DNA of 64,000 nt from Malacoraja senta (Eukaryota): NCBI GenBank assembly GCA_038087875.1, contig CM075989.1, positions 19,780,001-19,844,000 of the forward strand. The letters are read 5' to 3'. How positions within the stretch are numbered: the stretch's first letter is position 1; each line of letters starts with the position of its first letter. Positions 1 through 64,000 of this stretch are shown here, one piece after another. A program made the translations under genes and the position numbers. The notes below the pieces were generated by a model. The model saw only the letters and a program-made list of their open reading frames with translations. It ran no database searches and was not told where the DNA came from.

Positions 1-196
1 TGAGGTTTCTCCGGGATCTTTGGTTTCCTCCAACACTCCAAAGACTTGCGGGTTTCTAAGTTAATTGGCTTGGTATAATTGTAAATTGTCCCGGGTGTGT
101 GTAGGATAGCATTAGTGTGCAGGGATCACTGGTCAGCGCAGACCCGGTGGGCCAAAGGGCCTGTTTCTGTGCTGTATCTCTAAACTAAACTAAACA
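1..196 (+). mobile_element. HE1-type SINE, 3' part (cut by window edge)
   Basis: Central motif GGTTTCCTCCAACACTCCAAAGAC, 3' tail GGGCCAAAGGGCCTGTTTCTGTGCTGTATCTC and (TAAAC)n end. Confidence 0.85.
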
Positions 197-701
197 CAAG
201 GTAACCATAAAATTGCAAAAATTGAAGTCCGTATGTAATCGAAGACACAGTCCAAAGTTGATCCTAGTTGCTGAGGTTAGTGTTGTGCAGTGTTCAAGAG
301 TTTGATAGTTGCTGGGCAGAAGCTGCTCTTGAACCTGGAGGTCACGTTTTTCAGGCTCCTGTACCATTTTCCCTGGGTTCCACCGTTCTTACCTGTCAAT
401 CTATGATGTTGTCATAGTGAACAACTGGTTAGGGCCTTTTGAGATTTTATGAATTCACCTAAAATTGCGTTATCACCTAAATGTGATTTCATCTGCCTGT
501 GAAATGCTGATCAGCAGACAGGGTCCTTGTTAAAGGCTTGTTAACCTCATGAATACCGGGAATGTGCTGACAGAACCATTTTATTGCAGATGCTTGCTCC
601 TCTATTCTGACAGCCTTTGAACCAATATTCAATCTCTGCCAGACCTACCTGTAACTGGACAATTCTACCTGAAATCCCTTGCTAAACATGCAGACTGTGG
701 T

Positions 702-1003
702 GGGGCGGCATGGTGGAGCAGCGGTAGAGTTGCTGCCTTACAGCGCCAGAGATCCTGTCTACGGGTACTGTCTGCACGTAGTTTGCACGATCTCCCTGTG
801 ACCGCGTGGGTTTTCTCCGGGTGCTCCGGTATCCTCCCACATCCCAAAGGCGTACAGGTTTGTAGATTAATTGGCTTCTGTATAATTGTAAATTGTCCCT
901 AATGTGTAGGATAGTGCTAGTGCACGGGGTGAAGGCTGGAAGGCTGTGGGCTGAAGTTACCTGTTTCCACACTGTATCTCAAAAGCCTAAAGTAAAGTCT
1001 AAA
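702..1003 (+). mobile_element. HE1-type tRNA-derived SINE, near full length
   Basis: tRNA-like head TGGTGGAGCAGCGGTAGAG, conserved body, CR1-like tail. Confidence 0.85.
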
Positions 1004-1290
1004 TGTTCATAGGTTCTAGGAGCGGAATAAGGTCAGTCGGCCAATGAAGTCTACGCCGCCATTCAATCATGGCTGATCTATCTTTCCCTCCTAACCCCAT
1101 TCTCCTGCCTTTGCCCCATATCCTGTGACACACTTACTAATCAAAAATCTATCAATCTACACCTTAAAAGTCCATTGACACGGCCCGCACAGCCGACTGA
1201 GGCAATGAATTCCACAGATTCACCACCCTCTGACTATAGACATTCCTTCTCATTTCCTTCCTGACGGTACGGCCTTTTATTTTGAGAATA
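1004..1290 (-). mobile_element. CR1/HER1 LINE 3' fragment
   Basis: Minus-strand peptide RRNVYSQRVVNLWNSLPQ typical of CR1 ORF2 C-terminus, followed by 3' UTR. Confidence 0.8.
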
Positions 1291-2091
1291 ATTTTTTTCT
1301 GGGAGGAATGCAAAGTTGCAAAATTCCATTGCTCACAAATTTCACAACCCTGCGTGGTCAATACATTAAAAAATGATTTCCTCTGCTCACGATACCTTCA
1401 CTGAGTGGGTCTAAGGTGTAGACTGTTTTCTGATTTGAATGGCTAGCATGCAAACAAAAGCTTCTTGTTCAACCCTGGTACACAAAACAATCACAAACCT
1501 AAACTTGAACTTAAACGAGGAAAAATATCATGAACTTTGCACACAAAACAGTCAGCCCTGGAGCACTCAACGTGATCAAGAGTCAAGAATGTTTAATTGT
1601 CATGCTTACCGACAAGAGAACAATTACAATTTTTCGTGGTTTTTTGGAAAATATGGTCGGTTTTCCGAAAGATTCTTCATGCTATATGTTTGAAATTACA
1701 GGCCAAAATATTTTACATCACCACAAAACCAGCAAAATTAATCGAGCGTTACTTAAACTATTATGCACTTTAGAAAATGTACCTTCGATATTTAATGAAA
1801 GGCAGCACCACTTGTCCACTGCGGGAATAGCACAGACAAGTCACACCTGACCCCAGGGAGTTGCAGCTTTGTGTGAAATATTGTCCGTGTTACTGCAGGA
1901 CAAAACTGCATTCACAGCATTAAAAGCACATCTGTGACAAACTGCACGGGAGTACCCGCACTGTAAATTACTCTCCTGATCACACAAATAGTTATTGCCT
2001 TGAACAATATATTGTACAAAGGTACTAAGTTGCGAGGCGATAAATGTTGCAAGCCGTGCACTTCAGCGTAATCACTCATTGAGATTCAACT

Positions 2092-2523
2092 GTGTAGGAA
2101 GGAACTGCAGATGCTGGTTTAGCTTAGTTTAGATACAGCGTGGAAACAGGCCCTTTGGTCCACCGAGTCTGCACCGACCAGCGATCGCTGCACATTGACA
2201 CCAGGACAATTTACATTTATACCAGGCCAATTAACCTACAAACCTGTACGTCTTTGGAATGTGGGAGGAAACCGAAGATCTTTGGGAAAACCCACACAGA
2301 GCATGGGGAGAACGTATACACTCTGTACAGACAGCAGCCGTAGACAGGATCGAACTCCGGTTTCTTGCGCTATAAGATAGCAACTCTACCGTTGCGCCAC
2401 CTAGCCACCCTTCGGTTTACACTGAAGGTAGACACAAATTGCTGGAGTAACTCTGCGGGACAGGCAGCATCTCCGGAGAGAAGGAACGGGTGACGTTTCG
2501 GGTTGAGACCCTTTTTCAGACTG
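2092..2523 (-). mobile_element. Penelope terminal-repeat mini-element interrupted by an HE1 SINE (about 2119-2410, minus)
   Basis: TGTAGGAAGGAACTGCAGATGCTGGTTT...AGACACAAATTGCTGGAGTAACTC...TTCAGACT split by a reverse SINE. Confidence 0.75.
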
Positions 2524-3126
2524 AGTCTCTAATGCCTAAATTCATACTGTACGTAATGTAATTTGACACTTCAAAATCTGCACACTTTCTGACCAAACTT
2601 CCATACAGGTTTGCTGTTCAGTTCAGCTATGTTTGAAGGTTAGTCATTAGCTATAAAAAATATACTAACAAGAAATAAAGTGCCCATTACTGAAGAGCTG
2701 ATTGATTATTTTGATAAGGTGAGGAGTTATGATATTTTTTGTACTCCCATAAAAAAAATTCTTGCTGTCTGAATACTGCTGAAACAGAAAGTCATGGCTA
2801 GCATTATAAATCATTGGAGCTTGCCCATTCCGTTAGTCTTTGTGTGTTGAAACTCAACACACAAAGCCAAGCCAACTATTGTATTTGAGGCTCCTTCCCC
2901 CGCACGCATGCTGTTTTATTCTGCACTTAATAAAAATTTTATGAGAATTATTTTGAAGAAAGATAGGCCTTTTCTTTAGCCAACATGTGATGCCGAAGTT
3001 GCTCACTCTCTTTGCAAGATACTGTTTCATCCAACAAGTTGAAAGTTTTGGACTCGGAAAAGCTCAATTTATCCAGTATTTCTAATCTTCAATCAGACAA
3101 GTTCAAGGCTATTATTTGTGTCAAAT

Positions 3127-3250
3127 GGGGTGGGAGATTGCAACGTTCACCCTGTTTCGACGAATGCAATCAACCCGACGTGCACCAACAGAAGATCAAA
3201 TAGAACAAGTTGACCTACAACTTTAGGGTGTGCACGCCATACACAAGAAG
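3127..3250 (+). mobile_element. HDV-like-ribozyme-headed short retroposon, decayed copy
   Basis: Homologous to 31801-31939; starts GGGGTGGGAGATTGCAAC, ends AAGAAG; 13-bp TSD ATTT(G/A)TGTCAAAT at 3114-3126 and 3251-3263. Confidence 0.85.
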
Positions 3251-3431
3251 ATTTATGTCAAATGATAAATTAATATGCAATTCTGTGGGTCAATTAGAGT
3301 CATAAAATTATATAGCACAAGAGCAAACCCCTCAGCTCACTAAATCCATCCAAATCTTTACAGATCAATAGTCCCATTTGCCTGTATTAGGATCACATCC
3401 CGTTGAAAATCCTGTTGAAATGCTTTAGATT

Positions 3432-3719
3432 GTAGTTTTAGAGATACTACGTGGATACAGGCCCTTTAGTCCACCGAGTCCACACCGACCAGCGATCACA
3501 TGTACACTAGTTCAACTGGGGCAAGTGGGACTCTATTGGGTTCTATTTACCGATGCCAATTAACCTACAAACCTGTACGTCTTTGGAATGTGGGTGGAAA
3601 CCGGAGCACCCGGAGAAAGCCCACGGGGAGAACGTACAAACTCCGGACAGACAGCACCCGTAGTCGGGATCGAACCCAGGTGAGGCAGCAACTCTATTCG
3701 TGCGCCACCGTGCCACCCT
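3432..3719 (-). mobile_element. HE1-type SINE
   Basis: Reverse complement of head, body and tail. Confidence 0.8.
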
Positions 3720-4159
3720 TATAGTGGTGGTGGCAAAAGTGGTGGAACTAGTGTAAAATAATCGTAAGATGCAGTAATGTGCCTGTGATAATTTGAAACG
3801 TCACGCTACAAAATGGATCGCTGAAGAGATTTAGTGCTCAGCTTAAGTCGTAACCAACCAACATTTATTTCTTGCAACTTTGAGAAGTCATGGTCACAAC
3901 GAACACAGTTAGCAGCTTATTACGTTACAACAGCTAATAAAGTTGAATGTTCAGTAACCAAACTTCAATAATATGCTTTTGGCTTAGGCTGTGACACTGA
4001 GCTTTGCACAGTGAAATGTGTTCTTTTTTTTCCTGATTTTTACTTTACTTGAAAGATGAGGATATTCACTTAAACGTTAATAATAATTGATCTTGTGCAA
4101 AAGGCAAATCTCTGTGTAATCTAAATGAGTAAATCAAACATTTACTGTAAAATAGCTAC

Positions 4160-4376
4160 AAAACGCTGGAGTAACTCAACGGGTCAGGCAGCATCTCTGA
4201 AGAATAGGAATACGTGACGTTTTGAGTCAAGACCTTTCTTCAGTCTCAGAGGAAGTGTCTCGACCCGTAGTGTCACCTATTCCTTTTCCCCAGAGATGCT
4301 GCCTGACTCGCTGAGTTACTCCAGTTTTCTGTGTCTGTCTTCAGTTTAAACCAGCATCTGCAGTTCCTCTCCACAC
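4160..4376. mobile_element. Fold-back pair of Penelope terminal repeats
   Basis: Reverse copy (GCTGGAGTAACTC...CTTCAG) abutting a forward copy (...GAGTTACTCCAG...CAGCATCTGCAGTTCC). Confidence 0.8.
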
Positions 4377-5798
4377 ATATCAGGTTGGCAATGACAACTT
4401 GGGCCAAAGGCAGTGATACCGTCCATTATAATTCAGACTTCACAGGGCTTCAGATTTCTCTGCTGCACTAATCACCAATGATTACAATGTCATATTAATA
4501 ATAGCACGTTTATATTGGCCGAAACATGATAGAAACTGCCTTGTATTCCCGCAACGACATTTGCAAAAATAATTAGACAATAGGTGCAGGAGTAGGCCAT
4601 TCGGCCCTTCGAGCCAGCACCGCCATTCAATGTGATCATGGCTGATCATCCCCAATCAGTACCCTGTTCCTGCCTTCTAATTTTGCTGTTAATATTATTT
4701 TTAATACCCTTGGAGTAATAGTAAGCAGGCCCTGCATACACCCAGGAGGTTCCGAGTCATACAATATGTGTTAAATATTTCACAAAGGAACATGCCAAGA
4801 ATTGAGTCCCTCAGAAAAAGGGAGGATCGTCACCATGGCGACCACTGGTTCTGAACCAGGCAAATGCAGGAAGTAGACATTTTTTTGTGCAAAACATATG
4901 GAATATCATCAGTTTCCCACAGAGTCTCTTTGCAAGCCTCCTTTTTCTCTATTACTAGTCTACTCTCATTTTTTAGTTTAGTTTAGAGATATAGCGTGGA
5001 AACTGGACCTTCGGCCCACTGAGTCCACGCCAACCAGCGATCCCCGTACACCAGCACTATCTTAGACAATGGGGACAATTTACAATTTACAGAAGGCAAT
5101 TAAGCTACAAGCCTGTACGTCTTTGGAGTGTGGGAGGAAACCGGAGCACCTGGAGAAAACCCATGTGGTCACAAAGAGGCCACAAAGGTATGAGCTATAG
5201 GGAGAGGTTGATTAGGCTGGGTCTCTTGACTATAATGCAGGGCCCAACCCCTCAGTTGCACAGGACCCTAGAATGCATTCCTTCCCCATGATACCTTTGC
5301 ATTGGCTGCACCAAGCTTCAGTGCGGCCCTACGCATGGCTACCTGCAACGTCGCCGGAAGAAAGCTTCCACTTATGGACACCTCCTACCGGAAGACTGAC
5401 GAGTTTAAGAACCGGTAAGTACTGGATTCAGGAAAAGTCTGATCCTCGTCAATGCCATGGTGACAATCGTGCAGCAGTAGAGCTACTGCCTTACAGCGCC
5501 AGAGACACGGGTTTGATCCTGACTACGGTTGCTGTCTGTACGGAGTTTCATACGTTCTCCCCCGTGACCTGCGTGGGTTTTCTCCGATAACATTGGATTC
5601 CTCCCACACTCCAAAGGCGTACAGGTTTGTAGATGAGGCTGTACGTCTTTGGAGTGTGGGAGGAAACCGGAGCACCTGGAGAAAACCCATGTGGTCACAA
5701 AGAGGCCACAAAGGTATGAGCTATAGGGAGAGGTTGATTAGGCTGGGTCTCTTGACTATAATGCAGGGCCCAACCCCTCAGTTGCACAGGACCCTAGA

Positions 5799-6995
5799 AT
5801 GCATATCCAAATACAAGGCGTAGCTATGGGCACACGCATGGGCCCCAGCTACGCTTGCCTCTTTGTCGGGTACGTAGAACAATCCCTGTTCAATGCGTAC
5901 CAGGGCCCCATCCCCGACCTCTACCTCCGCTACATCGATGATTGTTTTGGTGCCACATCCTGCACCCACACACAACTGACTGACTTCATCCGCTTCACCA
6001 CCAACTTCCATCCGGCACTTAAATACACCTGGACCATTTCCGACACTTCCCTACCATTCCTTGACCTCACTATCTCCATCGCAGGTGATAGACTCCTTAC
6101 CGACATCCACTACAAACCTACCGACTCCCATGGCTATCTGGACTACACTTCTTCCCACCCTGCTTCCTGTAAGGACTCCATCCCCCACTCCCAATTCCTC
6201 CGTCTACGCCGCATCTGCTCCCAGGATGAGGCGTTCCACACCAGGGCATCTGAAATGTCCTCATTCTTCAGGGAACGGGGGTTCCCCTCCTCCACCATAG
6301 ATGAGGCTCGCACCAGGGTCTCTGCCATACCCCGCAACACTGCTCTCTCTCCCCATCCCCCCACTCACAACAAAGGCAGAGTCCCCCTAGTCCTCACCTT
6401 TCACCCCACCAGCCGTCACATACAACAAGTGATCCTCCGTCAGTTTCGCCACCTCCAACGTGACCCCACCACTCGCCACATCTTCCCATCTCCCCCTATG
6501 TCTGCCTTCCGCAAAGACCGCTCCCTCCGTAACTCCCTTGTCAATTCTTCCCTTCCCTCCCATACCACCCCCTCCCCTGGTACTTTCCCTTGCAACCGCA
6601 AGAGATGCAACACTTGTCCCTTCACTTCCCCCCTCCACTCCATTCCAGGACCCAAGCAGTCGTTCCAGGTGCGACAGAGGTTCACCTGCATCTCCTCCAA
6701 CCTCATCTATTGCATTCGCTGCTCTAGATGCCAGCTGATCTACATCGGTGAGACCAAGCGGAGGCTTGGCGATCGTTTCGCCGAACACCTCCGGTCGGTC
6801 CGCAATAACCAACCTGAACTCCCGGTGGCTCAGCACTTCAACTCCCCCTCCCATTCCGTATCTGACCTCTCTGTCCTGGGTCTCCTCCATGGCCACAGCG
6901 AGCAACACCGTAAATTGGAGGAAATGCACCTCATATTCCGCTTGGGCAGTCTACACCCTGGTGGCCTGAACGTTGAATTCTCCCAATTCTGCTAG
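5799..6995 (+). CDS. Penelope-like RT C-terminal half plus Cys-rich linker plus GIY-YIG endonuclease (N-truncated; the ATG comes from captured flank)
   Basis: QGVAMGTRMGPSYA and YIDD RT motifs; CNRKRCNTC linker; LIYCIRCSRCQLIYIGET...RFAEH; 398 codons without a stop. Confidence 0.9.
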   Translation: MHIQIQGVAMGTRMGPSYACLFVGYVEQSLFNAYQGPIPDLYLRYIDDCFGATSCTHTQLTDFIRFTTNFHPALKYTWTISDTSLPFLDLTISIAGDRLLTDIHYKPTDSHGYLDYTSSHPASCKDSIPHSQFLRLRRICSQDEAFHTRASEMSSFFRERGFPSSTIDEARTRVSAIPRNTALSPHPPTHNKGRVPLVLTFHPTSRHIQQVILRQFRHLQRDPTTRHIFPSPPMSAFRKDRSLRNSLVNSSLPSHTTPSPGTFPCNRKRCNTCPFTSPLHSIPGPKQSFQVRQRFTCISSNLIYCIRCSRCQLIYIGETKRRLGDRFAEHLRSVRNNQPELPVAQHFNSPSHSVSDLSVLGLLHGHSEQHRKLEEMHLIFRLGSLHPGGLNVEFSQFC

Positions 6996-7205
6996 CCCTG
7001 GCTGTCCCCTCCCCTTCATCAGCCATCTGGTTGTCTCCTCCCCTCCCCCAACCCTCGGGCTCCTCCTCCTCCTTTTCCTTTTTTCCTTTCTTCTCCCCAC
7101 CCCCTATCAGTCTGAAGAAGGGTTTCGGCCCGAAACGTTACCTATTTCCTTCGCTCCATAGATGCTGCTGCACCCGCTGAGTTTCTCCAGCATTTTTGTG
7201 TACCT
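5806..7205 (+). mobile_element. 5'-truncated Penelope-like retroelement with 3' terminal repeat
   Basis: RT/GIY-YIG ORF, pyrimidine-rich 3' UTR, terminal repeat with CTGAAGA...GAAAC core, TSD. Confidence 0.93.
7110..7141 (+). ncRNA. Minimal hammerhead-ribozyme-like motif in Penelope terminal repeat
   Basis: CTGAAGA (7112-7118), extra A, stem II GGGT-TTCG-GCCC, GAAA, palindromic ACGT stem III, GTT triplet; stem I only 2 bp. Confidence 0.6.
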
Positions 7206-7819
7206 CAGGTTTGTAGATGAATTGGCTTGGTATAAATGTAAATTGTCCCTAGTAAGTGTATGACAGTGTTAGTGGATGGGGATTGCTGGTTGGTGTGGAC
7301 TCGGTGGGCCGAAGGGCCTGTTTCCACGCTGTATCTCTAAAACTAGAAAAAAAACTAGTGTTGGTTTTGACACAAGTGAGTCTTGTATCAGTGACCTTGT
7401 GGTCACCAATGGAACCGCGCATTCAAGAGAAAAGTAAATTTAAGATTTACAATATATTTTTCTGTGTATGTGCGCAAAATTAATTAAAATCAAAATGCAG
7501 AGCTGCCCCTGTTTTTGACTGTTTAATGATGCCTTCAACTTTTCACTATAAGATAAATAGGTTACACTTCCCCATACACTATTTGTTTTGCAGAATCTTG
7601 CTCTATTGTTAGTGTAGATTGGAGAAGGGGCTCAGAGATCAACCAAGTTAATCCCAATTTCCTGGGCGTTCATTATAATGATCAAGAACATAATCTGGAT
7701 TTATTTAATTCCATAAAATTTTAAGTCGGGGCCTTTCCATTGAAAAATAAATCTGCTCTTTCAATCAGATTGGTGTTGACACTAAAATAATTGAAAGATT
7801 TGATTGCAAATTATGTATG

Positions 7820-8065
7820 GAAAGAGGCCCCTCGGCCCGCCGAGTCCACCTGACTATCGGTCATCGGTCACACCAGTATCTATCTTTCTCATCCACTCCC
7901 TACACACTGGGGCAATTTGCAGAGGCCAATTAACCTACAAATGTGCACGTCTTTGGGATGTGGGAGGAAACCGGAGCATCCGAAGGAAACCCACAGGGAG
8001 AACATGCAAACTCCACATAGACAGCACCCGAAGTCAGGAGGAAACCCGGGTCTCTGGCGCCACCA
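7820..8065 (-). mobile_element. HE1-type SINE (older variant)
   Basis: Reverse body GGCCAATTAACCTACAAA...GGGAGGAAACCGGAGCA. Confidence 0.75.
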
Positions 8066-8127
8066 CTGTCCACCTTTACAATGAACACAAAAGTCAAGCT
8101 ATTTAATTGCAATTTTTGCAATTGTGT

Positions 8128-8441
8128 TTTGTTTAGTTACGTTTAGAGGTACAGCGCGGAAATAGGCCCTTCGGCCCAGCCAGTCCGCACCGACCAGCGA
8201 TCCCCGCACACGAACACTACCCTATACACTCTAGGGACAATTTACAATTGTATCAAGCCAAATAACCTACAGACATGCACGTCTTTGGAGTGTGGAGGAA
8301 ACTTGAGATCCCGGAGAAAACCCATGCAGGTCACGGGGAGAACGTACATACTCCGTACAGACAGCACCCTTGGTCAGGATCGAACCCGGGTCACTGGTGC
8401 TGTAAGGCAGCAAATCTACTGCTCCGCCACCGTGCTGCCCT
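8128..8441 (-). mobile_element. HE1-type SINE, full length
   Basis: Tail, body and tRNA-like head on minus strand. Confidence 0.85.
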
Positions 8442-9679
8442 AATTGTGTTCTTTACATACTCTCAGTTTCCACGCCAAGTCTCGGCTGCAACTTGCCAGC
8501 ACAACATGGAGAGGTTTTCAACAGAGTTGAACTTCTAACACCTAAAGTCAGACGAAGAAACCAAAGTTTCTGCGATTAGCAACAAGATTTGATTTTTCAA
8601 CTGCAGAAAACATAAAAGCTGTGGCAATTGTTCATTTACAATTGAGCACACCCATCAATCTATCTGAATGGCTTTACAATTTGTCTACTTCATTACGGAA
8701 AGCCCCATTCATCATCTACAATGAATATGAAACAATAACACCACATATTTCTGAAAGTAACTTGACCTTGTCTGAAAAATACTGATGTATATGCTTATAT
8801 GTTTAGCTGCTTTTTATCTTTGCAAGGAAAATAACCTGAGAAAGGAACACATATTTCAAACATGGCTATCATTCAGCTTTCTGGAAGATCAAAAGTTCAG
8901 GAGATGGAACTGCATTTTGCATTATTACCGTAAAATGCATGAAAATAACTCTGAGAATTCGGGCGGTATGGTGGCGCAGTGGTAGAGTTACGGCCTTACA
9001 GCGCTTGCAGCGCCGGAGACCTGGGTTCGATCCCGAAGGCAGGAGAATGGGGTTAGGAGGGAGAGATAGATCAGCCATGATTGAATGGTGGAGTAGACTT
9101 GATGGACCAAATGGCCTAATTCTACTCCTATTTTTTTATGACCTTATGACCTTGTACTCCTATCATTTACGATGAACCAATGCTGTTCACCCCATCCCAT
9201 CCCTTTTGCTCTCCCCTATCCTTTCCCTTGCTCTGATTCTGAGTTATCTTCACAGTCCTTGCAAATATCTATCCTCGAGCAATTGTGCACAATATGATCT
9301 CCATCACACTGCTGTTGCTTTGCACAAATTGGCTGGTGGTTTAGCCATGTTGCAATGGGAGCTGTACTCCAGAATTACTTCATTGGATCTAATGTGTTGA
9401 TTGATGACCTGAGCCACAACATTTTGATTTCTATTTCTCCCATTCCAGTCATCAGCATGAAAGACTTTCACTAGCCAGATTTTGTTTGACCTATTATATG
9501 CTTCCAGCATTTTCTGTTTTTGATGTTGATTGCAGTGAGTACTGACCAAGGTACAAGGAATAATACTTCTGCTCTTCTTCAAAGTCACTCACTGGGGATT
9601 TTTACTTCATGTACATGAGAGGGCTGGAGGAGCCAAGAGCTAAAGTCCCAAATGAAAGACTCCATCCATATTTGGATTG

Positions 9680-10345
9680 AAAGATACAGCAGAGAACCAG
9701 GCCCTTCGGTCCACACCGACCATCAGTCACCAATTCACGCTAGTTCTATGCTATCCCACTTTCACATCCACTCCCTACACACCAGGGGCAATTTACAGAG
9801 GGCCAACTAACCTACAAACCCACAACCATCTTTTGGATGTGGCAGGAAATTGGATCACCCATGGGAAACCCACACAGTCACAGGGAGAACGTGCAAACCC
9901 CACACAGATAGCACCCAAAGTCACGATCAAACCTGGGTCAAGGTCATAAGTGATAGGAGTAGAATTAGGTCATTAGGCCCATCAAGTCTACTCCGCCATT
10001 CAATCATGCCTCCTCACCCCATTCTCTTGCCTTCCCCCCCATAACCCTTGACACCCATACTAATCAAGAATCTATCTATCACTGCCTTAAAAATATCCAC
10101 TGATGGCCTCCACCGCCTTCTGTGGCAAAGAATTCCACAGATTCACCACCCTCTGACTAAGGAAATATCTCCTCATCTCCTTCCGAAAAGAACGTCCTTT
10201 AATTCTGAGCCTATGACCTCTGGTCCTAGACTCTCCCACTAATGGAAACATCCTTCCACATCCACTCTATCCAAGCCCTTCACTATTCTAGGGTCTCTGG
10301 TGCTGCGAGGTGGTGCCTCGACCAGCTGCACCTCTGCCACCCTAC
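9680..10345 (-). mobile_element. HE1-type SINE interrupted by a CR1/HER1 3' fragment (about 9941-10290)
   Basis: SINE body to ~9940, CR1 3' end, then the SINE head resumes at GGGTCTCTGGTGCTG. Confidence 0.7.
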
Positions 10346-10698
10346 CCAACGTGGAAATGAACAATGTCATTGCAAATATGACCTTGACATTTATCAGCCT
10401 TGCTGATCTGCTTTGGAACTTCACTTAATAACCACACAAGGAGTGCTCACAAAACCATCAGAGGAGCACGTTAGTTTTTAACACATTACAATCCTGGAAG
10501 TTTTACCTGTGCTTTCCTGTCTTTCACCATTTGTTCAGGAAGCAAAAGCACACAGCAACTCCCAGAATAACAAATAGGCAATAAACAAAGTGCTGGAGGA
10601 ACTCAACAGACCAGGCAGCATCTGTGGAGGGAATGGACAGATGACGTTTTGGCTTCATCCTGATGAGCTGTCCCAGCCTGAAATGTCATCTGTCCATT

Positions 10699-11382
10699 TA
10701 GAGTCATACAGCATGGAAACAGACCCATCGGCCCAACTTGCCCACACTGACCAACATGTCCCATCTACACTAGTTCCACCTGCCTGCGTTTGGCACGTAT
10801 CCCTCTAAACCTGTCCTATCCATGTACCTGTCTAAATGTTTCTTAAATGTTGCGATAGTTCCTGCCTCAACTACCTCCTCTGGCAGGTCATTCCATACAC
10901 CCACCACCCTTTGTGTAAAAAAGTTACCCCTCAGGTTCCCATTAAATCTTTCCCCTCTCACCTTGAACATGTCCTCTGGTTCTTGATTTCCCTACTCTGG
11001 GCAAGAGACTCTGCATCGACCCAATTCATTTCTCTCACAATTGGTACACTTCTATAAGTTCAACCCTCATTCTCCAGCGTTCCAAGGAATAGAGTCCTAG
11101 CCTACTCAGCTTCTCCCTCAGGCCCTCGAGTCCTGGTAACATGCATGTAAATCTGGTAAATCTTCTCTGCACCCTTTCCAGCTTGACAACATCTTTCCTA
11201 TAAAATGCTGCCCAAAACTGAACACAATACTCTAAATGTGGCCTCAGCAACGTGTTATATAACTGCAACATGACGTCCCAACCTCTATTCTCAATACTCT
11301 GACTGATGAAGGCCAAAGTACCAAAACCCTTTGTGAAAATCCTATCTACCTGCTACGCCACTTTCAAGGAACTATCTGCACT
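10699..11382 (-). mobile_element. CR1/HER1 LINE 3' fragment, frameshifted, inside a Penelope terminal-repeat pair
   Basis: Peptides LYNTLLRPHLEYCVQFW and FFTQRVVGVWNDLPEEVV. Confidence 0.88.
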
Positions 11383-12089
11383 CCCTGCAACACCTCCACA
11401 CATGCTGCCTGACCTGTTGAGTTCCTCCAGCACTTTGTCTTTTTGTGCACGATTCTAGCATCTGCAGCCCCTTGTGTCTCCAACAAACCGGCAATGTTGC
11501 ACAGGGCTTCGTAAGGGAATTTTCTATGGTCTTTTACTTAGATACAACTTCGTATCACTACATAACAGGCACCCAACAGTCTCCAAGAACGCTTAAGTAA
11601 TTTACTGCACATTTTAAAACTCAATAGAATCCGCCTCTAGTTTCGGGGAATGCAAGTTAAATAAAATCATTTTGATCCAAAGCTTTGGATCAAAAACTCA
11701 CGTTTTTTTTCCCCGCACTGGAGCCGACTGCAAGCGACGTGCCCGATTAGAGCTGGCAGTGGGAGTGAACGCACTGTGCCTTTAAAAACTCTCCAAGCTC
11801 CTCGGCAATCAAAGGCGGAACAAGAATTGCTTGGATCCACTGAGTGGGAGCTGCCCAAGGCTGGTTCTACTCTGTCGAGGAAGCTCGCCGCCCGTTCTGC
11901 TGAAGGCAAGTCTTAGAGTGCACCCAACCTCAGGACCAATTCTCCCCTGTCGGACCCTCCAGCTCTCTGTCAACTGTACTACTCCAGAACTCTGCCCTGC
12001 CCAAACACCTTCATTGTGGGCGCACACAGATTGAAGACATCAAACAATTCCTTGGGAAAGCCTTTGGCCACATCACGGGTTGGGTCCAA

Positions 12090-12243
12090 GTGCAGGAACT
12101 GCAGATGCTGGTTTAAACCGAAGATAGACTCAAAAAGCTGGAGTAACTCAGCGGGACAGTCGGACAGCTTCTCTGGAGAAAAGGAATAGGTGACCCTGAA
12201 GAAGGTTCTAACCCGCTGAGTTACTCCAGCTTTTTGTGTCTAT
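12090..12243. mobile_element. Penelope terminal-repeat fold-back mini-element
   Basis: Reverse then forward repeat pieces; diverged TSD (ATCACGGGTTGGGTC / ATCACAGGTTAGGTC). Confidence 0.7.
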
Positions 12244-13594
12244 CACAGGTTAGGTCTAACTCCCTCTCCCTAGCTTACAACATTATCAACCTAGTGGATG
12301 GTTTTATCATTAGAAACTCCAGACATCGACTGAGGCGAAGAGTCATTACTTTCTCCAAGCTGATCATTGCCTGAAGAGATATTTTAGATAAATATTGACA
12401 GTAGTTGAAGAATATAGTAGTAAGCTATTGATGCAAGAGTTTTACAAGTAGCCAAGATTGTGTTTGTACGTTGTGAATGCAATTATTATTACACAGTTGA
12501 CTTCACTTCTATAACACCAGAGGCAATGTTTTACTGACTTCACTTGCTACAAACCTCTGTATTACTGCACTGAACAAAGACTTCTGAATACGAAAGACTG
12601 TCAGAAGTCTGGCATTTATGGAGACGAGGCCAAAATTTCCTTTGTATTTTTTGTGCTCCCATTAAAGGAATTTAACCTTAAACCCAATTGCTAAATACCA
12701 TCAGATCCTTGTGCCAATGGGTAATTTTGTTCCCCATTCTTTAAGCTCGTGAGGCCCAGGGCAGAATTCCCATTCCCCACACTGACCTTTCTGTTCTGGG
12801 CAGATGCCTTCTCCAATGCCAGAGTAAGGCCACACGCAAACTGGAGGAATAACACTTTGTAGTCCACTTGGGTAGCTTACAACGCAATGGAAGATAGACA
12901 CAAAAAGCTGGAGTAACTCAGTGGGACAGGCAGGATCTCCGGAGAGAAAGAATGGGTGACGGTTCAGGTCGAGACCCCTCTTCAGAGCTCCCCATCGTCA
13001 TTGCTTCAGCGATAGGCAAATCAAGGCGAACTGTTCAAGGTGCTTTCACGGTGACACGGGGCAGTGATATCTTTTCTTTTTTTCTCTTTTTATTTGAGCC
13101 AAGCATTTCCCTGGCAATGCATTAGAAAACATGTTTGCACCAAAAACATGCAGTGCTCCAATAACAACAATAGAAACTAAGTGAGGTAAAGGAACAGCAC
13201 TCGAATCTGGCCACAGTTGAACAAGCCAGTGCACTGCTACGGTTGTATTCTGAGATATGGGGGAGGATTAAAACCCTCAGATACGGTGGGCCGTCAAAGG
13301 AATGACATGGTGGTGCAGTGGTAGAGTTGCACATTTACAGCGCCAGAGAACTGGGATCACTTTTGACAGCGAGGAGCACTCTTCACTTTGCTTTCTTCAC
13401 TTCCAGAAAACCTCAAAGTAAACCGTGCAATAACTCCAGGTGTTCCTTCAAGCTCGCATTTTCAAATTAGATGGTTTTATGGGGTTGGAGAGGCATGGAA
13501 ACAGGCCTTCCGGCCCGTCTTGTCCTTGCCGACCAAGTTGGCACAACAGGCTAGTCACACTTGCTTCATTTGGCTCTAAACCATTCCTATCCTA

Positions 13595-13913
13595 GGGCGG
13601 CACGGTTGCGCAGTGGTAGAGTTGCTTCCTCACAGTGCCAGAGACCCGGGTTCAATCCTGACCACGGGTGCTGTCTGTACGGAGCTTGAACGTTCTCCCT
13701 GTGACCATGTGGTTTTTCTCCGGGTGCTCCGGTTTCCTCCCACACTCCAAAGACGTACAGGTTTGTAGGTTGATTGGCTTCGGTAAAAATTATAAATTGT
13801 CCCCAGTGTGTAGGATAGCGCTAGTGTGCGGGGATCACCGGTCAGCGTGGATTCGATGGGCCAAAGGGCCTGTTTCCATGTTGTATCTTTAAACTAAACT
13901 AAACTAAACTAAA
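13595..13913 (+). mobile_element. HE1-type SINE, full length
   Basis: A-box-like and B-box (GGTTCAATCC) head; (TAAAC)n tail. Confidence 0.88.
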
Positions 13914-16292
13914 GGTCATAACATTAAATTGAAATGGGCAACGGTTAAGTGACATGTGCAGGGCAAGTCTTTTACACAGAGGGTGGTGGGTGCCTGGAAT
14001 GGGCTGCCAAGGATGGTGGTGGTGGCAGATATGTTAGATTAAGGGGCTTTTGGATAAGCACATAGTTTTAGTTTTTAGTTTTAAAACATACAGGATGGAA
14101 ACAGACCCTTCAGCCTATCAAGTCATGGACATTGTGGGCCGAATGGCCTGTTCCTGTGCTGTACATTTCTCTCTGTGGAGAAAGAGAAGGGAGCGCAGAA
14201 GCAGTTAATTCACAGACTAGGACTAGATGTGTTTCTTTTTGATCAATATTGCAGGTCTTTCTTTTATTTACGGCCCTCCATCTGCAGAATCACAATTTTC
14301 TCCACATAATTCTCCGAGCAGCAGTATTCCTGATGATAATTCCGAATCGATAAAGGACTAGAGGGAAGAACAAAGGACAAAACCACTAATAAGGTGAGGA
14401 TTAATTTTTAATGGGGTGGATTTCAGCCTCAAAGGTTTCCCCGTTGCCTCAGCCTCGCTGTTTTCAGGTTTTAAACCCGAGGTTCTTTCAGGTACACTGC
14501 TATCCTGTCGACCCAAACAAGCGGACCTCTGATCTGACGGACATACTTCATCGTCCACTATCTAGTATAGCGATCGCGGGCCTCGAGCATCAGAGGTATT
14601 GGCAGCACAATGAGAAATGGCGGCACTAGGACCATCCTTCCCTCCTCCCCTCTCCAGCCCACCGGCAAGATGAAACACCACTTCAAAGCCACATGGCATG
14701 AACAAGTGAAATAGAGTTTTAACATCGAGGAGCACTCCTTGCTTTCTTCACTTCCAGAAAATATCAAAGTAAAATGTGCCAATAACTCCAGATAGACACA
14801 AAAAGCTGGAGTAACTCAGCGGGACAGGCAGCATCTCTGGAGAGATGGAATGAGTGACGTTTCGGGTCGAGACCCTTCCAGTCTGAAGAACTCAGGGCAA
14901 CAAACACATTGTTGAACTACTATCTACCTCTTTGGTGACCCTCAGACTATTCTTGATCTGACTTTACCAGCTTTACCTTGCACTAAACATTATTCCCTTA
15001 TCATGTATCTTTGCACTGCAAATGGCTCGATTGTAATCATGTATTGTCTCCCTGCTGACTGGTTAGCACGCAACAAAAGCTTTTCACTGTACCTCGGTAC
15101 ACGTGACAATAAACGCGACTAAACATTTGGCTTAGTTAAAATTGAGCACCAACTCGCGGGGGCAGCACGGTGGCGCAGCGGTAGAGCTGCTGCCTTGCGG
15201 CGTCGGAGACCTGGGTTACACCCTGCCTACGGGTGCTGTCTGTACGGAGTTTGTACGTTTACCCCGTGACCAGCGTGGGTTTTCTCTGAGATCTTCGGTT
15301 TCCCTCCCGCACTCCAACAGTGTGGATATTACCGGTTCTCCATTTCCACACATGGATGATGGTTGTAGGTTTAAGTTTATTGTTGTCATGTGAACTGAGG
15401 TACAGTGAAAAGCTTTGCTTTGCATACTATCCTTTCAAATCAGATAACTGTACGTAAATACAGTACAATCAAGCTAAACTCGACTATATTACATGAGCAA
15501 GATGATAGGGCAAAGATAGGAACCTGAGGGGCAACTTTTTCACTCAGAAGGTGGTGGGTGTATGCACCAAGATGTCAAAGAAGGTAGCTGAAGCAGGCAT
15601 TATAACAGCACTTAAAAGATACCTGGACAGGTATATGGATTGGAAGGGTTCAGAGGGACAAATATAGGCAAATCAGTTTAGATAATGTTCATAAATTGTA
15701 GGAGCTGAATTAGGCCATTTGGTCCATCAAGTCTACTCCGCCATTTAATCATGGCTGATCTATCTTTTCCTTTCAACCCCATTCTCCTGCCTTTGCCCCA
15801 TGACCCCTGAAACCCATACTAATCAAGAATGTGGCATTTTAATCAGCAAGGAGGGGTTGGGCTGAAGAGCCTGTTTCCGTGCTGTATGACGTTGAGACTC
15901 ATGGTAATTCCACCTTGCTGAGATCTTGTCTTCATTTTTACTGCTATTTGCACCTGTTCATTTTATTTTAGACAACCTGCAGTTGGTCTGCAGGTGACAT
16001 TTACTTCAACACAACTGGTAGCAGGTAAAATAGCTTGCGCATGTTCCCAGCGCTCCGAAACGTTCCCAGACAAGGCACGGCGATATAAGCGAGGGTTAGC
16101 TTCATGCATGCAGTGAATGAGATGTAATGTGCCTCGGGCTAACAACCTGCGCTTTTGTTTCTGGGTCACACCAGACACTGTGGGGATTGCAGGCTGTGTA
16201 TTTCTGTTCCCTCCAACAGCCAGGAAAATACTACGCTGACAGCCTACATTTTTCAACCAACAATGAGAATTGTTTATTACAGGAGCGGCATG

Positions 16293-16612
16293 TGGGCGTC
16301 ACGGTGGCGCAGCGGTAGAGTTGTTGCCTTACAGCGCTTGCAGCGCCGGAGACCCGGGTTTGATCCCGTCTACGGGTGCTGTCTGTACGGAGTTTGTACG
16401 TTCTCCCCGTGACCTGCGTGGGTTTTCTCCGTGATCTTCGGTTTGCTCCCACACACCAAAGACGTACAGGTTTGCAGGTTAATTGGCTTGGTGTATGTGT
16501 AAACTGTCACTAATGTTGGTAGGATCGTGTTAATGTGCAGGGATCGCTGGTCGGCGCGGACTCGGTGGGCCGAAGGGCCTGTTTGCGCGCTGTATCTCTA
16601 AACTAATCCAAA
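16293..16612 (+). mobile_element. HE1-type SINE, full length
   Basis: Head GGTGGCGCAGCGGTAGAG, body, tail. Confidence 0.88.
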
Positions 16613-17624
16613 CTATATTAAAAAAGGAGAGAAATATGACTTCTGGTTGTGCCACCAGGTGGTTCCAAGTGAGAACTAGTGCTTTATTGAAGGTACAGTC
16701 GGGAACTTGCAGCCCTTGCTGAATAAAGAGCCGGTATCGGTAAACATGACCTTGAAGTGGTCAGGTTGAAGGCAATACTTAATTTAGTTCAGCAATGTCC
16801 CAGGGAAGTAAACCCGCCATCCTCATCCACCTGGCCAACTCTCCATTCCCATCTCACCCCAATATTGTTGACCTGCTCTCTGAAGCAAGAAACTCAATCG
16901 AGCCAAACTATTAAATGAATGGAGCATAAAGGCCTTTGGGCCCTCAATTAGCCAGCTTGCTCTCCCTGTGAACAGCCAGTCAGGGAAACAGGCCTAGGCA
17001 CCGATGCAAACTTAAGGAAGGTCGTAAAAATGTCAACGTGCTCTTTAACTTTCCCTGGTCCTTTTAATAGTTTTCTGACGAAACAAATGTTTGAGAGTGC
17101 CAGAGGTATTTTTCTGCAGAATTTCAGATGAAACTTAACTTAGTCACTCCATCCCAAAATTGTACATCACTCAACCGACTTGGATAATCAGGCTTCAAGT
17201 CATCGAGTCGTAGAGTCATAGACATAGAGTGATACAGCATGGAAACAGGCCCTTTGGCCCAACATGCCCATACCGGCCAATATGTCCCCTCTACATTACT
17301 GCCACCTGCCCGTGTTTGGCCCAAATCCCCCTAAACCTGTCCTGTCCATGTACCTTTAGTCAATTTAGGATAAGTGCAAGATTGTGGCCTGAATGCACAT
17401 TTTGATGCATTTCTGGTCCCACATAATTAGGGGCAGTAATATTTTGTGACAGTACATGCCAGTATAGTATACGTGCACCTCTACAAAGTTCAAAATTAGA
17501 CTTTAGAGATACTGCGGGGAAACAGGCCCTTCGGCCCACCTAGTCCGTGCTGACCAGTGATCACCACGTACACCATCCTACACACACTAGGGACAATTTT
17601 ACAACTAACCAAAACCATTTACCT

Positions 17625-17800
17625 CTGGAGGCACACACTGTGACACACACATAGAGACTACTCTGTGGGGACTAACTTGAAGGACACACGTGTGGACTCA
17701 CCTATGGCGACTGACTGATGGGACTCACCTGTGGAATATATGTGGGGGCTCACCTGTAGGCCATTGGTAAAGACTCACCTGTGGCAACTCACCTGTAGAG
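17625..17800. repeat. Degenerate minisatellite (GACTCACCTGTGG-like unit)
   Basis: Repeated CTCACCTGT(G/A)G units. Confidence 0.6.
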
Positions 17801-18497
17801 AAGGCCTTTCAAGAGTCTGTCAGAATCGGCAGGAGAGACCACACCTCCACGGCAGCCAGCAGGCCCTTGCACAACCGTTGCCCCGACGCTCTCAGTTCTT
17901 CTGCCTGAACGTGCCCTCCCTCAGCGAGTCCCAACTCCTGTTTAAATTCTGAAGATTTCCCAACACCTCTCGCTCTGTGTAATCATCTACTACCCGCTCA
18001 TCGATTTAAATTTGCGCAAGGGCTCTGAGAATTCACCACACTGCTTCAGGTGCTCACCTTCGGGGTAAGACAGGCATTTCTGTCAAACATTTGCTGCAAG
18101 CAAAACAAGGAAAGGCAGAGGTGTGAAAACACTGGGTTAGTTTCAACCAGATTAACAGCAACACCTTGTGAACACTGCAGGAAGGAACTGCAGATGCTGG
18201 TTTAAACCGAAGACAGATTTAAAAAATGCTGGAGTAACTCAGCGGGACAGACTGGAGACTGATACTGAGGTGAACACTGATCAGTGAAGAGATACAGGCT
18301 GCAGTTATGGTTGAAACTAAAGATCATGTGTGGGTTTAGTGATAGCAGGAGTGGAGCATAACAGTTTTACCATAACATTTGCAATTCCCCCCACAAGAGT
18401 TATTTTTACATATATAGATATTCCTCTTAAAGGTGCCCAACTCTTACCTGGAAAGACTTTGGCTCACAAACACTGAAAGGTCATAACGGTGACAAAA

Positions 18498-19392
18498 GGA
18501 ACTGCAGATGATGGAATCTTGAGCGAAACACAAAGTGCTGGAGGAACTTAACAGGTCGGATAGCATCTGTGGAGGGAATGGACTGAAGACATTTCAAGTC
18601 AGGACCCTTCATCAGATGGAAGAGGGGAGGGGAGGGAGGTTGAAAGCTGAGAAAGAGAGGTCTGAGTGGGGCAAACCCTGGCAAATGGCACCTCTAGTCT
18701 CCCTCTCTCCTGACTCTCAGTCTGAAGAAGGGTCTCGGCCTGAAAGGTCACTATTCCTTTTCAGAGATGCTGCCTGACCCGTAGTTACTCCAGCTTTTTG
18801 TGTCTATCCTGGCAAGTGATAGGTGGATATAGGTGAGGGTGGTGGGGGGAGGGGGGTGATTGGCGAATGGGTGGAGTATGTGACAAAGGCTAGAGGTGAA
18901 AAGGAGACAAAAGGATGTCAAATAAGGAAAGAAGAGAGGAGTGAAAAGTAAAGCAGGAGGGAGGAATATGGGTGGGGTGGAATAGAAGGGGAAGGGGGGG
19001 ATAAACGGGAAAAGGGGGATGAGAGATGAATGTATGGATGAGAGATAAGGAGCAGGGTGACTGGGGGAAGGTTGGAGATGTTGGGTGGGGGTGTGGAGGG
19101 TATTATTTGAAATTGGAGAATTCAGTGTTTATACCCAAGTCTAAAGAAGGGCCCTGACCAAAAACGTCAACTGTCCTTTTTCTCCAGAGATGCTACCTGA
19201 CCCGCTGAGTTACTCCAGCACGACGTGTTGTGCATGACGAATTCAATGTTCATACCGTTAGGTTGTAAGCTATTCAAGTGGAATGTGAGGTGCTGTTTCC
19301 TATAGTTTGTGTGTAGTAAGACTCTGGCAATGGAGGAGGCCCAGGCCAGAAAGGTCAGTGTGGGAATGGGAAGGGGAGTTAAACATTTAGGA
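18498..19392 (-). mobile_element. Decayed Penelope-like 3' region with nested terminal-repeat pieces
   Basis: Reverse terminal repeat, purine-rich UTR and residues matching the GIY-YIG end of 5799-6995. Confidence 0.65.
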
Positions 19393-19644
19393 ACTGGGTG
19401 TCCAATACATGTGACCCAGATTCACCTGGCCTCTAATTTTTCTCCAAAAACTCCTGGTTAAAGTCTGCGATCTTTCTCAACTCCATGCTTATGTTTGATG
19501 CAAGTTGGAATAATCATCTTATCCATGTATCTCTTGTGGGAATATCTGTTTGGACAAGACAAGTCAAAGAATATTGGCAAAGCCCAAGACAAATAACAAA
19601 CCCAAAAGACAGAGTGAATAGACATTTTACATTAGAACTGAAGA

Positions 19645-19826
19645 GCGACACAAAAAGCTGGAGTAACTCAGCGGGTCAGACAGCATCTCTGGAGAAAAGG
19701 AATAGGTTTCGACCCAAAACGTCACCTATTCCTTTTTTCCAGAGATGCTGTCTGATCCGTTGAGTTACTCCAGCTTTTTGTGTCTATCTTTGGTTTAAAC
19801 CAACATCTGCAGTTCCTTCCTACACA
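19645..19826. mobile_element. Penelope terminal-repeat fold-back mini-element
   Basis: GACACAAAAAGCTGGAGTAACTCA ... TGAGTTACTCCAGCTTTTTGTGTC inverted arms. Confidence 0.8.
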
Positions 19827-20356
19827 AATTTCTGTAAGATGCCAACTTTCATGATCAAACATAAAAGAATAAAGTACTATTGTGCATCTTGTTTTCACAG
19901 ATTTAATTGGAGATCTATTCCTGGGCAAACATAGAAACAAAAATAGGTGCAGGAGTAGGCCATTCAGCACCACCATTCAACATGATCATGGCTGACCATC
20001 CGAAATCTGTACCCCGTTCCTGCTTTCTCCCCATATTGAATTGAACTTATTTGTCATTCAAAAAAAGAAAATTAGAACAAAATGTCATTACCATACAGTC
20101 ATAACAATAAAAAGCAAGTAAAACACACAATTACATAAATTTAACACAAACATCCATCACAGTGACGCTCCTCCAGGCACCTCCTCACTGTGATTGAACG
20201 TAAAAAAAAGTCTTATCTTCCTTGCTTCTTCTCCCACGGTCAGGCAGTCAAACTGCTGCGTCCAGGCAATCAAGGCTACCGATATTGAACACGTCGTGAG
20301 ACATTTTTCCTACATCTAACCTGTCCAATCCCTTAATAATTTTACATGTTTCATAT

Positions 20357-20940
20357 ATGTTGAGAAGATTACAGAGAGTCGGTATGTCAAGGAGGACTCT
20401 CTCTAACTTCTACAGGTGCACAGTAGAGAGCATGCTGACCGGTTGCATCGTGGCTTGGTTCGGCAGCTTGAGCGTCCTGGCGAGGAAAAGACTACAAAAA
20501 GTAGTAAACACTGCCCAGTTCATCATCGGCTCCGACCTCCCTTCCATCGAGGGGATTTATCCCAGTCGCTGCCTCAAAAAGGCTGGCAACATCATCAAGG
20601 ACCCACACCATCCTGGCCACACACTCATCTGCCCGCTACCTTCAGGTAGAAGGTACAGGAGCCTGAGGACTGCAACGACCAGGTTCAGGAATAGCTACTT
20701 CCCCACAGCCATCAGGCCATTAAACTCGGCACGGACAAAACTCTGAACATTAATAGCCCATTATCTGTTTATTTGCACTTTATCCGTTTATTTATTCATG
20801 CGTGTATATATTTATATGATGGTATATGGACACACTGATCTGTTCTGTATTCATGCCTACTATGTTCTGTTGTGCTGAAGCAAAGCAAGAATTTCATTGT
20901 CCTATCAGGAACACATGACAATAACCTCTCTTGACTTGAT
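20357..20940 (+). mobile_element. Rex1/Babar LINE 3' fragment
   Basis: [35 protein letters not shown]...RFRNSYFPTAIR; close match to 61595-62150; (CTTGA)n tail. Confidence 0.88.
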
Positions 20941-22057
20941 GTTTCTTATGTTTGTTTCTATATGTTTCTTCAAAATGAAAATCACTAACATGGAACTGGT
21001 CAACACCATGAATCTGAATCCTGAACTTAATGTAATCACCTTGGTAATGACAGGAGTTGGAAAAAGCACGTGGAAAATGTTGGGAAAGTTCAGTAGGTCA
21101 GTTATCTATTAATGTAAGTCTTGCAGATGTGGTTTTGTCCACTGACGTACAGCAGCATCTCTTTCACAACGCCTTTAAAGGCGAGTCGAATTGGAGTCAT
21201 TACTCAAATTCTTTTTAAAACCTTTCACAATGGTAATTTTCATGGAATTAGCCGACAAAAACAGCAATCATTAACTTCCTTACTGGGGCTGCTTTCAGAC
21301 AATGCATTTGGATACGAAAGCAACAAAGGGAGAATGGAGAAACAAGGAAAGAGACAAAGTGCTGGAGTAACTCAGCGGGTCAGGCAGCATCTCTGGAGAA
21401 CATGGATAGGTGACGTTTCAGGTCGGGACCCTTCTTCAGACTGATTGCAGGGCTGGGAGGGGGGGAAAGTCATTAAACTTATAAGTGTAGAAAGCACATG
21501 ACAATAAAGTGCCTTGAACTATTGAACCATCTTGAAATTCCAGGAGTACCTCAAGGCCTGAGAAAAAGACACAAAGTGCTGGAGTAACAACAGCACCTCT
21601 CGAGGAAATGGATGGGTGACGTTTTGGGTCGGGACTCTTCTTCAGACTGAAAGTAGAGGGGAGGGAACTGGAGGTAAGAAAAGGTTTATATTCGTTATAC
21701 ATTTATATTGAATAGTCAGGATAGGTATGGTGTTATGGGAAAGGCCACCACTAGTTTTGTCAACCATGGATACGAGTTCAAATCCTACCAGGGCATCTGT
21801 GGAATATAAATTCAGGTAATTAAATACGATCTGGAATTTAAAGGAGGTAAAAATGAGTTTCAGTATCCACCTTTAAAACCACTGAATTTGTGTCAAAAAC
21901 CCACATGTGCTTTAGGGAGAGAAATCTTTTATCTTTCCTTGTCTGGTCTATCTGTGTAGACCCATCGATGTGGTTGTCTCAGAGATGGGTTATCCGTGCC
22001 CGTGATTCCCATGTCCTGGGAACAAATTTAAAAAAAAAGAAAATTTGCAATTTCCAT

Positions 22058-22373
22058 GGGGCTGTACGGTGGCGCAGCGGTCGAGCTACTGCCGCACAGC
22101 GCCAGAGACCCAGGCTCAATTCTGACTACAGGCCCTGTCTGTATGGAGTTTGTGTGTTTTCCCTGTGACCGTGTGGGTTTTCTCCGAGATCTTCGGTTTC
22201 CCCCCACACTCCAAAGACGTACAGGGTTTGCAGGTTCATTGGCCTGGTATAAATGTAAATTGTCCCTAGTGTGTGTAGGATAGTGTTAACGTGCGGGCAT
22301 CGCTGGCCGGCGCGGTCTCCGGGGGCCGAGGGGCCTGTTTCCGCACTGTAACTCTAAACTAAAACTAAACTAA
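22058..22373 (+). mobile_element. HE1-type SINE, full length
   Basis: Head, body, tail. Confidence 0.85.
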
Positions 22374-22484
22374 TGGAGAATCTAGAAATCTCATCTTTGC
22401 CACAGAAGCCCTGATGTCAGTTCCTGGGTATGTGACCTGCTGAACCAAGGTTGGTATAAAGTCTAACCTTCTGAAGTTAATATA

Positions 22485-23524
22485 TAGCAATGTTACAAAA
22501 TTTTGAGATTTAAAACATAAAGTCTGCAATTTATCCCATCAGATAAAGCATAAAAAGAAGTTTAATTTGACACCTAATTCACTTTCATATCTTCAGTATT
22601 AAAGAAGTTATGGCCATTTTCATACTCGGAAATTAGCATCTTGTTCCCTATTGCTTTTCCATTGACTTAACACAAAAGCTGTGATCGAGGACAGTTAAAA
22701 GCCCATAACTTTCTTAAAAATTAAGATAACTGAAAGAAATTTTCAGTTATTATAGATTGAAGCATTCTGAAACAAATATGAAACAATCTTACTTAGAAGA
22801 CATGAAAGTAAAGCATATAATTAGTTAGTTACCTAATTGTAGCTAATTACAAAATTCAATTACTAGATCTAAACATCTATCAATTTCTTAAGAATAGATT
22901 AACATTTTTAAATAGCCTAAGTGTCCAAATAACATTCACACAATAATTCACAATATAACATAATTTTTAAATCTCATTTTCATGAATTTACAGGCCAAAT
23001 GGAAGGAATTGAATGTTTAATACCTGTAAATTAATGGGCATTTAAATCATCTTGTGAGTGAGGATTTCTGGAACGCGATCTTTTAGAACGTTCATTTGCG
23101 GTGAATTTAACCCCGTATTGGCATGAAAAATACTGCCGTTAGTTCGGGGAATAAAATCACCGTTTTGCATGAAAAAATGTGAATTAAAGGCTTCTTAAGA
23201 AGCACTTTTATACATTTAAAGAAACCACTTTTGTTTACCTGTCCCGTGTGTGAAATCCGTCCCCGTTATCGGCGTTGACGCTTCAGGAGCTGCTTTTAAA
23301 ATTACTCCAGCGCTGACATTGACGATTTAATAAAAATAAAAAATTCACAAAACGCCCCTATGAACGATTTTTCAGCAAACGCTTGTACTCCAACGAAATA
23401 TAATTCAGGACAAGGGAGGAGAAACCGCGTTTTAACCCCGCCCCCCCTTAAAGGCGCCAAAATCGCGCACACTGCCAGTGGCAGAATTACAGCGCGACTG
23501 AAGGTAAGTTTTGTAACATACCTA
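22485..23524. mobile_element. Non-autonomous DNA transposon (1040 bp), superfamily unassigned
   Basis: 16-bp TIRs TAGCAATGTTACAAAA / TTTTGTAACATACCTA (14/16 match); TAATATA duplicated on both sides; no ORF. Confidence 0.8.
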
Positions 23525-24265
23525 TAATATATGAACCTCCGGCAGAGGGAACCCAGCGATCACACGGAATTGGTGGATCACCAAGGCAGCAAATTCTTAC
23601 TCAGGAACATGTCAAGTAACGTTTTTGGAATCATAGAGTCATACTGCATGGAAACAGACCCTTCGGCCCAACTTGCCCAGACTTGCCAACATGTCCCATC
23701 TACACTAGTTAAACAGTTGATGTTCATGTGACTGTTCATGGGAGTTTGCTGTGAACAATCTGGCTTGTACATTTCTTATCTCTCCACAGTAGACACAAAA
23801 TGCTGGAGTAACTCAGCGGGTGAGGCAGCATCTCTGGAGAGAAGGAATGGGCGGAGACCCGACTCAGAGAATAGTCACGTCATCGCCAGGAGGCGACTGG
23901 GAAACGGTTTCCCCCTTACCCTACCCCCCTCCCCCACATAGAAAAGCGAAAGAAACCTCCTTAACATACTTTTAACCAAACTAAAAAATAAAAAAAGATG
24001 GAAAAAACGGACAGACTGTTGGCAGAGGCAGCCTTCATGCGGCGCCCCTAGTGGGAAGAGGAAGGGGATGGAGAGAGAAAGCAAGGGCTATCTGAAGTTA
24101 GAGAAGTCAATGTTCATACCGCTGGGGTGTAAACTACCCTCCACCATGACCTTACTTCAGAATTGCTTTATTGGTGGTAAAGACCTTTGGGATGTCTTAA
24201 AAGACAGGGGTTGGGGGGGTGGTGGTGGAATGGGACAGGGTTAGAAAGCTCCATAGAAATAACTT

Positions 24266-24391
24266 CGTAGGAAGGAACTGCAGATGCTGGTTTACACCAA
24301 AGAAGGGTCTCGACCTGAAACGTCGCCCATTCCTTCTATCCAGAGATGCTGCCCGTCCCGCTGAGTCACTCCAGCATTTTGTGTCCATCGG
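24266..24391. mobile_element. Penelope terminal-repeat mini-element
   Basis: 12-bp TSD TAGAAATAACTT (24254-24265, 24392-24403). Confidence 0.8.
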
Positions 24392-25464
24392 TAGAAATAA
24401 CTTTATTTACTTTTGTCTTTGCTTTCACCACAGTAGCTCCCGGTGTGAATTTGGGAGACACCAACAAATTCACTCATTTTACTCCATTAATAAAGAAAAA
24501 GGGAATGTATGCGGATGTCATTCATTCATTCATAACAATCGAGACTGAGTTGTAATTTAATTGGGAAGAAGATACCGGAGCCTGAAGACTGTGACCACCA
24601 GGTTCAAGAACAGCTTCTTCCCAACAACTATCAGGCTTTTCAGCACTGACTCCAATAGTCATTGAGACATGCAAGGGTCAAGAGTTGTCAAGTGTCATGT
24701 GTGTTTAATCAGGCTCTCGAACACTCCTCAACACTAACCACAGAGGGGTCAAGGAAAGAGCGTTCATGTCGCGGCCCTGTTTCCACTAATCTCTCCACCA
24801 CCACGCTCAAGAAGCGCAAGACAGACACCATTGTATGCAGATGCCGAGAAGTGTGTTCAGCTCTGGCTGAACAACTAATCTTGTGTGTGGACTCGACAAG
24901 AAGACTAACCACAGCAACTATGATCTTCAATGGACTATATCCTTAGTTGCATGACAGACTTTGTTTCTTGCATTATTATGCTCTAGTTACCTGGTATTAC
25001 AGTTATCATTGATTGTATTTTTGATTACTATACATTTATCTGTGTGTTATTGTGTCAATGAACTTTTAAGCTGCAGCAAGTAAGAATTTCATTGTTCATT
25101 TGCTGGTACATATGACAATTAAACACTCATTACTCTTGACTTAACTCTTGATCTTCGTAGGACTCCATGACTATTATGGCGACCTAATATTACGGTTAGA
25201 AATTCATTGCACTGTTGATTATTATATATTTAACTTAGTGTTATTATATTTCTGGGCTTATAAGGCTGCAACAAGTAAATACGTCATTGTTCCATTGACG
25301 GTACATATGACAATTAAACACTCTCAACTCTCTTGACTGTAGATCACTGTTCATGAAGGCATAATTAGACAGACTAATTTCAGCACCAATTTATCGAGCT
25401 TCAAAGACTATCCAGTGCCCCTATAAAAAGATGGAACTCTAAAATGTTGGGAGCATTGAGTGCT

Positions 25465-25990
25465 GTTCTGGTAGCCCCATTACAGGAAAGGTGTGGAAGC
25501 TTTGGAGAGGGTGGAGAGGAGGTTTAGCACAATGCTGCCTGGATTAGAGGGATTTAGCGACAAGGAGGGATTAGATAGACCTGGATTGTTTTCTCAGGAA
25601 TGTCGGAGGTTGAGGGGAGATTTGATAGAAGTACATAAAATTATGAGAGGATTAGATAGGGTAGACAGTCCGAACCTTTTCCCCAGGGTGGAAACGCCCA
25701 CCACTAGAGGGCATAACTATAAGGTTAGAGGGCGAAAGCTGAATGGAGATTTTTGGGGCAAGTTTTATTTACACATAGAGTAGTGAGGGACTGGAATGTA
25801 TTGCCAGGGGTGGTGGTGGAGGCAGATACGATAGTAGCGTTTAAGAGGCTTTTTAATCAGCACATGGAAGTGCAGGGAATAGAGGGATATGGATCATGTA
25901 CGGACAGAGGTCAGTTTAACTTGGCATCATGTTCAGCATAAACATTATGGGCCAAAGGGCCCATTCCTATGCTGTATTGTTCTGTTCTGT
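25465..25990 (+). mobile_element. CR1/HER1 LINE 3' fragment
   Basis: ALERVERRFSTMLPGL...RRLRGDLIEVHKIMRG; tail GGGCCAAAGGGCC shared with the SINE. Confidence 0.85.
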
Positions 25991-27839
25991 TGTCATGGGC
26001 TCAGCACTAATACTTTCTGTCATGCTCAAGCACCTCATTTTGTTTGGATACGATGGCCTCCATATCTGCTGATCACTTGGCAGCCTTAGATCTAGAATTC
26101 AAACAGAAAGCAGTCTTTCTGCTTCACCTGACAAAATAAATGACGCTATTAAATCCCTAAGTAATTAGTTGCATCTATTCTTTAGCACCTAGCATGAAAC
26201 CAAACCTTTAAACATGCACACAGAATTTCTGTGAGAACAAGAAATATGATAACAATTCTTTCCAAAAATGTTATTTTCATAATTTGTTTAGCAAGAAGTT
26301 TCTACAATGAAAACACTATGGAATACAAAATAAATTCCTTATTGGATCCTTAATTTTGTCATCTTAACCCCTGAACAAGTAACCTAAGAGGTTTAATTTT
26401 CACTGCTAGTTTATCGCAGTGGAAAATTAACCAAGACACAATCATAAATTTCGTTTCTTACACTATTATGGTTCCCAACTATTATATTTATTAATTTATT
26501 GTCTTTTTGATAATTATACATTTCCCTGTGTGTTATTGCGTTTAAGGGCCTGTTACACGGCAGCAAGTAAGAATTTCATTGTCCTGTTGTCGATACATAT
26601 GACAATTAAACTCTCTTAACTCTTGTGTCCGACACACAAATTACATCCATTGGAAGAAGGGTCTCGACCCGAAACGTCGCCTATTCCTTCGCTCCATAGA
26701 TGCTGCCTCACCCGCTGAGTTTCTCCAGCAGTTTCGTCTACCGTCATTGGATTCAGTGAGTTTCATTTCACACAAATACGGCAATACTTCAACCGCCCTG
26801 CAGAGAGCAGTGCAGCACCATTTTTTCCCTCCGATTTGCAGCAATTGCTTCTCCTGCTTTCCTGCTGGCTTAACTTCTTTACATCATGCATCTCTATTAT
26901 AATAATTAACACTCAGTTATCTAACATTTGCCAAACTTAATAGATGCCTGTTTATCAAAAGAAAAATGTCATTGGGAGTTAGCCCAGCCTCTCCATTACT
27001 GCTTCGATTCATTTTGATGCTGAACATAGAACATTAAACATTGCCTCATATTTAGCTTCGGCAGCTTACAACCCAGCAGTATGATAATTGATATCTCTAA
27101 CATCAAGTAACCCTTGCTTTCCCTCTCTCACTGTCTCTCCCTCACCTTAGTTCTCCTACTAGATAGACACAAAATGAGAAGGGTCTCGACCCGAAACGTC
27201 ACCAATTCCTTCTCTCCAGGGATGCTGCCAGTCCCGCTGAGTTACTCCAGCATTTTGTGTTTATCTTCGGTGTAAACCAGCATCTGCAGTTCCTTCCTGC
27301 ATAGAATAGGCCCTTTGGCCCATAATATTTGTGTCGATCACGATACCAAGTTAAACTAACATCACCTCTGCCTGCACGTGATCGTTCCTCAGAGGTCCAC
27401 TAGAATTAAGACTTTGTGCTGTTGGCTTCAATATAATTATGAAGATAGACACAAAATGCTGGAGTAACTCAGCGGGTCAGACAGCATCTCTGGAGAAAAG
27501 GAATAGGTGACGTTTCGGATCGAGACCCTTCTTTAATATAATTACTATCCTGAATGACATAACAAAAGTTTGTAAATTTTTGTATGATTTAAATAATACC
27601 GTTGGCTCAAAACGTATTCTCCATTTCAATAATTAATATGCTCTTTGGATACATTCAAATCAATAAAATGTTTTTATGGCATTTCTCCCATTTCATTCTT
27701 AGGCAATTCTAAGATGTGTTTCTTTAGAACATACAACAGTACAGCACAGGAACAAACCCTTCGGCCCACAATGTCTGTCAATACCAACCCTTATCTGCCC
27801 GCACAAAGTCCCTGTCCCTCCATTCTCTGCATATCCATG

Positions 27840-28183
27840 TTTAGTTTAGTTTAGAGATACAGTGCGGAAACAGGCCCTTTGGCCCACCGAGTCCGCGCCG
27901 ACCAGCGATCCCCACACATGAATGCTATCCTACACACACTAGGGACAATTTTTTTTACATTTAACAAGCCAATTAACCTACAAACCTGTACGTCTTTGGA
28001 GTGGGGGAGGAAATCTCGAGAATCTCGGAGAAACCGAAAATCTCGGAGAAAACCCATACGGGTCACGGGGAGAACGTACAAACTCCCGTGCAGACAGCAG
28101 CCGTAGTCGGGATCAAACCCGGGTCTCCGGTGCTGCATTCGCTGTAAGGCAGCAACTCTACCGCTGCGCCACCATGACCGCCC
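27840..28183 (-). mobile_element. HE1-type SINE, full length
   Basis: Reverse head, body and tail; short internal duplication AATCTCGGAGAAA. Confidence 0.88.
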
Positions 28184-29445
28184 AATGACTGTGCTTATCC
28201 AAAGGCCTCTTATACACCACTATCATATCTGCCTCCACCACCACCAACCCCAGCAGTGTGTTCCAGGCATCCAACACCCTCTGTATTAAAACACTTGCCT
28301 TTAAACTTTGGTCTTCTCATCTTAAAGCTAGCCCTCTAGCATTTGATATTTCCATCCTGGGAAGTAGGTTCTAAGTGTCGACCCTATCATAATTTTATGT
28401 ACTTCCAACAGGTCTCCCCGCAACCTCTGGCATTCCAGACAAAACAATCCAAGTCAGTCCTACCTCATCCTGTAGCTAATTGCCTCTCATTTCTTGGAGC
28501 GTAGAAGAATGAGGGGTGATCTTATAGAGGTGTTCAAAATCATGAGAGGAATAAATCAAGTAGACGTATTTTACCCAGAGTTTGGTGAATCGAGAACCAA
28601 AGGATATAGGTTTAAGGTGAGGGGAGAAAGATTTTAATAGGAACCTGAGGTGTAACATTTTTACACAAATGGTGGTGGGTGTATGGAACGAGCAGCCGGA
28701 GGAGGTAGTTGAGGCGGGTACTAACGTGACGTTTAAGAAACATCTCTAAACTAAACAAAACAATGCTTGGAAGTGTGCCAAGGAGAGAGATTGGTGACAT
28801 GGGCAAGGGCATAGCAGGCAAAATGTAACATAACTGCAGTGTGCCACATTTGGTAAGATGATTCTTGTTCAAGAGTCCAGAGTCAAGGGGAGTCTGAAGT
28901 CAAGAATCATGACCTCTTATTCCTTATACTCTAAAAAGTGTATAGGATTTGAAATGTACTCTTTAAAATCCAACAGAGTAATTCGGAAGGGAAATGAATT
29001 AGAAAATAATCGAAGGTTATGGAAGAAGGTGGGGAATGAGAACTAACCTTCAATATTAATGGTACAGACTCATGCAAACCTTGTGTGTTTATCCTCAAGA
29101 GACCACTCTGATATTTGTAGTACATGGCTCAGAGAGAGAATTTAGCTTTTAGTTCGGCAAGCCAGAGTCAAAGGTCAATGCAATTAGGTGGTAAGTGAGT
29201 AATTTTTCTGATCTAATTAGATATTTGATTAATTTATTGAAGCACAAATGACACAGTTGTTTGTTACAAAGGGCAGTGAAAATAATTAAAGTTATTCCAT
29301 AAATATTGACTCCATCAAGCAAGGTTATGAATACCCATAGAATGATGACAGCAGATTTAGGGGCATGGTCATTGATATTCAATGGTTCAGCAGAACATTT
29401 ACTGCAAAAGGATTGCAGTGTGCAACTGATGTTACAGATTTTACA

Positions 29446-29745
29446 GATACAGCGTGGAAACAGGCCCTTTGGCCCACCGAGGCCGCACCGCCCAGCGATC
29501 ACCCGATACACGAGCACTATCATCCTCACGAGGAACAATTTACAATTTACAACTTTACCAAAGCCAATTAAGCTACAAACCAGTATGTCTTTGGAGCGTG
29601 AGAGGAAACTGGAGCACCTAGAGAAAAACCATGCGGTTACAGGGAGAATGTCCAAACTCCCGACAGACAGCACCTGTAGTCAAGATTGAACCCGGGTCTC
29701 TCGCGCTGTTAGGTAGCAATTCTATTGCTGTGCCACTGAGCCACA
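29446..29745 (-). mobile_element. HE1-type SINE
   Basis: Reverse head, body and tail. Confidence 0.8.
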
Positions 29746-29764
29746 ACTCCTAAGAGTTTCAGAT

Positions 29765-30070
29765 TAGTTTAGTTTAGAGATACAGGAAGGAAAGAGGGCC
29801 TTTGGCCCACCAAGCCCATGCCGACCATCGATCACCCATTTACACTAATTCTATGTTATCCCACTTGTTCATCTACTCCTTACAAACTAGGGGCAATCTA
29901 CAGAGGCCAATTAACCTACAAACCCGCACATCTTTGGGATGTGAGAGGAAACCGGAGCACTTGGAGGAAATCCATGTGTTCACAGGGAGAACATGCAAAC
30001 TCCACACAGACAGCAGCTGAGGTCAGGATCCAATCCAGGTCCCTGGTGCCGTGAGGCAGAAGCTCTTCCA
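29765..30070 (-). mobile_element. HE1-type SINE (older variant)
   Basis: Reverse body and tail. Confidence 0.78.
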
Positions 30071-30296
30071 GTGTTGTAGATAATATTAGTTCACAGACAA
30101 TTGCATTAATATAACTGGATATATCAAACGTAAAATATGATGTTTCCAAGGATAATAGCAATTGACCTTGAGACAGTGGAAAGTTTTATTGAATGCCTGC
30201 CCTCCTGATACTTCCAGTACCTGCAATTTACCTTTCAAGTTTCCAACACCAGTAATATTTGTATTTCATAAGTAAGAGATAGCACTCAGAAACCAT

Positions 30297-31210
30297 AAGT
30301 TCATAAATGATAGGAGCAGAATTAGGCCATTCGGCCTATCAAGTCTACTCCACCATCCAATCATGGCTGATCACAGCTCCCTCCTAACCACATTCTCTTG
30401 CCTTCTCCCCATAACCCTATGACATATATTCAAGAATATATGTCCCATAATCAAGAATCTATCTATCTTTGCCTTAAATATATCCACTGACTTTGCCTCC
30501 ACAGCCTTCTGTGGCAAAGAATTCCACAGATTCACCACCCTCTGACTAAAGAAATTCCTCCTCAACTTTCTAAAAGAACATCCTTTAATTCTGAGATGAT
30601 GTCCACTAGTCCTCAACTCTCCCACTAGTGGAAACATCCTCTCCATCCACTCTATCCAAGTCTTTCACTATTCTGTATGTTTCAATGAGGTCCCCCTTCA
30701 TTCTTCTAAACTCCAGTGAATATAGGCCCAGTGCCATCAAACGCTCACCTACTCAATCCTGGGATCATTCTTGTAAACCTCCTCGGGACTTTCTCCAGAG
30801 CCAGCACATCATTCACATAGAAAATATAGAAAATAGGTGGAGGAGTAGGCACCCGTCCGTCCAGCCAGCACTGCCATATAATATGATCATGACTGATCAT
30901 CCAAAATCAGTACCCCGTTCTGGCTTTTTCCCCATATCCTTGATTTATTTAGCCCGTAAGAGCTAAATCTAACTCTCTCTTGAAAACATCCAGTGAATTG
31001 GCGTCCACTAGCTTCTGTGGCAGAGAATGCCACAGATTCGCAACCCTCTGCGTGAAAAGGTTTTCCTCATCACAGTCCTAAATGGCCTACCCCTTATTCT
31101 TAAACTGTGTGACCCCTAGTTCTGAATTCCCCCAACATCGGGAATTTTTTTTTTGCATCTACCCTGTCCAATCCTCTAAGAATGTTATATGTTCTATGAG
31201 ATCCCCTCCC
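30297..31210 (-). mobile_element. Two adjacent CR1/HER1 3' fragments
   Basis: RRNFFSQRVVNLWNSLPQKAVEA; a second 3' tail starts near 30815. Confidence 0.8.
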
Positions 31211-31800
31211 ACCGGGTGGTGCTCGTAATGGTCACCACGCCAACAGCTTGTCGAGCCCTTTCTCTGTTTTTATTATTTTAAGTATGTCTTAAATGTATGT
31301 TTCAATGTTTCTTGGTCAGTTTATGTTGGGGGAGTGGGGGGGGGAATAGGGGGAAACTTTTTTTCAGTCACTTACCTCGACGGAGATGCGATTTTCTCCA
31401 GTTTCGCATCTCCCCCCCCCCCCCCCCCCCCCCCTTTGCGGCCTAACAACTTGGATTGGTGTGACCTTTCCTGGAGACTTGCCTGGAGCTTCAAGCCGTG
31501 GGCGCGGCATGGACTTACCATCGCGGAGCCAGGGATCCTTTGGCGAGGATCGCCAGAAGAAGAGCTCAGACCGCGGGGCCTGTGGACTTTAACACCGTGA
31601 AGCCGCGGTCTCCGGTAAGAAGAGGCCGACTCGGGAGCTCCATTATATGTCTCAATGCCAGAGTTTTGATCTTCCCGACAGGACGGCCTGCACATCGGAC
31701 CGTAGGCAACGGCAATTGCCGAGGGTTCACCATGGTGAACAAAGAGGAAGATGACTAAACTTTATTGCCTTTCATCACATGAAGAATGTTGATTCCACTG

Positions 31801-31939
31801 ACTTCTTCTTGCGTATGGTATGCACAGCCTAAAGTTGTAGGACAACTTGTTCTATTTGATCTTATTTGATTGTGCACGCCAGGTTGATTGCATTCGTCGA
31901 AACAGGGCGGACCACGTGAAGGTTGCAATCTCCCACCCC
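31801..31939 (-). mobile_element. HDV-like-ribozyme-headed short retroposon, intact copy
   Basis: 10-bp TSD GATTCCACTG (31791-31800, 31940-31949); (AAG)3 tail; no tRNA-like head. Confidence 0.88.
31886..31939 (-). ncRNA. Minimal HDV/CPEB3-type self-cleaving ribozyme fold (54 nt)
   Basis: P1 GGGGUGG/CCGCCCU, J1/2 GA, P2 GAUUGCA/UGCAAUC, P3 ACC/GGU, L3 UUCACGU, GU, vestigial P4 UUCGA, J4/2 CGAA. Confidence 0.85.
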
Positions 31940-32072
31940 GATTCCACTGTGATGGATGTTTATGTTAAATTTTATTTTATGTGTGTATTGTGTTCTTTTC
32001 ACTTAGTATGGCTGTATGGTAACTCAAATTTCACTGTAATTTGATTAAGTAACAATAAAGGCAAACTTGAAC

Positions 32073-32322
32073 TGGAAACAGCCCTTCGGCCGAATTTGCC
32101 CACACCGACCAACAAGTCCCAGCTTCCCTATTCCCACCTGCCTGTTTATTCCATATCCCTCCAAACCTGCCCTATCCATGTACCTGTCTATCTGTTTCCT
32201 AAACGTTGGGATAGTCCCAGCCTCAACTACCTCCTCTGGCAGCTCGTTCCATACACCCAGCACCCTTTGTGTGAAAAGGTTACCCCTCAGATTCCTATTA
32301 AATCTTTTCCCCTTCACCTTAA
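32073..32322 (-). mobile_element. CR1/HER1 3' fragment
   Basis: LFTQRVLGVWNELPEEVVEAG. Confidence 0.8.
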
Positions 32323-32932
32323 AGAAGGATTTTAAACGCTTGATTTTCACACGAAGAGATTTGATTTATCATAAAGTGAAAGCATTTAATAACACCCCGA
32401 ACACTGACAACCCAACAGTTTTCAACACTAGGCGATGTTATTGTGAAGATCTAACCAGACTAATGCATCTCTTGGCTTCTTTGCTCCCTGCAATTACAGT
32501 CCAGATTTTCTACACGTTGGATCACGGTCAATACTCTTTCAGCACAACCCTCGACACAACAACACAATCTTTTTGTTCACTAATCCATGTCACAAACCAT
32601 GCTTTGAGCCAGGATAGCAAGTACAGAGATCTTGTGTTTTCACTGCCTTGAAATTTCAGTTCGAACTTGAACCGTTTGAACATACACCAGAGAATATGGA
32701 GGAAATTCACACGCGGTGGAAAATTGGAGATAACTCCAGGGGCAATATGGAAAAAGAACAAACAGCCGGCACCGACGTCTCAAGAAAGGCGGAGCCCACA
32801 ATGGTGCATTGTTGGCTGTGGAAGAGGTGAGAATGGAGGGATGCAAACAGTGAAACTAGCAGGATGACTAGGGTGGGGGAGGGATGGAGAGAGAGGGAAT
32901 GTAAGGGTTACAAGAAATTAGAGAAATCAATA

Positions 32933-33207
32933 AGGCGACATGGTGGTGCAGTGCCAGACACCTGGTTCGATCCTGGCTATGGGTTCTTGTCTGTATGGAG
33001 TTTGTCCTCCCCATGACTTTCGTGGGTTTTCTCCAGGATTTCCAGTTTCCTCCCACACTCCAAAGATGTACAGGTTTGTAGGTTAATTGACTTGGTATAA
33101 TTGTAAATTGTCCCTAGTGTGTGTAGGAATGTTTTTAGTGTGCGGGGATCGCTGGTTGGCACGGACCCAGTGGGATGAAAGGCTTGTTATCTGTATCTCT
33201 AAACTAA
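32933..33207 (+). mobile_element. HE1-type SINE
   Basis: Head with deletion, body, tail. Confidence 0.8.
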
Positions 33208-34922
33208 TCGTCATACCGCTGGGTACACTACGAGTCTTGAGAGTTTCCCTTCATTACTCCTAATTTCCTTCTCCCCTGACTCTGTCCAAAGAGCGGTCTC
33301 GATCCAAAACGTCATCTATTCCTTTCCTCCAGATGATGCTGCCTGACCAGCTGAGTTACTCCAACACTTTGCGTTTATCTTCGATGTAAACCAGCATCTG
33401 CAGTTCCTTCCTCTGCATGGAAAGGCAGGTATTGACTAGTTACCTCACGATATTGGGGCAGACTTCATGTAATTGTCCGACATAAAGTAAGTTAATAAAA
33501 TAACGATTTAAAATTGTAACGGTGTTTTTTGTGTGCATTGATCATCCTGACACCCACTATGTGAGGGATATATACTAGGGAGAACATTTTTGGAAAGCCG
33601 ATTAACAGGCGGGTAGTTGTGAGGAAACATCATTTTAGATGACCAACTATCTAAAATATAAATATAGCAAATGTCACATCACAGTCATTTGCTGCAATAA
33701 AACGGCTGTGCATAAAATGAATATTATAAATCAAAAAGCATTTACAGGCACTCTTGTTCACTGTTACAAATTAAAACCCAGCGTGATACCCATTAATTTT
33801 TCGCAGAAGTGCTGATCCTATAGCCTGCCTTAAATATTCATTGGATTAATAGTTCCTTTATTACTGATGCCATTGGGTGAAGGAAGGGGGGTTGGAACTG
33901 GCAGAGTACTGGAATGCACCCTCGGGTTTTAAACATTTAGGTTCTAATATCTTGGCTCCACAAGGCTTCAATGTCTGTGGCTACCCACACTATGCAGGAA
34001 GACTGCGACAATTTAATGGAGAGTATCTCTGATATCCCTTTAGTTTAGTTGAGAGAGATATAGCGCGGAACAGGCCCTTCGGCCCACCGGGTCCGCGCCA
34101 ACCAGCGATCCCCGCACACTAACACTATCCTACGCACACTAGGGACAATTTAACAGTTTTACCAAGCTGAAGGGGCCTGTTTCCACGATGCATCTCTAAA
34201 CTAAAAGACTGAGGTGTACGCACATCCAGCCAGTAGCAATTAGAACCTGAGGGGTCATATTTTACACAAAGGGTGATGGGTGTATGGAACGGGCTGCTCT
34301 CCGAAGGAAGTAGTTGAGGCAGGTACTATTTCAGAGTCTCAACACACACAAGGGCTTGCTTACACATAACAGACTACTTTCAGAATGTCATCGGCATCAG
34401 CCAGAGAAACATTTAGGAGTTGCTCCTGCCGATTTCCAGGAGGGCTACCTACTTGGCTGTAATCAGAAATATTACGCTCAATTAATGAACGCCAGCAGAT
34501 TCTGGAAGAAGTATTGAGCAGACAATGCTTGAAAATAGGCACGTGTACTTGCCTCACAGCGCCAGAGACCTGGGTTCGATCCTGACCTCGAGTGCTACCT
34601 GCATGGAGTTTGCACGTTCTCCCTGTGACCTCGTGGGTTTTCTCTGGGTGCGCCGGTTTCCTCTCACTCTCCAAAGACATGCGGGTTTGTAGGCTAATTG
34701 GTCTTCTGTAAAACATGTCTTGAGATCCATGTGTCTGCTGTAGATTACTTCACAATGGCACAGCGGTAGAGTTGCTGTCTTACAGCGCTAGGGACCCAGG
34801 TTCAATCCTGACCACGGGTGCTGTCTGCACAGAGTTTGTACGTTCTCCCTGTGAGCTGTGTGGGCTTTCTCCGGGTGCTCTGGTTTCCTCCCACATTCCA
34901 AAGGCTTGCAGGTTTGTAGGTT

Positions 34923-35020
34923 GTACACAAAAATGCTGGAGAAACTCAGCGGGTGCAGCAGCATCTATGGAGTGAAGGAAATAGGCAACGTTTCGGGCCG
35001 AAACCCTTCTTCAGACTCTT
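34923..35020 (-). mobile_element. Penelope terminal-repeat-only insertion inside an HE1 SINE
   Basis: Near-identical to the reverse of 7109-7205; 14-bp TSD CAGGTTTGTAGGTT (34909-34922, 35021-35034). Confidence 0.85.
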
Positions 35021-35374
35021 CAGGTTTGTAGGTTAATTGGCCTCTGTAAAACATGTCTTGATGTCAATGCGTCTGCTATAAATTACTTCACTGTTAATCC
35101 CTATACCTATGAATCCAGAGCAAGCCTGCTGGAGTAGCCACACAGCTGTACCCCAGTGGTGGGAAGCACTTTCTGTTTTTGGTTGGAGAAACATGATGAG
35201 AAGCAGACTTCTTACCGCCACAATGGCCTCAAACACCAACCTGCTGTAAACCTCTCACCTCTTCCAATAATTCACTAACCATGGCAGGCTTCCTGTTAAT
35301 TATACAAGTACTTTCCCCCGCAACCCCATCCACTGATATAGATGGTGGGAAGTGATTTTCAAGCTAGTCTTTTA

Positions 35375-36245
35375 GAATCAGGTTTATTACTGTCATGTGT
35401 ACTGGACTACAGTGTGTTGCATGCCATCCCATCAGATCGGATAATACTATATATAAATATAATCAAGTCAAACTCAAGTGCAACAGGTCGAGCAAAGGGG
35501 CAGATACAGAGTGCAGAGTATAGTTCTCAGCATTGTGAGCCAACAGTTCCAGAGACAAAGTCCAATGTCCGCAATGGGGTAAAGCTAATTCGGACACTGC
35601 CCAAGCTTATGAAAGGACCGTTCAGAAGATTGATAACAGAGGGTTGTCTGGTGGTGCGCGCTTTCAAGCTTCTGTACCTTTTGAGCGATGGTAGTTGGGA
35701 GCAGAGAGAATGGCCAGGATTGGACATGCCTTTGATCTTGTTGGCTGCTTTTCTGCTGTAAGTGAAAATGGAGTCGATGATGGGAATGTGGCGCCACCTG
35801 GAGGTTAGGCCGCTTACTGGGCGAACCCTCGGCCCTAGGACTGGCAGGGTCTCGTCACATGGCTTGGGGTGTGCCCTGATATATATGTAGAACTCTGGGA
35901 GAACCCTCCCCAGTCGTGTGTGAGCTGTTCGCTGTTTAACACAATAAAGATCACTTTGTTTCACAACACGTGTCTCGCTATAGGAAATCTGATGTGTGTG
36001 ATGGGCTGGGGTACATCTACAACTCTTGGGCACAGCTGCTTCCAAATGAAACTGCGATACAACCCACCATGCTTGCAATCGTGCATCTGTGGGAGTTTGT
36101 AATGCAGAAGTTTATCTGTAGAGATTGGAGTTGTGCCAAGTTTCATCAGTCTCCTGAGTAGAGGCATTGGTGTGCCTTCTTGGCTGTAGCATCAGTGCGG
36201 TTGGTCCAAGACAAATCATTGGTACTATTCCCGCCAAGGAACCTG
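35375..36245 (-). mobile_element. Decayed Rex1/Babar 3' fragments (again at about 42500-43370)
   Basis: SNPGHSLCSQLPSLKRYRSLKARTTR resembles the Rex1 C-terminus. Confidence 0.6.
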
Positions 36246-38209
36246 GAGGTTCATATTCATAAGTTCTTGGAGCAGAATTAGGCCGTTTGGCCCATCAAGT
36301 CTACACCATTCAATCACGGCTGATTCATGTTTTATAAGGTCATAAGGAACAGGAGTACAATTAGGCCATTCGGCCCTTCAGGTGCATTCCGCCATTCAAT
36401 CATGGCTGATCTATCCCTCCTAACCCAATTCTCTCGCCTTCCTATAATCCCTAACACCCTTACTCATTAAAATTTTCTGTCAATCTCCGCCTTAAAAATA
36501 TCCATTGACTTGGCCTCCGCAGCCATCTGTGGCAATGAATTCCACAGATTCACCACCATGGTCTCCACCTTTTGGATTGTGAGGTCAGAGCAATAGGTGG
36601 CAATCCTGCAGCAGCTCCTGGTGCAAGAGTGATACTCCATGCCGCGTTTTGCTGCAAGCCAAGAGTCTTCCTGTCAGCTACTTGTGTACATATTCGTAAC
36701 TCTTGTTCATAGATTGGGGGGAAGGGGGAAGCAATACCAAGGACTTGGCCTTAAGGCATGTTATTCCTTTCATACATTACCATTTCATAATAAGGCAGCT
36801 TGAGGTGTGTTGCAGGAATTTAAATGTGACCACTTTTCAGGCAGTTGAAAAATATGTAACAGACCAACATGCGAACACATGTCTTGAACGTGTCTAATGA
36901 TTGTTGAAGCCAAGCTGCTCATGCCGCCACCACCCTCTCCGTCTCACAGCCCAGAGGCAACAATATTTTGAACAGTTAGAGAGATGTACCATCCAAATTC
37001 TTGCATGTGTTTCTTCGCTAATTGCAGTGCTGTCACCGCTCACCTCGTTCAGGCAAGAAAGGCTTGCTGTTCCCCTCCTCTCGACTAGAGTGCAATTATC
37101 AGCAGAAGAAATGATGCAAGCTTGCACTTGTAGTGTCGGGAATGTTCATGATGCAGGCTCGGAGGCCTCCGAGACTCCAGTACATATCCAGGCTGGTTAG
37201 CAGATCAAGCCTGTGTCCCTGGCAAAACATAAAGCGCTGGAAGAACTCGGCGGGTCAGGCAGCATCTGTGGAGGGAATGGATAGACAATGTTTCATCGGC
37301 TGGGCCCACCTTCAGATTGATTGGAGTATGGGGGGTGGGGGGTGGGGAGAGTTTTGGAAAAGATAGGCGGGGGGGGGGGGGGGGGGGGGGGGTGGCACCC
37401 GCAGGAAACCCGCGCGGACACAAGGAGAACGAGAACTAATGAGATTTAATGCCTCACAGTGCCAGGGACCCAGGTTCAATCTGCACTCTGAGTGGAGTTC
37501 ACACGTTCTTCCTGCGACTGCGTGGGTTTCCTCCGGGTTCTCCGGTTTCCTCCCACATCCCAAAGACGTGCGGGTTTGTGGGTTAATTGCCCTCTGTAAA
37601 TTGTGTAGGGAGTGGATGAGAAAGTGGGATAACATAGAACTGGAGTGGACTCGAACAAAACTGATGCCCGTCTGACATGAGCACGATCTACATCAGGGGG
37701 TGTGGACACAGTGGGACATTGTAGTCACTGAGTTTCACTCCTGTATTGACGTTTAATGACATGACACGGAAATAAACAGGACATGATTTAATTGCTCACT
37801 GCATGACTTAAACAGCAACTCTTTTCAAACGACCATGGTAAATGTTCCCTTCCCAAGCCTCATGAGTTTACTTTGCACGCAGTCCTACACGAACTGGTAA
37901 ATCACTGAACCATCAAGAAAATGTTTAATTTGAGCTCTGGAGACAGAGCTGGCTTTAAGCCAGCGCCAGAGCAACAATAAAACTCTGTAAGCAGACCGCA
38001 AGTCAGCTGCTCTCCAGCGACGTTATAGATCACATATAGCAATGATCAGTTTGAAGCAGGGTCTCGACCCGAAATGTCACCCATTTCCTTCTCTCCAGAG
38101 ATGCTGCCTGTCCCGCTGAGTTACTCCAGCATTTTATGTCCTTCACAATCTCTGTGCTCTGTGGAAACCAACTATGATTTTTTTTAAATCGGTTCGTTTT
38201 CATTTTCAT

Positions 38210-39990
38210 AACACCTCCACCCACCCTGCCTCTTGCAAAGACGCCATCCCCTGCTCTCAATTTGCCCGTCCCTGCCACATCTGCTCCCAAGGAGAGGCTT
38301 TTCATTCTTGGACATCCGAGATGTCCTCATGCTTTAGTAAATGTGGTTTCTCCTCCCCTGCTGTCATAGACGAATCTCCGTCTCCTCTTTGTCCCGTAGT
38401 TCTGCTCTCACTCCTCCCCCCAGATGGAACTAGAATACACATCCCCTGGTCCTCACCCCACCAGCCTCCGCATCCAACACATCATTGTGTGGCGTGGGAG
38501 TGGCGGCGCCTACGGCAGCGGCTCAACTACAGTCGTCCGTCTTTTAAAAATTTTTTTGTCTTGTTAAATGTATGTCTTGAGTTTAGTTTTTATTATTTTT
38601 TAGCTGTGTATATGTGGGGGGTGGAGGGGGGGATGTTGGGGAAACCGTTAATCTCTTCCCTGTACGGGGACCCGACTTTTTCCCTGTCGGATCTCCGATG
38701 TCGTTGGGCCTAACATTGTGGAGCCGGCGGCGGCCTCCGGGCGGGACCAACCTGAGGGCTCCAGTCGCGGAGCCTGGGACCTGACATCACGGAGCTGGCC
38801 GGCTTCGGAGCGGGGAGAGCTGTGGTGGCGCTCGGCTGCGACCCGACTTTGGAGTTTCGGAAGCTCCGGCTGCGGGCCTGGTGGGGAGGAACATCGGGAG
38901 CTCCAGGTCCCGGGTGGGAGACGGCTTTTCGGAGATCCCACAACGGCAACTTCTCCCGTTGGAATCGCGAGGTTTGGAGGACACGGAGCGAGGCCTAACA
39001 TCGCCCGGCGCGGGTTGGCGGCCACGGTACTTACCATCGTCCGCCGGGGGCTCTAACATCGGAGCCCCAGTTCGCCTAGACGCTGCAGTTGGACTGCGGG
39101 TTGGACTGCTTGAACCGCGGGGTTTGAAGGACACGGAGCCGGGGCCTGGCATCGCCCGGCGTGGCTAAATGGCCACAGGACTTACCATCGTCCGCCGGGG
39201 GCTTTAACACTGGAGCCCCAGTTCGCCTAGACGCTGCAGTTGGACTGCTGGACCGCGGGTGAAGAATAAAGGGAAGAGATAAGACTTTGCCTTCCATCAC
39301 AGTGAGGAGGTGTTGGAGACTCACTGTGATGGATGTTTATGTAAATTGTGTTAAGTGTGGGTCTTGGGGTTTTTTGTAATGTAAAAAACCCTGTAATAAT
39401 GATATTTTGTTCAAGCCTAGGTTTGAATGACAATAAATAGCATTCTATTCTATTCTATTCTATCATTCTCCGACGTTTCCGCCACCTTCAACGTGATCCC
39501 ACCACCGGTCAGATCTTCCCATCCGCACCCCTTTCCACCTTCCGCAGAGACCGCTCCCACTGCAACTCCTTGGTTCACTCTTCCCTCCCTACCCAAACCA
39601 CCCCTCCCCAGGTACTTTCCCCTGCAACCGCAGGACATGCAACACCTGTCCCTATGCCCCTCCCTCACATCCATCCAGGGACCCCAGCTGTCCTTCCAGG
39701 TGAGACTGAGGTTTGCGTGCACCTCCTCTAACCTCATCGTCGATACCAAGCGTAGACTTGGCAACCACTTCACCAAACACTCGCGCTCGGTCTGCCAACA
39801 CCTACTGGATCTCCTGGTTGCTAACCATTTTAGCTCCTCTTCCCATTCTCATACTGACATTTCTGTCCTGGGCCTCCTCCATTATCAAAGTGAGGACATA
39901 CTCAAACTGGAGGAACATCATCTCATATTCCACTTGAGTAGCTTATAACTCAACAGTATGAACATTGAATTCTCCAGTTTCAGATAACTA
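38210..39990 (+). pseudogene. Decayed Penelope-like RT/GIY-YIG fragment split by 38487-39461 (again at about 45335-47115)
   Basis: HPASCKDAIPCSQF and SFQVRLRFACTSSNL...KLEEHHLIFHLSSL align to ORF 5799-6995 with frameshifts. Confidence 0.85.
38487..39461 (+). mobile_element. GC-rich non-autonomous retroposon with ~150-bp-period internal repeat (again at about 45610-46586)
   Basis: 6-bp TSD ATCATT; tail TTGAATGACAATAAA plus (ATTCT)n; repeat units near 38979 and 39129. Confidence 0.75.
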
Positions 39991-40890
39991 CCCATACCTC
40001 CCTCCTCCCCCGTACTTCTTCCCACCACCTTTCTTACCCCTCCCGACCTCTCTCCCTGAGAGGGGGAAATTTAACAGGAAATTCAGGGGCAATTTTTTCC
40101 ACTCAGAGGGTAGTCCACATCTAGGATGGTAGATTCAAACTATAGGATCTATACAATAGAAGGAAACTATAGAAGCAGAAGCAATTGTGGCTTTTGAAAT
40201 GTTTGGGCAGGTGTAGGATATGAAGGGTTTAGAGGCCTAGGGCCAAATGCAGGCAAATGTGACCAACTCAGTTTGCAGACTTGGACAAGATGGGCCGAGG
40301 GGCCAGTTCCGTGCTGTATAGTTCTCAAACCACCTCTGGAGCACCTGCACTGCATCCACCTATTGCTTGCCAGGATTTGTTCTGCCCCTCCTCTCTTCCA
40401 GTTTTCTCCTCCCGACACTATCAGTCTAAAGAAGGGTTCCGACCCGACACTTATCCATGTCATCCATGTTCTCCAGAGAAGCTGAAGAGAGACACAAAAT
40501 GCTGGAGTAATAATGGAGTCCCTGACTCTCAGTCGGAAGAAGGGTCTCGACCTGAAAAGTCACCTGTTCCTTTTCTCCGGAGATGCTGCCTGACCCGTTG
40601 AGTTACTCCAGCTCTCTGTGCCTTTCTCAGTACTAAAACAGATGAGGCGACTCTGAATGATTTTTTTTTTTTAAACAGCGCATAGAGAGGGGAGATTTGC
40701 CTCACACCCACACTCTAACCATAAAGAAGCAACATGCTAATACAGCAAGAGAGAAAGAGCAAGAAAAATATTTCTATTGTACCATTCATGACTTCAAAAT
40801 TCCAAAAGAACGTCAAAGTCAATGAAGCTATTTCTAAAGACCATTCTTCTTTGTTATGGAGGCAAAATGTATCTTTTGCTTGACGAACAA

Positions 40891-41184
40891 TGGGCGGCGC
40901 AGCGGTAGAGTTGCTGCCTTACAGCGTCAGAGACCCGGGTTCCATCCCGACTACGGGTGCTGTCTGTGCGGAGTTTGTACGTTCTCCCTGTAACCTGCGT
41001 GGGTTTTCTCCGAGATCTTCGGTTTCCTCCCACACTCCAAAGACGTGCAGGTTTGTAGGCTTGGTATAAATGTAAATTGTCCCTAGTGCGTGTAGGATAA
41101 TGTTAATGTGCAGGGATCGCTGGTCGGTGCAGACTCGGTGGGCCGAAGGGCCTGTTTCCACGCTGTTTATCACTAAACTAAACA
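40891..41184 (+). mobile_element. HE1-type SINE (again at about 50880-51172)
   Basis: Head, body, tail. Confidence 0.85.
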
Positions 41185-41336
41185 ACACAATCCCATAAGC
41201 AGCTATGATAAATGCCCTTGTAATCTGTGTATTGGTGGGTTTGGTTGTGAGATAAATACGAGCTCGAGTACCATGACAACAGTCTTGTTCTGGGGATTTT
41301 TTGTGTCAAGTTGAATCAATAAAGGAGGCCTGTGAC

Positions 41337-41428
41337 TAGGGTTGCCAACTGTCCCGTGTTAGCCGGGACATCCCGTATATTTCGCTAAATTGGTTTGTCC
41401 CACACAGGACCGCCCTTGTCCCGTATTT
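41337..41428 (+). mobile_element. hAT-like DNA transposon terminal fragment (again at 51325-51416)
   Basis: TAGGGTTGCCA terminus with subterminal GTCCCG/CGGGAC motifs; no partner end seen. Confidence 0.55.
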
Positions 41429-41440
41429 AACTGCTACTAG

Positions 41441-41540
41441 CAGCTTCTCCTCAACTTTCGGTAGGGTTACGTTCCGATAAACCCCTTTGTAAATCGAAAA
41501 TATCGTAAGTCGAAAATACATTTAATACACCGAACCTGCC
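41441..41540 (+). mobile_element. Tigger/pogo-like terminal fragment (again at 51429-51528)
   Basis: GGGTTACGTTCCGATAAACCC...GAAAATATCGTAAGTCGAAAATACATTTAATACACC resembles the MER47/Tigger5 end as recalled. Confidence 0.55.
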
Positions 41541-41809
41541 ATCACCAGAATGTTCAGGGTTGGACCGACAGGCGCTTGTGGGTTTTCATTCTCCGGGTTA
41601 GTTCCCCCCCCCCACTTCTCCCTCTCTCTCCTCTTCAGTCCTCTGCCTCTGGGAGTGTTTTTAATTTCCACGTTTTAATTATGAAATCTCTTTGGCGTCT
41701 CTGAACGTACGTTCAGTCTAAAGAAGGGTCTCGATTCCATTCCTTCTCTCCAGAGATGCTGCCTGTCCCGCTGAGTTACTGAGTTACTCCAGCCTTTCGT
41801 GTCTATCAT

Positions 41810-42130
41810 TGTGTGCAAACGTTGCTTGTCCAAGGCCAACAGCATTATAAAAGACCCCACACGTCTCCATCATGGACTGTTCACTCTGCTGCCCTCGGGC
41901 AAAAGGTATCGCAGTATAAGGAGCAGAACGGCCAGGTTTTGCAACAGCTTCTTCCCCCGAGCCATCAGACTCTTGAATTCCATCTAATGTGCCGCTACTA
42001 GTATCTATTTTATCCTTTTATCTATTTTATCCTTTTGTTATTTTATGTTGCACGGTGAGACAGATGCAATGAAATTTCGTTCAGACTTGCATTTATTGGT
42101 GTATTTTTGAATGACAATAAAGTCTTTGAT
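41810..42130 (+). mobile_element. Rex1/Babar 3' fragment (again at about 51800-52120)
   Basis: IIKDPTRLHHGLFTLLPSGKRYRSIRSRTARFCNSFFPRAIRLLN; (TTGA)n tail. Confidence 0.8.
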
Positions 42131-42270
42131 TGATTAAACCAGCATCTGCAGTTCCTTCCGATACAGTTAAGGAATAAGTTCTGTAGTTTTGGTTGAAAAC
42201 AAAAAGGCAAAAACTGAGTGTACAGCCCTGATTCTGCTTTTGAGGACTTTACTGTGGACTCATTTTGGGG

Positions 42271-42470
42271 NNNNNNNNNNNNNNNNNNNNNNNNNNNNNN
42301 NNNNNNNNNNNNNNNNNNNNNNNNNNNNNNNNNNNNNNNNNNNNNNNNNNNNNNNNNNNNNNNNNNNNNNNNNNNNNNNNNNNNNNNNNNNNNNNNNNNN
42401 NNNNNNNNNNNNNNNNNNNNNNNNNNNNNNNNNNNNNNNNNNNNNNNNNNNNNNNNNNNNNNNNNNNNNN
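42271..42470. other. Assembly gap (200 N)
   Basis: Run of exactly 200 n. Confidence 1.
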
Positions 42471-45400
42471 GTGGGAAGTGATTTTCAAGCTAGTCTTTTA
42501 GAATCAGGTTTATTACTGTCATGTGTACTGGACTACAGTGTGTTGCATGCCATCCCATCAGATCGGATAATACTATATATAAATATAATCAAGTCAAACT
42601 CAAGTGCAACAGGTCGAGCAAAGGGGCAGATACAGAGTGCAGAGTATAGTTCTCAGCATTGTGAGCCAACAGTTCCAGAGACAAAGTCCAATGTCCGCAA
42701 TGGGGTAAAGCTAATTCGGACACTGCCCAAGCTTATGAAAGGACCGTTCAGAAGATTGATAACAGAGGGGGGTCTGGTGGTGCGCGCTTTCAAGCTTCTG
42801 TACCTTTTGAGCGATGGTAGTTGGGAGCAGAGAGAATGGCCGGGATTGGACATGCCTTTGATCTTGTTGGCTGCTTTTCTGCTGTAAGTGAAAATGGAGT
42901 CGATGATGGGAATGTGGCGCCACCTGGAGGTTAGGCCGCTTACTGGGCGAACCCTCGGCCCTAGGACTGGCAGGGTCTCGTCACATGGCTTGGGGTGTGC
43001 CCTGATATATATGTAGAACTCTGGGAGAACCCTCCCCAGTCGTGTGTGAGCTGTTCGCTGTTTAACACAATAAAGATCACTTTGTTTCACAACACGTGTC
43101 TCGCTATAGGAAATCTGATGTGTGTGATGGGCTGGGGTACATCTACAACTCTTGGGCACAGCTGCTTCCAAATGAAACTGCGATACAACCCACCATGCTT
43201 GCAATCGTGCATCTGTGGGAGTTTGTAATGCAGAAGTTTATCTGTAGAGATTGGAGTTGTGCCAAGTTTCATCAGTCTCCTGAGTAGAGGCATTGGTGTG
43301 CCTTCTTGGCTGTAGCATCAGTGCGGTTGGTCCAAGACAAATCATTGGTACTATTCCCGCCAAGGAACCTGGAGGTTCATGTTCATAAGTTCTTGGAGCA
43401 GAATTAGGCCGTTTGGCCCATCAAGTCTACACCATTCAATCACGGCTGATTCATGTTTTATAAGGTCATAAGGAACAGGAGTACAATTAGGCCATTCGGC
43501 CCTTCAGGTGCATTCCGCCATTCAATCATGGCTGATCTATCCCTCCTAACCCAATTCTCTCGCCTTCCTATAATCCCTAACACCCTTACTCATTAAAATT
43601 TTCTGTCAATCTCCGCCTTAAAAATATCCATTGACTTGGCCTCCGCAGCCATCTGTGGCAATGAATTCCACAGATTCACCACCATGGTCTCCACCTTTTG
43701 GATTGTGAGGTCAGAGCAATGGGTGGCAATCCTGCAGCAGCTCCTGGTGCGAGAGTGATACTCCATGCCGCGTTTTGCTGCAAGCCAAGAGTCTTCCTGT
43801 CAGCTACTTGTGTACATATTCGTAACTCTTGTTCATAGATTGGGGGGGAAGGGGGAAGCAATACCAAGGACTTGGCCTTAAGGCATGTTATTCCTTTCAT
43901 ACATTACCATTTCATAATAAGGCAGCTTGAGGTGTGTTGCAGGAATTTAAATGTGACCACTTTTCAGGCAGTTGAAAAATATGTAACAGACCAACATGCG
44001 AACACATGTCTTGAACGTGTCTAATGATTGTTGAAGCCAAGCTGCTCATGCCGCCACCACCCTCTCCGTCTCACAGCCCAGAGGCAACAATATTTTGAAC
44101 AGTTAGAGAGATGTACCATCCAAATTCTTGCATGTGTTTCTTCGCTAATTGCAGTGCTGTCACCGCTCACCTCGTTCAGGCAAGAAAGGCTTGCTGTTCC
44201 CCTCCTCTCGACTAGAGTGCAATTATCAGCAGAAGAAATGATGCAAGCTTGCACTTGTAGTGTCGGGAATGTTCATGATGCAGGCTCGGAGGCCTCCGAG
44301 ACTCCAGTACATATCCAGGCTGGTTAGCAGATCAAGCCTGTGTCCCTGGCAAAACATAAAGCGCTGGAAGAACTCGGCGGGTCAGGCAGCATCTGTGGAG
44401 GGAATGGATAGACAATGTTTCATCGGCTGGGGCCCACCTTCAGATTGATTGGAGTATGGGGGGTGGGGGGTGGGGAGAGTTTTGGAAAAGATAGGCGGGG
44501 GGGGGGGGGGGGGGTGGCACCCGCAGGAAACCCGCGCGGACACAAGGAGAACGAGAACTAATGAGATTTAATGCCTCACAGTGCCAGGGACCCAGGTTCA
44601 ATCTGCACTCTGAGTGGAGTTCACACGTTCTTCCTGCGACTGCGTGGGTTTCCTCCGGGTTCTCCGGTTTCCTCCCACATCCCAAAGACGTGCGGGTTTG
44701 TGGGTTAATTGCCCTCTGTAAATTGTGTAGGGAGTGGATGAGAAAGTGGGATAACATAGAACTGGAGTGGACTCGAACAAAACTGATGCCCGTCTGACAT
44801 GAGCACGATCTACATCAGGGGGTGTGGACACAGTGGGACATTGTAGTCACTGAGTTTCACTCCTGTATTGACGTTTAATGACATGACACGGAAATAAACA
44901 GGACATGATTTAATTGCTCACTGCATGACTTAAACAGCAACTCTTTTCAAACGACCATGGTAAATGTTCCCTTCCCAAGCCTCATGAGTTTACTTTGCAC
45001 GCAGTCCTACACGAACTGGTAAATCACTGAACCATCAAGAAAATGTTTAATTTGAGCTCTGGAGACAGAGCTGGCTTTAAGCCAGCGCCAGAGCAACAAT
45101 AAAACTCTGTAAGCAGACCGCAAGTCAGCTGCTCTCCAGCGACGTTATAGATCACATATAGCAATGATCAGTTTGAAGCAGGGTCTCGACCCGAAATGTC
45201 ACCCATTTCCTTCTCTCCAGAGATGCTGCCTGTCCCGCTGAGTTACTCCAGCATTTTATGTCCTTCACAATCTCTGTGCTCTGTGGAAACCAACTATGAT
45301 TTTTTTTAAATCGGTTTCGTTTTCATTTTCATAACACCTCCACCCACCCTGCCTCTTGCAAAGACGCCATCCCCTGCTCTCAATTTGCCCGTCCCTGCCA

Positions 45401-47274
45401 CATCTGCTCCCAAGGAGAGGCTTTTCATTCTTGGACATCCGAGATGTCCTCATGCTTTAGTAAATGTGGTTTCTCCTCCCCTGCTGTCATAGACGAATCT
45501 CCGTCTCCTCTTTGTCCCGTAGTTCTGCTCTCACTCCTCCCCCCAGATGGAACTAGAATACACATCCCCTGGTCCTCACCCCACCAGCCTCCGCATCCAA
45601 CACATCATTGTGTGGCGTGGGAGTGGCGGCGCCTAACGGCAGCGGCTCAACTACAGTCGTCCGTCTTTTAAAAATTTTTTTGTCTTGTTAAATGTATGTC
45701 TTGAGTTTAGTTTTTATTATTTTTTAGCTGTGTATATGTGGGGGGTGGAGGGGGGGATGTTGGGGAAACCGTTAATCTCTTCCCTGTACGGGGACACGAC
45801 TTTTTCCCTGTCGGATCTCCGATGTCGTTGGGCCTAACATTGTGGAGCCGGCGGCGGCCTCCGGGCGGGACCAACCTGAGGGCTCCAGTCGCGGAGCCTG
45901 GGACCTGACATCACGGAGCTGGCCGGCTTCGGAGCGGGGAGAGCTGTGGTGGCGCTCGGCTGCGACCCGACTTTGGAGTTTCGGAAGCTCCGGCTGCGGG
46001 CCCGGTGGGGAGGAACATCGGGAGCTCCAGGTCCCGGGTGGGAGACGGCTTTTCGGAGATCCCACAACGGCAACTTCTCCCGTTGGAATCGCGAGGTTTG
46101 GAGGACACGGAGCGAGGCCTAACATCGCCCGGCGCGGGTTGGCGGCCACGGTACTTACCATCGTCCACCGGGGGCTCTAACATCGGAGCCCCAGTTCGCC
46201 TAGACGCTGCAGTTGGACTGCGGGTTGGACTGCTTGAACCGCGGGGTTTGAAGGACACGGAGCCGGGGCCTGGCATCGCCCGGCGTGGCTAAATGGCCAC
46301 ATGACTTACCATCGTCCGCCGGGGGCTTTAACACTGGAGCCCCAGTTCGCCTAGACGCTGCAGTTGGACTGCTGGACCACGGGTGAAGAATAAAGGGAAG
46401 AGATAAGACTTTGCCTTCCATCACAGTGAGGAGGTGTTGGAGACTCACTGTGATGGATGTTTATGTAAATTGTGTTAAGTGTGGGTCTTGGGGTTTTTTG
46501 TAATGTAAAAAACCCTGTAATAATGATATTTTGTTCAAGCCTAGGTTTGAATGACAATAAATAGCATTCTATTCTATTCTATTCTATCATTCTCCGACGT
46601 TTCCGCCACCTTCAACGTGATCCCACCACCGGTCAGATCTTCCCATCCGCACCCCTTTCCACCTTCCGCAGAGACCGCTCCCACTGCAACTCCTTGGTTC
46701 ACTCTTCCCTCCCTACCCAAACCACCCCCTCCCCAGGTACTTTCCCCTGCAACCGCAGGACATGCAACACCTGTCCCTATGCCCCTCCCTCACATCCATC
46801 CAGGGACCCCAGCTGTCCTTCCAGGTGAGACTGAGGTTTGCGTGCACCTCCTCTAACCTCATCGTCGATACCAAGCGTAGACTTGGCAACCACTTCACCA
46901 AACACTCGCGCTCGGTCTGCCAACACCTACTGGATCTCCTGGTTGCTAACCATTTTAGCTCCTCTTCCCATTCTCATACTGACATTTCTGTCCTGGGCCT
47001 CCTCCATTATCAAAGTGAGGACATACTCAAACTGGAGGAACATCATCTCATATTCCACTTGAGTAGCTTATAACTCAACAGTATGAACATTGAATTCTCC
47101 AGTTTCAGATAACTACCCATACCTCCCTCCTCCCCCGTACTTCTTCCCACCACCTTTCTTACCCCTCCCGACCTCTCTCCCCTGAGAGGGCGAAATTTAA
47201 GAGGAAATTCAGGGGCAATTTTTTCCACTCAGAGGGTAGTCCACATCTAGGATGGTAGATTCAAACTATAGGAT

Positions 47275-49792
47275 TTTTTTAAATTTTTTTTTATTTTTTT
47301 TATTATTTTTATTAGAAGTACGGTAAATTACAGTAATACACAACACTTATATCTTAATACATTTTTTATACCGCTTCATTTTTTTGAGCTTTAAGAGAAA
47401 GATAGAAGTAAGAAAAGTAAAGAAAGTGTGCAAGAGTCGTGAGGTGCAAGAGAGTGTTGTGAAAAGAAAGCCCCTTAGAAAAGAAGTTAGAGAAGGAAGT
47501 AAAGTAAGAAAGTAGATCCTAGAAAAGAAAGAAAAAGAAAGTAGGAACAATCGCAGAAAGGGAACCACCGACCAAGTCTGTTTTTATTGTTTTACCTCCC
47601 ATTACCAGGTCCTGATACCATTTCTTTATTTATTTTTTAAATTACTATTGCACCTCATGCTTGTAATAGGTCCAAAAACGTAGACCACGTCTTTTGGAAT
47701 TGGTCTGCTTTCCCTGCTAAGAGGAATCTCATCTCTTCCAGATGTAATGTTTCCAACATATTTGATGTCCACATTTTTATTGTTGGTGTGGGCGCATTTT
47801 TCCAGAATTTAAGTATGAGCCTTTTTCCCATTATTAGCCCGTAATTGAATAAGTTCTTCTGATACACGTTTAATTCAGGGATACCTTCCGATATTCCAAA
47901 AATGATCCATTCTGGTTTTGGTACCAGTTTTATTTTAATTAATTTTGAGAAAATATCAAATATTTCATACCAAAAATTTTGGATTTTTGTACAAAAAACA
48001 AAAGAATGCGCTATGGTAGCTTCTTGACATAGACATTTATCACAGATTGGTGAAACATTAGGAAAGATTTTATTTAATTTAGTTTTTGAATAATATAGTC
48101 TATGTAATGTTTTGAATTGGATGAGCGTATGTCGTACGTTGATCGAACATTTATGCACCTGTAGTAAGTGGTTATCCCAGCTCTCTTTTGAAATTTTTAT
48201 AGCTAATTCTTGTTCCCAGTCTCTTCTAATTCCTTCTGTTGTGGGTATTTCTATGTTTAAAATGATATTATATAAGTACGATATTAGATTAGCTGATTCC
48301 GCCTTTGTCTTCATTGCTTCATCTAGTAAGTCGGAAGGCATATTATGATAGTCTTTTGTGTATTTTTTCAGGTAATCACGAATTTGTAGATATTTAAAAT
48401 ATTGATTATTTTTCAGATTATATTTCAGTTGTAGTTGTTGAAATGATAGTAATTTTCCCAATTCATACAGATCTTCGAGCGTTTTGATTCCCATTCTTTC
48501 CCATTGTATAAATGATTTGTCTATGGTTGAAGGTTTAAACGATGGGTTATTAACTATTGGTATTGAGAGAGATAGGTTTCTTAATTTTAGATTCTGTTTT
48601 ATTTGTTTCCATGTTCTAATTGTGCTATTTATAATTGGGTTTTTATTATAATTTTTATTATTCAAATTTATTGGAGAGAGAATAATCGCTCCTATATTAC
48701 TCGGGGAACAGTCCCCTTTTCCCATTATAATCCAGTCCACCTGCTGGGCAGAATTGTCCAGCAGGTGAATCATATTTTTAATATTTACTGCCCATTTATA
48801 ATACATAAAGTTAGGGAGCGCGAGACCCCCCAACTCTTTTCGTTTATTACGGTGTGCTCTTTGTATTCTATGGGATTTATAATCCCATATAAAATTTGTA
48901 ATGTCTGAGTCCAATTTTTTGAAAAACTTTTTTGGGAGATATATAGGTATTGATTGAAATAGGTATAGGATTTGTGGTAAGAAAATCATTTTTATAGCAT
49001 TTATTCTGCCTATTAAGGACATCGGAAGTGTTTTCCAGAATTTAATCATATTATTTAGTTTCTTAAGTAAGGGATTATAATTGGCTTTAAACATATCCTG
49101 GTAATTTCTAGTAATTTCAATTCCCAAATATTTGAATTTTTCTGTAGCTATTTTAAAGGGGAATTTCCTGAGGTGTGTTGAGTCTTTTGGTTTTATCGAC
49201 ATAATTTCACTTTTGTTCCAGTTTATTCTATATCCTAAAAAGGATCCAAAGTCCTCAATTAAATTTAATATATTTGGTATACTAATTTGTGGTTTTGTGA
49301 TGTACAATAGTACGTCATCGGCATATAAGGATATTTTGTTATTTGAATATTTTGTATTATAACCGTAAATATCCATGTGTGTTCTTATTTTTTCAGCAAG
49401 GGGTTCAATTACTAAAGCAAATAACAGCGGTGATAATGAACATCCTTGTCTATTGCCCCTTGATAGTTCAAATTTCGAGGATAATATATTATTAGTTAGT
49501 ATTCTAGCCGTAGGTTTGTTATATAATAGTTTTATCCATGCAATGAAGTTCTCTCCCAATTGGAATTTTTGCAATACTTTAATCATATAGTCCCATTCTA
49601 CTTGATCAAATGCTTTTTCTGCGTCCAATGAGATGATAGATAGCTCTTGGTCCTGAGATTTATGCGAGTGCATTATGTTAAGCAAACGTCTCAAATTATT
49701 AAATGAATGTCTCTTAGGTATAAATCCTGTTTGATCCTCATTTATTAGTCTACTAACATACCTGCTTAGTCTACTGGCTAAGGTTTTCGCTA
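47275..49792 (-). mobile_element. 5'-truncated L1-clade LINE, young
   Basis: A-rich tail (T-run on plus from 47275), 3' UTR, uninterrupted ORF2; absent from copy A. Confidence 0.95.
47655..49790 (-). CDS. L1 ORF2 fragment: RT plus C-terminal CCHC; frame open to the truncation point, no true start
   Basis: DQTGFIPKR, SLDAEKAFD, GNRQGCSLSPLLF, YADD, CDKCLCQEATIAHSFVFC. Confidence 0.92.
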   Translation of the reverse strand, partial: AKTLASRLSRYVSRLINEDQTGFIPKRHSFNNLRRLLNIMHSHKSQDQELSIISLDAEKAFDQVEWDYMIKVLQKFQLGENFIAWIKLLYNKPTARILTNNILSSKFELSRGNRQGCSLSPLLFALVIEPLAEKIRTHMDIYGYNTKYSNNKISLYADDVLLYITKPQISIPNILNLIEDFGSFLGYRINWNKSEIMSIKPKDSTHLRKFPFKIATEKFKYLGIEITRNYQDMFKANYNPLLKKLNNMIKFWKTLPMSLIGRINAIKMIFLPQILYLFQSIPIYLPKKFFKKLDSDITNFIWDYKSHRIQRAHRNKRKELGGLALPNFMYYKWAVNIKNMIHLLDNSAQQVDWIIMGKGDCSPSNIGAIILSPINLNNKNYNKNPIINSTIRTWKQIKQNLKLRNLSLSIPIVNNPSFKPSTIDKSFIQWERMGIKTLEDLYELGKLLSFQQLQLKYNLKNNQYFKYLQIRDYLKKYTKDYHNMPSDLLDEAMKTKAESANLISYLYNIILNIEIPTTEGIRRDWEQELAIKISKESWDNHLLQVHKCSINVRHTLIQFKTLHRLYYSKTKLNKIFPNVSPICDKCLCQEATIAHSFVFCTKIQNFWYEIFDIFSKLIKIKLVPKPEWIIFGISEGIPELNVYQKNLFNYGLIMGKRLILKFWKNAPTPTIKMWTSNMLETLHLEEMRFLLAGKADQFQKTWSTFLDLLQA

Positions 49793-52570
49793 GATCTCCT
49801 GGTTGCTAACCATTTTAGCTCCTCTTCCCATTCTCATACTGACATTTCTGTCCTGGGCCTCCTCCATTATCAAAGTGAGGACATACTCAAACTGGAGGAA
49901 CATCATCTCATATTCCACTTGAGTAGCTTATAACTCAACAGTATGAACATTGAATTCTCCAGTTTCAGATAACTACCCATACCTCCCTCCTCCCCCGTAC
50001 TTCTTCCCACCACCTTTCTTACCCCTCCCGACCTCTCTCCCCTGAGAGGGGGAAATTTAACAGGAAATTCAGGGGCAATTTTTTCCACTCAGAGGGTAGT
50101 CCACATCTAGGATGGTAGATTCAAACTATAGGATCTATACAATAGAAGGAAACTATAGAAGCAGAAGCAATTGTGGCTTTTGAAATGTTTGGGCAGGTGT
50201 AGGATATGAAGGGTTTAGAGGCCTAGGGGCCAAATGCAGGCAAATGTGACCAACTCAGTTTGCAGACTTGGACAAGATGGGCCGAGGGGCCAGTTCCGTG
50301 CTGTATAGTTCTCAAACCACCTCTGGAGCACCTGCACTGCATCCACCTATTGCTTGCCAGGATTTGTTCTGCCCCTCCTCTCTTCCAGTTTTCTCCTCCC
50401 GACACTATCAGTCTAAAGAAGGGTTCCGACCCGACACTTATCCATGTCATCCATGTTCTCCAGAGAAGCTGAAGAGAGACACAAAATGCTGGAGTAATAA
50501 TGGAGTCCCTGACTCTCAGTCGGAAGAAGGGTCTCGACCTGAAAAGTCACCTGTTCCTTTTCTCCAGAGATGCTGCCTGACCCGTTGAGTTACTCCAGCT
50601 CTCTGTGCCTTTCTCAGTACTAAAACAGATGAGGCGACTCTGAATGATTTTTTTTTTTTAAACAGCGCATAGAGAGGGGAGATTTGCCTCACACCCACAC
50701 TCTAACCATAAAGAAGCAACATGCTAATACAGCAAGAGAGAAAGAGCAAGAAAAATATTTCTATTGTACCATTCATGACTTCAAAATTCCAAAAGAACGT
50801 CAAAGTCAATGAAGCTATTTCTAAAGACCATTCTTCTTTGTTATGGAGGCAAAATGTAATCTTTTGCTTGACGAACAATGGGCGGCGCAGCGGTAGAGTT
50901 GCTGCCTTACAGCGTCAGAGACCCGGGTTCCATCCCGACTACGGGTGCTGTCTGTGCGGAGTTTGTACGTTCTCCCTGTAACCTGCGTGGGTTTTCTCCG
51001 AGATCTTCGGTTTCCTCCCACACTCCAAAGACGTGCAGGTTTGTAGGCTTGGTATAAATGTAAATTGTCCCTAGTGCGTGTAGGATAATGTTAATGTGCA
51101 GGGATCGCTGGTCGGTGCAGACTCGGTGGGCCGAAGGGCCTGTTTCCACGCTGTTTATCACTAAACTAAACGACACAATCCCATAAGCAGCTATGATAAA
51201 TGCCCTTGTAATCTGTGTATTGGTGGGTTTGGTTGTGAGATAAATACGAGCTCGAGTACCATGACAACAGTCTTGTTCTGGGGATTTTTTGTGTCAAGTT
51301 GAATCAATAAAGGAGGCCTGTGACTAGGGTTGCCAACTGTCCCGTGTTAGCCGGGACATCCCGTATATTTCGCTAAATTGGTTTGTCCCACACAGGACCG
51401 CCCTTGTCCCGTATTTAACTGCTACTAGCAGCTTCTCCTCAACTTTCGGTAGGGTTACGTTCCGATAAACCCCTTTGTAAATCGAAAATATCGTAAGTCG
51501 AAAATACATTTAATACACCGAACCTGCCATCACCAGAATGTTCAGGGTTGGACCGACAGGCGCTTGTGGGTTTTCATTCTCCGGGTTAGTTCCCCCCCCC
51601 CCACTTCTCCCTCTCTCTCCTCTTCAGTCCTCTGCCTCTGGGAGTGTTTTTAATTTCCACGTTTTAATTATGAAATCTCTTTGGCGTCTCTGAACGTACG
51701 TTCAGTCTAAAGAAGGGTCTCGATTCCATTCCTTCTCTCCAGAGATGCTGCCTGTCCCGCTGAGTTACTGAGTTACTCCAGCTTTTCGTGTCTATCATTG
51801 TGTGCAAACGTTGCTTGTCCAAGGCCAACAGCATTATAAAAGACCCCACACGTCTCCATCATGGACTGTTCACTCTGCTGCCCTCGGGCAAAAGGTATCG
51901 CAGTATAAGGAGCAGAACGGCCAGGTTTTGCAACAGCTTCTTCCCCCGAGCCATCAGACTCTTGAATTCCATCTAATGTGCCGCTACTAGTATCTATTTT
52001 ATCCTTTTATCTATTTTATCCTTTTGTTATTTTATGTTGCACGGTGAGACAGATGCAATGAAATTTCGTTCAGACTTGCATTTATTGGTGTATTTTTGAA
52101 TGACAATAAAGTCTTTGATTGATTAAACCAGCATCTGCAGTTCCTTCCGATACAGTTAAGGAATAAGTTCTGTAGTTTTGGTTGAAAACAAAAAGGCAAA
52201 AACTGAGTGTACGGCCCTGATTCTGCTTTTGAGGACTTTACTGTGGACTCATTTTGGGGGTGGAGATGGGCATTGTTACAGAGGAGGAAATAGCTGAAAT
52301 GCATGGTCCAATCTCCAAAATCTGGAGTCAAAGATTCCCGGAGACTGGGTGCGTCATTCTTTCCATTGCTCAGCTGCAGGGAAATTCTGCTTTTTGACTG
52401 TTATGTGTGGACACCCAGGCTGACATGTTAGAGACGAGATAGGGATGAGATAGGGACGGGTGTTGTTCACCATTGGAAACTGACGTCACAAATTCCGTGA
52501 AGTTAATCTTGAGCTGAGTGACCCTGAAGTGGATGTTTAGGTAGGAACTGCAGATACTGGTTCAAACTGA

Positions 52571-52882
52571 AACCCCTGTCCCACTGTACGAGTTCATTCC
52601 AAGAGTTCTCCCGAGTTTGCCCTGATTCGAGCCTAGGAGATTTATGGTAATGGCCACTCGGGGCTCTCGTGGACATTTTTCATCATGTTGAAAAATCTTC
52701 CCGAGTCTTCCCGAGCTTACCTGCCGTTAGCGAGTCTTCCCGAGTACCTGCCCTTAGCGCTAAGAGACGTCCCCGAGCTCCGACGTACCCGCTACGTTCA
52801 TTCTCCATGCTTACCACGAGTTTGATTTTTTTTTAAACTCGGGAGAGCTCTTGGAATGAACTCGCACCGTGGGACAGGGCTA
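52571..52882. mobile_element. PIF/Harbinger-like MITE nested in a Penelope terminal-repeat element
   Basis: ~45-bp TIRs (CCCTGTCCCAC...GAGTTCATTCCAAGAG...CTCCCGAGTTT); 3-bp TSD TGA; host resumes TGAAGATAGACAC. Confidence 0.8.
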
Positions 52883-53446
52883 TGAAGATAGACACAAAAT
52901 GCTGGATTAACTCCGCAGATCAGGCAGCATCTCTGGATAAGTCTGAAGTTACCTCAGTCTGAAGAAGGGTCTCGACAGAGGAACGTCACCCATTCTTTCT
53001 CTCCAGTGATGCTGCCTGTCCCGTTAAGTTACTCCAGCATTTTGTGTCTAACTTCTGAAATAGATGTTGTTTAGCTTGTGAACAAGAATCCTCCACTTCC
53101 TGCATATACATGGTCCTATCTTAAATGCCACTACCTTGGACAAGGCAGTAACCCCCCCCCCGCAAACCCCCCCAATCCAAAACCTTACAGTGCTTTAAAC
53201 TTACTGTCATGTCTTGCCACAGGGAGGTGTCTGGGAGGGAGAGAGAGACCTGACTAGGGGAGTGTGGCACTGGGTTATATGGCAGGAGACACACAGGCCC
53301 CTGGCTGGGAAATGTTCAGTTTAGTTTATTGTCACATGTACCGAGATACCGTGAATAGCTTTTGTTGCGTGCTATCCAGCCAGTGGAAAGACAGCACATG
53401 ATTACAATCGAGCCTTTTACAGTGGATAGATACATGATAAGAGAAT

Positions 53447-53633
53447 GTGTAAGAAAGAACTGCAGATGCTGGTTTAAATCAACGGTAGACACAAACTGCT
53501 GGAGTAACTCAGCGGGTGAGGCAACATCTCTGGAGTTACTCCAGCATTTCACACCCGCTGAGTTACTCCAGCGTTTTGTGTTCTCCAGAGATGCTGCCTC
53601 ACCCGCTGAGTTACTCCAGCGTTTTGTGTCTAC
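53447..53633. mobile_element. Scrambled Penelope terminal-repeat insertion
   Basis: 14-bp TSD CATGATAAG(A/G)GAAT (53433-53446, 53634-53647). Confidence 0.8.
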
Positions 53634-54044
53634 CATGATAAGGGAATAACGTTTAGTGCAAGGTAAAGCCAGCAAAGTACAATGAAAGATAGTCCGAGGT
53701 CACCAAGGTAGATGGCAGTTCAGGACTGTTCTCTGGTTGTGGTGGGATACTTGAGACACTGGTGTACACAGAAGGGGGCCACTGGTTTGTCCAATGGAGG
53801 GGACACTCTGGCGTTTAATGGGGAGGGGTCAATTAGAGGGAAACACAATGTGCTGGAGGAACTCGGCGGAACAGGCAGCTTCCGTAGAAAGAATTGGATA
53901 GACAATGTTTTGGGTCGGGACACATCTTTAGACTGGTGGAGTTAGGGGAGAGTAGATGGAAATGAAAAGTGGAGGTAGGCAAAGCGGGGCAAGTGATAAG
54001 TGGATAAAGTGAGGAGGGTGATTGAGAAATGGGTGAAAGGAGAG

Positions 54045-54590
54045 ACACTGGATTGTCCAAGGGGATAATCTGAGTTGTCCAAGTGAGTGGCTTTGGGTTG
54101 TCCAAGGGAATAGAAACTGGGTGGTCCAGGGGGGATATCAACTAGGTTGTCCGGGGGGGATAGTCACCAGGTTGCCCAAGGGAGAAGCATTGGGTTGTCC
54201 AGGTGAGTGTCATTAGGTTGCCCAAGTTGGATAGTCACTGGAGAAGGGTTGAGAAGGGTCTGAAGAAGGGTTTCGGCCCGAAACGTTGCCTATTTCCTTC
54301 ACTCCATAGATGCTGCTGCACCCGCTGAGTTTCTCCAGCACTTTTGTCTACCCTGGATAGTCACTGGGTTGTCCAAGGGATAGGTTTGAGTTGGCCAGAT
54401 AGATCGGCATTGTGTTGTCCAGGAGGAGTCATTAAGTTGTCTAAGGAGATAGGAACGGGATTGCTCAATGGCAGTCATTGGGTTGTCCAAGGGGGAATAT
54501 ATCCACATTCCGTTATCCAGGGCGGGGGAGAGAGAGACAGGGCTGGGTTGCCCAAGGGGAATAGTGGTTGGGTTGTCTAGGATGATAGTC
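54045..54590. repeat. Degenerate ~24-bp minisatellite (GGGTTGTCCAAGGGGGATAGTCACT-like)
   Basis: Recurring GGTTGTCCA/GGTTGCCCA units. Confidence 0.75.
54242..54353 (+). mobile_element. Penelope terminal-repeat-only insertion with hammerhead-like core
   Basis: 14-bp TSD TGGATAGTCACTGG (54228-54241, 54354-54367); 5' filler AGAAGGGTTGAGAAGGG. Confidence 0.85.
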
Positions 54591-54639
54591 GGGAGGAAAG
54601 GGTGTGTGGAGGAGGATGAGGCATTTGTTTAGACAAAGA

Positions 54640-55460
54640 GGAAAGCGATGGTTAGAGTAGGGAGGGGCGCGCCATGTTGTGACTTGTCCGCTCCGGGATA
54701 GAAGCAACAGGCTTCCCCCCCACCCACCCACCCACCCCCACCGGCGCCTCGCTTCCCCCTGCAACCCACCGTCTCGATTTCCCCCAGCAGACAAGCCGTC
54801 ATCTCCTTCTCTCCCTCTGTCTCTCAGTCTCTGGCTTCTTATGACAGCCGGACTTTCTCAATATCTCCCCCCTCCCTCCCTCCCTGCCACGGCTAGGAGA
54901 CGGGACCCCACGGGAGGGAGGGAGGGAGGTGGGAGAGAGAGTGTGTGAGTGTTGTACTTGTATGTGTGGCTTGGATGTGTTGTGGGTGTGGGGAGGAGAC
55001 TCGTTTCCCTTCCAGAGGAGGGCGGATGAGGCAGGAAATCCGCTCCAGCAACAGTGGAATTGCAAAAAGCAGTCTGCAAGTTATTATTTTTTCTTCTTCT
55101 TGGGGGTTTGCAAGGGCCGTGAGTCTGGCTTGAAATGACCAGCGACCAGCGACTCGGATCATTAACTACTTGCTGGCCGCGGCGCTGAGAAACCGCCGGG
55201 ACTCGGACACAAGGCGCCTTGTACATTTCTCCCTCGTTTAAAGGTGGAAGCCCCTTTTAAATCCGACTGGGGCAAGAAGAAATCTCCCGTTGTTCAGCGG
55301 CTCCTGGCTGGTAAATATTGTAAACAGTCTCCTCCATCGTTGTGGCTCACGAAGGAAACCTACTGAACCCGGAGTTAGTAGGTTTTCTCGGGATTGAGTG
55401 AAATGTCCCATTTCGTTCCAAATCCCCAAATGTAAAATCAGCCCCCGGCTTCAGGGGAGA
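54640..55460 (+). promoter_or_regulatory. Candidate CpG-rich promoter / non-coding first exon of an unidentified gene
   Basis: Repeat-free and CpG-retaining; YY1-type CGCCATGTT near 54670; GC boxes; possible donor CTG|GTAAAT at 55310/55311. Confidence 0.45.
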
Positions 55461-55744
55461 GGGGGGGAGAGGTGGTTTGTCAACGAGGCATTTGTGTGTG
55501 TGTGTGTTTAACAACACACCGCGGCAAAGATGTCATGAATCCCACGGCCACTACAATGCTGGGAAGTTTGGAAAAATCTCGGGTTGGGTTTAGTGAAGGA
55601 GCCAGGCAGGCATTGGAGATAACATTGAAGAAGGGTCCCAAACTGTCCTTTCCCTCCCCACCCCACATGCTGCCTGACCTGCTGAGTTCCTCCAGCACTA
55701 TGTGTTTTGGTCTGATTCCCACCTCCCGTTAAACACCAGTTCTT

Positions 55745-56140
55745 ACCCCCTTCCTCCTCCCCCCCCATCCCCTCTCCCCCCATTCCCTCTCCCCCCAGCC
55801 CAACCTCTCCCCCCATCCCCTCTCCCCCCACCCCCTCCCGTTCCCACACCCCCTCTTCCCCATCCCCTCTCACCCACACCCCACCCCCTCTCCCCCACAC
55901 CTCCTCCCCCATCCCCTCTCCCCCACTCCCTCTCCCCCCCACATCCCCTCTCCCCCCCCACATCCCCTCTCCCAACCTTCCCTCTCCCCCCATCCCCTCT
56001 CCCCCCCACACCCCCTCTCCCTCCCACCCCCCCTCAAACCCCCCATTCCCTCTCCCCCCATCTCACTAATTCCCTTCTCCCCCCCCCAACCCCCAAATCC
56101 CTTCTCCCCCACCCATCCCCTTCATCCCCTCCATTCACTC
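55745..56140. repeat. C-rich polypyrimidine low-complexity tract (CCCCATCCCCTCT-like)
   Basis: ~400 bp almost entirely C/T with scattered A. Confidence 0.9.
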
Positions 56141-56387
56141 TATATTCATGAGCTTATCCAATATTCTCTTAAATGCCACTCTGGTGTTCCGGAGAAAATA
56201 ATCCAAGTCTGTCTGACGTCTCCAATCAGGGGAGTATTGAGAACAGAGGGGGAGAATTGACCAGGGGAGAATGGGCCAGGAGTGGATGGCAGGAGGCACT
56301 GACCTCTCTTTGTCCTAAACAAGGAGCTCTTATTACAAATTCACAGTTTACAAAATACTGCATTAATCAAAACAGCTATTCATGCAG

Positions 56388-56613
56388 TTTTAGTTTTTTT
56401 AGTTTTGGAGTTACAGTGTGGAAATAGGCCCTTCAGCCCACTGAGTCCATGCCGACCAGTGATTCCCTGTATACTTTGTTCTATTCTACACATGAGGAAC
56501 AATTTACAGAAGCCAATTAACCTACAGACCTGCACGTCTTTAGGATGTGGGAAAGAAACCGGAGCACCCGGAGAAAACCCATGCGGTCACAGGGTGAATG
56601 TACAAACTCCGTA
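56388..56613 (-). mobile_element. HE1-type SINE, 3' two-thirds
   Basis: Reverse tail and body. Confidence 0.75.
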
Positions 56614-57140
56614 CATTTTTCCTGCATCTACCCTGTCCAATCCTCTAATAATTTTATATGTTTCTATAAGATTCCCTCTCATCCTAAATTCCAGTGAATA
56701 CAAGCCCAGTCGACCCATTCTTTCATCGTATGTCAGTCCCGCCATTCTGGGAATTAACCTGGTGAACCTACGCTGCACTCCCTCAATAGCAATAATGTCC
56801 TTCCTCAAATTAGGAGACCAAAATTGCGGACAATACTCCAGGTGCAGTCTCACCAGGGCGCTGCACAACTGCAGTAGGACCTCCTTGCTCCTAAATCCTC
56901 TTGCAATGAAGGCCAACATGCCATTAGCTTTCTTCACTGCCTGCTGTACCTGCATGCTTACTTTCAGTGACTGATGTACAAGCACACCCAGGTTTCGTTG
57001 CACCTCCGCTTCTCCTAATCTGACACCATTCAGATAATAATCTGCTTTCCTGTTCTTGCCACCAAAGTGGATAACCTCACATTTATCTACATTATACTGC
57101 ATTTGCCATGCTTCTGCCAACTCGCCCAACTTCTGCCCAC
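56614..57140 (-). mobile_element. CR1/HER1 ORF2 internal fragment
   Basis: WQMQYNVDKCEVIHFG...LVRLHLEYCPQFWSP...LYSLEFRMRGNLIETYKI. Confidence 0.9.
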
Positions 57141-58367
57141 TCGCTAAAGCCTTCTGACTACCTTATCTGCCTCCAATTCTTTTGTTATTTTTTGTAAATT
57201 TATATCTTCAGACCTGTCGGGCAATCATTGACTCTAATTTTAGGGTTTGCATTAGAACTTGACAGATATTTGGAGGTTCCATTGCACGCTGCAATCTTAC
57301 ATATACCAGAATCCGTTCTCATTAAGACTAATAGACTATATCAGCTCGATAGTCTGTGAAAGTACAGAGTTGCAGGATGGCTTTTAACACAGAATCCACA
57401 GGGTGAGATAGCATGGATATTGCAAGGATGAGATGATGCCCCAGATGTACTTTAATTGGTTTAACAGTGTCAACTCAACACTTTTTGCCGCAGTCTAAAC
57501 AATATTAGTTTTCACTTCAATTCCTATTTGATTTCAATGTGACGTGGCCCAGAAACCGCCTCCAAAGTGTTTCATGCCACCTTTTCATGGACAATTAATT
57601 ATCTTTTTTGCTGGAGGGGTATCACAGCAGACTGCAACATCCCTTATGAATGAATGAATGAATACTTTATTGTCACATGTGACAAGGGACAGTGAAATTC
57701 TTTGCTTGTGTACCTAAGGTATACAAATAGCCTCCACATAAAGGGCGCTGCCAACGTTACAATGTATCCGCACCAGGTCCCCCTTTGTTCTCCCCCACCC
57801 CCACCCCCTCCCCACCTCATGGTGATCCCACCATTGTTCCTTCCTTTGTGACCAGAGCGATCTTGTACTTTATTTGGCTGCGTGAAGTAAAATATCTTGT
57901 CCCACACCTGCAGAGTGAGCTTCTAAATATTCTGTTTCCACTCAGTTGCTGGTTCTCACAATCGCACGTTCTTGTTTTGAGTAAATATTCTCTTTGCGTC
58001 CAAAAATAGGGAAGCTTTTCCCTGTGTAAGAAGGAAGTGCAGATGCTGGTTTAAACCAACGATCGACACACAAAGCTGGAGTAACTCAGGGGGAGATGCA
58101 GCATCTCTGGAGCGAAGGAATGGGTGGCGTTTTTCGGGCCGAGACCCTTCTTCAGACCTGTGTTGGCTCTAGTAAAATTGTATGATTGCTTTTGGGGGGA
58201 AAAAAAGATAGAGTGGGATATCACTCCTTCCTTCAAGAGTCGAAACATGCCACTTCACAAGAAACAGATACATTTCTCACTACGGTTCCTTTCTGGTGTC
58301 AGCACGGTGTTGCTAAACTCTCCATGGTTTTGGCAGGGAACTTGTTGAGGTGGAATTAAAAACATCG

Positions 58368-58664
58368 CAGTGACGCAGCGGTAGAGTTGCTGCCTTACAG
58401 CGCCAGAGACCCGAGTTCGATCCTGACTGCGGGTGCTGTCTGTACGGAGTTTGTACTTTCTCCCTGGGACCTGCGTGGGTTTCCTCCGGGTGCTCCGGTT
58501 TCCTCCCACGCTCCACTGACATGCAGGTTTGTAGGTTAATTGGCTTCTGTAAATTGTCCCTAGTTTGTGTGGGATAGTGCTGGTGTACGGGGTGATCGCT
58601 GATCGGAGTGGAATTGGTGGGCTGACGTGCCTGTTCCCACGCTGTATCTCTAAACTAAACTAAA
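58368..58664 (+). mobile_element. HE1-type SINE
   Basis: Head, body, tail. Confidence 0.85.
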
Positions 58665-58676
58665 ACAAAATCTCCA

Positions 58677-58991
58677 GTTTAGTTTAGTTTAGAGTTACAG
58701 AGTGGTAGCAGGACCTTCGGCCCACTGAATCCACACCCACCAGCAATCACCCTGTACACTGGCACTACCCTACACACTAGGGACAATTTACAATATTGCA
58801 CCGAAACCAATTAACCTACAAACCTGCATGTCTTTGGAGTGTGGGAGGAAACTGGAGCACCTGGAGAAAACCCACACAGGTCACGGGTAGAATGTTCAAA
58901 CTCTCTATAGACAGCACCTGTAGTCAGGATCGAACCCGGGTCTCTGACTCTGTAAGGCAGCAACTCTACCGCTGCGTCACTGTGCCACCCC
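58677..58991 (-). mobile_element. HE1-type SINE
   Basis: Reverse head, body and tail. Confidence 0.85.
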
Positions 58992-59574
58992 TGTTTTGTT
59001 TTCTCATGAAAATAATGTCAATGATGAATATATGACATGGATTAAGGTTTCAGGACCTCAAACCTATCCAACCACTCTTTTATAAATCATTTGGACGGAT
59101 ATATGGATAGGAGGGGATGATGGGGCAAATGCAGGCAAATGGGACTAGCCCAATATGCCAACTTGGTTCATATGGACAAGGTGGGCCGAAAGGGGCCTGT
59201 TTCTGACCTATACAGCTGCATAACTATTCTGTTAGATTATGGCTGACCTTTATCTCAAATCCATTTCTCTGCCTTTAGCTTCAGGTTTATAAATGTCACT
59301 GTCATTACATTGCATTTCAATGTAATAAGAAAATACCGTACATACATACAATCAACCTGAACACAAGTGTAATAGGTAGAACAAGAGTGAAGAGAGTGTA
59401 ATTGTCATTTGTACCGACAATGGAACTATGAAATCCTTACTTGCAGAGTGCACAACAAAGACGGAATCTAGTTCTCAGCACTGTAGCTTAAGTTCCAGAC
59501 ACAAAGTCTAATGTCTGTAATGGAGTAGAGGTGAAGGGGACGGTACTCTAGGTTAGGGAAGTTATTTCATAACC

Positions 59575-59862
59575 TCAGAATCGAGAACCAGAGGACATAG
59601 GTTTAAGGTGAAGGGGGAAAGATTTAATAGGTAACTTTTTCACTCAAAGGACGGTGGGTGTATGGAACAAGCTGCCCGAGGAGGTAGTTGAGGCAGGGAC
59701 TATTGCAACGTTTAAGAAACAATTAGACAGGTACATGGATAGGACAGGTTTGGAGGGATAAGTGGCAAAACGCAGGCAGGTGGGACTAGTGTAGATGGGG
59801 CATGTTGGTCGGTGTGGGCGAGTTGGGCCGATGGGCCTGTTTCCACACTAGGACCCTATGAC
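59575..59862 (+). mobile_element. CR1/HER1 3' fragment
   Basis: GGACATAGGTTTAAGGTG...GAGGAGGTAGTTGAGGCAGG...GGGCCGATGGGCCTGTTTCC. Confidence 0.8.
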
Positions 59863-60253
59863 ACTGTGAATCCCTTGAACAGATGTTCGCCATCCTCAAT
59901 TTAATTTGATCCAGTCTTTTGTGTGAATAAATTCCTGGTTTTCACGTCTTAATGTGAACAAGTCTTTATAGATATCATGCCGGGCTGCACTTATTAATAT
60001 CATGTCCTCTTTGTTCTGAGTTCTCGCAGCAGAGGACATTTTTTTCCATCTAATTTCTTTTTGATTTCCAACATCTGAATTAGATCAACCATGAATGTTC
60101 TGAAAGTGAGATTTTTGTCTGTTCCTCATGTTCACATTTTAAGCCCTGTTATAATCCGAACGAAACTCCATTGAATCCCTTCCAGGAGCAATGTATCTTT
60201 CGAGGTACGGTGCCCAGAACTCAAAATGGAGTTCCATTCATGGTCGGAACAGA

Positions 60254-60574
60254 GTTTAGTTGAGTTTGGTTTAGTTTAGACACAGCACGGAAACAGGCCC
60301 TCTCACCCACCGAGTCCGCGCCAACCAGTGATCCCCATACACCAGCACTACCCTACACACTAGGGCAATTTAGAATTTGTTTTACGGAAGCCAATTAACC
60401 TGCAAACCCGTACGTCTTTGGAGTGTGGGAGGAAACCGGAGCACCCGGGGAAAACCCAAGCGGTTGCGGGGAGAACGTGCAAACTCCGTACAGACAGCAC
60501 GCGTGGTCAGGATTGAACCCGGGTCTCTGCCGCTGTGAGGCAGTAACTCTACCGCTGCGCCACCGTGCTGCCCC
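60254..60574 (-). mobile_element. HE1-type SINE, full length
   Basis: Reverse head, body and tail. Confidence 0.87.
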
Positions 60575-61594
60575 TAGTGGGTTACAGGTGAAGGGTCAAT
60601 ACGATGAGAACATCATTTCTTCCCTTTAAAATTCACCTTTTATATTATAAACAAAAATAAAACAGAATCCTTAAAACAAACAAATCAAATTCCTCCCAAG
60701 ACCTATGGGGCGTAAATTCAAAGTGTTAGTGTGACTGTGGTACCTTGTTTCCCCCCGCAGATGAAGGCTTTTATTTGCTGGTTGCACGGGTTATTTGAGT
60801 ATGTGCATGAAATGGGATGAATCATTTGCAAAGTGTGCTGATTCCAGCATAAACAAAGTTTGGTTTGATTCAAGGTCAGTCATTTCCTTAATGGTGTTTG
60901 GTAAAAGGCAGTGTCTAGTTTAAATGACTGACTTATTCAGTTGAACTACATTTATTGTTGTAATAGGCCAGGTGTGAACCTTTACCCTTATTAACTTAAA
61001 AAAAAAATCTATTCATAGTCCAATTACTAAATATGAAAACTTCTAACACTTATCAAAAACATAATCAGAGTGCTTTGTAACCTGAACGGCAACTCAATGG
61101 GTAGTGGGTAAATGGAATGAGCTGCTGGAGGAGGTAGTTGATGCAGGTAGAATAATAACATTTAAAAGGCACTTGGACGGATACATGGATATGAGAGGTT
61201 TAGAGGCATAAGGGCCAAACGCGAGCAAATGGGACTAACTTAGATGAGGTATCTTGGTCAGCATGGATGACTTGGCCTGTTATAGACAATAGACAATAAG
61301 TGCAGGAGTGGGTCATTCAGCCCCTCGAGCCAGCACCGCCATTCAATGTGATCATGGCTGATCATCCCCAATCAGTACCCCGTTCCTGCCTTCTCCCCAT
61401 ATCCCCTGACTCCACTATCTTTAAGAGCCCTATCTAGTTCTCTCTTGAAAGTATCCAGAGAACCTGCCTCCACCGCCCTATGAGGCAGAGAATTCCACAG
61501 ACTCACAACTGTTACTGGGTTGTATGACTCTATGACTAGTATATGTTGATATCTCTAACTTTTAGTATAGACTTTAATAAACGGTGTTCCTAGG

Positions 61595-63020
61595 TCAAGT
61601 CAAGTCAAGTGAGTTTATTGTCATGTGTCCCTGATAGGACAATGAAATTCTTGCTTTTCTTCAGCACAACAGAACATAGTAGGCATTGACTACAAGGCAT
61701 TCCATAGATATATACACACATGAATCAATATACTGATAAAGTGCAAATAACAGTTAATTGGCTAATAAAGTTCAGAGTTTTGTCCGAGCCAGGTTTAATA
61801 GCCTGATGGCTGTGAGGAAGTAGCTATTCCTGAACCTGGTCGTTGCAGTCTTCAGGCTCCTGTACCTTCTACCTGAACGTAGTAGGGAGATGAGTGTGTG
61901 GCCAGGATGGTGTGGGTCCTTGATGATACTGCCAGTCTTTTTGAGGCAGCAACTGTGATAGATCCCCTCGATGGAAGGGAGGTCGGAGCCGATGATGAAC
62001 TGGGCAGTGTTTACTACTTTTTGTAGTCTTTTCCTCTCAAGTTGCCGAACCAAGCCACGATGCAACCGGTCAGCATGCTCTCTACTGTGCACCTGTAGAA
62101 GTTCGAGAGAGTCCTCCTTGACAAACCGACTCTCCGTAATCTTCTCAGGAAGTAGAGGTGCTGATGTGCTTTCTTAATAATGGCATCAGTGTTCTCGGAC
62201 CAGGAAAGATCTTCAGAGATGTGCACGCCCAGGAATTTGAAACTCTTGACCCTTTCAACCATCGACCCGTTGATATAAACGGGAGTGTGGGTCCCCATCC
62301 TACTCCTTCCAAAGTCCACGATCAGTTCCTTGGTTTTGCTGGTGTTGAGGGCCAGGTTATTGTGCTGGCACCATATGGACAGTTGCTCGATCTCTCTTCT
62401 ATACTCTGACTCATCCCCATCAGTGATACGTCCCACAACAGTGGTGTCGTCAGCGAACTTGATGATGGAGTTCGCACTATGTCCGGCTACGCAATCATGA
62501 GTATAGAGTGAGTACAGCAGGGGGCTGAGCACGCAGCCTTGAGGTGCTCCCGTGCTGATTGTTATCGAGTCTGACACATTTCCACCAATACGAACAAACT
62601 GTGGTCTGAGAGTGAGGAAGTCGAGGATCCAATTGCAGAAGGATGCGCAGAGACCCAGTTCTGTGAGTTTGGTAACCAGCTTGGAGGGGATGATTGTATT
62701 AAATGCCGAGCTGTAATCGATGAATAACAGCCTGACATATGAGTTTTTGTTGTCCAAGTGGTCCAGAGCGGAGATCGCATCCACCGTTGATCTGTTGTGG
62801 CGGTAAGCGAACTGCAGTGGGTCCAGGTTTTTGTCGAGGTAGGAGTTGATCTGCGTCATGATCAACCTCTCAAAGCACTTCATCACCACAGACGTTAGTG
62901 CCACAGGTCGATAGTCATTGAGGCACGTCACCTTACTCTTCTTGGGCACTGGTATAATTGATGCCCTTTTGAAGCAGGTGGGAACCTCAGACCTCAGAAG
63001 TGAGAGGTTGAAAATGTCCG
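61595..63020 (-). mobile_element. 5'-truncated Rex1/Babar LINE, RT frameshifted near 62035
   Basis: [62 protein letters not shown]; (CTTGA)n tail. Confidence 0.93.
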
Positions 63021-63244
63021 TAGGTTGAAAAAGGTCATAGGTTTTTTCAAAGCCACCAAACGCATCTACAAACCTTGTGCACACCTGTCTATCCGTTGAG
63101 TCATTTTATTTTTCTGCATCATAGTTGGCATTGACGAGTTGGGCCGAAGGGCCTGTTTCTGCGCTCTGTGACTATAAAAGTAAAGTAAGGCAGCATTAAA
63201 AGACAATATTTTACTCACTCTCCATAAAGTGCTGCGGACATTGA

Positions 63245-63490
63245 TGGTTCAATCCTGACTACGGCTGCTGTCTGTACGGAGTTTGTACGTTCTCCCCGTG
63301 ACCTGCGTGGGGTTTCTCCGTGATCTCCGATTTCCTCCCACACTCCAAAGACGTACAGGTTTGTAGACTAACTGGCTTGGTAAAATTGTAAATAGTCCCC
63401 AGTGTGTGTAGGATAGTGTTAATGTGCGGGGATCGCTGGTCGGCGCTGACTGGGTGGGCGAAGGGGCTGTATCTCAAAACTAAACTAAAC
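63245..63490 (+). mobile_element. HE1-type SINE lacking the A-box end
   Basis: B-box GGTTCAATCC, body, tail. Confidence 0.8.
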
Positions 63491-63548
63491 ATTGCATCCT
63501 CCAGAGGGACACACAAACATTGCATCCTCCAGAGGGACACACAAACAT
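63487..63548. repeat. 28-bp tandem duplication
   Basis: AAACATTGCATCCTCCAGAGGGACACAC x2. Confidence 0.85.
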
Positions 63549-64000
63549 GGACAAGAGAAAAACACAAAGTGCTATAAGAACTCAGCGGGTCAGGCAGCAT
63601 CTGCGAAGGGAAGTGGGCAGGCGACGTTTCGGGTTGGGACCCTTCTTCTGATGTCTGTCCGTGCCTTTCCGTGCTGTATCTTTAAACAAAACAAAGTGCT
63701 GGAGGAACTCAGCGGGTCAGGCAGCATCTATTGAAGGAACAGCAATCTTCAGAAGGGTCCTGCACCGAAGCATCATCTGTCCCATCCCCGCACAGACGTT
63801 GCCTGGCCCACTGAATTCCTCCAGTGCTTGTGTTTTGCTCACAATTCCAGCATCTGCACTTTCTTCTATTTCCAGGCGTGGACGGGTCATGGTCATTGTG
63901 TGGAAACAGGCCCTTCGGCCCAACTTGCCCACAACGGCCAACAATGTCCCTGCCACACTAGTCCCACTTGCCTGCGCTTAGAGTCTGTGCAAGCGATGAG

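What the first reader, a model, noticed from the sequence alone, without database searches (positions are those of the whole stretch)
31801..31939. SINE-like retroposon headed by a minimal HDV/CPEB3-type ribozyme rather than a Pol III promoter
Seen: the minus strand reads GGGGUGG GA GAUUGCA ACC UUCACGU GGU CCGCCCU GU UUCGA C GAA UGCAAUC. This fits the nested double-pseudoknot order. P1 has 7 bp with a G1-U wobble, P2 is 7/7, P3 is 3/3, L3 is UUCACGU and J4/2 is CGAA, with the putative catalytic C at 31896. P4 is reduced to about 5 nt. G+1 (31939) directly abuts a 10-bp TSD and the element ends in (AAG)3. Established: HDV-like ribozymes cut just 5' of G+1 and define 5' ends of R2, R4, RTE and L1Tc elements and of R2-derived SIDEs. 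L3 UUCACGU, the following GU and CGAA match the mammalian CPEB3 ribozyme as I recall it. Inference: this is a ~140-nt non-autonomous element that cuts itself out of host read-through transcripts and borrows a LINE RT. Intronic copies could also cleave host pre-mRNA. I do not know of a description of this family in cartilaginous fish but cannot exclude one.
Basis: partly seen in the sequence, partly recalled or inferred. Interest (0 to 1): 0.92.

Follow-up and report, generated by a model that had tools for sequence, protein, structure and literature searches.

The report
Ribozyme-headed short retroposon family
This 139-base stretch is one copy of a very abundant short mobile element whose first 54 bases fold like a stripped-down hepatitis-delta-type self-cutting RNA, a design it shares with the larger mobile element that most likely copies it around the genome.

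Summary

Window 31939..31801 (minus strand) is a 139-nt retroposon copy. It has a 10-bp target-site duplication and an (AAG)n tail. At least 6,630 copies in this 1.94-Gb genome carry the same head.

Positions 1-54 fit the HDV-type nested double pseudoknot. This is the only descriptor match in the window, against 0.13 expected per shuffled window.

I found a likely partner LINE: a single endonuclease-plus-reverse-transcriptase reading frame ending in ACACGACAG(AAG)n. Its 5' end is a full-size HDV-like fold with the same segment lengths as the SINE head. Between the two, 9 of 18 pairs change on both sides and 198 of 198 cells stay paired.

A second, ~170-nt SINE-like family also starts with an HDV-type fold. 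It scores E 4e-5 against Rfam's CPEB3 model.

Against: every Rfam score is below its gathering cut-off, no RNA data were available, and about 1% of copies lack 9 nt of P3/L3 yet keep the same 5' end.

Ribozyme-headed non-autonomous retroposons are already known (R2 SIDEs, NARTc). This is a new P4-less variant, dispersed at high copy in an animal genome.

The parts
31940..31949 (-). 5' copy of the target-site duplication (CAGTGGAATC), directly abutting G+1
   Evidence: the same 10 nt recur at 31800-31791
31886..31939 (-). Head of the element: a minimal (P4-less) HDV-like fold, element positions 1-54. Segments: P1 5' strand 31939-31933, J1/2 31932-31931, P2 5' strand 31930-31924, P3 5' strand 31923-31921, L3 31920-31914, P3 3' strand 31913-31911, P1 3' strand 31910-31904, J1/4 31903-31902, 5-nt linker in place of P4 31901-31897, J4/2 CGAA 31896-31893 (putative catalytic C at 31896), P2 3' strand 31892-31886.
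   Evidence: descriptor match and shuffles; Rfam HDV-F-prausnitzii 14.4 bits and CPEB3 11 bits, in register; pair counts against the LINE head; the minimum-energy fold gives P1 plus P3
31849..31885 (-). Variable linker or body, positions 55-91. Positions 55-82 are the part that differs most between subfamilies A, B and C.
   Evidence: variable sites at 31878-31881
31832..31848 (-). Conserved 3' hairpin AAGTTGT-CCT-ACAACTT, positions 92-108: a 7-bp stem and a 3-nt loop whose last base varies by subfamily
   Evidence: loop site 31839 is variable
31802..31818 (-). 3' terminal box and tail, CCATACGCAAG(AAG)n. Subfamily B reads CCACACGAAAG(AAG)n, close to the LINE end ACACGACAG(AAG)n.
31791..31800 (-). 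3' copy of the target-site duplication (CAGTGGAATC); the T at 31801 lies between the tail and this copy

Best explanation
The stretch is one young copy of a non-autonomous non-LTR retroposon family, here called SINE1. It is SINE-like in size and copy number but SIDE-like in design, with no Pol III-type head.

Its first 54 nt form a minimal, P4-less HDV-like self-cleaving ribozyme.

Proposed mechanism (inferred, not shown):
1. Copies are transcribed passively inside host read-through transcripts.
2. The ribozyme cuts just 5' of G+1 and so sets the RNA's 5' end.
3. The 3' hairpin, the (C)A(C/T)ACG box and the (AAG)n tail are used in trans by the reverse transcriptase of an RTE-like LINE. That LINE ends in ACACGACAG(AAG)n and itself begins with a full-size HDV-like ribozyme.
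4. Target-primed reverse transcription then makes the 8-15-bp duplications.

Shown here: the retroposon anatomy, the copy number, the fixed 5' end, the fit to the fold, the shared architecture and compensatory changes with the LINE head, and the shared 3' terminus.

Inferred: catalysis, the read-through origin of the RNA, and which LINE does the copying.
For: Family:
- The 32-nt head pattern has 6,630 genome matches at 1 mismatch or fewer; the reversed control has 0.
- A conserved internal 20-mer has 5,830 exact matches.
- The top 40 scored matches are 98-100% identical.

5' end. Flanks are unrelated upstream of G1 and duplications abut it.

Other organisms: in contigs of runs carrying 4 other coded organism labels, loose ends pile up at 31939 with unrelated flanks (contigs only).

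Fold:
- It is the single descriptor match in the window, against 0.13 expected.
- In 296 kb of fetched loci the descriptor hit 62 sites: 51 SINE1 heads, 10 LINE heads and 1 head of a second SINE-like family.
- Rfam on the head alone gave only HDV-F-prausnitzii and CPEB3_ribozyme, out of 4,227 families.

Partner LINE:
- The 3' end is an open reading frame, about 20 nt of untranslated sequence, then ACACGACAG(AAG)n in 13 of 16 copies read, with close variants in the other 3.
- There are 1,320 first-look candidates.
- Pfam finds RVT_1 at 1e-26 and Exo_endo_phos_2 at 4e-9.
- Of the 22 5' ends read, 7 start GGAGGAG right after unrelated flanks. Ten vary by 1-3 nt (two of these are one duplicated locus), and 5 are a rearranged form.
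- The LINE head has the same segment lengths as SINE1 (7-2-7-3-7-3-7-2-P4-4-7).

Covariation, on 5 SINE1 rows plus 6 LINE rows (MAFFT alignment A3):
- 198 of 198 cells are paired.
- 9 of 18 pairs change on both sides: 3 in P1, 4 in P2, 1 in P3 and 1 in P1.1.
- Slid controls give 43-51% paired cells and 0-2 such pairs.

Conservation: the heads of subfamilies A, B and C differ at only 3 sites. These are position 8 in J1/2, position 32 (U5-G to U5-A) and position 45 in J4/2 (CGAA to CTAA). The body at positions 55-82 differs at many sites.

A P4-less HDV-like class is in print (passage in PMC10879173).
Against: - No cleavage assay and no RNA-end data were available. All sequencing runs offered were contigs.
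- All Rfam scores are far below gathering: 14.4 against 44 and 11 against 35. The whole-window gathering scan found nothing.
- The LINE head gets no HDV-family hit at all at E up to 10.
- The covariation rests on only two or three lineages, so each pair counts as about one event. I chose the rows, and the structure was drawn from these same sequences.
- 63 copies (about 1%) lack 9 nt (half of L3, the P3 3' strand and part of the P1 3' strand). They cannot form P3. Yet 27 of the 30 read start at the same GGGG/GGGA, many with visible duplications.
- Minimum-energy folds are no better than shuffles: z is +0.9 for the head and +0.5 for the whole element. That method cannot see pseudoknots.
- P4 is replaced by 5 nt. 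A G37-C44/U38-A43 mini-hairpin around UUCG could compete with the active fold; it is not in the minimum-energy fold.
Confidence: 0.75

Rival explanations
1. The head is an inherited HDV-type fold that no longer cuts, because losing P4 killed catalysis. It is kept for another role, such as a 5' pseudoknot bound by the LINE protein. [quoted passage not shown]
For: - The 63 copies of the 9-nt-shorter form still have the same 5' end.
- Rfam scores are sub-threshold.
- The review PMC6765202 (passage read) says the R2 protein binds a pseudoknot in the ribozyme region, so a non-catalytic role for such folds is known.
Against: - The putative catalytic C, the A-A of J4/2, the L3 core and a P1.1 pair are all kept across subfamilies A, B and C and in the LINE and SINE2 heads.
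- Natural P4-less HDV-like ribozymes exist (passage in PMC10879173).
- Short forms make up only about 1% and are spread over subfamilies roughly in proportion to the long forms: 19:8:3 against about 26:6:8 (my own sorting by eye). That fits by-products better than a separate lineage.
Confidence: 0.15
2. It is an ordinary SINE whose head is an internal Pol III (or Pol II) promoter derived from some small RNA. The HDV-like drawing would then be coincidence, and G+1 would be a transcription start.
For: - The sense strand has no run of four or more T, so Pol III would not stop inside it.
- GTTTCGAC faintly recalls a B box; this is my own reading, from recall.
- The short form keeps its 5' end.
Against: - ARAGORN finds no tRNA-like gene.
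- No Rfam small-RNA family matches. The only head hits are HDV-type.
- The same architecture, with 9 compensatory pairs, heads a protein-coding LINE and a second SINE-like family.
- The descriptor's chance rate is about 1 per Mb, yet it falls on the first base of all three families.
Confidence: 0.05

Closest known systems
R2 SIDEs and R2/R1 hybrid SIDEs of Drosophila (PMC3414825; abstract and passages read)
   Same: - Short non-coding elements built from a 5' HDV-like ribozyme plus the 3' end that a LINE's machinery recognises.
- Not Pol III transcribed.
- The ribozymes of the SIDE and the LINE differ mainly by compensatory changes.
   Different: - SIDEs sit in fixed rDNA sites at low copy number, are co-transcribed with 28S rRNA, and were shown to self-cleave.
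- Here the copies are dispersed genome-wide, at least 6,630 of them.
- The partner is an endonuclease-type, RTE-like LINE.
- P4 is absent, the body shows no similarity to the LINE pieces I hold, and cleavage is untested.
L1Tc and NARTc (and ingi/RIME/SIDER) of trypanosomatids, with the L1TcRz HDV-like ribozyme (PMC3383444, PMC3185411, PMC4035085; abstracts as listed)
   Same: An autonomous LINE and its short non-autonomous partner both begin with an HDV-like ribozyme that frees the RNA from a longer co-transcript.
   Different: - There the two share the same 77-nt sequence, which also acts as a promoter, and the host is a protist with polycistronic transcription.
- Here the SINE and LINE heads are only 19 of 38 identical over the ungapped 5' part (alignment A3), and a promoter role is untested.
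HDV-like ribozymes at the 5' ends of RTE and baggins LINEs (Ruminski et al. 2011; known to me only through the review passage in PMC6765202; the paper itself is not held)
   Same: - The LINE found here has the RTE build: one reading frame with endonuclease then reverse transcriptase, a very short 3' untranslated region and a simple-repeat tail.
- It starts with an HDV-like fold.
- The review also states that some non-autonomous SINEs use HDV-like ribozymes.
   Different: - The clade assignment is by architecture only; no phylogeny was made.
- I could not see which SINEs that paper describes, so overlap with this family cannot be excluded.
Mammalian CPEB3 ribozyme (Rfam RF00622)
   Same: - SINE1 shares L3 UUCACGU, the CCCUGU run and CGAAU with the Rfam consensus.
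- SINE2 also shares P2 GCAGAA/UUCUGC and matches the full model at 25.4 bits, E 4e-5 in a 141-nt search.
   Different: - CPEB3 is a single-copy intronic element of mammals with a 7-bp-class P4.
- Both scores here are below the gathering score of 35.
- These elements are repeat heads, and SINE1 has no P4.
Minimal HDV-like ribozymes (drz-Mtgn, theta ribozymes of gut phages; PMC10879173, passage read)
   Same: A double pseudoknot without the P4 domain.
   Different: - Those come from metagenomes and phages, next to tRNA genes. The paper says their origin and function were largely open.
- This one heads a retroposon in an animal genome.

Membership tests
HDV-like (delta-type) self-cleaving ribozymes | Nested double pseudoknot: P1 enclosing P3/L3, P2 crossing P1, and P1.1 between L3 and J1/4 | tested here: met
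   - Read from the sequence.
- Descriptor match unique in the window, against about 1 per Mb in shuffles.
- 198 of 198 cells paired over SINE1 and LINE rows, including one P1.1 pair that is C-G in SINE1 and U-A in the LINE.
HDV-like (delta-type) self-cleaving ribozymes | Cleavage site immediately 5' of the first P1 nucleotide (G1, usually a G-U wobble) | tested here: inconclusive
   G1-U36 is present, and the genomic 5' ends of SINE1, SINE2 and the LINE fall on or within a few nt of G1. No RNA ends or cleavage products were seen.
HDV-like (delta-type) self-cleaving ribozymes | Catalytic C at the start of J4/2, followed by purine-rich J4/2 | tested here: met
   J4/2 is CGAA or CTAA in SINE1, CCAA in the LINE and CCAA in SINE2. 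No variant reaching 10% at 31896 in contigs of 4 runs. Its catalytic role is not testable here.
HDV-like (delta-type) self-cleaving ribozymes | Self-cleavage dependent on divalent metal ions | not testable with these tools
   Needs an in vitro transcription and cleavage assay.
HDV-like (delta-type) self-cleaving ribozymes | Reaches an Rfam curated gathering score (RF00094, RF00622, RF02682) | tested here: not met
   - SINE1 head: 14.4 against 44 and 11 against 35. Nothing in the window at gathering threshold.
- LINE head: no hit at E up to 10.
- SINE2: 25.4 against 35, 27.2 against 50 and 24.8 against 44.
- These models hold no pseudoknot pairs, and for SINE1 they penalise the missing P4.
SINE in the strict sense | Head derived from a Pol III-transcribed small RNA (tRNA, 5S, 7SL) with an internal promoter | tested here: not met
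   ARAGORN finds none. No Rfam small-RNA family matches at gathering or at E up to 10 apart from weak snoRNA noise in the flank. So it is 'SINE-like' or 'SIDE-like', not a SINE proper.
LINE-dependent non-LTR retroposon | Target-site duplications of variable sequence, occasional 5' truncation, and a 3' end shared with an autonomous LINE | tested here: met
   - Duplications.
- Truncated copies with duplications.
- The LINE ends in ACACGACAG(AAG)n; SINE1 ends in CACACGAAAG(AAG)n or CATACGCAAG(AAG)n.
RTE clade of LINEs (for the partner element) | Single reading frame with an N-terminal AP-type endonuclease and a reverse transcriptase, no ORF1, a very short 3' untranslated region and a simple-repeat tail; clade placement by reverse-transcriptase phylogeny | tested here: inconclusive
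   - Architecture fits.
- The one long copy read (L131) is rearranged, with its 5' part inverted.
- No phylogeny was made.
CPEB3 ribozyme family | Single conserved copy in an intron of the CPEB3 gene of mammals; Rfam gathering score of 35 | tested here: not met
   It is a repeat head with thousands of copies, and it scores 11 bits. There is a resemblance in the core motifs only.

The most novel reading that the evidence does not exclude
The mammalian CPEB3 ribozyme, whose origin is unexplained, may be a domesticated head of this lineage of (AAG)n-tailed, RTE-type retroposon ribozymes.

- SINE2 keeps CPEB3's P2 (GCAGAA/UUCUGC) and an L3 that differs at one base.
- SINE1 keeps its exact L3, its J1/4 and its J4/2.

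If so, this genome would hold living relatives of the ancestor. It would also hold thousands of potentially active intronic cutters that could shape host pre-mRNA processing.
Probability: 0.2. Interest if true: 0.85.

Novelty: new variant of a known kind. Interest (0 to 1): 0.62.

Why it matters
If the head cuts, this would be a naturally minimal (54-nt, P4-less) HDV-like ribozyme at the head of a retroposon in an animal genome, amplified to thousands of copies.

It comes with two in-genome relatives, the LINE head and the SINE2 head. Together they give a ready-made set of compensatory variants for structure-function work.

It would extend the 'ribozyme instead of promoter' strategy of R2 SIDEs and NARTc to a dispersed, high-copy family.

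It would also give a concrete, testable lead on where CPEB3-type ribozymes came from.

Thousands of copies inside transcription units would be candidate co-transcriptional RNA cutters.

Tried and rejected
- **Rfam, whole window at gathering threshold:** 0 hits. At E up to 10 over 341 nt, only snoRNA-like and lncRNA noise in the flanks.
- **tRNA-derived head:** ARAGORN found none.
- **RNA evidence:** no RNA holder was listed by the look-up of sequencing runs. All 4 runs laid were contigs, so nothing can be said about RNA starts or expression.
- **LINE hunt through the 3' hairpin:** a pattern with negated upstream bases gave 108 hits. The 30 I fetched and read were SINE1 copies with small indels, 5'-truncated copies with duplications, or copies split by other insertions.
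- **Scan of the sequence fetched up to that point (the window and the first 90 loci) for other (AAG)n ends:** this produced the one true lead, L052.
- **First long LINE copy fetched (L131):** it proved rearranged, with its 5' part inverted. The 5' ends were therefore read from other copies.
- **Idea that the 9-nt-shorter head is ancestral:** rejected. The long head occurs in all three body subfamilies, in 40 of 40 copies sampled in genome order, and at 6,630 against 63 genome-wide.
- **SINE bodies as internal-deletion products of this LINE:** blastn-short found no similarity beyond the tail.
- **Minimum-energy z-scores:** uninformative, +0.9 to -1.7.
- **MAFFT alignment with SINE2 added (A4):** it shifted SINE2's P1 by one column because its J1/2 plus P2 is one nt shorter. 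SINE2 pairs were therefore read by eye and not counted.
- **Primary papers by Ruminski 2011 and Webb 2009:** not held.
- **Earlier notes of this scan:** none on this genome or this sequence. Notes from other genomes rejecting other 'ribozyme' claims concern unrelated sequences and were not used.

Full report
**What is at the coordinates**

A 54-nt head can be drawn as an HDV-type nested double pseudoknot:
- P1, positions 1-7 with 30-36: seven pairs, with wobbles G1-U36 and U5-G32.
- P2, positions 10-16 with 48-54: seven Watson-Crick pairs.
- P3, positions 17-19 with 27-29: three pairs.
- L3 is UUCACGU and J1/4 is GU.
- Five nt (UUCGA) stand where P4 would be.
- J4/2 is CGAA, with its C at 31896.

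The element runs to 31801. CAGTGGAATC lies at 31949-31940 and again at 31800-31791. (AAG)3 lies at 31810-31802, and one T separates the tail from the 3' duplication.

**More than chance**

I wrote a descriptor of my own: P1 of 7 bp starting with G, J1/2 of 0-8 nt, P2 of 6-8 bp, P3 of 3 bp, L3 of 6-8 nt, and C-N-R-A directly before the P2 3' strand.
- It matches once in both strands of the 64-kb window, at 31939.
- It matches 4 times in 30 dinucleotide shuffles of the window, about one per Mb.
- Rfam finds nothing in the window at gathering scores.
- When only the head (68 nt) is searched at E up to 10, the only two of 4,227 families returned are HDV-F-prausnitzii and CPEB3_ribozyme. HDV-F-prausnitzii scores 14.4 bits at E 0.58, aligned over the whole model from 31939. 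CPEB3_ribozyme scores 11 bits at E 1. Both are in the proposed register.
- The printed CPEB3 consensus confirms that L3, the CCCUGU run and CGAAU are identical.
- These scores are far below the curated cut-offs of 44 and 35.

**It is a large, young retroposon family**

- The window's own genome is 1.94 Gb. A search with the element gave 1,424 first-look candidates.
- All 40 scored matches are 98-100% identical, and 39 of the 40 start at query position 1.
- A conserved internal 20-mer has 5,830 exact matches.
- The 32-nt head pattern has 6,630 matches at 1 mismatch or fewer. Reversed controls give 0.
- I read the first 40 places of the 20-mer on contig 1 as a sample that does not depend on the head. 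All 40 carry the long head. One is 5'-truncated inside L3 and two have internal deletions.
- A simple script found an exact duplication of 6 nt or more in 30 of the 40. In 20 of these it ends within -1 to +2 nt of G1. The other offsets are mostly small indels or imperfect duplications.
- No copies share sequence upstream of G1.
- Tails are (AAG)n of varying length.
- There are at least three body subfamilies (A, B, C). Their heads differ at only three sites: position 8 in J1/2, position 32 (U5-G32 becomes U5-A32) and position 45 in J4/2 (CGAA to CTAA). Positions 55-82 differ at many sites.
- Contigs of public runs under four other coded organism labels hold the element with the same boundaries and unrelated flanks. 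In the head, the only sites varying at 10% or more are positions 32, 42 and 45. These are contigs and say nothing about RNA.

**The partner LINE**

A scan of the fetched loci for other (AAG)n ends led to a 5'-truncated LINE fragment in L052. It has a reading frame ending ...LAWLASTELQV, then about 20 nt, then (AAG)n.
- The genome holds 1,320 first-look candidates for this 3' end.
- Of 16 ends read, 13 are ACACGACAG(AAG)n and 3 are close variants.
- SINE1 subfamily B ends CACACGAAAG(AAG)n, and subfamily A ends CATACGCAAG(AAG)n.
- A longer copy (L131) has a reverse-transcriptase frame (Pfam RVT_1, 1e-26) and an AP-type endonuclease part (Exo_endo_phos_2, 4e-9). The endonuclease part is inverted in that copy.
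- The build is one frame with endonuclease then reverse transcriptase, no room for an ORF1, a very short 3' untranslated region and a simple-repeat tail. That is the build of RTE-type LINEs. This is an inference from architecture; I made no phylogeny.

**The LINE begins with the same kind of fold**

Probing upstream gave 22 LINE 5' ends.
- Seven start GGAGGAG directly after unrelated flanks.
- Ten vary by 1-3 nt at the tip; two of these are one duplicated locus.
- Five, on unplaced contigs, are a rearranged form that lacks the P1 5' strand.

The head reads GGAGGAG AC AAAGACA GCC U(C/U)UACGC GGC CUCCUC(U/C) AC, then a 36-nt P4 region, then CCAA UGUCUUU. Its segment lengths are identical to SINE1's (7-2-7-3-7-3-7-2-x-4-7).

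MAFFT aligned 5 SINE1 and 6 LINE heads with a single gap at P4 (alignment A3). Nineteen of the first 38 positions are identical. On that alignment:
- All 198 cells form standard pairs.
- 9 of 18 pairs change on both sides: three in P1, four in P2, one in P3. The ninth is the P1.1 pair, which is C-G in SINE1 and U-A in the LINE.
- Sliding the partners by 1-3 columns gives 43-51% paired cells and 0-2 such pairs.

Caveats: there are two lineages only, I selected the rows, and the structure was drawn from these sequences. Rfam gives no HDV-family hit on the LINE head.

**A second ribozyme-headed short element**

The descriptor's one other hit in the fetched loci (L007:2948) heads a ~170-nt family, SINE2.
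- The head reads GGGAUGC AA GCAGAA GCC UCCACGU GGC GCAUCCC GG, then a P4, then CCAA UUCUGC.
- A 32-mer of it has 322 genome matches at 3 mismatches or fewer.
- All 9 copies read start at GGGATGC. Most of the 8 complete copies have visible duplications, and they end ...GGACACGAGG(AAG)n.
- In a 141-nt search it matches CPEB3_ribozyme at 25.4 bits (E 4e-5, full model), HDV_ribozyme at 27.2 bits (E 0.017) and HDV-F-prausnitzii at 24.8 bits (E 0.005). All are still below gathering.

Three families with (AAG)n tails therefore each begin, at their first base, with an HDV-type fold.

**How it most likely works**

Shown: the anatomy, the numbers, the fixed 5' end, the fold, its preservation through compensatory change, and the shared 3' terminus.

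Inferred:
- Copies have no promoter of their own and are transcribed within host transcripts.
- The head cuts 5' of G1.
- The LINE's enzyme primes on the box-plus-(AAG)n end and copies the RNA into new sites.

This is the logic shown experimentally for R2 SIDEs (PMC3414825, abstract and passages). It is also reported for L1Tc/NARTc (abstracts as listed).

I put 0.75 on the head of master copies being an active self-cleaving ribozyme. P4-less natural HDV-like ribozymes are in print (PMC10879173, passage).

**What argues against**

- No biochemical or RNA-end evidence was available. No RNA holder was listed, and only contigs could be laid.
- Rfam scores are sub-threshold.
- Minimum-energy folds recover P1 plus P3 but are no better than shuffles. 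The method cannot see pseudoknots.
- 63 copies (about 1%) lack the same 9 nt and cannot form P3. Yet 27 of the 30 read start at GGGG/GGGA, many with duplications. The window's second copy, 3127-3251, is one of these.
- These short forms occur in all three subfamilies, roughly in proportion to the long forms (my sorting). They may therefore be recurrent by-products of copying already-cut RNA rather than a self-propagating line. This is not shown and remains unexplained.

**Comparison with what is known, and novelty**

Searches of the held literature found no paper describing such a family:
- HDV-like ribozyme, SINE, non-autonomous.
- HDV-like, ribozyme, shark, skate, elasmobranch, retrotransposon.
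- CPEB3 ribozyme, retrotransposon, origin.
- drz names.

A 2019 review states that RTE and baggins elements carry HDV-like ribozymes. [quoted passage not shown] The cited primary paper is not held, and I could not query Dfam or Repbase.

The principle is therefore known. What appears new is:
- the P4-less 54-nt form as a retroposon head;
- the dispersed high copy number in an animal genome;
- the trio of LINE plus two short families;
- the closeness of their cores to CPEB3.

I did not verify the taxon.

**Verdict**

This is a real feature. It is a new variant of a known kind. Interest 0.62.

Noticed in passing
window 3127-3251 (+): A second SINE1 copy (84% identical, subfamily C body, duplication TGTCAAAT). 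It has the 9-nt-shorter head that cannot form P3/L3. This form has 63 genome matches and keeps the normal 5' end.
   Followed up: partly
L007:2948-3041 and L156-L163: A second SINE-like family (SINE2, about 170 nt, (AAG)n tail, duplications). It is headed by a full HDV/CPEB3-like fold with P4. Rfam CPEB3 gives 25.4 bits, E 4e-5, and a 32-mer has 322 genome matches.
   Followed up: partly
L052:713-1100 (-), L131, L133, L135, L136-L149, L164-L179: An abundant RTE-like LINE with an ACACGACAG(AAG)n end and an HDV-like fold at its first base. The L131 copy has its endonuclease part inverted relative to the reverse-transcriptase part.
   Followed up: partly
L150-L154 (unplaced contigs): A repeated rearranged form of the LINE 5' end. 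The P1 5' strand is missing, and an inverted piece of the LINE's own 3' coding region sits directly upstream. Many such copies lie on small unplaced contigs.
   Followed up: no
L083, L088, L079, L062 (around their centres); also L007 near 3100: SINE1 copies (and SINE2 in L007) are interrupted by other insertions. In L083 and L088 the interruption is at about element position 93-95, by an element ending in a (TCTATGTT)n-type repeat. This may be an insertion hot spot.
   Followed up: no
L012/L013, L048/L049, L105/L106, L137/L141, L070/L071: Pairs of loci with identical flanks as well as identical elements. These are segmental duplications, not independent insertions, so they slightly inflate copy counts.
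   Followed up: no
window 31742-31810 (+): Weak C/D-box snoRNA-like Rfam matches (SNORD12 at 16.5 bits, E 1.4, and others) overlap the 3' flank and tail on the opposite strand. They are far below gathering score and are taken as noise.
   Followed up: no

Follow-up and report, generated by a model that had tools for sequence, protein, structure and literature searches.

Within the window, by which we mean the whole 64-kb stretch that was analyzed, a 2,518-bp insert (47275-49792) carries a 5'-truncated, fish-type L1 element on the minus strand. Read in the direction of the element, the insert consists of an ORF2 remnant comprising the reverse transcriptase (RT) and the C-terminal part (47655-49792), a 3' UTR that separates the ORF stop from the tail (47314-47654) and attains high depth in related sequencing runs, and an A-rich tail that contains an AATAAA signal and is interrupted by a T (47275-47313). 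The open reading frame (47655-49805, minus strand) takes its first four residues from target DNA and matches the Pfam profile RVT_1 over positions 22-205 of 205 (E=6.8e-35); the truncation point lies inside the RT, directly after the DQKI motif of relatives. An L1-type RT in ORF2 and an A-rich tail that follows AATAAA assign the element to the L1 clade. Its protein shares about 50% identity with fish L1 ORF2 proteins, 66% over 329 aa with a protein of Leucoraja erinacea and 88% over 60% of the length with an unnamed protein, so that the host looks like a cartilaginous fish. The full-length relatives possess an endonuclease domain (PF03372, present in several of the top homologs); endonuclease and ORF1 are missing from the insert, having been removed by the 5' truncation. 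The first-pass annotation had described an ORF2 without stops, which is accurate for the 716 open codons, but these form a remnant that lacks endonuclease and ORF1 rather than a complete ORF2. Self-comparison found one copy of this L1 family in the window, and no relative of the locus was found among pattern hits in viral contigs (0/25) or metagenome contigs (0/401).

Other retroelement sequences are present in the window. A 363-aa open frame at 62014-63105 on the minus strand matches the full RVT_1 profile followed by ALKBH8_N and belongs to a second, different LINE family. Short repeats with 94-98% identity (7109-7203, 34923-35021 and 54253-54352, as well as 4574-4678 and 61290-61394) suggest recent SINE or LINE-tail activity.

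The L1 is flanked by direct repeats of 342 bp. Self-alignment on the plus strand placed the left copy, which lies 3' of the L1, at 46933-47274 and the right copy, which lies 5' of it, at 49793-50134. The two copies mismatch at only two positions, 47191 (C in the left copy, G in the right) and 47201 (G in the left, C in the right). Both the repeat itself and the departure of the left copy from the right copy and from the empty site at these two letters had been noted on first inspection, and our alignments bear them out. On one side the block adjoins the poly(A) and on the other the 5' truncation. Besides a pyrimidine-rich stretch, it contains the old 3' end of a Penelope-like element and a piece of a different dispersed repeat, and it shows 69-87% identity to other dispersed-repeat copies in the window, mainly to the 3' end of the Penelope-like element. 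By this composition, the duplicated block is old host repeat DNA and not part of the L1. Its origin as a terminal repeat of the LTR or Penelope type was rejected on the same grounds, and 3' transduction was rejected because the block lies downstream of the A-rich tail. Directly to the left of the target block, at 46086-46375 (38962-39251 in the copy described next), we observed two GC-rich 140-bp units with ~85% identity, spaced 150 bp apart.

A version of the region without the L1 is present in the same window. Copy A (35345-42270) and copy B (42471-52259), both on the plus strand, are separated by a scaffold gap of 200 N (42271-42470), which is the sole N run of the window. In the self-alignment, 35345-40148 matches 42471-47274 at 99.5% and 39805-42270 matches 49790-52259 at 99.6%. 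In copy A, a single block is found at 39808-40148 (341 bp, plus strand); the first-pass annotation had correctly recognized an empty site with a single block and no L1, although its coordinates, about 39809-40149, were off by one base. Compared with the right copy, the block of copy A has no substitution and one homopolymer indel, with one C fewer than in both filled copies. No base separates the gap from the end of copy A or from the start of copy B.

This arrangement has the appearance of false heterotype duplications, for which PMC9516828 describes near-identical alleles that stand in tandem and are split by an assembly gap, and lists a gap between the copies as a hallmark; here, the gap likewise lies between A and B, and both are flush with it. 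Leaving the block aside, we counted 15 substitutions between the copies in 6,585 bp (0.23%), mostly transitions, plus homopolymer indels. In each of nine homopolymers, copy A is short of one base, a pattern expected of a contig end with weak support. The assembled sequence has the two copies in tandem, and one could take copy A for a true paralog in a 6.9-kb segmental duplication, with the L1 fixed in the other paralog. We consider this very unlikely: a tandem duplication would show this pattern only if the gap happened to coincide exactly with its junction, whereas overlapping contig ends produce it automatically, the divergence of 0.23% is at the allelic level, and the homopolymer losses of copy A resemble a poorly supported contig end. 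Copy A is thus most likely the second haplotype of the animal, represented by a contig end that overlaps copy B. It follows that the sequenced animal is most likely heterozygous for the L1 insertion and that the 6.9-kb tandem duplication in the assembly is most likely false, with both haplotypes laid across the 200-N gap. The presence/absence polymorphism proposed in the first-pass annotation is supported by these data, and more strongly than it had been argued, with copy A as the second haplotype across the scaffold gap. Relative to copy A, the left flank of the L1 carries 11 substitutions over 4,463 bp (0.25%) and the right flank 4 over 2,122 bp (0.19%); because these rates are similar, nothing points to a change of haplotype in contig B at the L1.

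The two substitutions between the block copies fit haplotype-level divergence. At 0.23%, 0.78 substitutions would be expected in 342 bp, and two or more are unremarkable (P(>=2)=0.18); their spacing of 10 bp is mildly odd (P about 0.06). The letters of the left copy at 47191 and 47201 are derived or erroneous. For 47191 this follows from public runs X18 and X1, in which the G agrees with the right copy and the empty allele. In run X19, a contig of depth 4.68 covers 47191 with no G listed; it may carry the left-copy letter but is too weak to use.

We next consider the junctions. The hexamer GGATCT occurs on the plus strand at the block start (39807-39812; 46932-46937 in copy B) and again at the block end (40145-40150; 50131-50136 in copy B), there spanning the putative first-strand nick, and in a wider view the two ends match at 9 of 11 bases. 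In a chance test, a common spanning hexamer was found for 490 of 39,697 random breakpoint pairs (1.2%) and for 1,098 of 81,600 local ones (1.3%). Since the motif was noticed after the fact, the coincidence at both block ends is only a lead and not proof of a mechanistic role. If microhomology was involved, the block could have arisen as a tandem duplication of a 339-bp unit via GGATCT, with the L1 entering at the junction in the same event or later and generating a 3-bp TSD (GAT). Such an origin would account for the contact of both breakpoints with an identical hexamer and for the extended end match, and the arithmetic agrees (342 = 339 + 3). However, the supporting chance test was made after the motif was seen, a later insertion would have to strike the junction to within a few bases, and a doubled allele without the L1 is not seen in the window. 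We therefore regard this account as unlikely.

The same sequence context raises the question of whether the cuts were directed by sequence. In the empty allele, the first nick would lie at GGAT/CT and not at TTTT/AA, which is the human L1 consensus and may not be the preference of this family, and the priming end offers one T only for pairing with the poly(A). The palindrome GATC is present at both junctions, and an endonuclease or host nuclease that cuts 5'-GAT^C-3' on both strands ~340 bp apart would leave a TSD resembling a restriction fragment. Were the G at 49793 part of the L1, in a Leu codon (leucine being the consensus residue in aligned relatives), both nicks would read GAT^C; breakpoints at the same 4-bp palindrome are expected at ~0.5% by chance. 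Yet this is a single case, and the family continuation in X19 encodes Ile, not Leu, at that codon, so that we judge such double nicking to be highly improbable. At the 5' junction, three X19 contigs run on into L1 sequence with a first letter unlike that of the target, and there is no strict microhomology for that variant.

GATC is also a restriction site used in proximity-ligation libraries. Its presence at both junctions could thus point to an assembly or library artefact, in which a chimeric read or a misjoin would have added the second 342-bp copy to an allele whose real TSD is short. To evaluate support for the junctions, four of 23 listed public runs, all available as contigs, were compared over 47104-49963; none of the 23 contains the whole stretch, the best share of its words in any run being 0.69. 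Among the 32 contig pieces listed from the four runs (51,828 more exist, and 47271-47320 was excluded), none bridges 47274/47275 or 49792/49793, and it is solely the assembly that would place both junctions on one molecule. This outcome, together with the homopolymer errors nearby in the assembly, is compatible with an artefact. On the other hand, no GATC or GATCGATC ligation join to a restriction end of the L1 is seen at either junction: the GATC of the family continuation in X19 sits 9 nt beyond the 5' junction, and within the L1 seven GATC sites are intact. A restriction-ligation chimera thus fits poorly and was rejected. In addition, the block copies differ by two substitutions, both flanks resemble haplotype B, and more than 4 kb separate the structure from the only gap of the window. 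An artefact of whichever kind appears decidedly unlikely to us. In X18, we observed a joint linking 48259 and 49845 with GATC between its sides; this run may come from a proximity-ligation library whose contigs break at GATC, which would limit its use for these junctions.

The L1 family is very abundant in related runs. In the four runs compared, L1 depth is thousands of times block depth, and in X18 the summed depth over the L1 is ~1e5-6e5 versus 35.9 for the block contig, neither ratio being a copy number. With a family this abundant, one could envisage unequal crossing-over between two same-strand L1 insertions located 342 bp apart on homologous chromosomes, the product of which would be an identical succession of block, L1 and block. 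This route requires two insertions within 342 bp as well as both alleles in one animal, and neither parental allele is in evidence here; we hold it to be exceedingly improbable.

Compared with family contigs, the L1 has at least 34 differences, and 32 of those listed fall in the ORF (19 synonymous, 13 not). Most of the listed differences are common to a minority of family copies and therefore mark a subfamily. Among the 34 listed, at least four are private to this copy when X18 and X19 are each judged at the 97% level, where about 2.9 would be expected if the insertion were as old as the haplotype split. The open frame is weak evidence of youth because, after 10 random substitutions, a frame would still be free of stops with a chance of 0.54, and after 20 with a chance of 0.29. 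On an evolutionary scale the insertion is recent, but it need not be new. Regarding the suggestion that the L1 stems from a recently active family, the copy number of the family is very high in related runs; the open ORF adds little.

How unusual a TSD of 342 bp is can be gauged from published insertions. TSD lengths of L1-clade elements peak at 13-15 bp whether the host is human, cow, opossum or zebrafish (a figure cited in PMC4245944), and polymorphic insertions in humans mostly carry 10-20 bp (PMC12350158). The present insertion resembles canonical ones in its RT family, 3' UTR, A-rich tail and 5' truncation, but its TSD is about 25 times longer. It departs from canonical target-primed reverse transcription (TPRT) both in this length (342 bp versus about 10-20 bp) and in a first nick that is not TTTT/AA-like, measured against the human consensus. 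Long TSDs are known from cultured cells: in HeLa cells, TSDs exceed 100 bp in up to 10% of L1 events, and in NER-deficient cells the median TSD is 1,495 bp (PMC5223499), while one of 25 inserts of zebrafish ZfL2-2 in wild-type DT40 cells had a TSD of 1,228 bp (PMC2666801). Those insertions likewise consist of a 5'-truncated, poly(A)-tailed LINE with a target duplication of more than 100 bp, and 342 bp falls within their range of 5 bp to 5.3 kb. In contrast to them, the insertion described here is natural, probably inherited and heterozygous, and found in a cartilaginous-fish-like genome; its priming site is not TTTT/AA, and a hexamer is common to both ends. A further parallel is provided by L1-mediated tandem duplications, of which megabase examples were described in tumours (PMC7058536) and small ones, bridged by L1, were treated as large TSDs from break-induced replication (10.1101/2024.12.14.628481). 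An L1 bridges the duplication junction there as well, and strand invasion or break-induced replication has been proposed; those duplications, from tumours and L1-induced clones, are somatic and extend from 1-10 kb up to 22.6 Mb, as opposed to 342 bp here. Our literature search, which included chondrichthyan L1 elements but covered an incomplete set of papers and main texts only, found no report of a natural, inherited long TSD in a cartilaginous fish, which is weak evidence of absence. The available portions of PMC10249811, PMC13321356 and PMC13174262 hold nothing on long TSDs. Overall, the locus probably represents a real-looking, natural and probably heterozygous long-TSD L1 insertion of a known but rare class, whose empty allele was exposed by a false duplication in the assembly.

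The block consists of target DNA, is single in the empty allele and adjoins both ends of the insert, as predicted for a LINE insertion with a long TSD. From this anatomy we infer a TPRT origin, and we consider it likely that the 5' end was resolved at a distance of 342 bp. Strand invasion, break-induced synthesis or a second nick far from the first could have brought this about. According to this working model, an L1 of a fish-type family with many copies would have entered an old repeat by TPRT, priming on the plus strand at a 3' end ...TAGGAT, which is non-canonical with respect to TTTT/AA. Reverse transcription would then have halted inside the RT region, and the 5' end would have been joined 342 bp off instead of at the usual offset of 13-15 bp, so that the intervening host DNA was copied twice. 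This joining may have occurred by repair synthesis, in which the free end invaded a strand or started break-induced replication, or alternatively by a distant second-strand nick. Finally, the assembler would have broken at the 2.86-kb bubble and set both haplotypes side by side across the gap. The first-pass annotation had proposed a long TSD formed by one of these two routes. The geometry of block, poly(A) and 5' truncation fits the long TSD, but both routes would leave the same product, and the sequence cannot choose between them. The model leaves unexplained why GGATCT occurs at both block ends (1.2-1.3% by chance) and why the two substitutions lie only 10 bp apart.

A second candidate for local copying was found elsewhere in the window. 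A 5'-truncated Penelope-like element (~5805-7206, plus strand) is inserted in a SINE-like repeat and is flanked by an exact 14-bp TSD (5623-5636 and 7207-7220); its frame at 5742-6995 is open and RT-like, with a weak GIY-YIG match (E=4e-4). At its 5' junction, a 169-bp segment (5636-5804) is a copy of 5110-5278 with one mismatch (99.4%), the source lying 357 bp upstream. This segment looks like a locally templated insertion at the 5' junction, and if so, repair synthesis of this kind occurs in this genome.

How LINEs cut the second strand and join their 5' end is still the part of integration that is understood least. Cell lines and tumours are the source of the long TSDs cited above. A natural case beside its pre-insertion allele gives the exact breakpoints. 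The locus would also illustrate how a heterozygous insertion can make an assembly contain a 6.9-kb tandem duplication that is not real. The mechanism is not settled by a single locus, but the very high copy number of the family would permit a survey of how frequent long TSDs are in a germline with working repair. The 342-bp L1 duplication with GGATCT at both ends and the 169-bp copy at the 5' junction of the Penelope-like element make two candidate cases in a single 64-kb window. It is conceivable, though we would not expect it, that retroelements in the germline of this fish frequently complete their 5' ends through invasion of host DNA close by, at short common motifs, and that duplications or templated copies of hundreds of bases are a regular outcome. 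If this were true, retroelement insertion would be a source of small copy-number variants.
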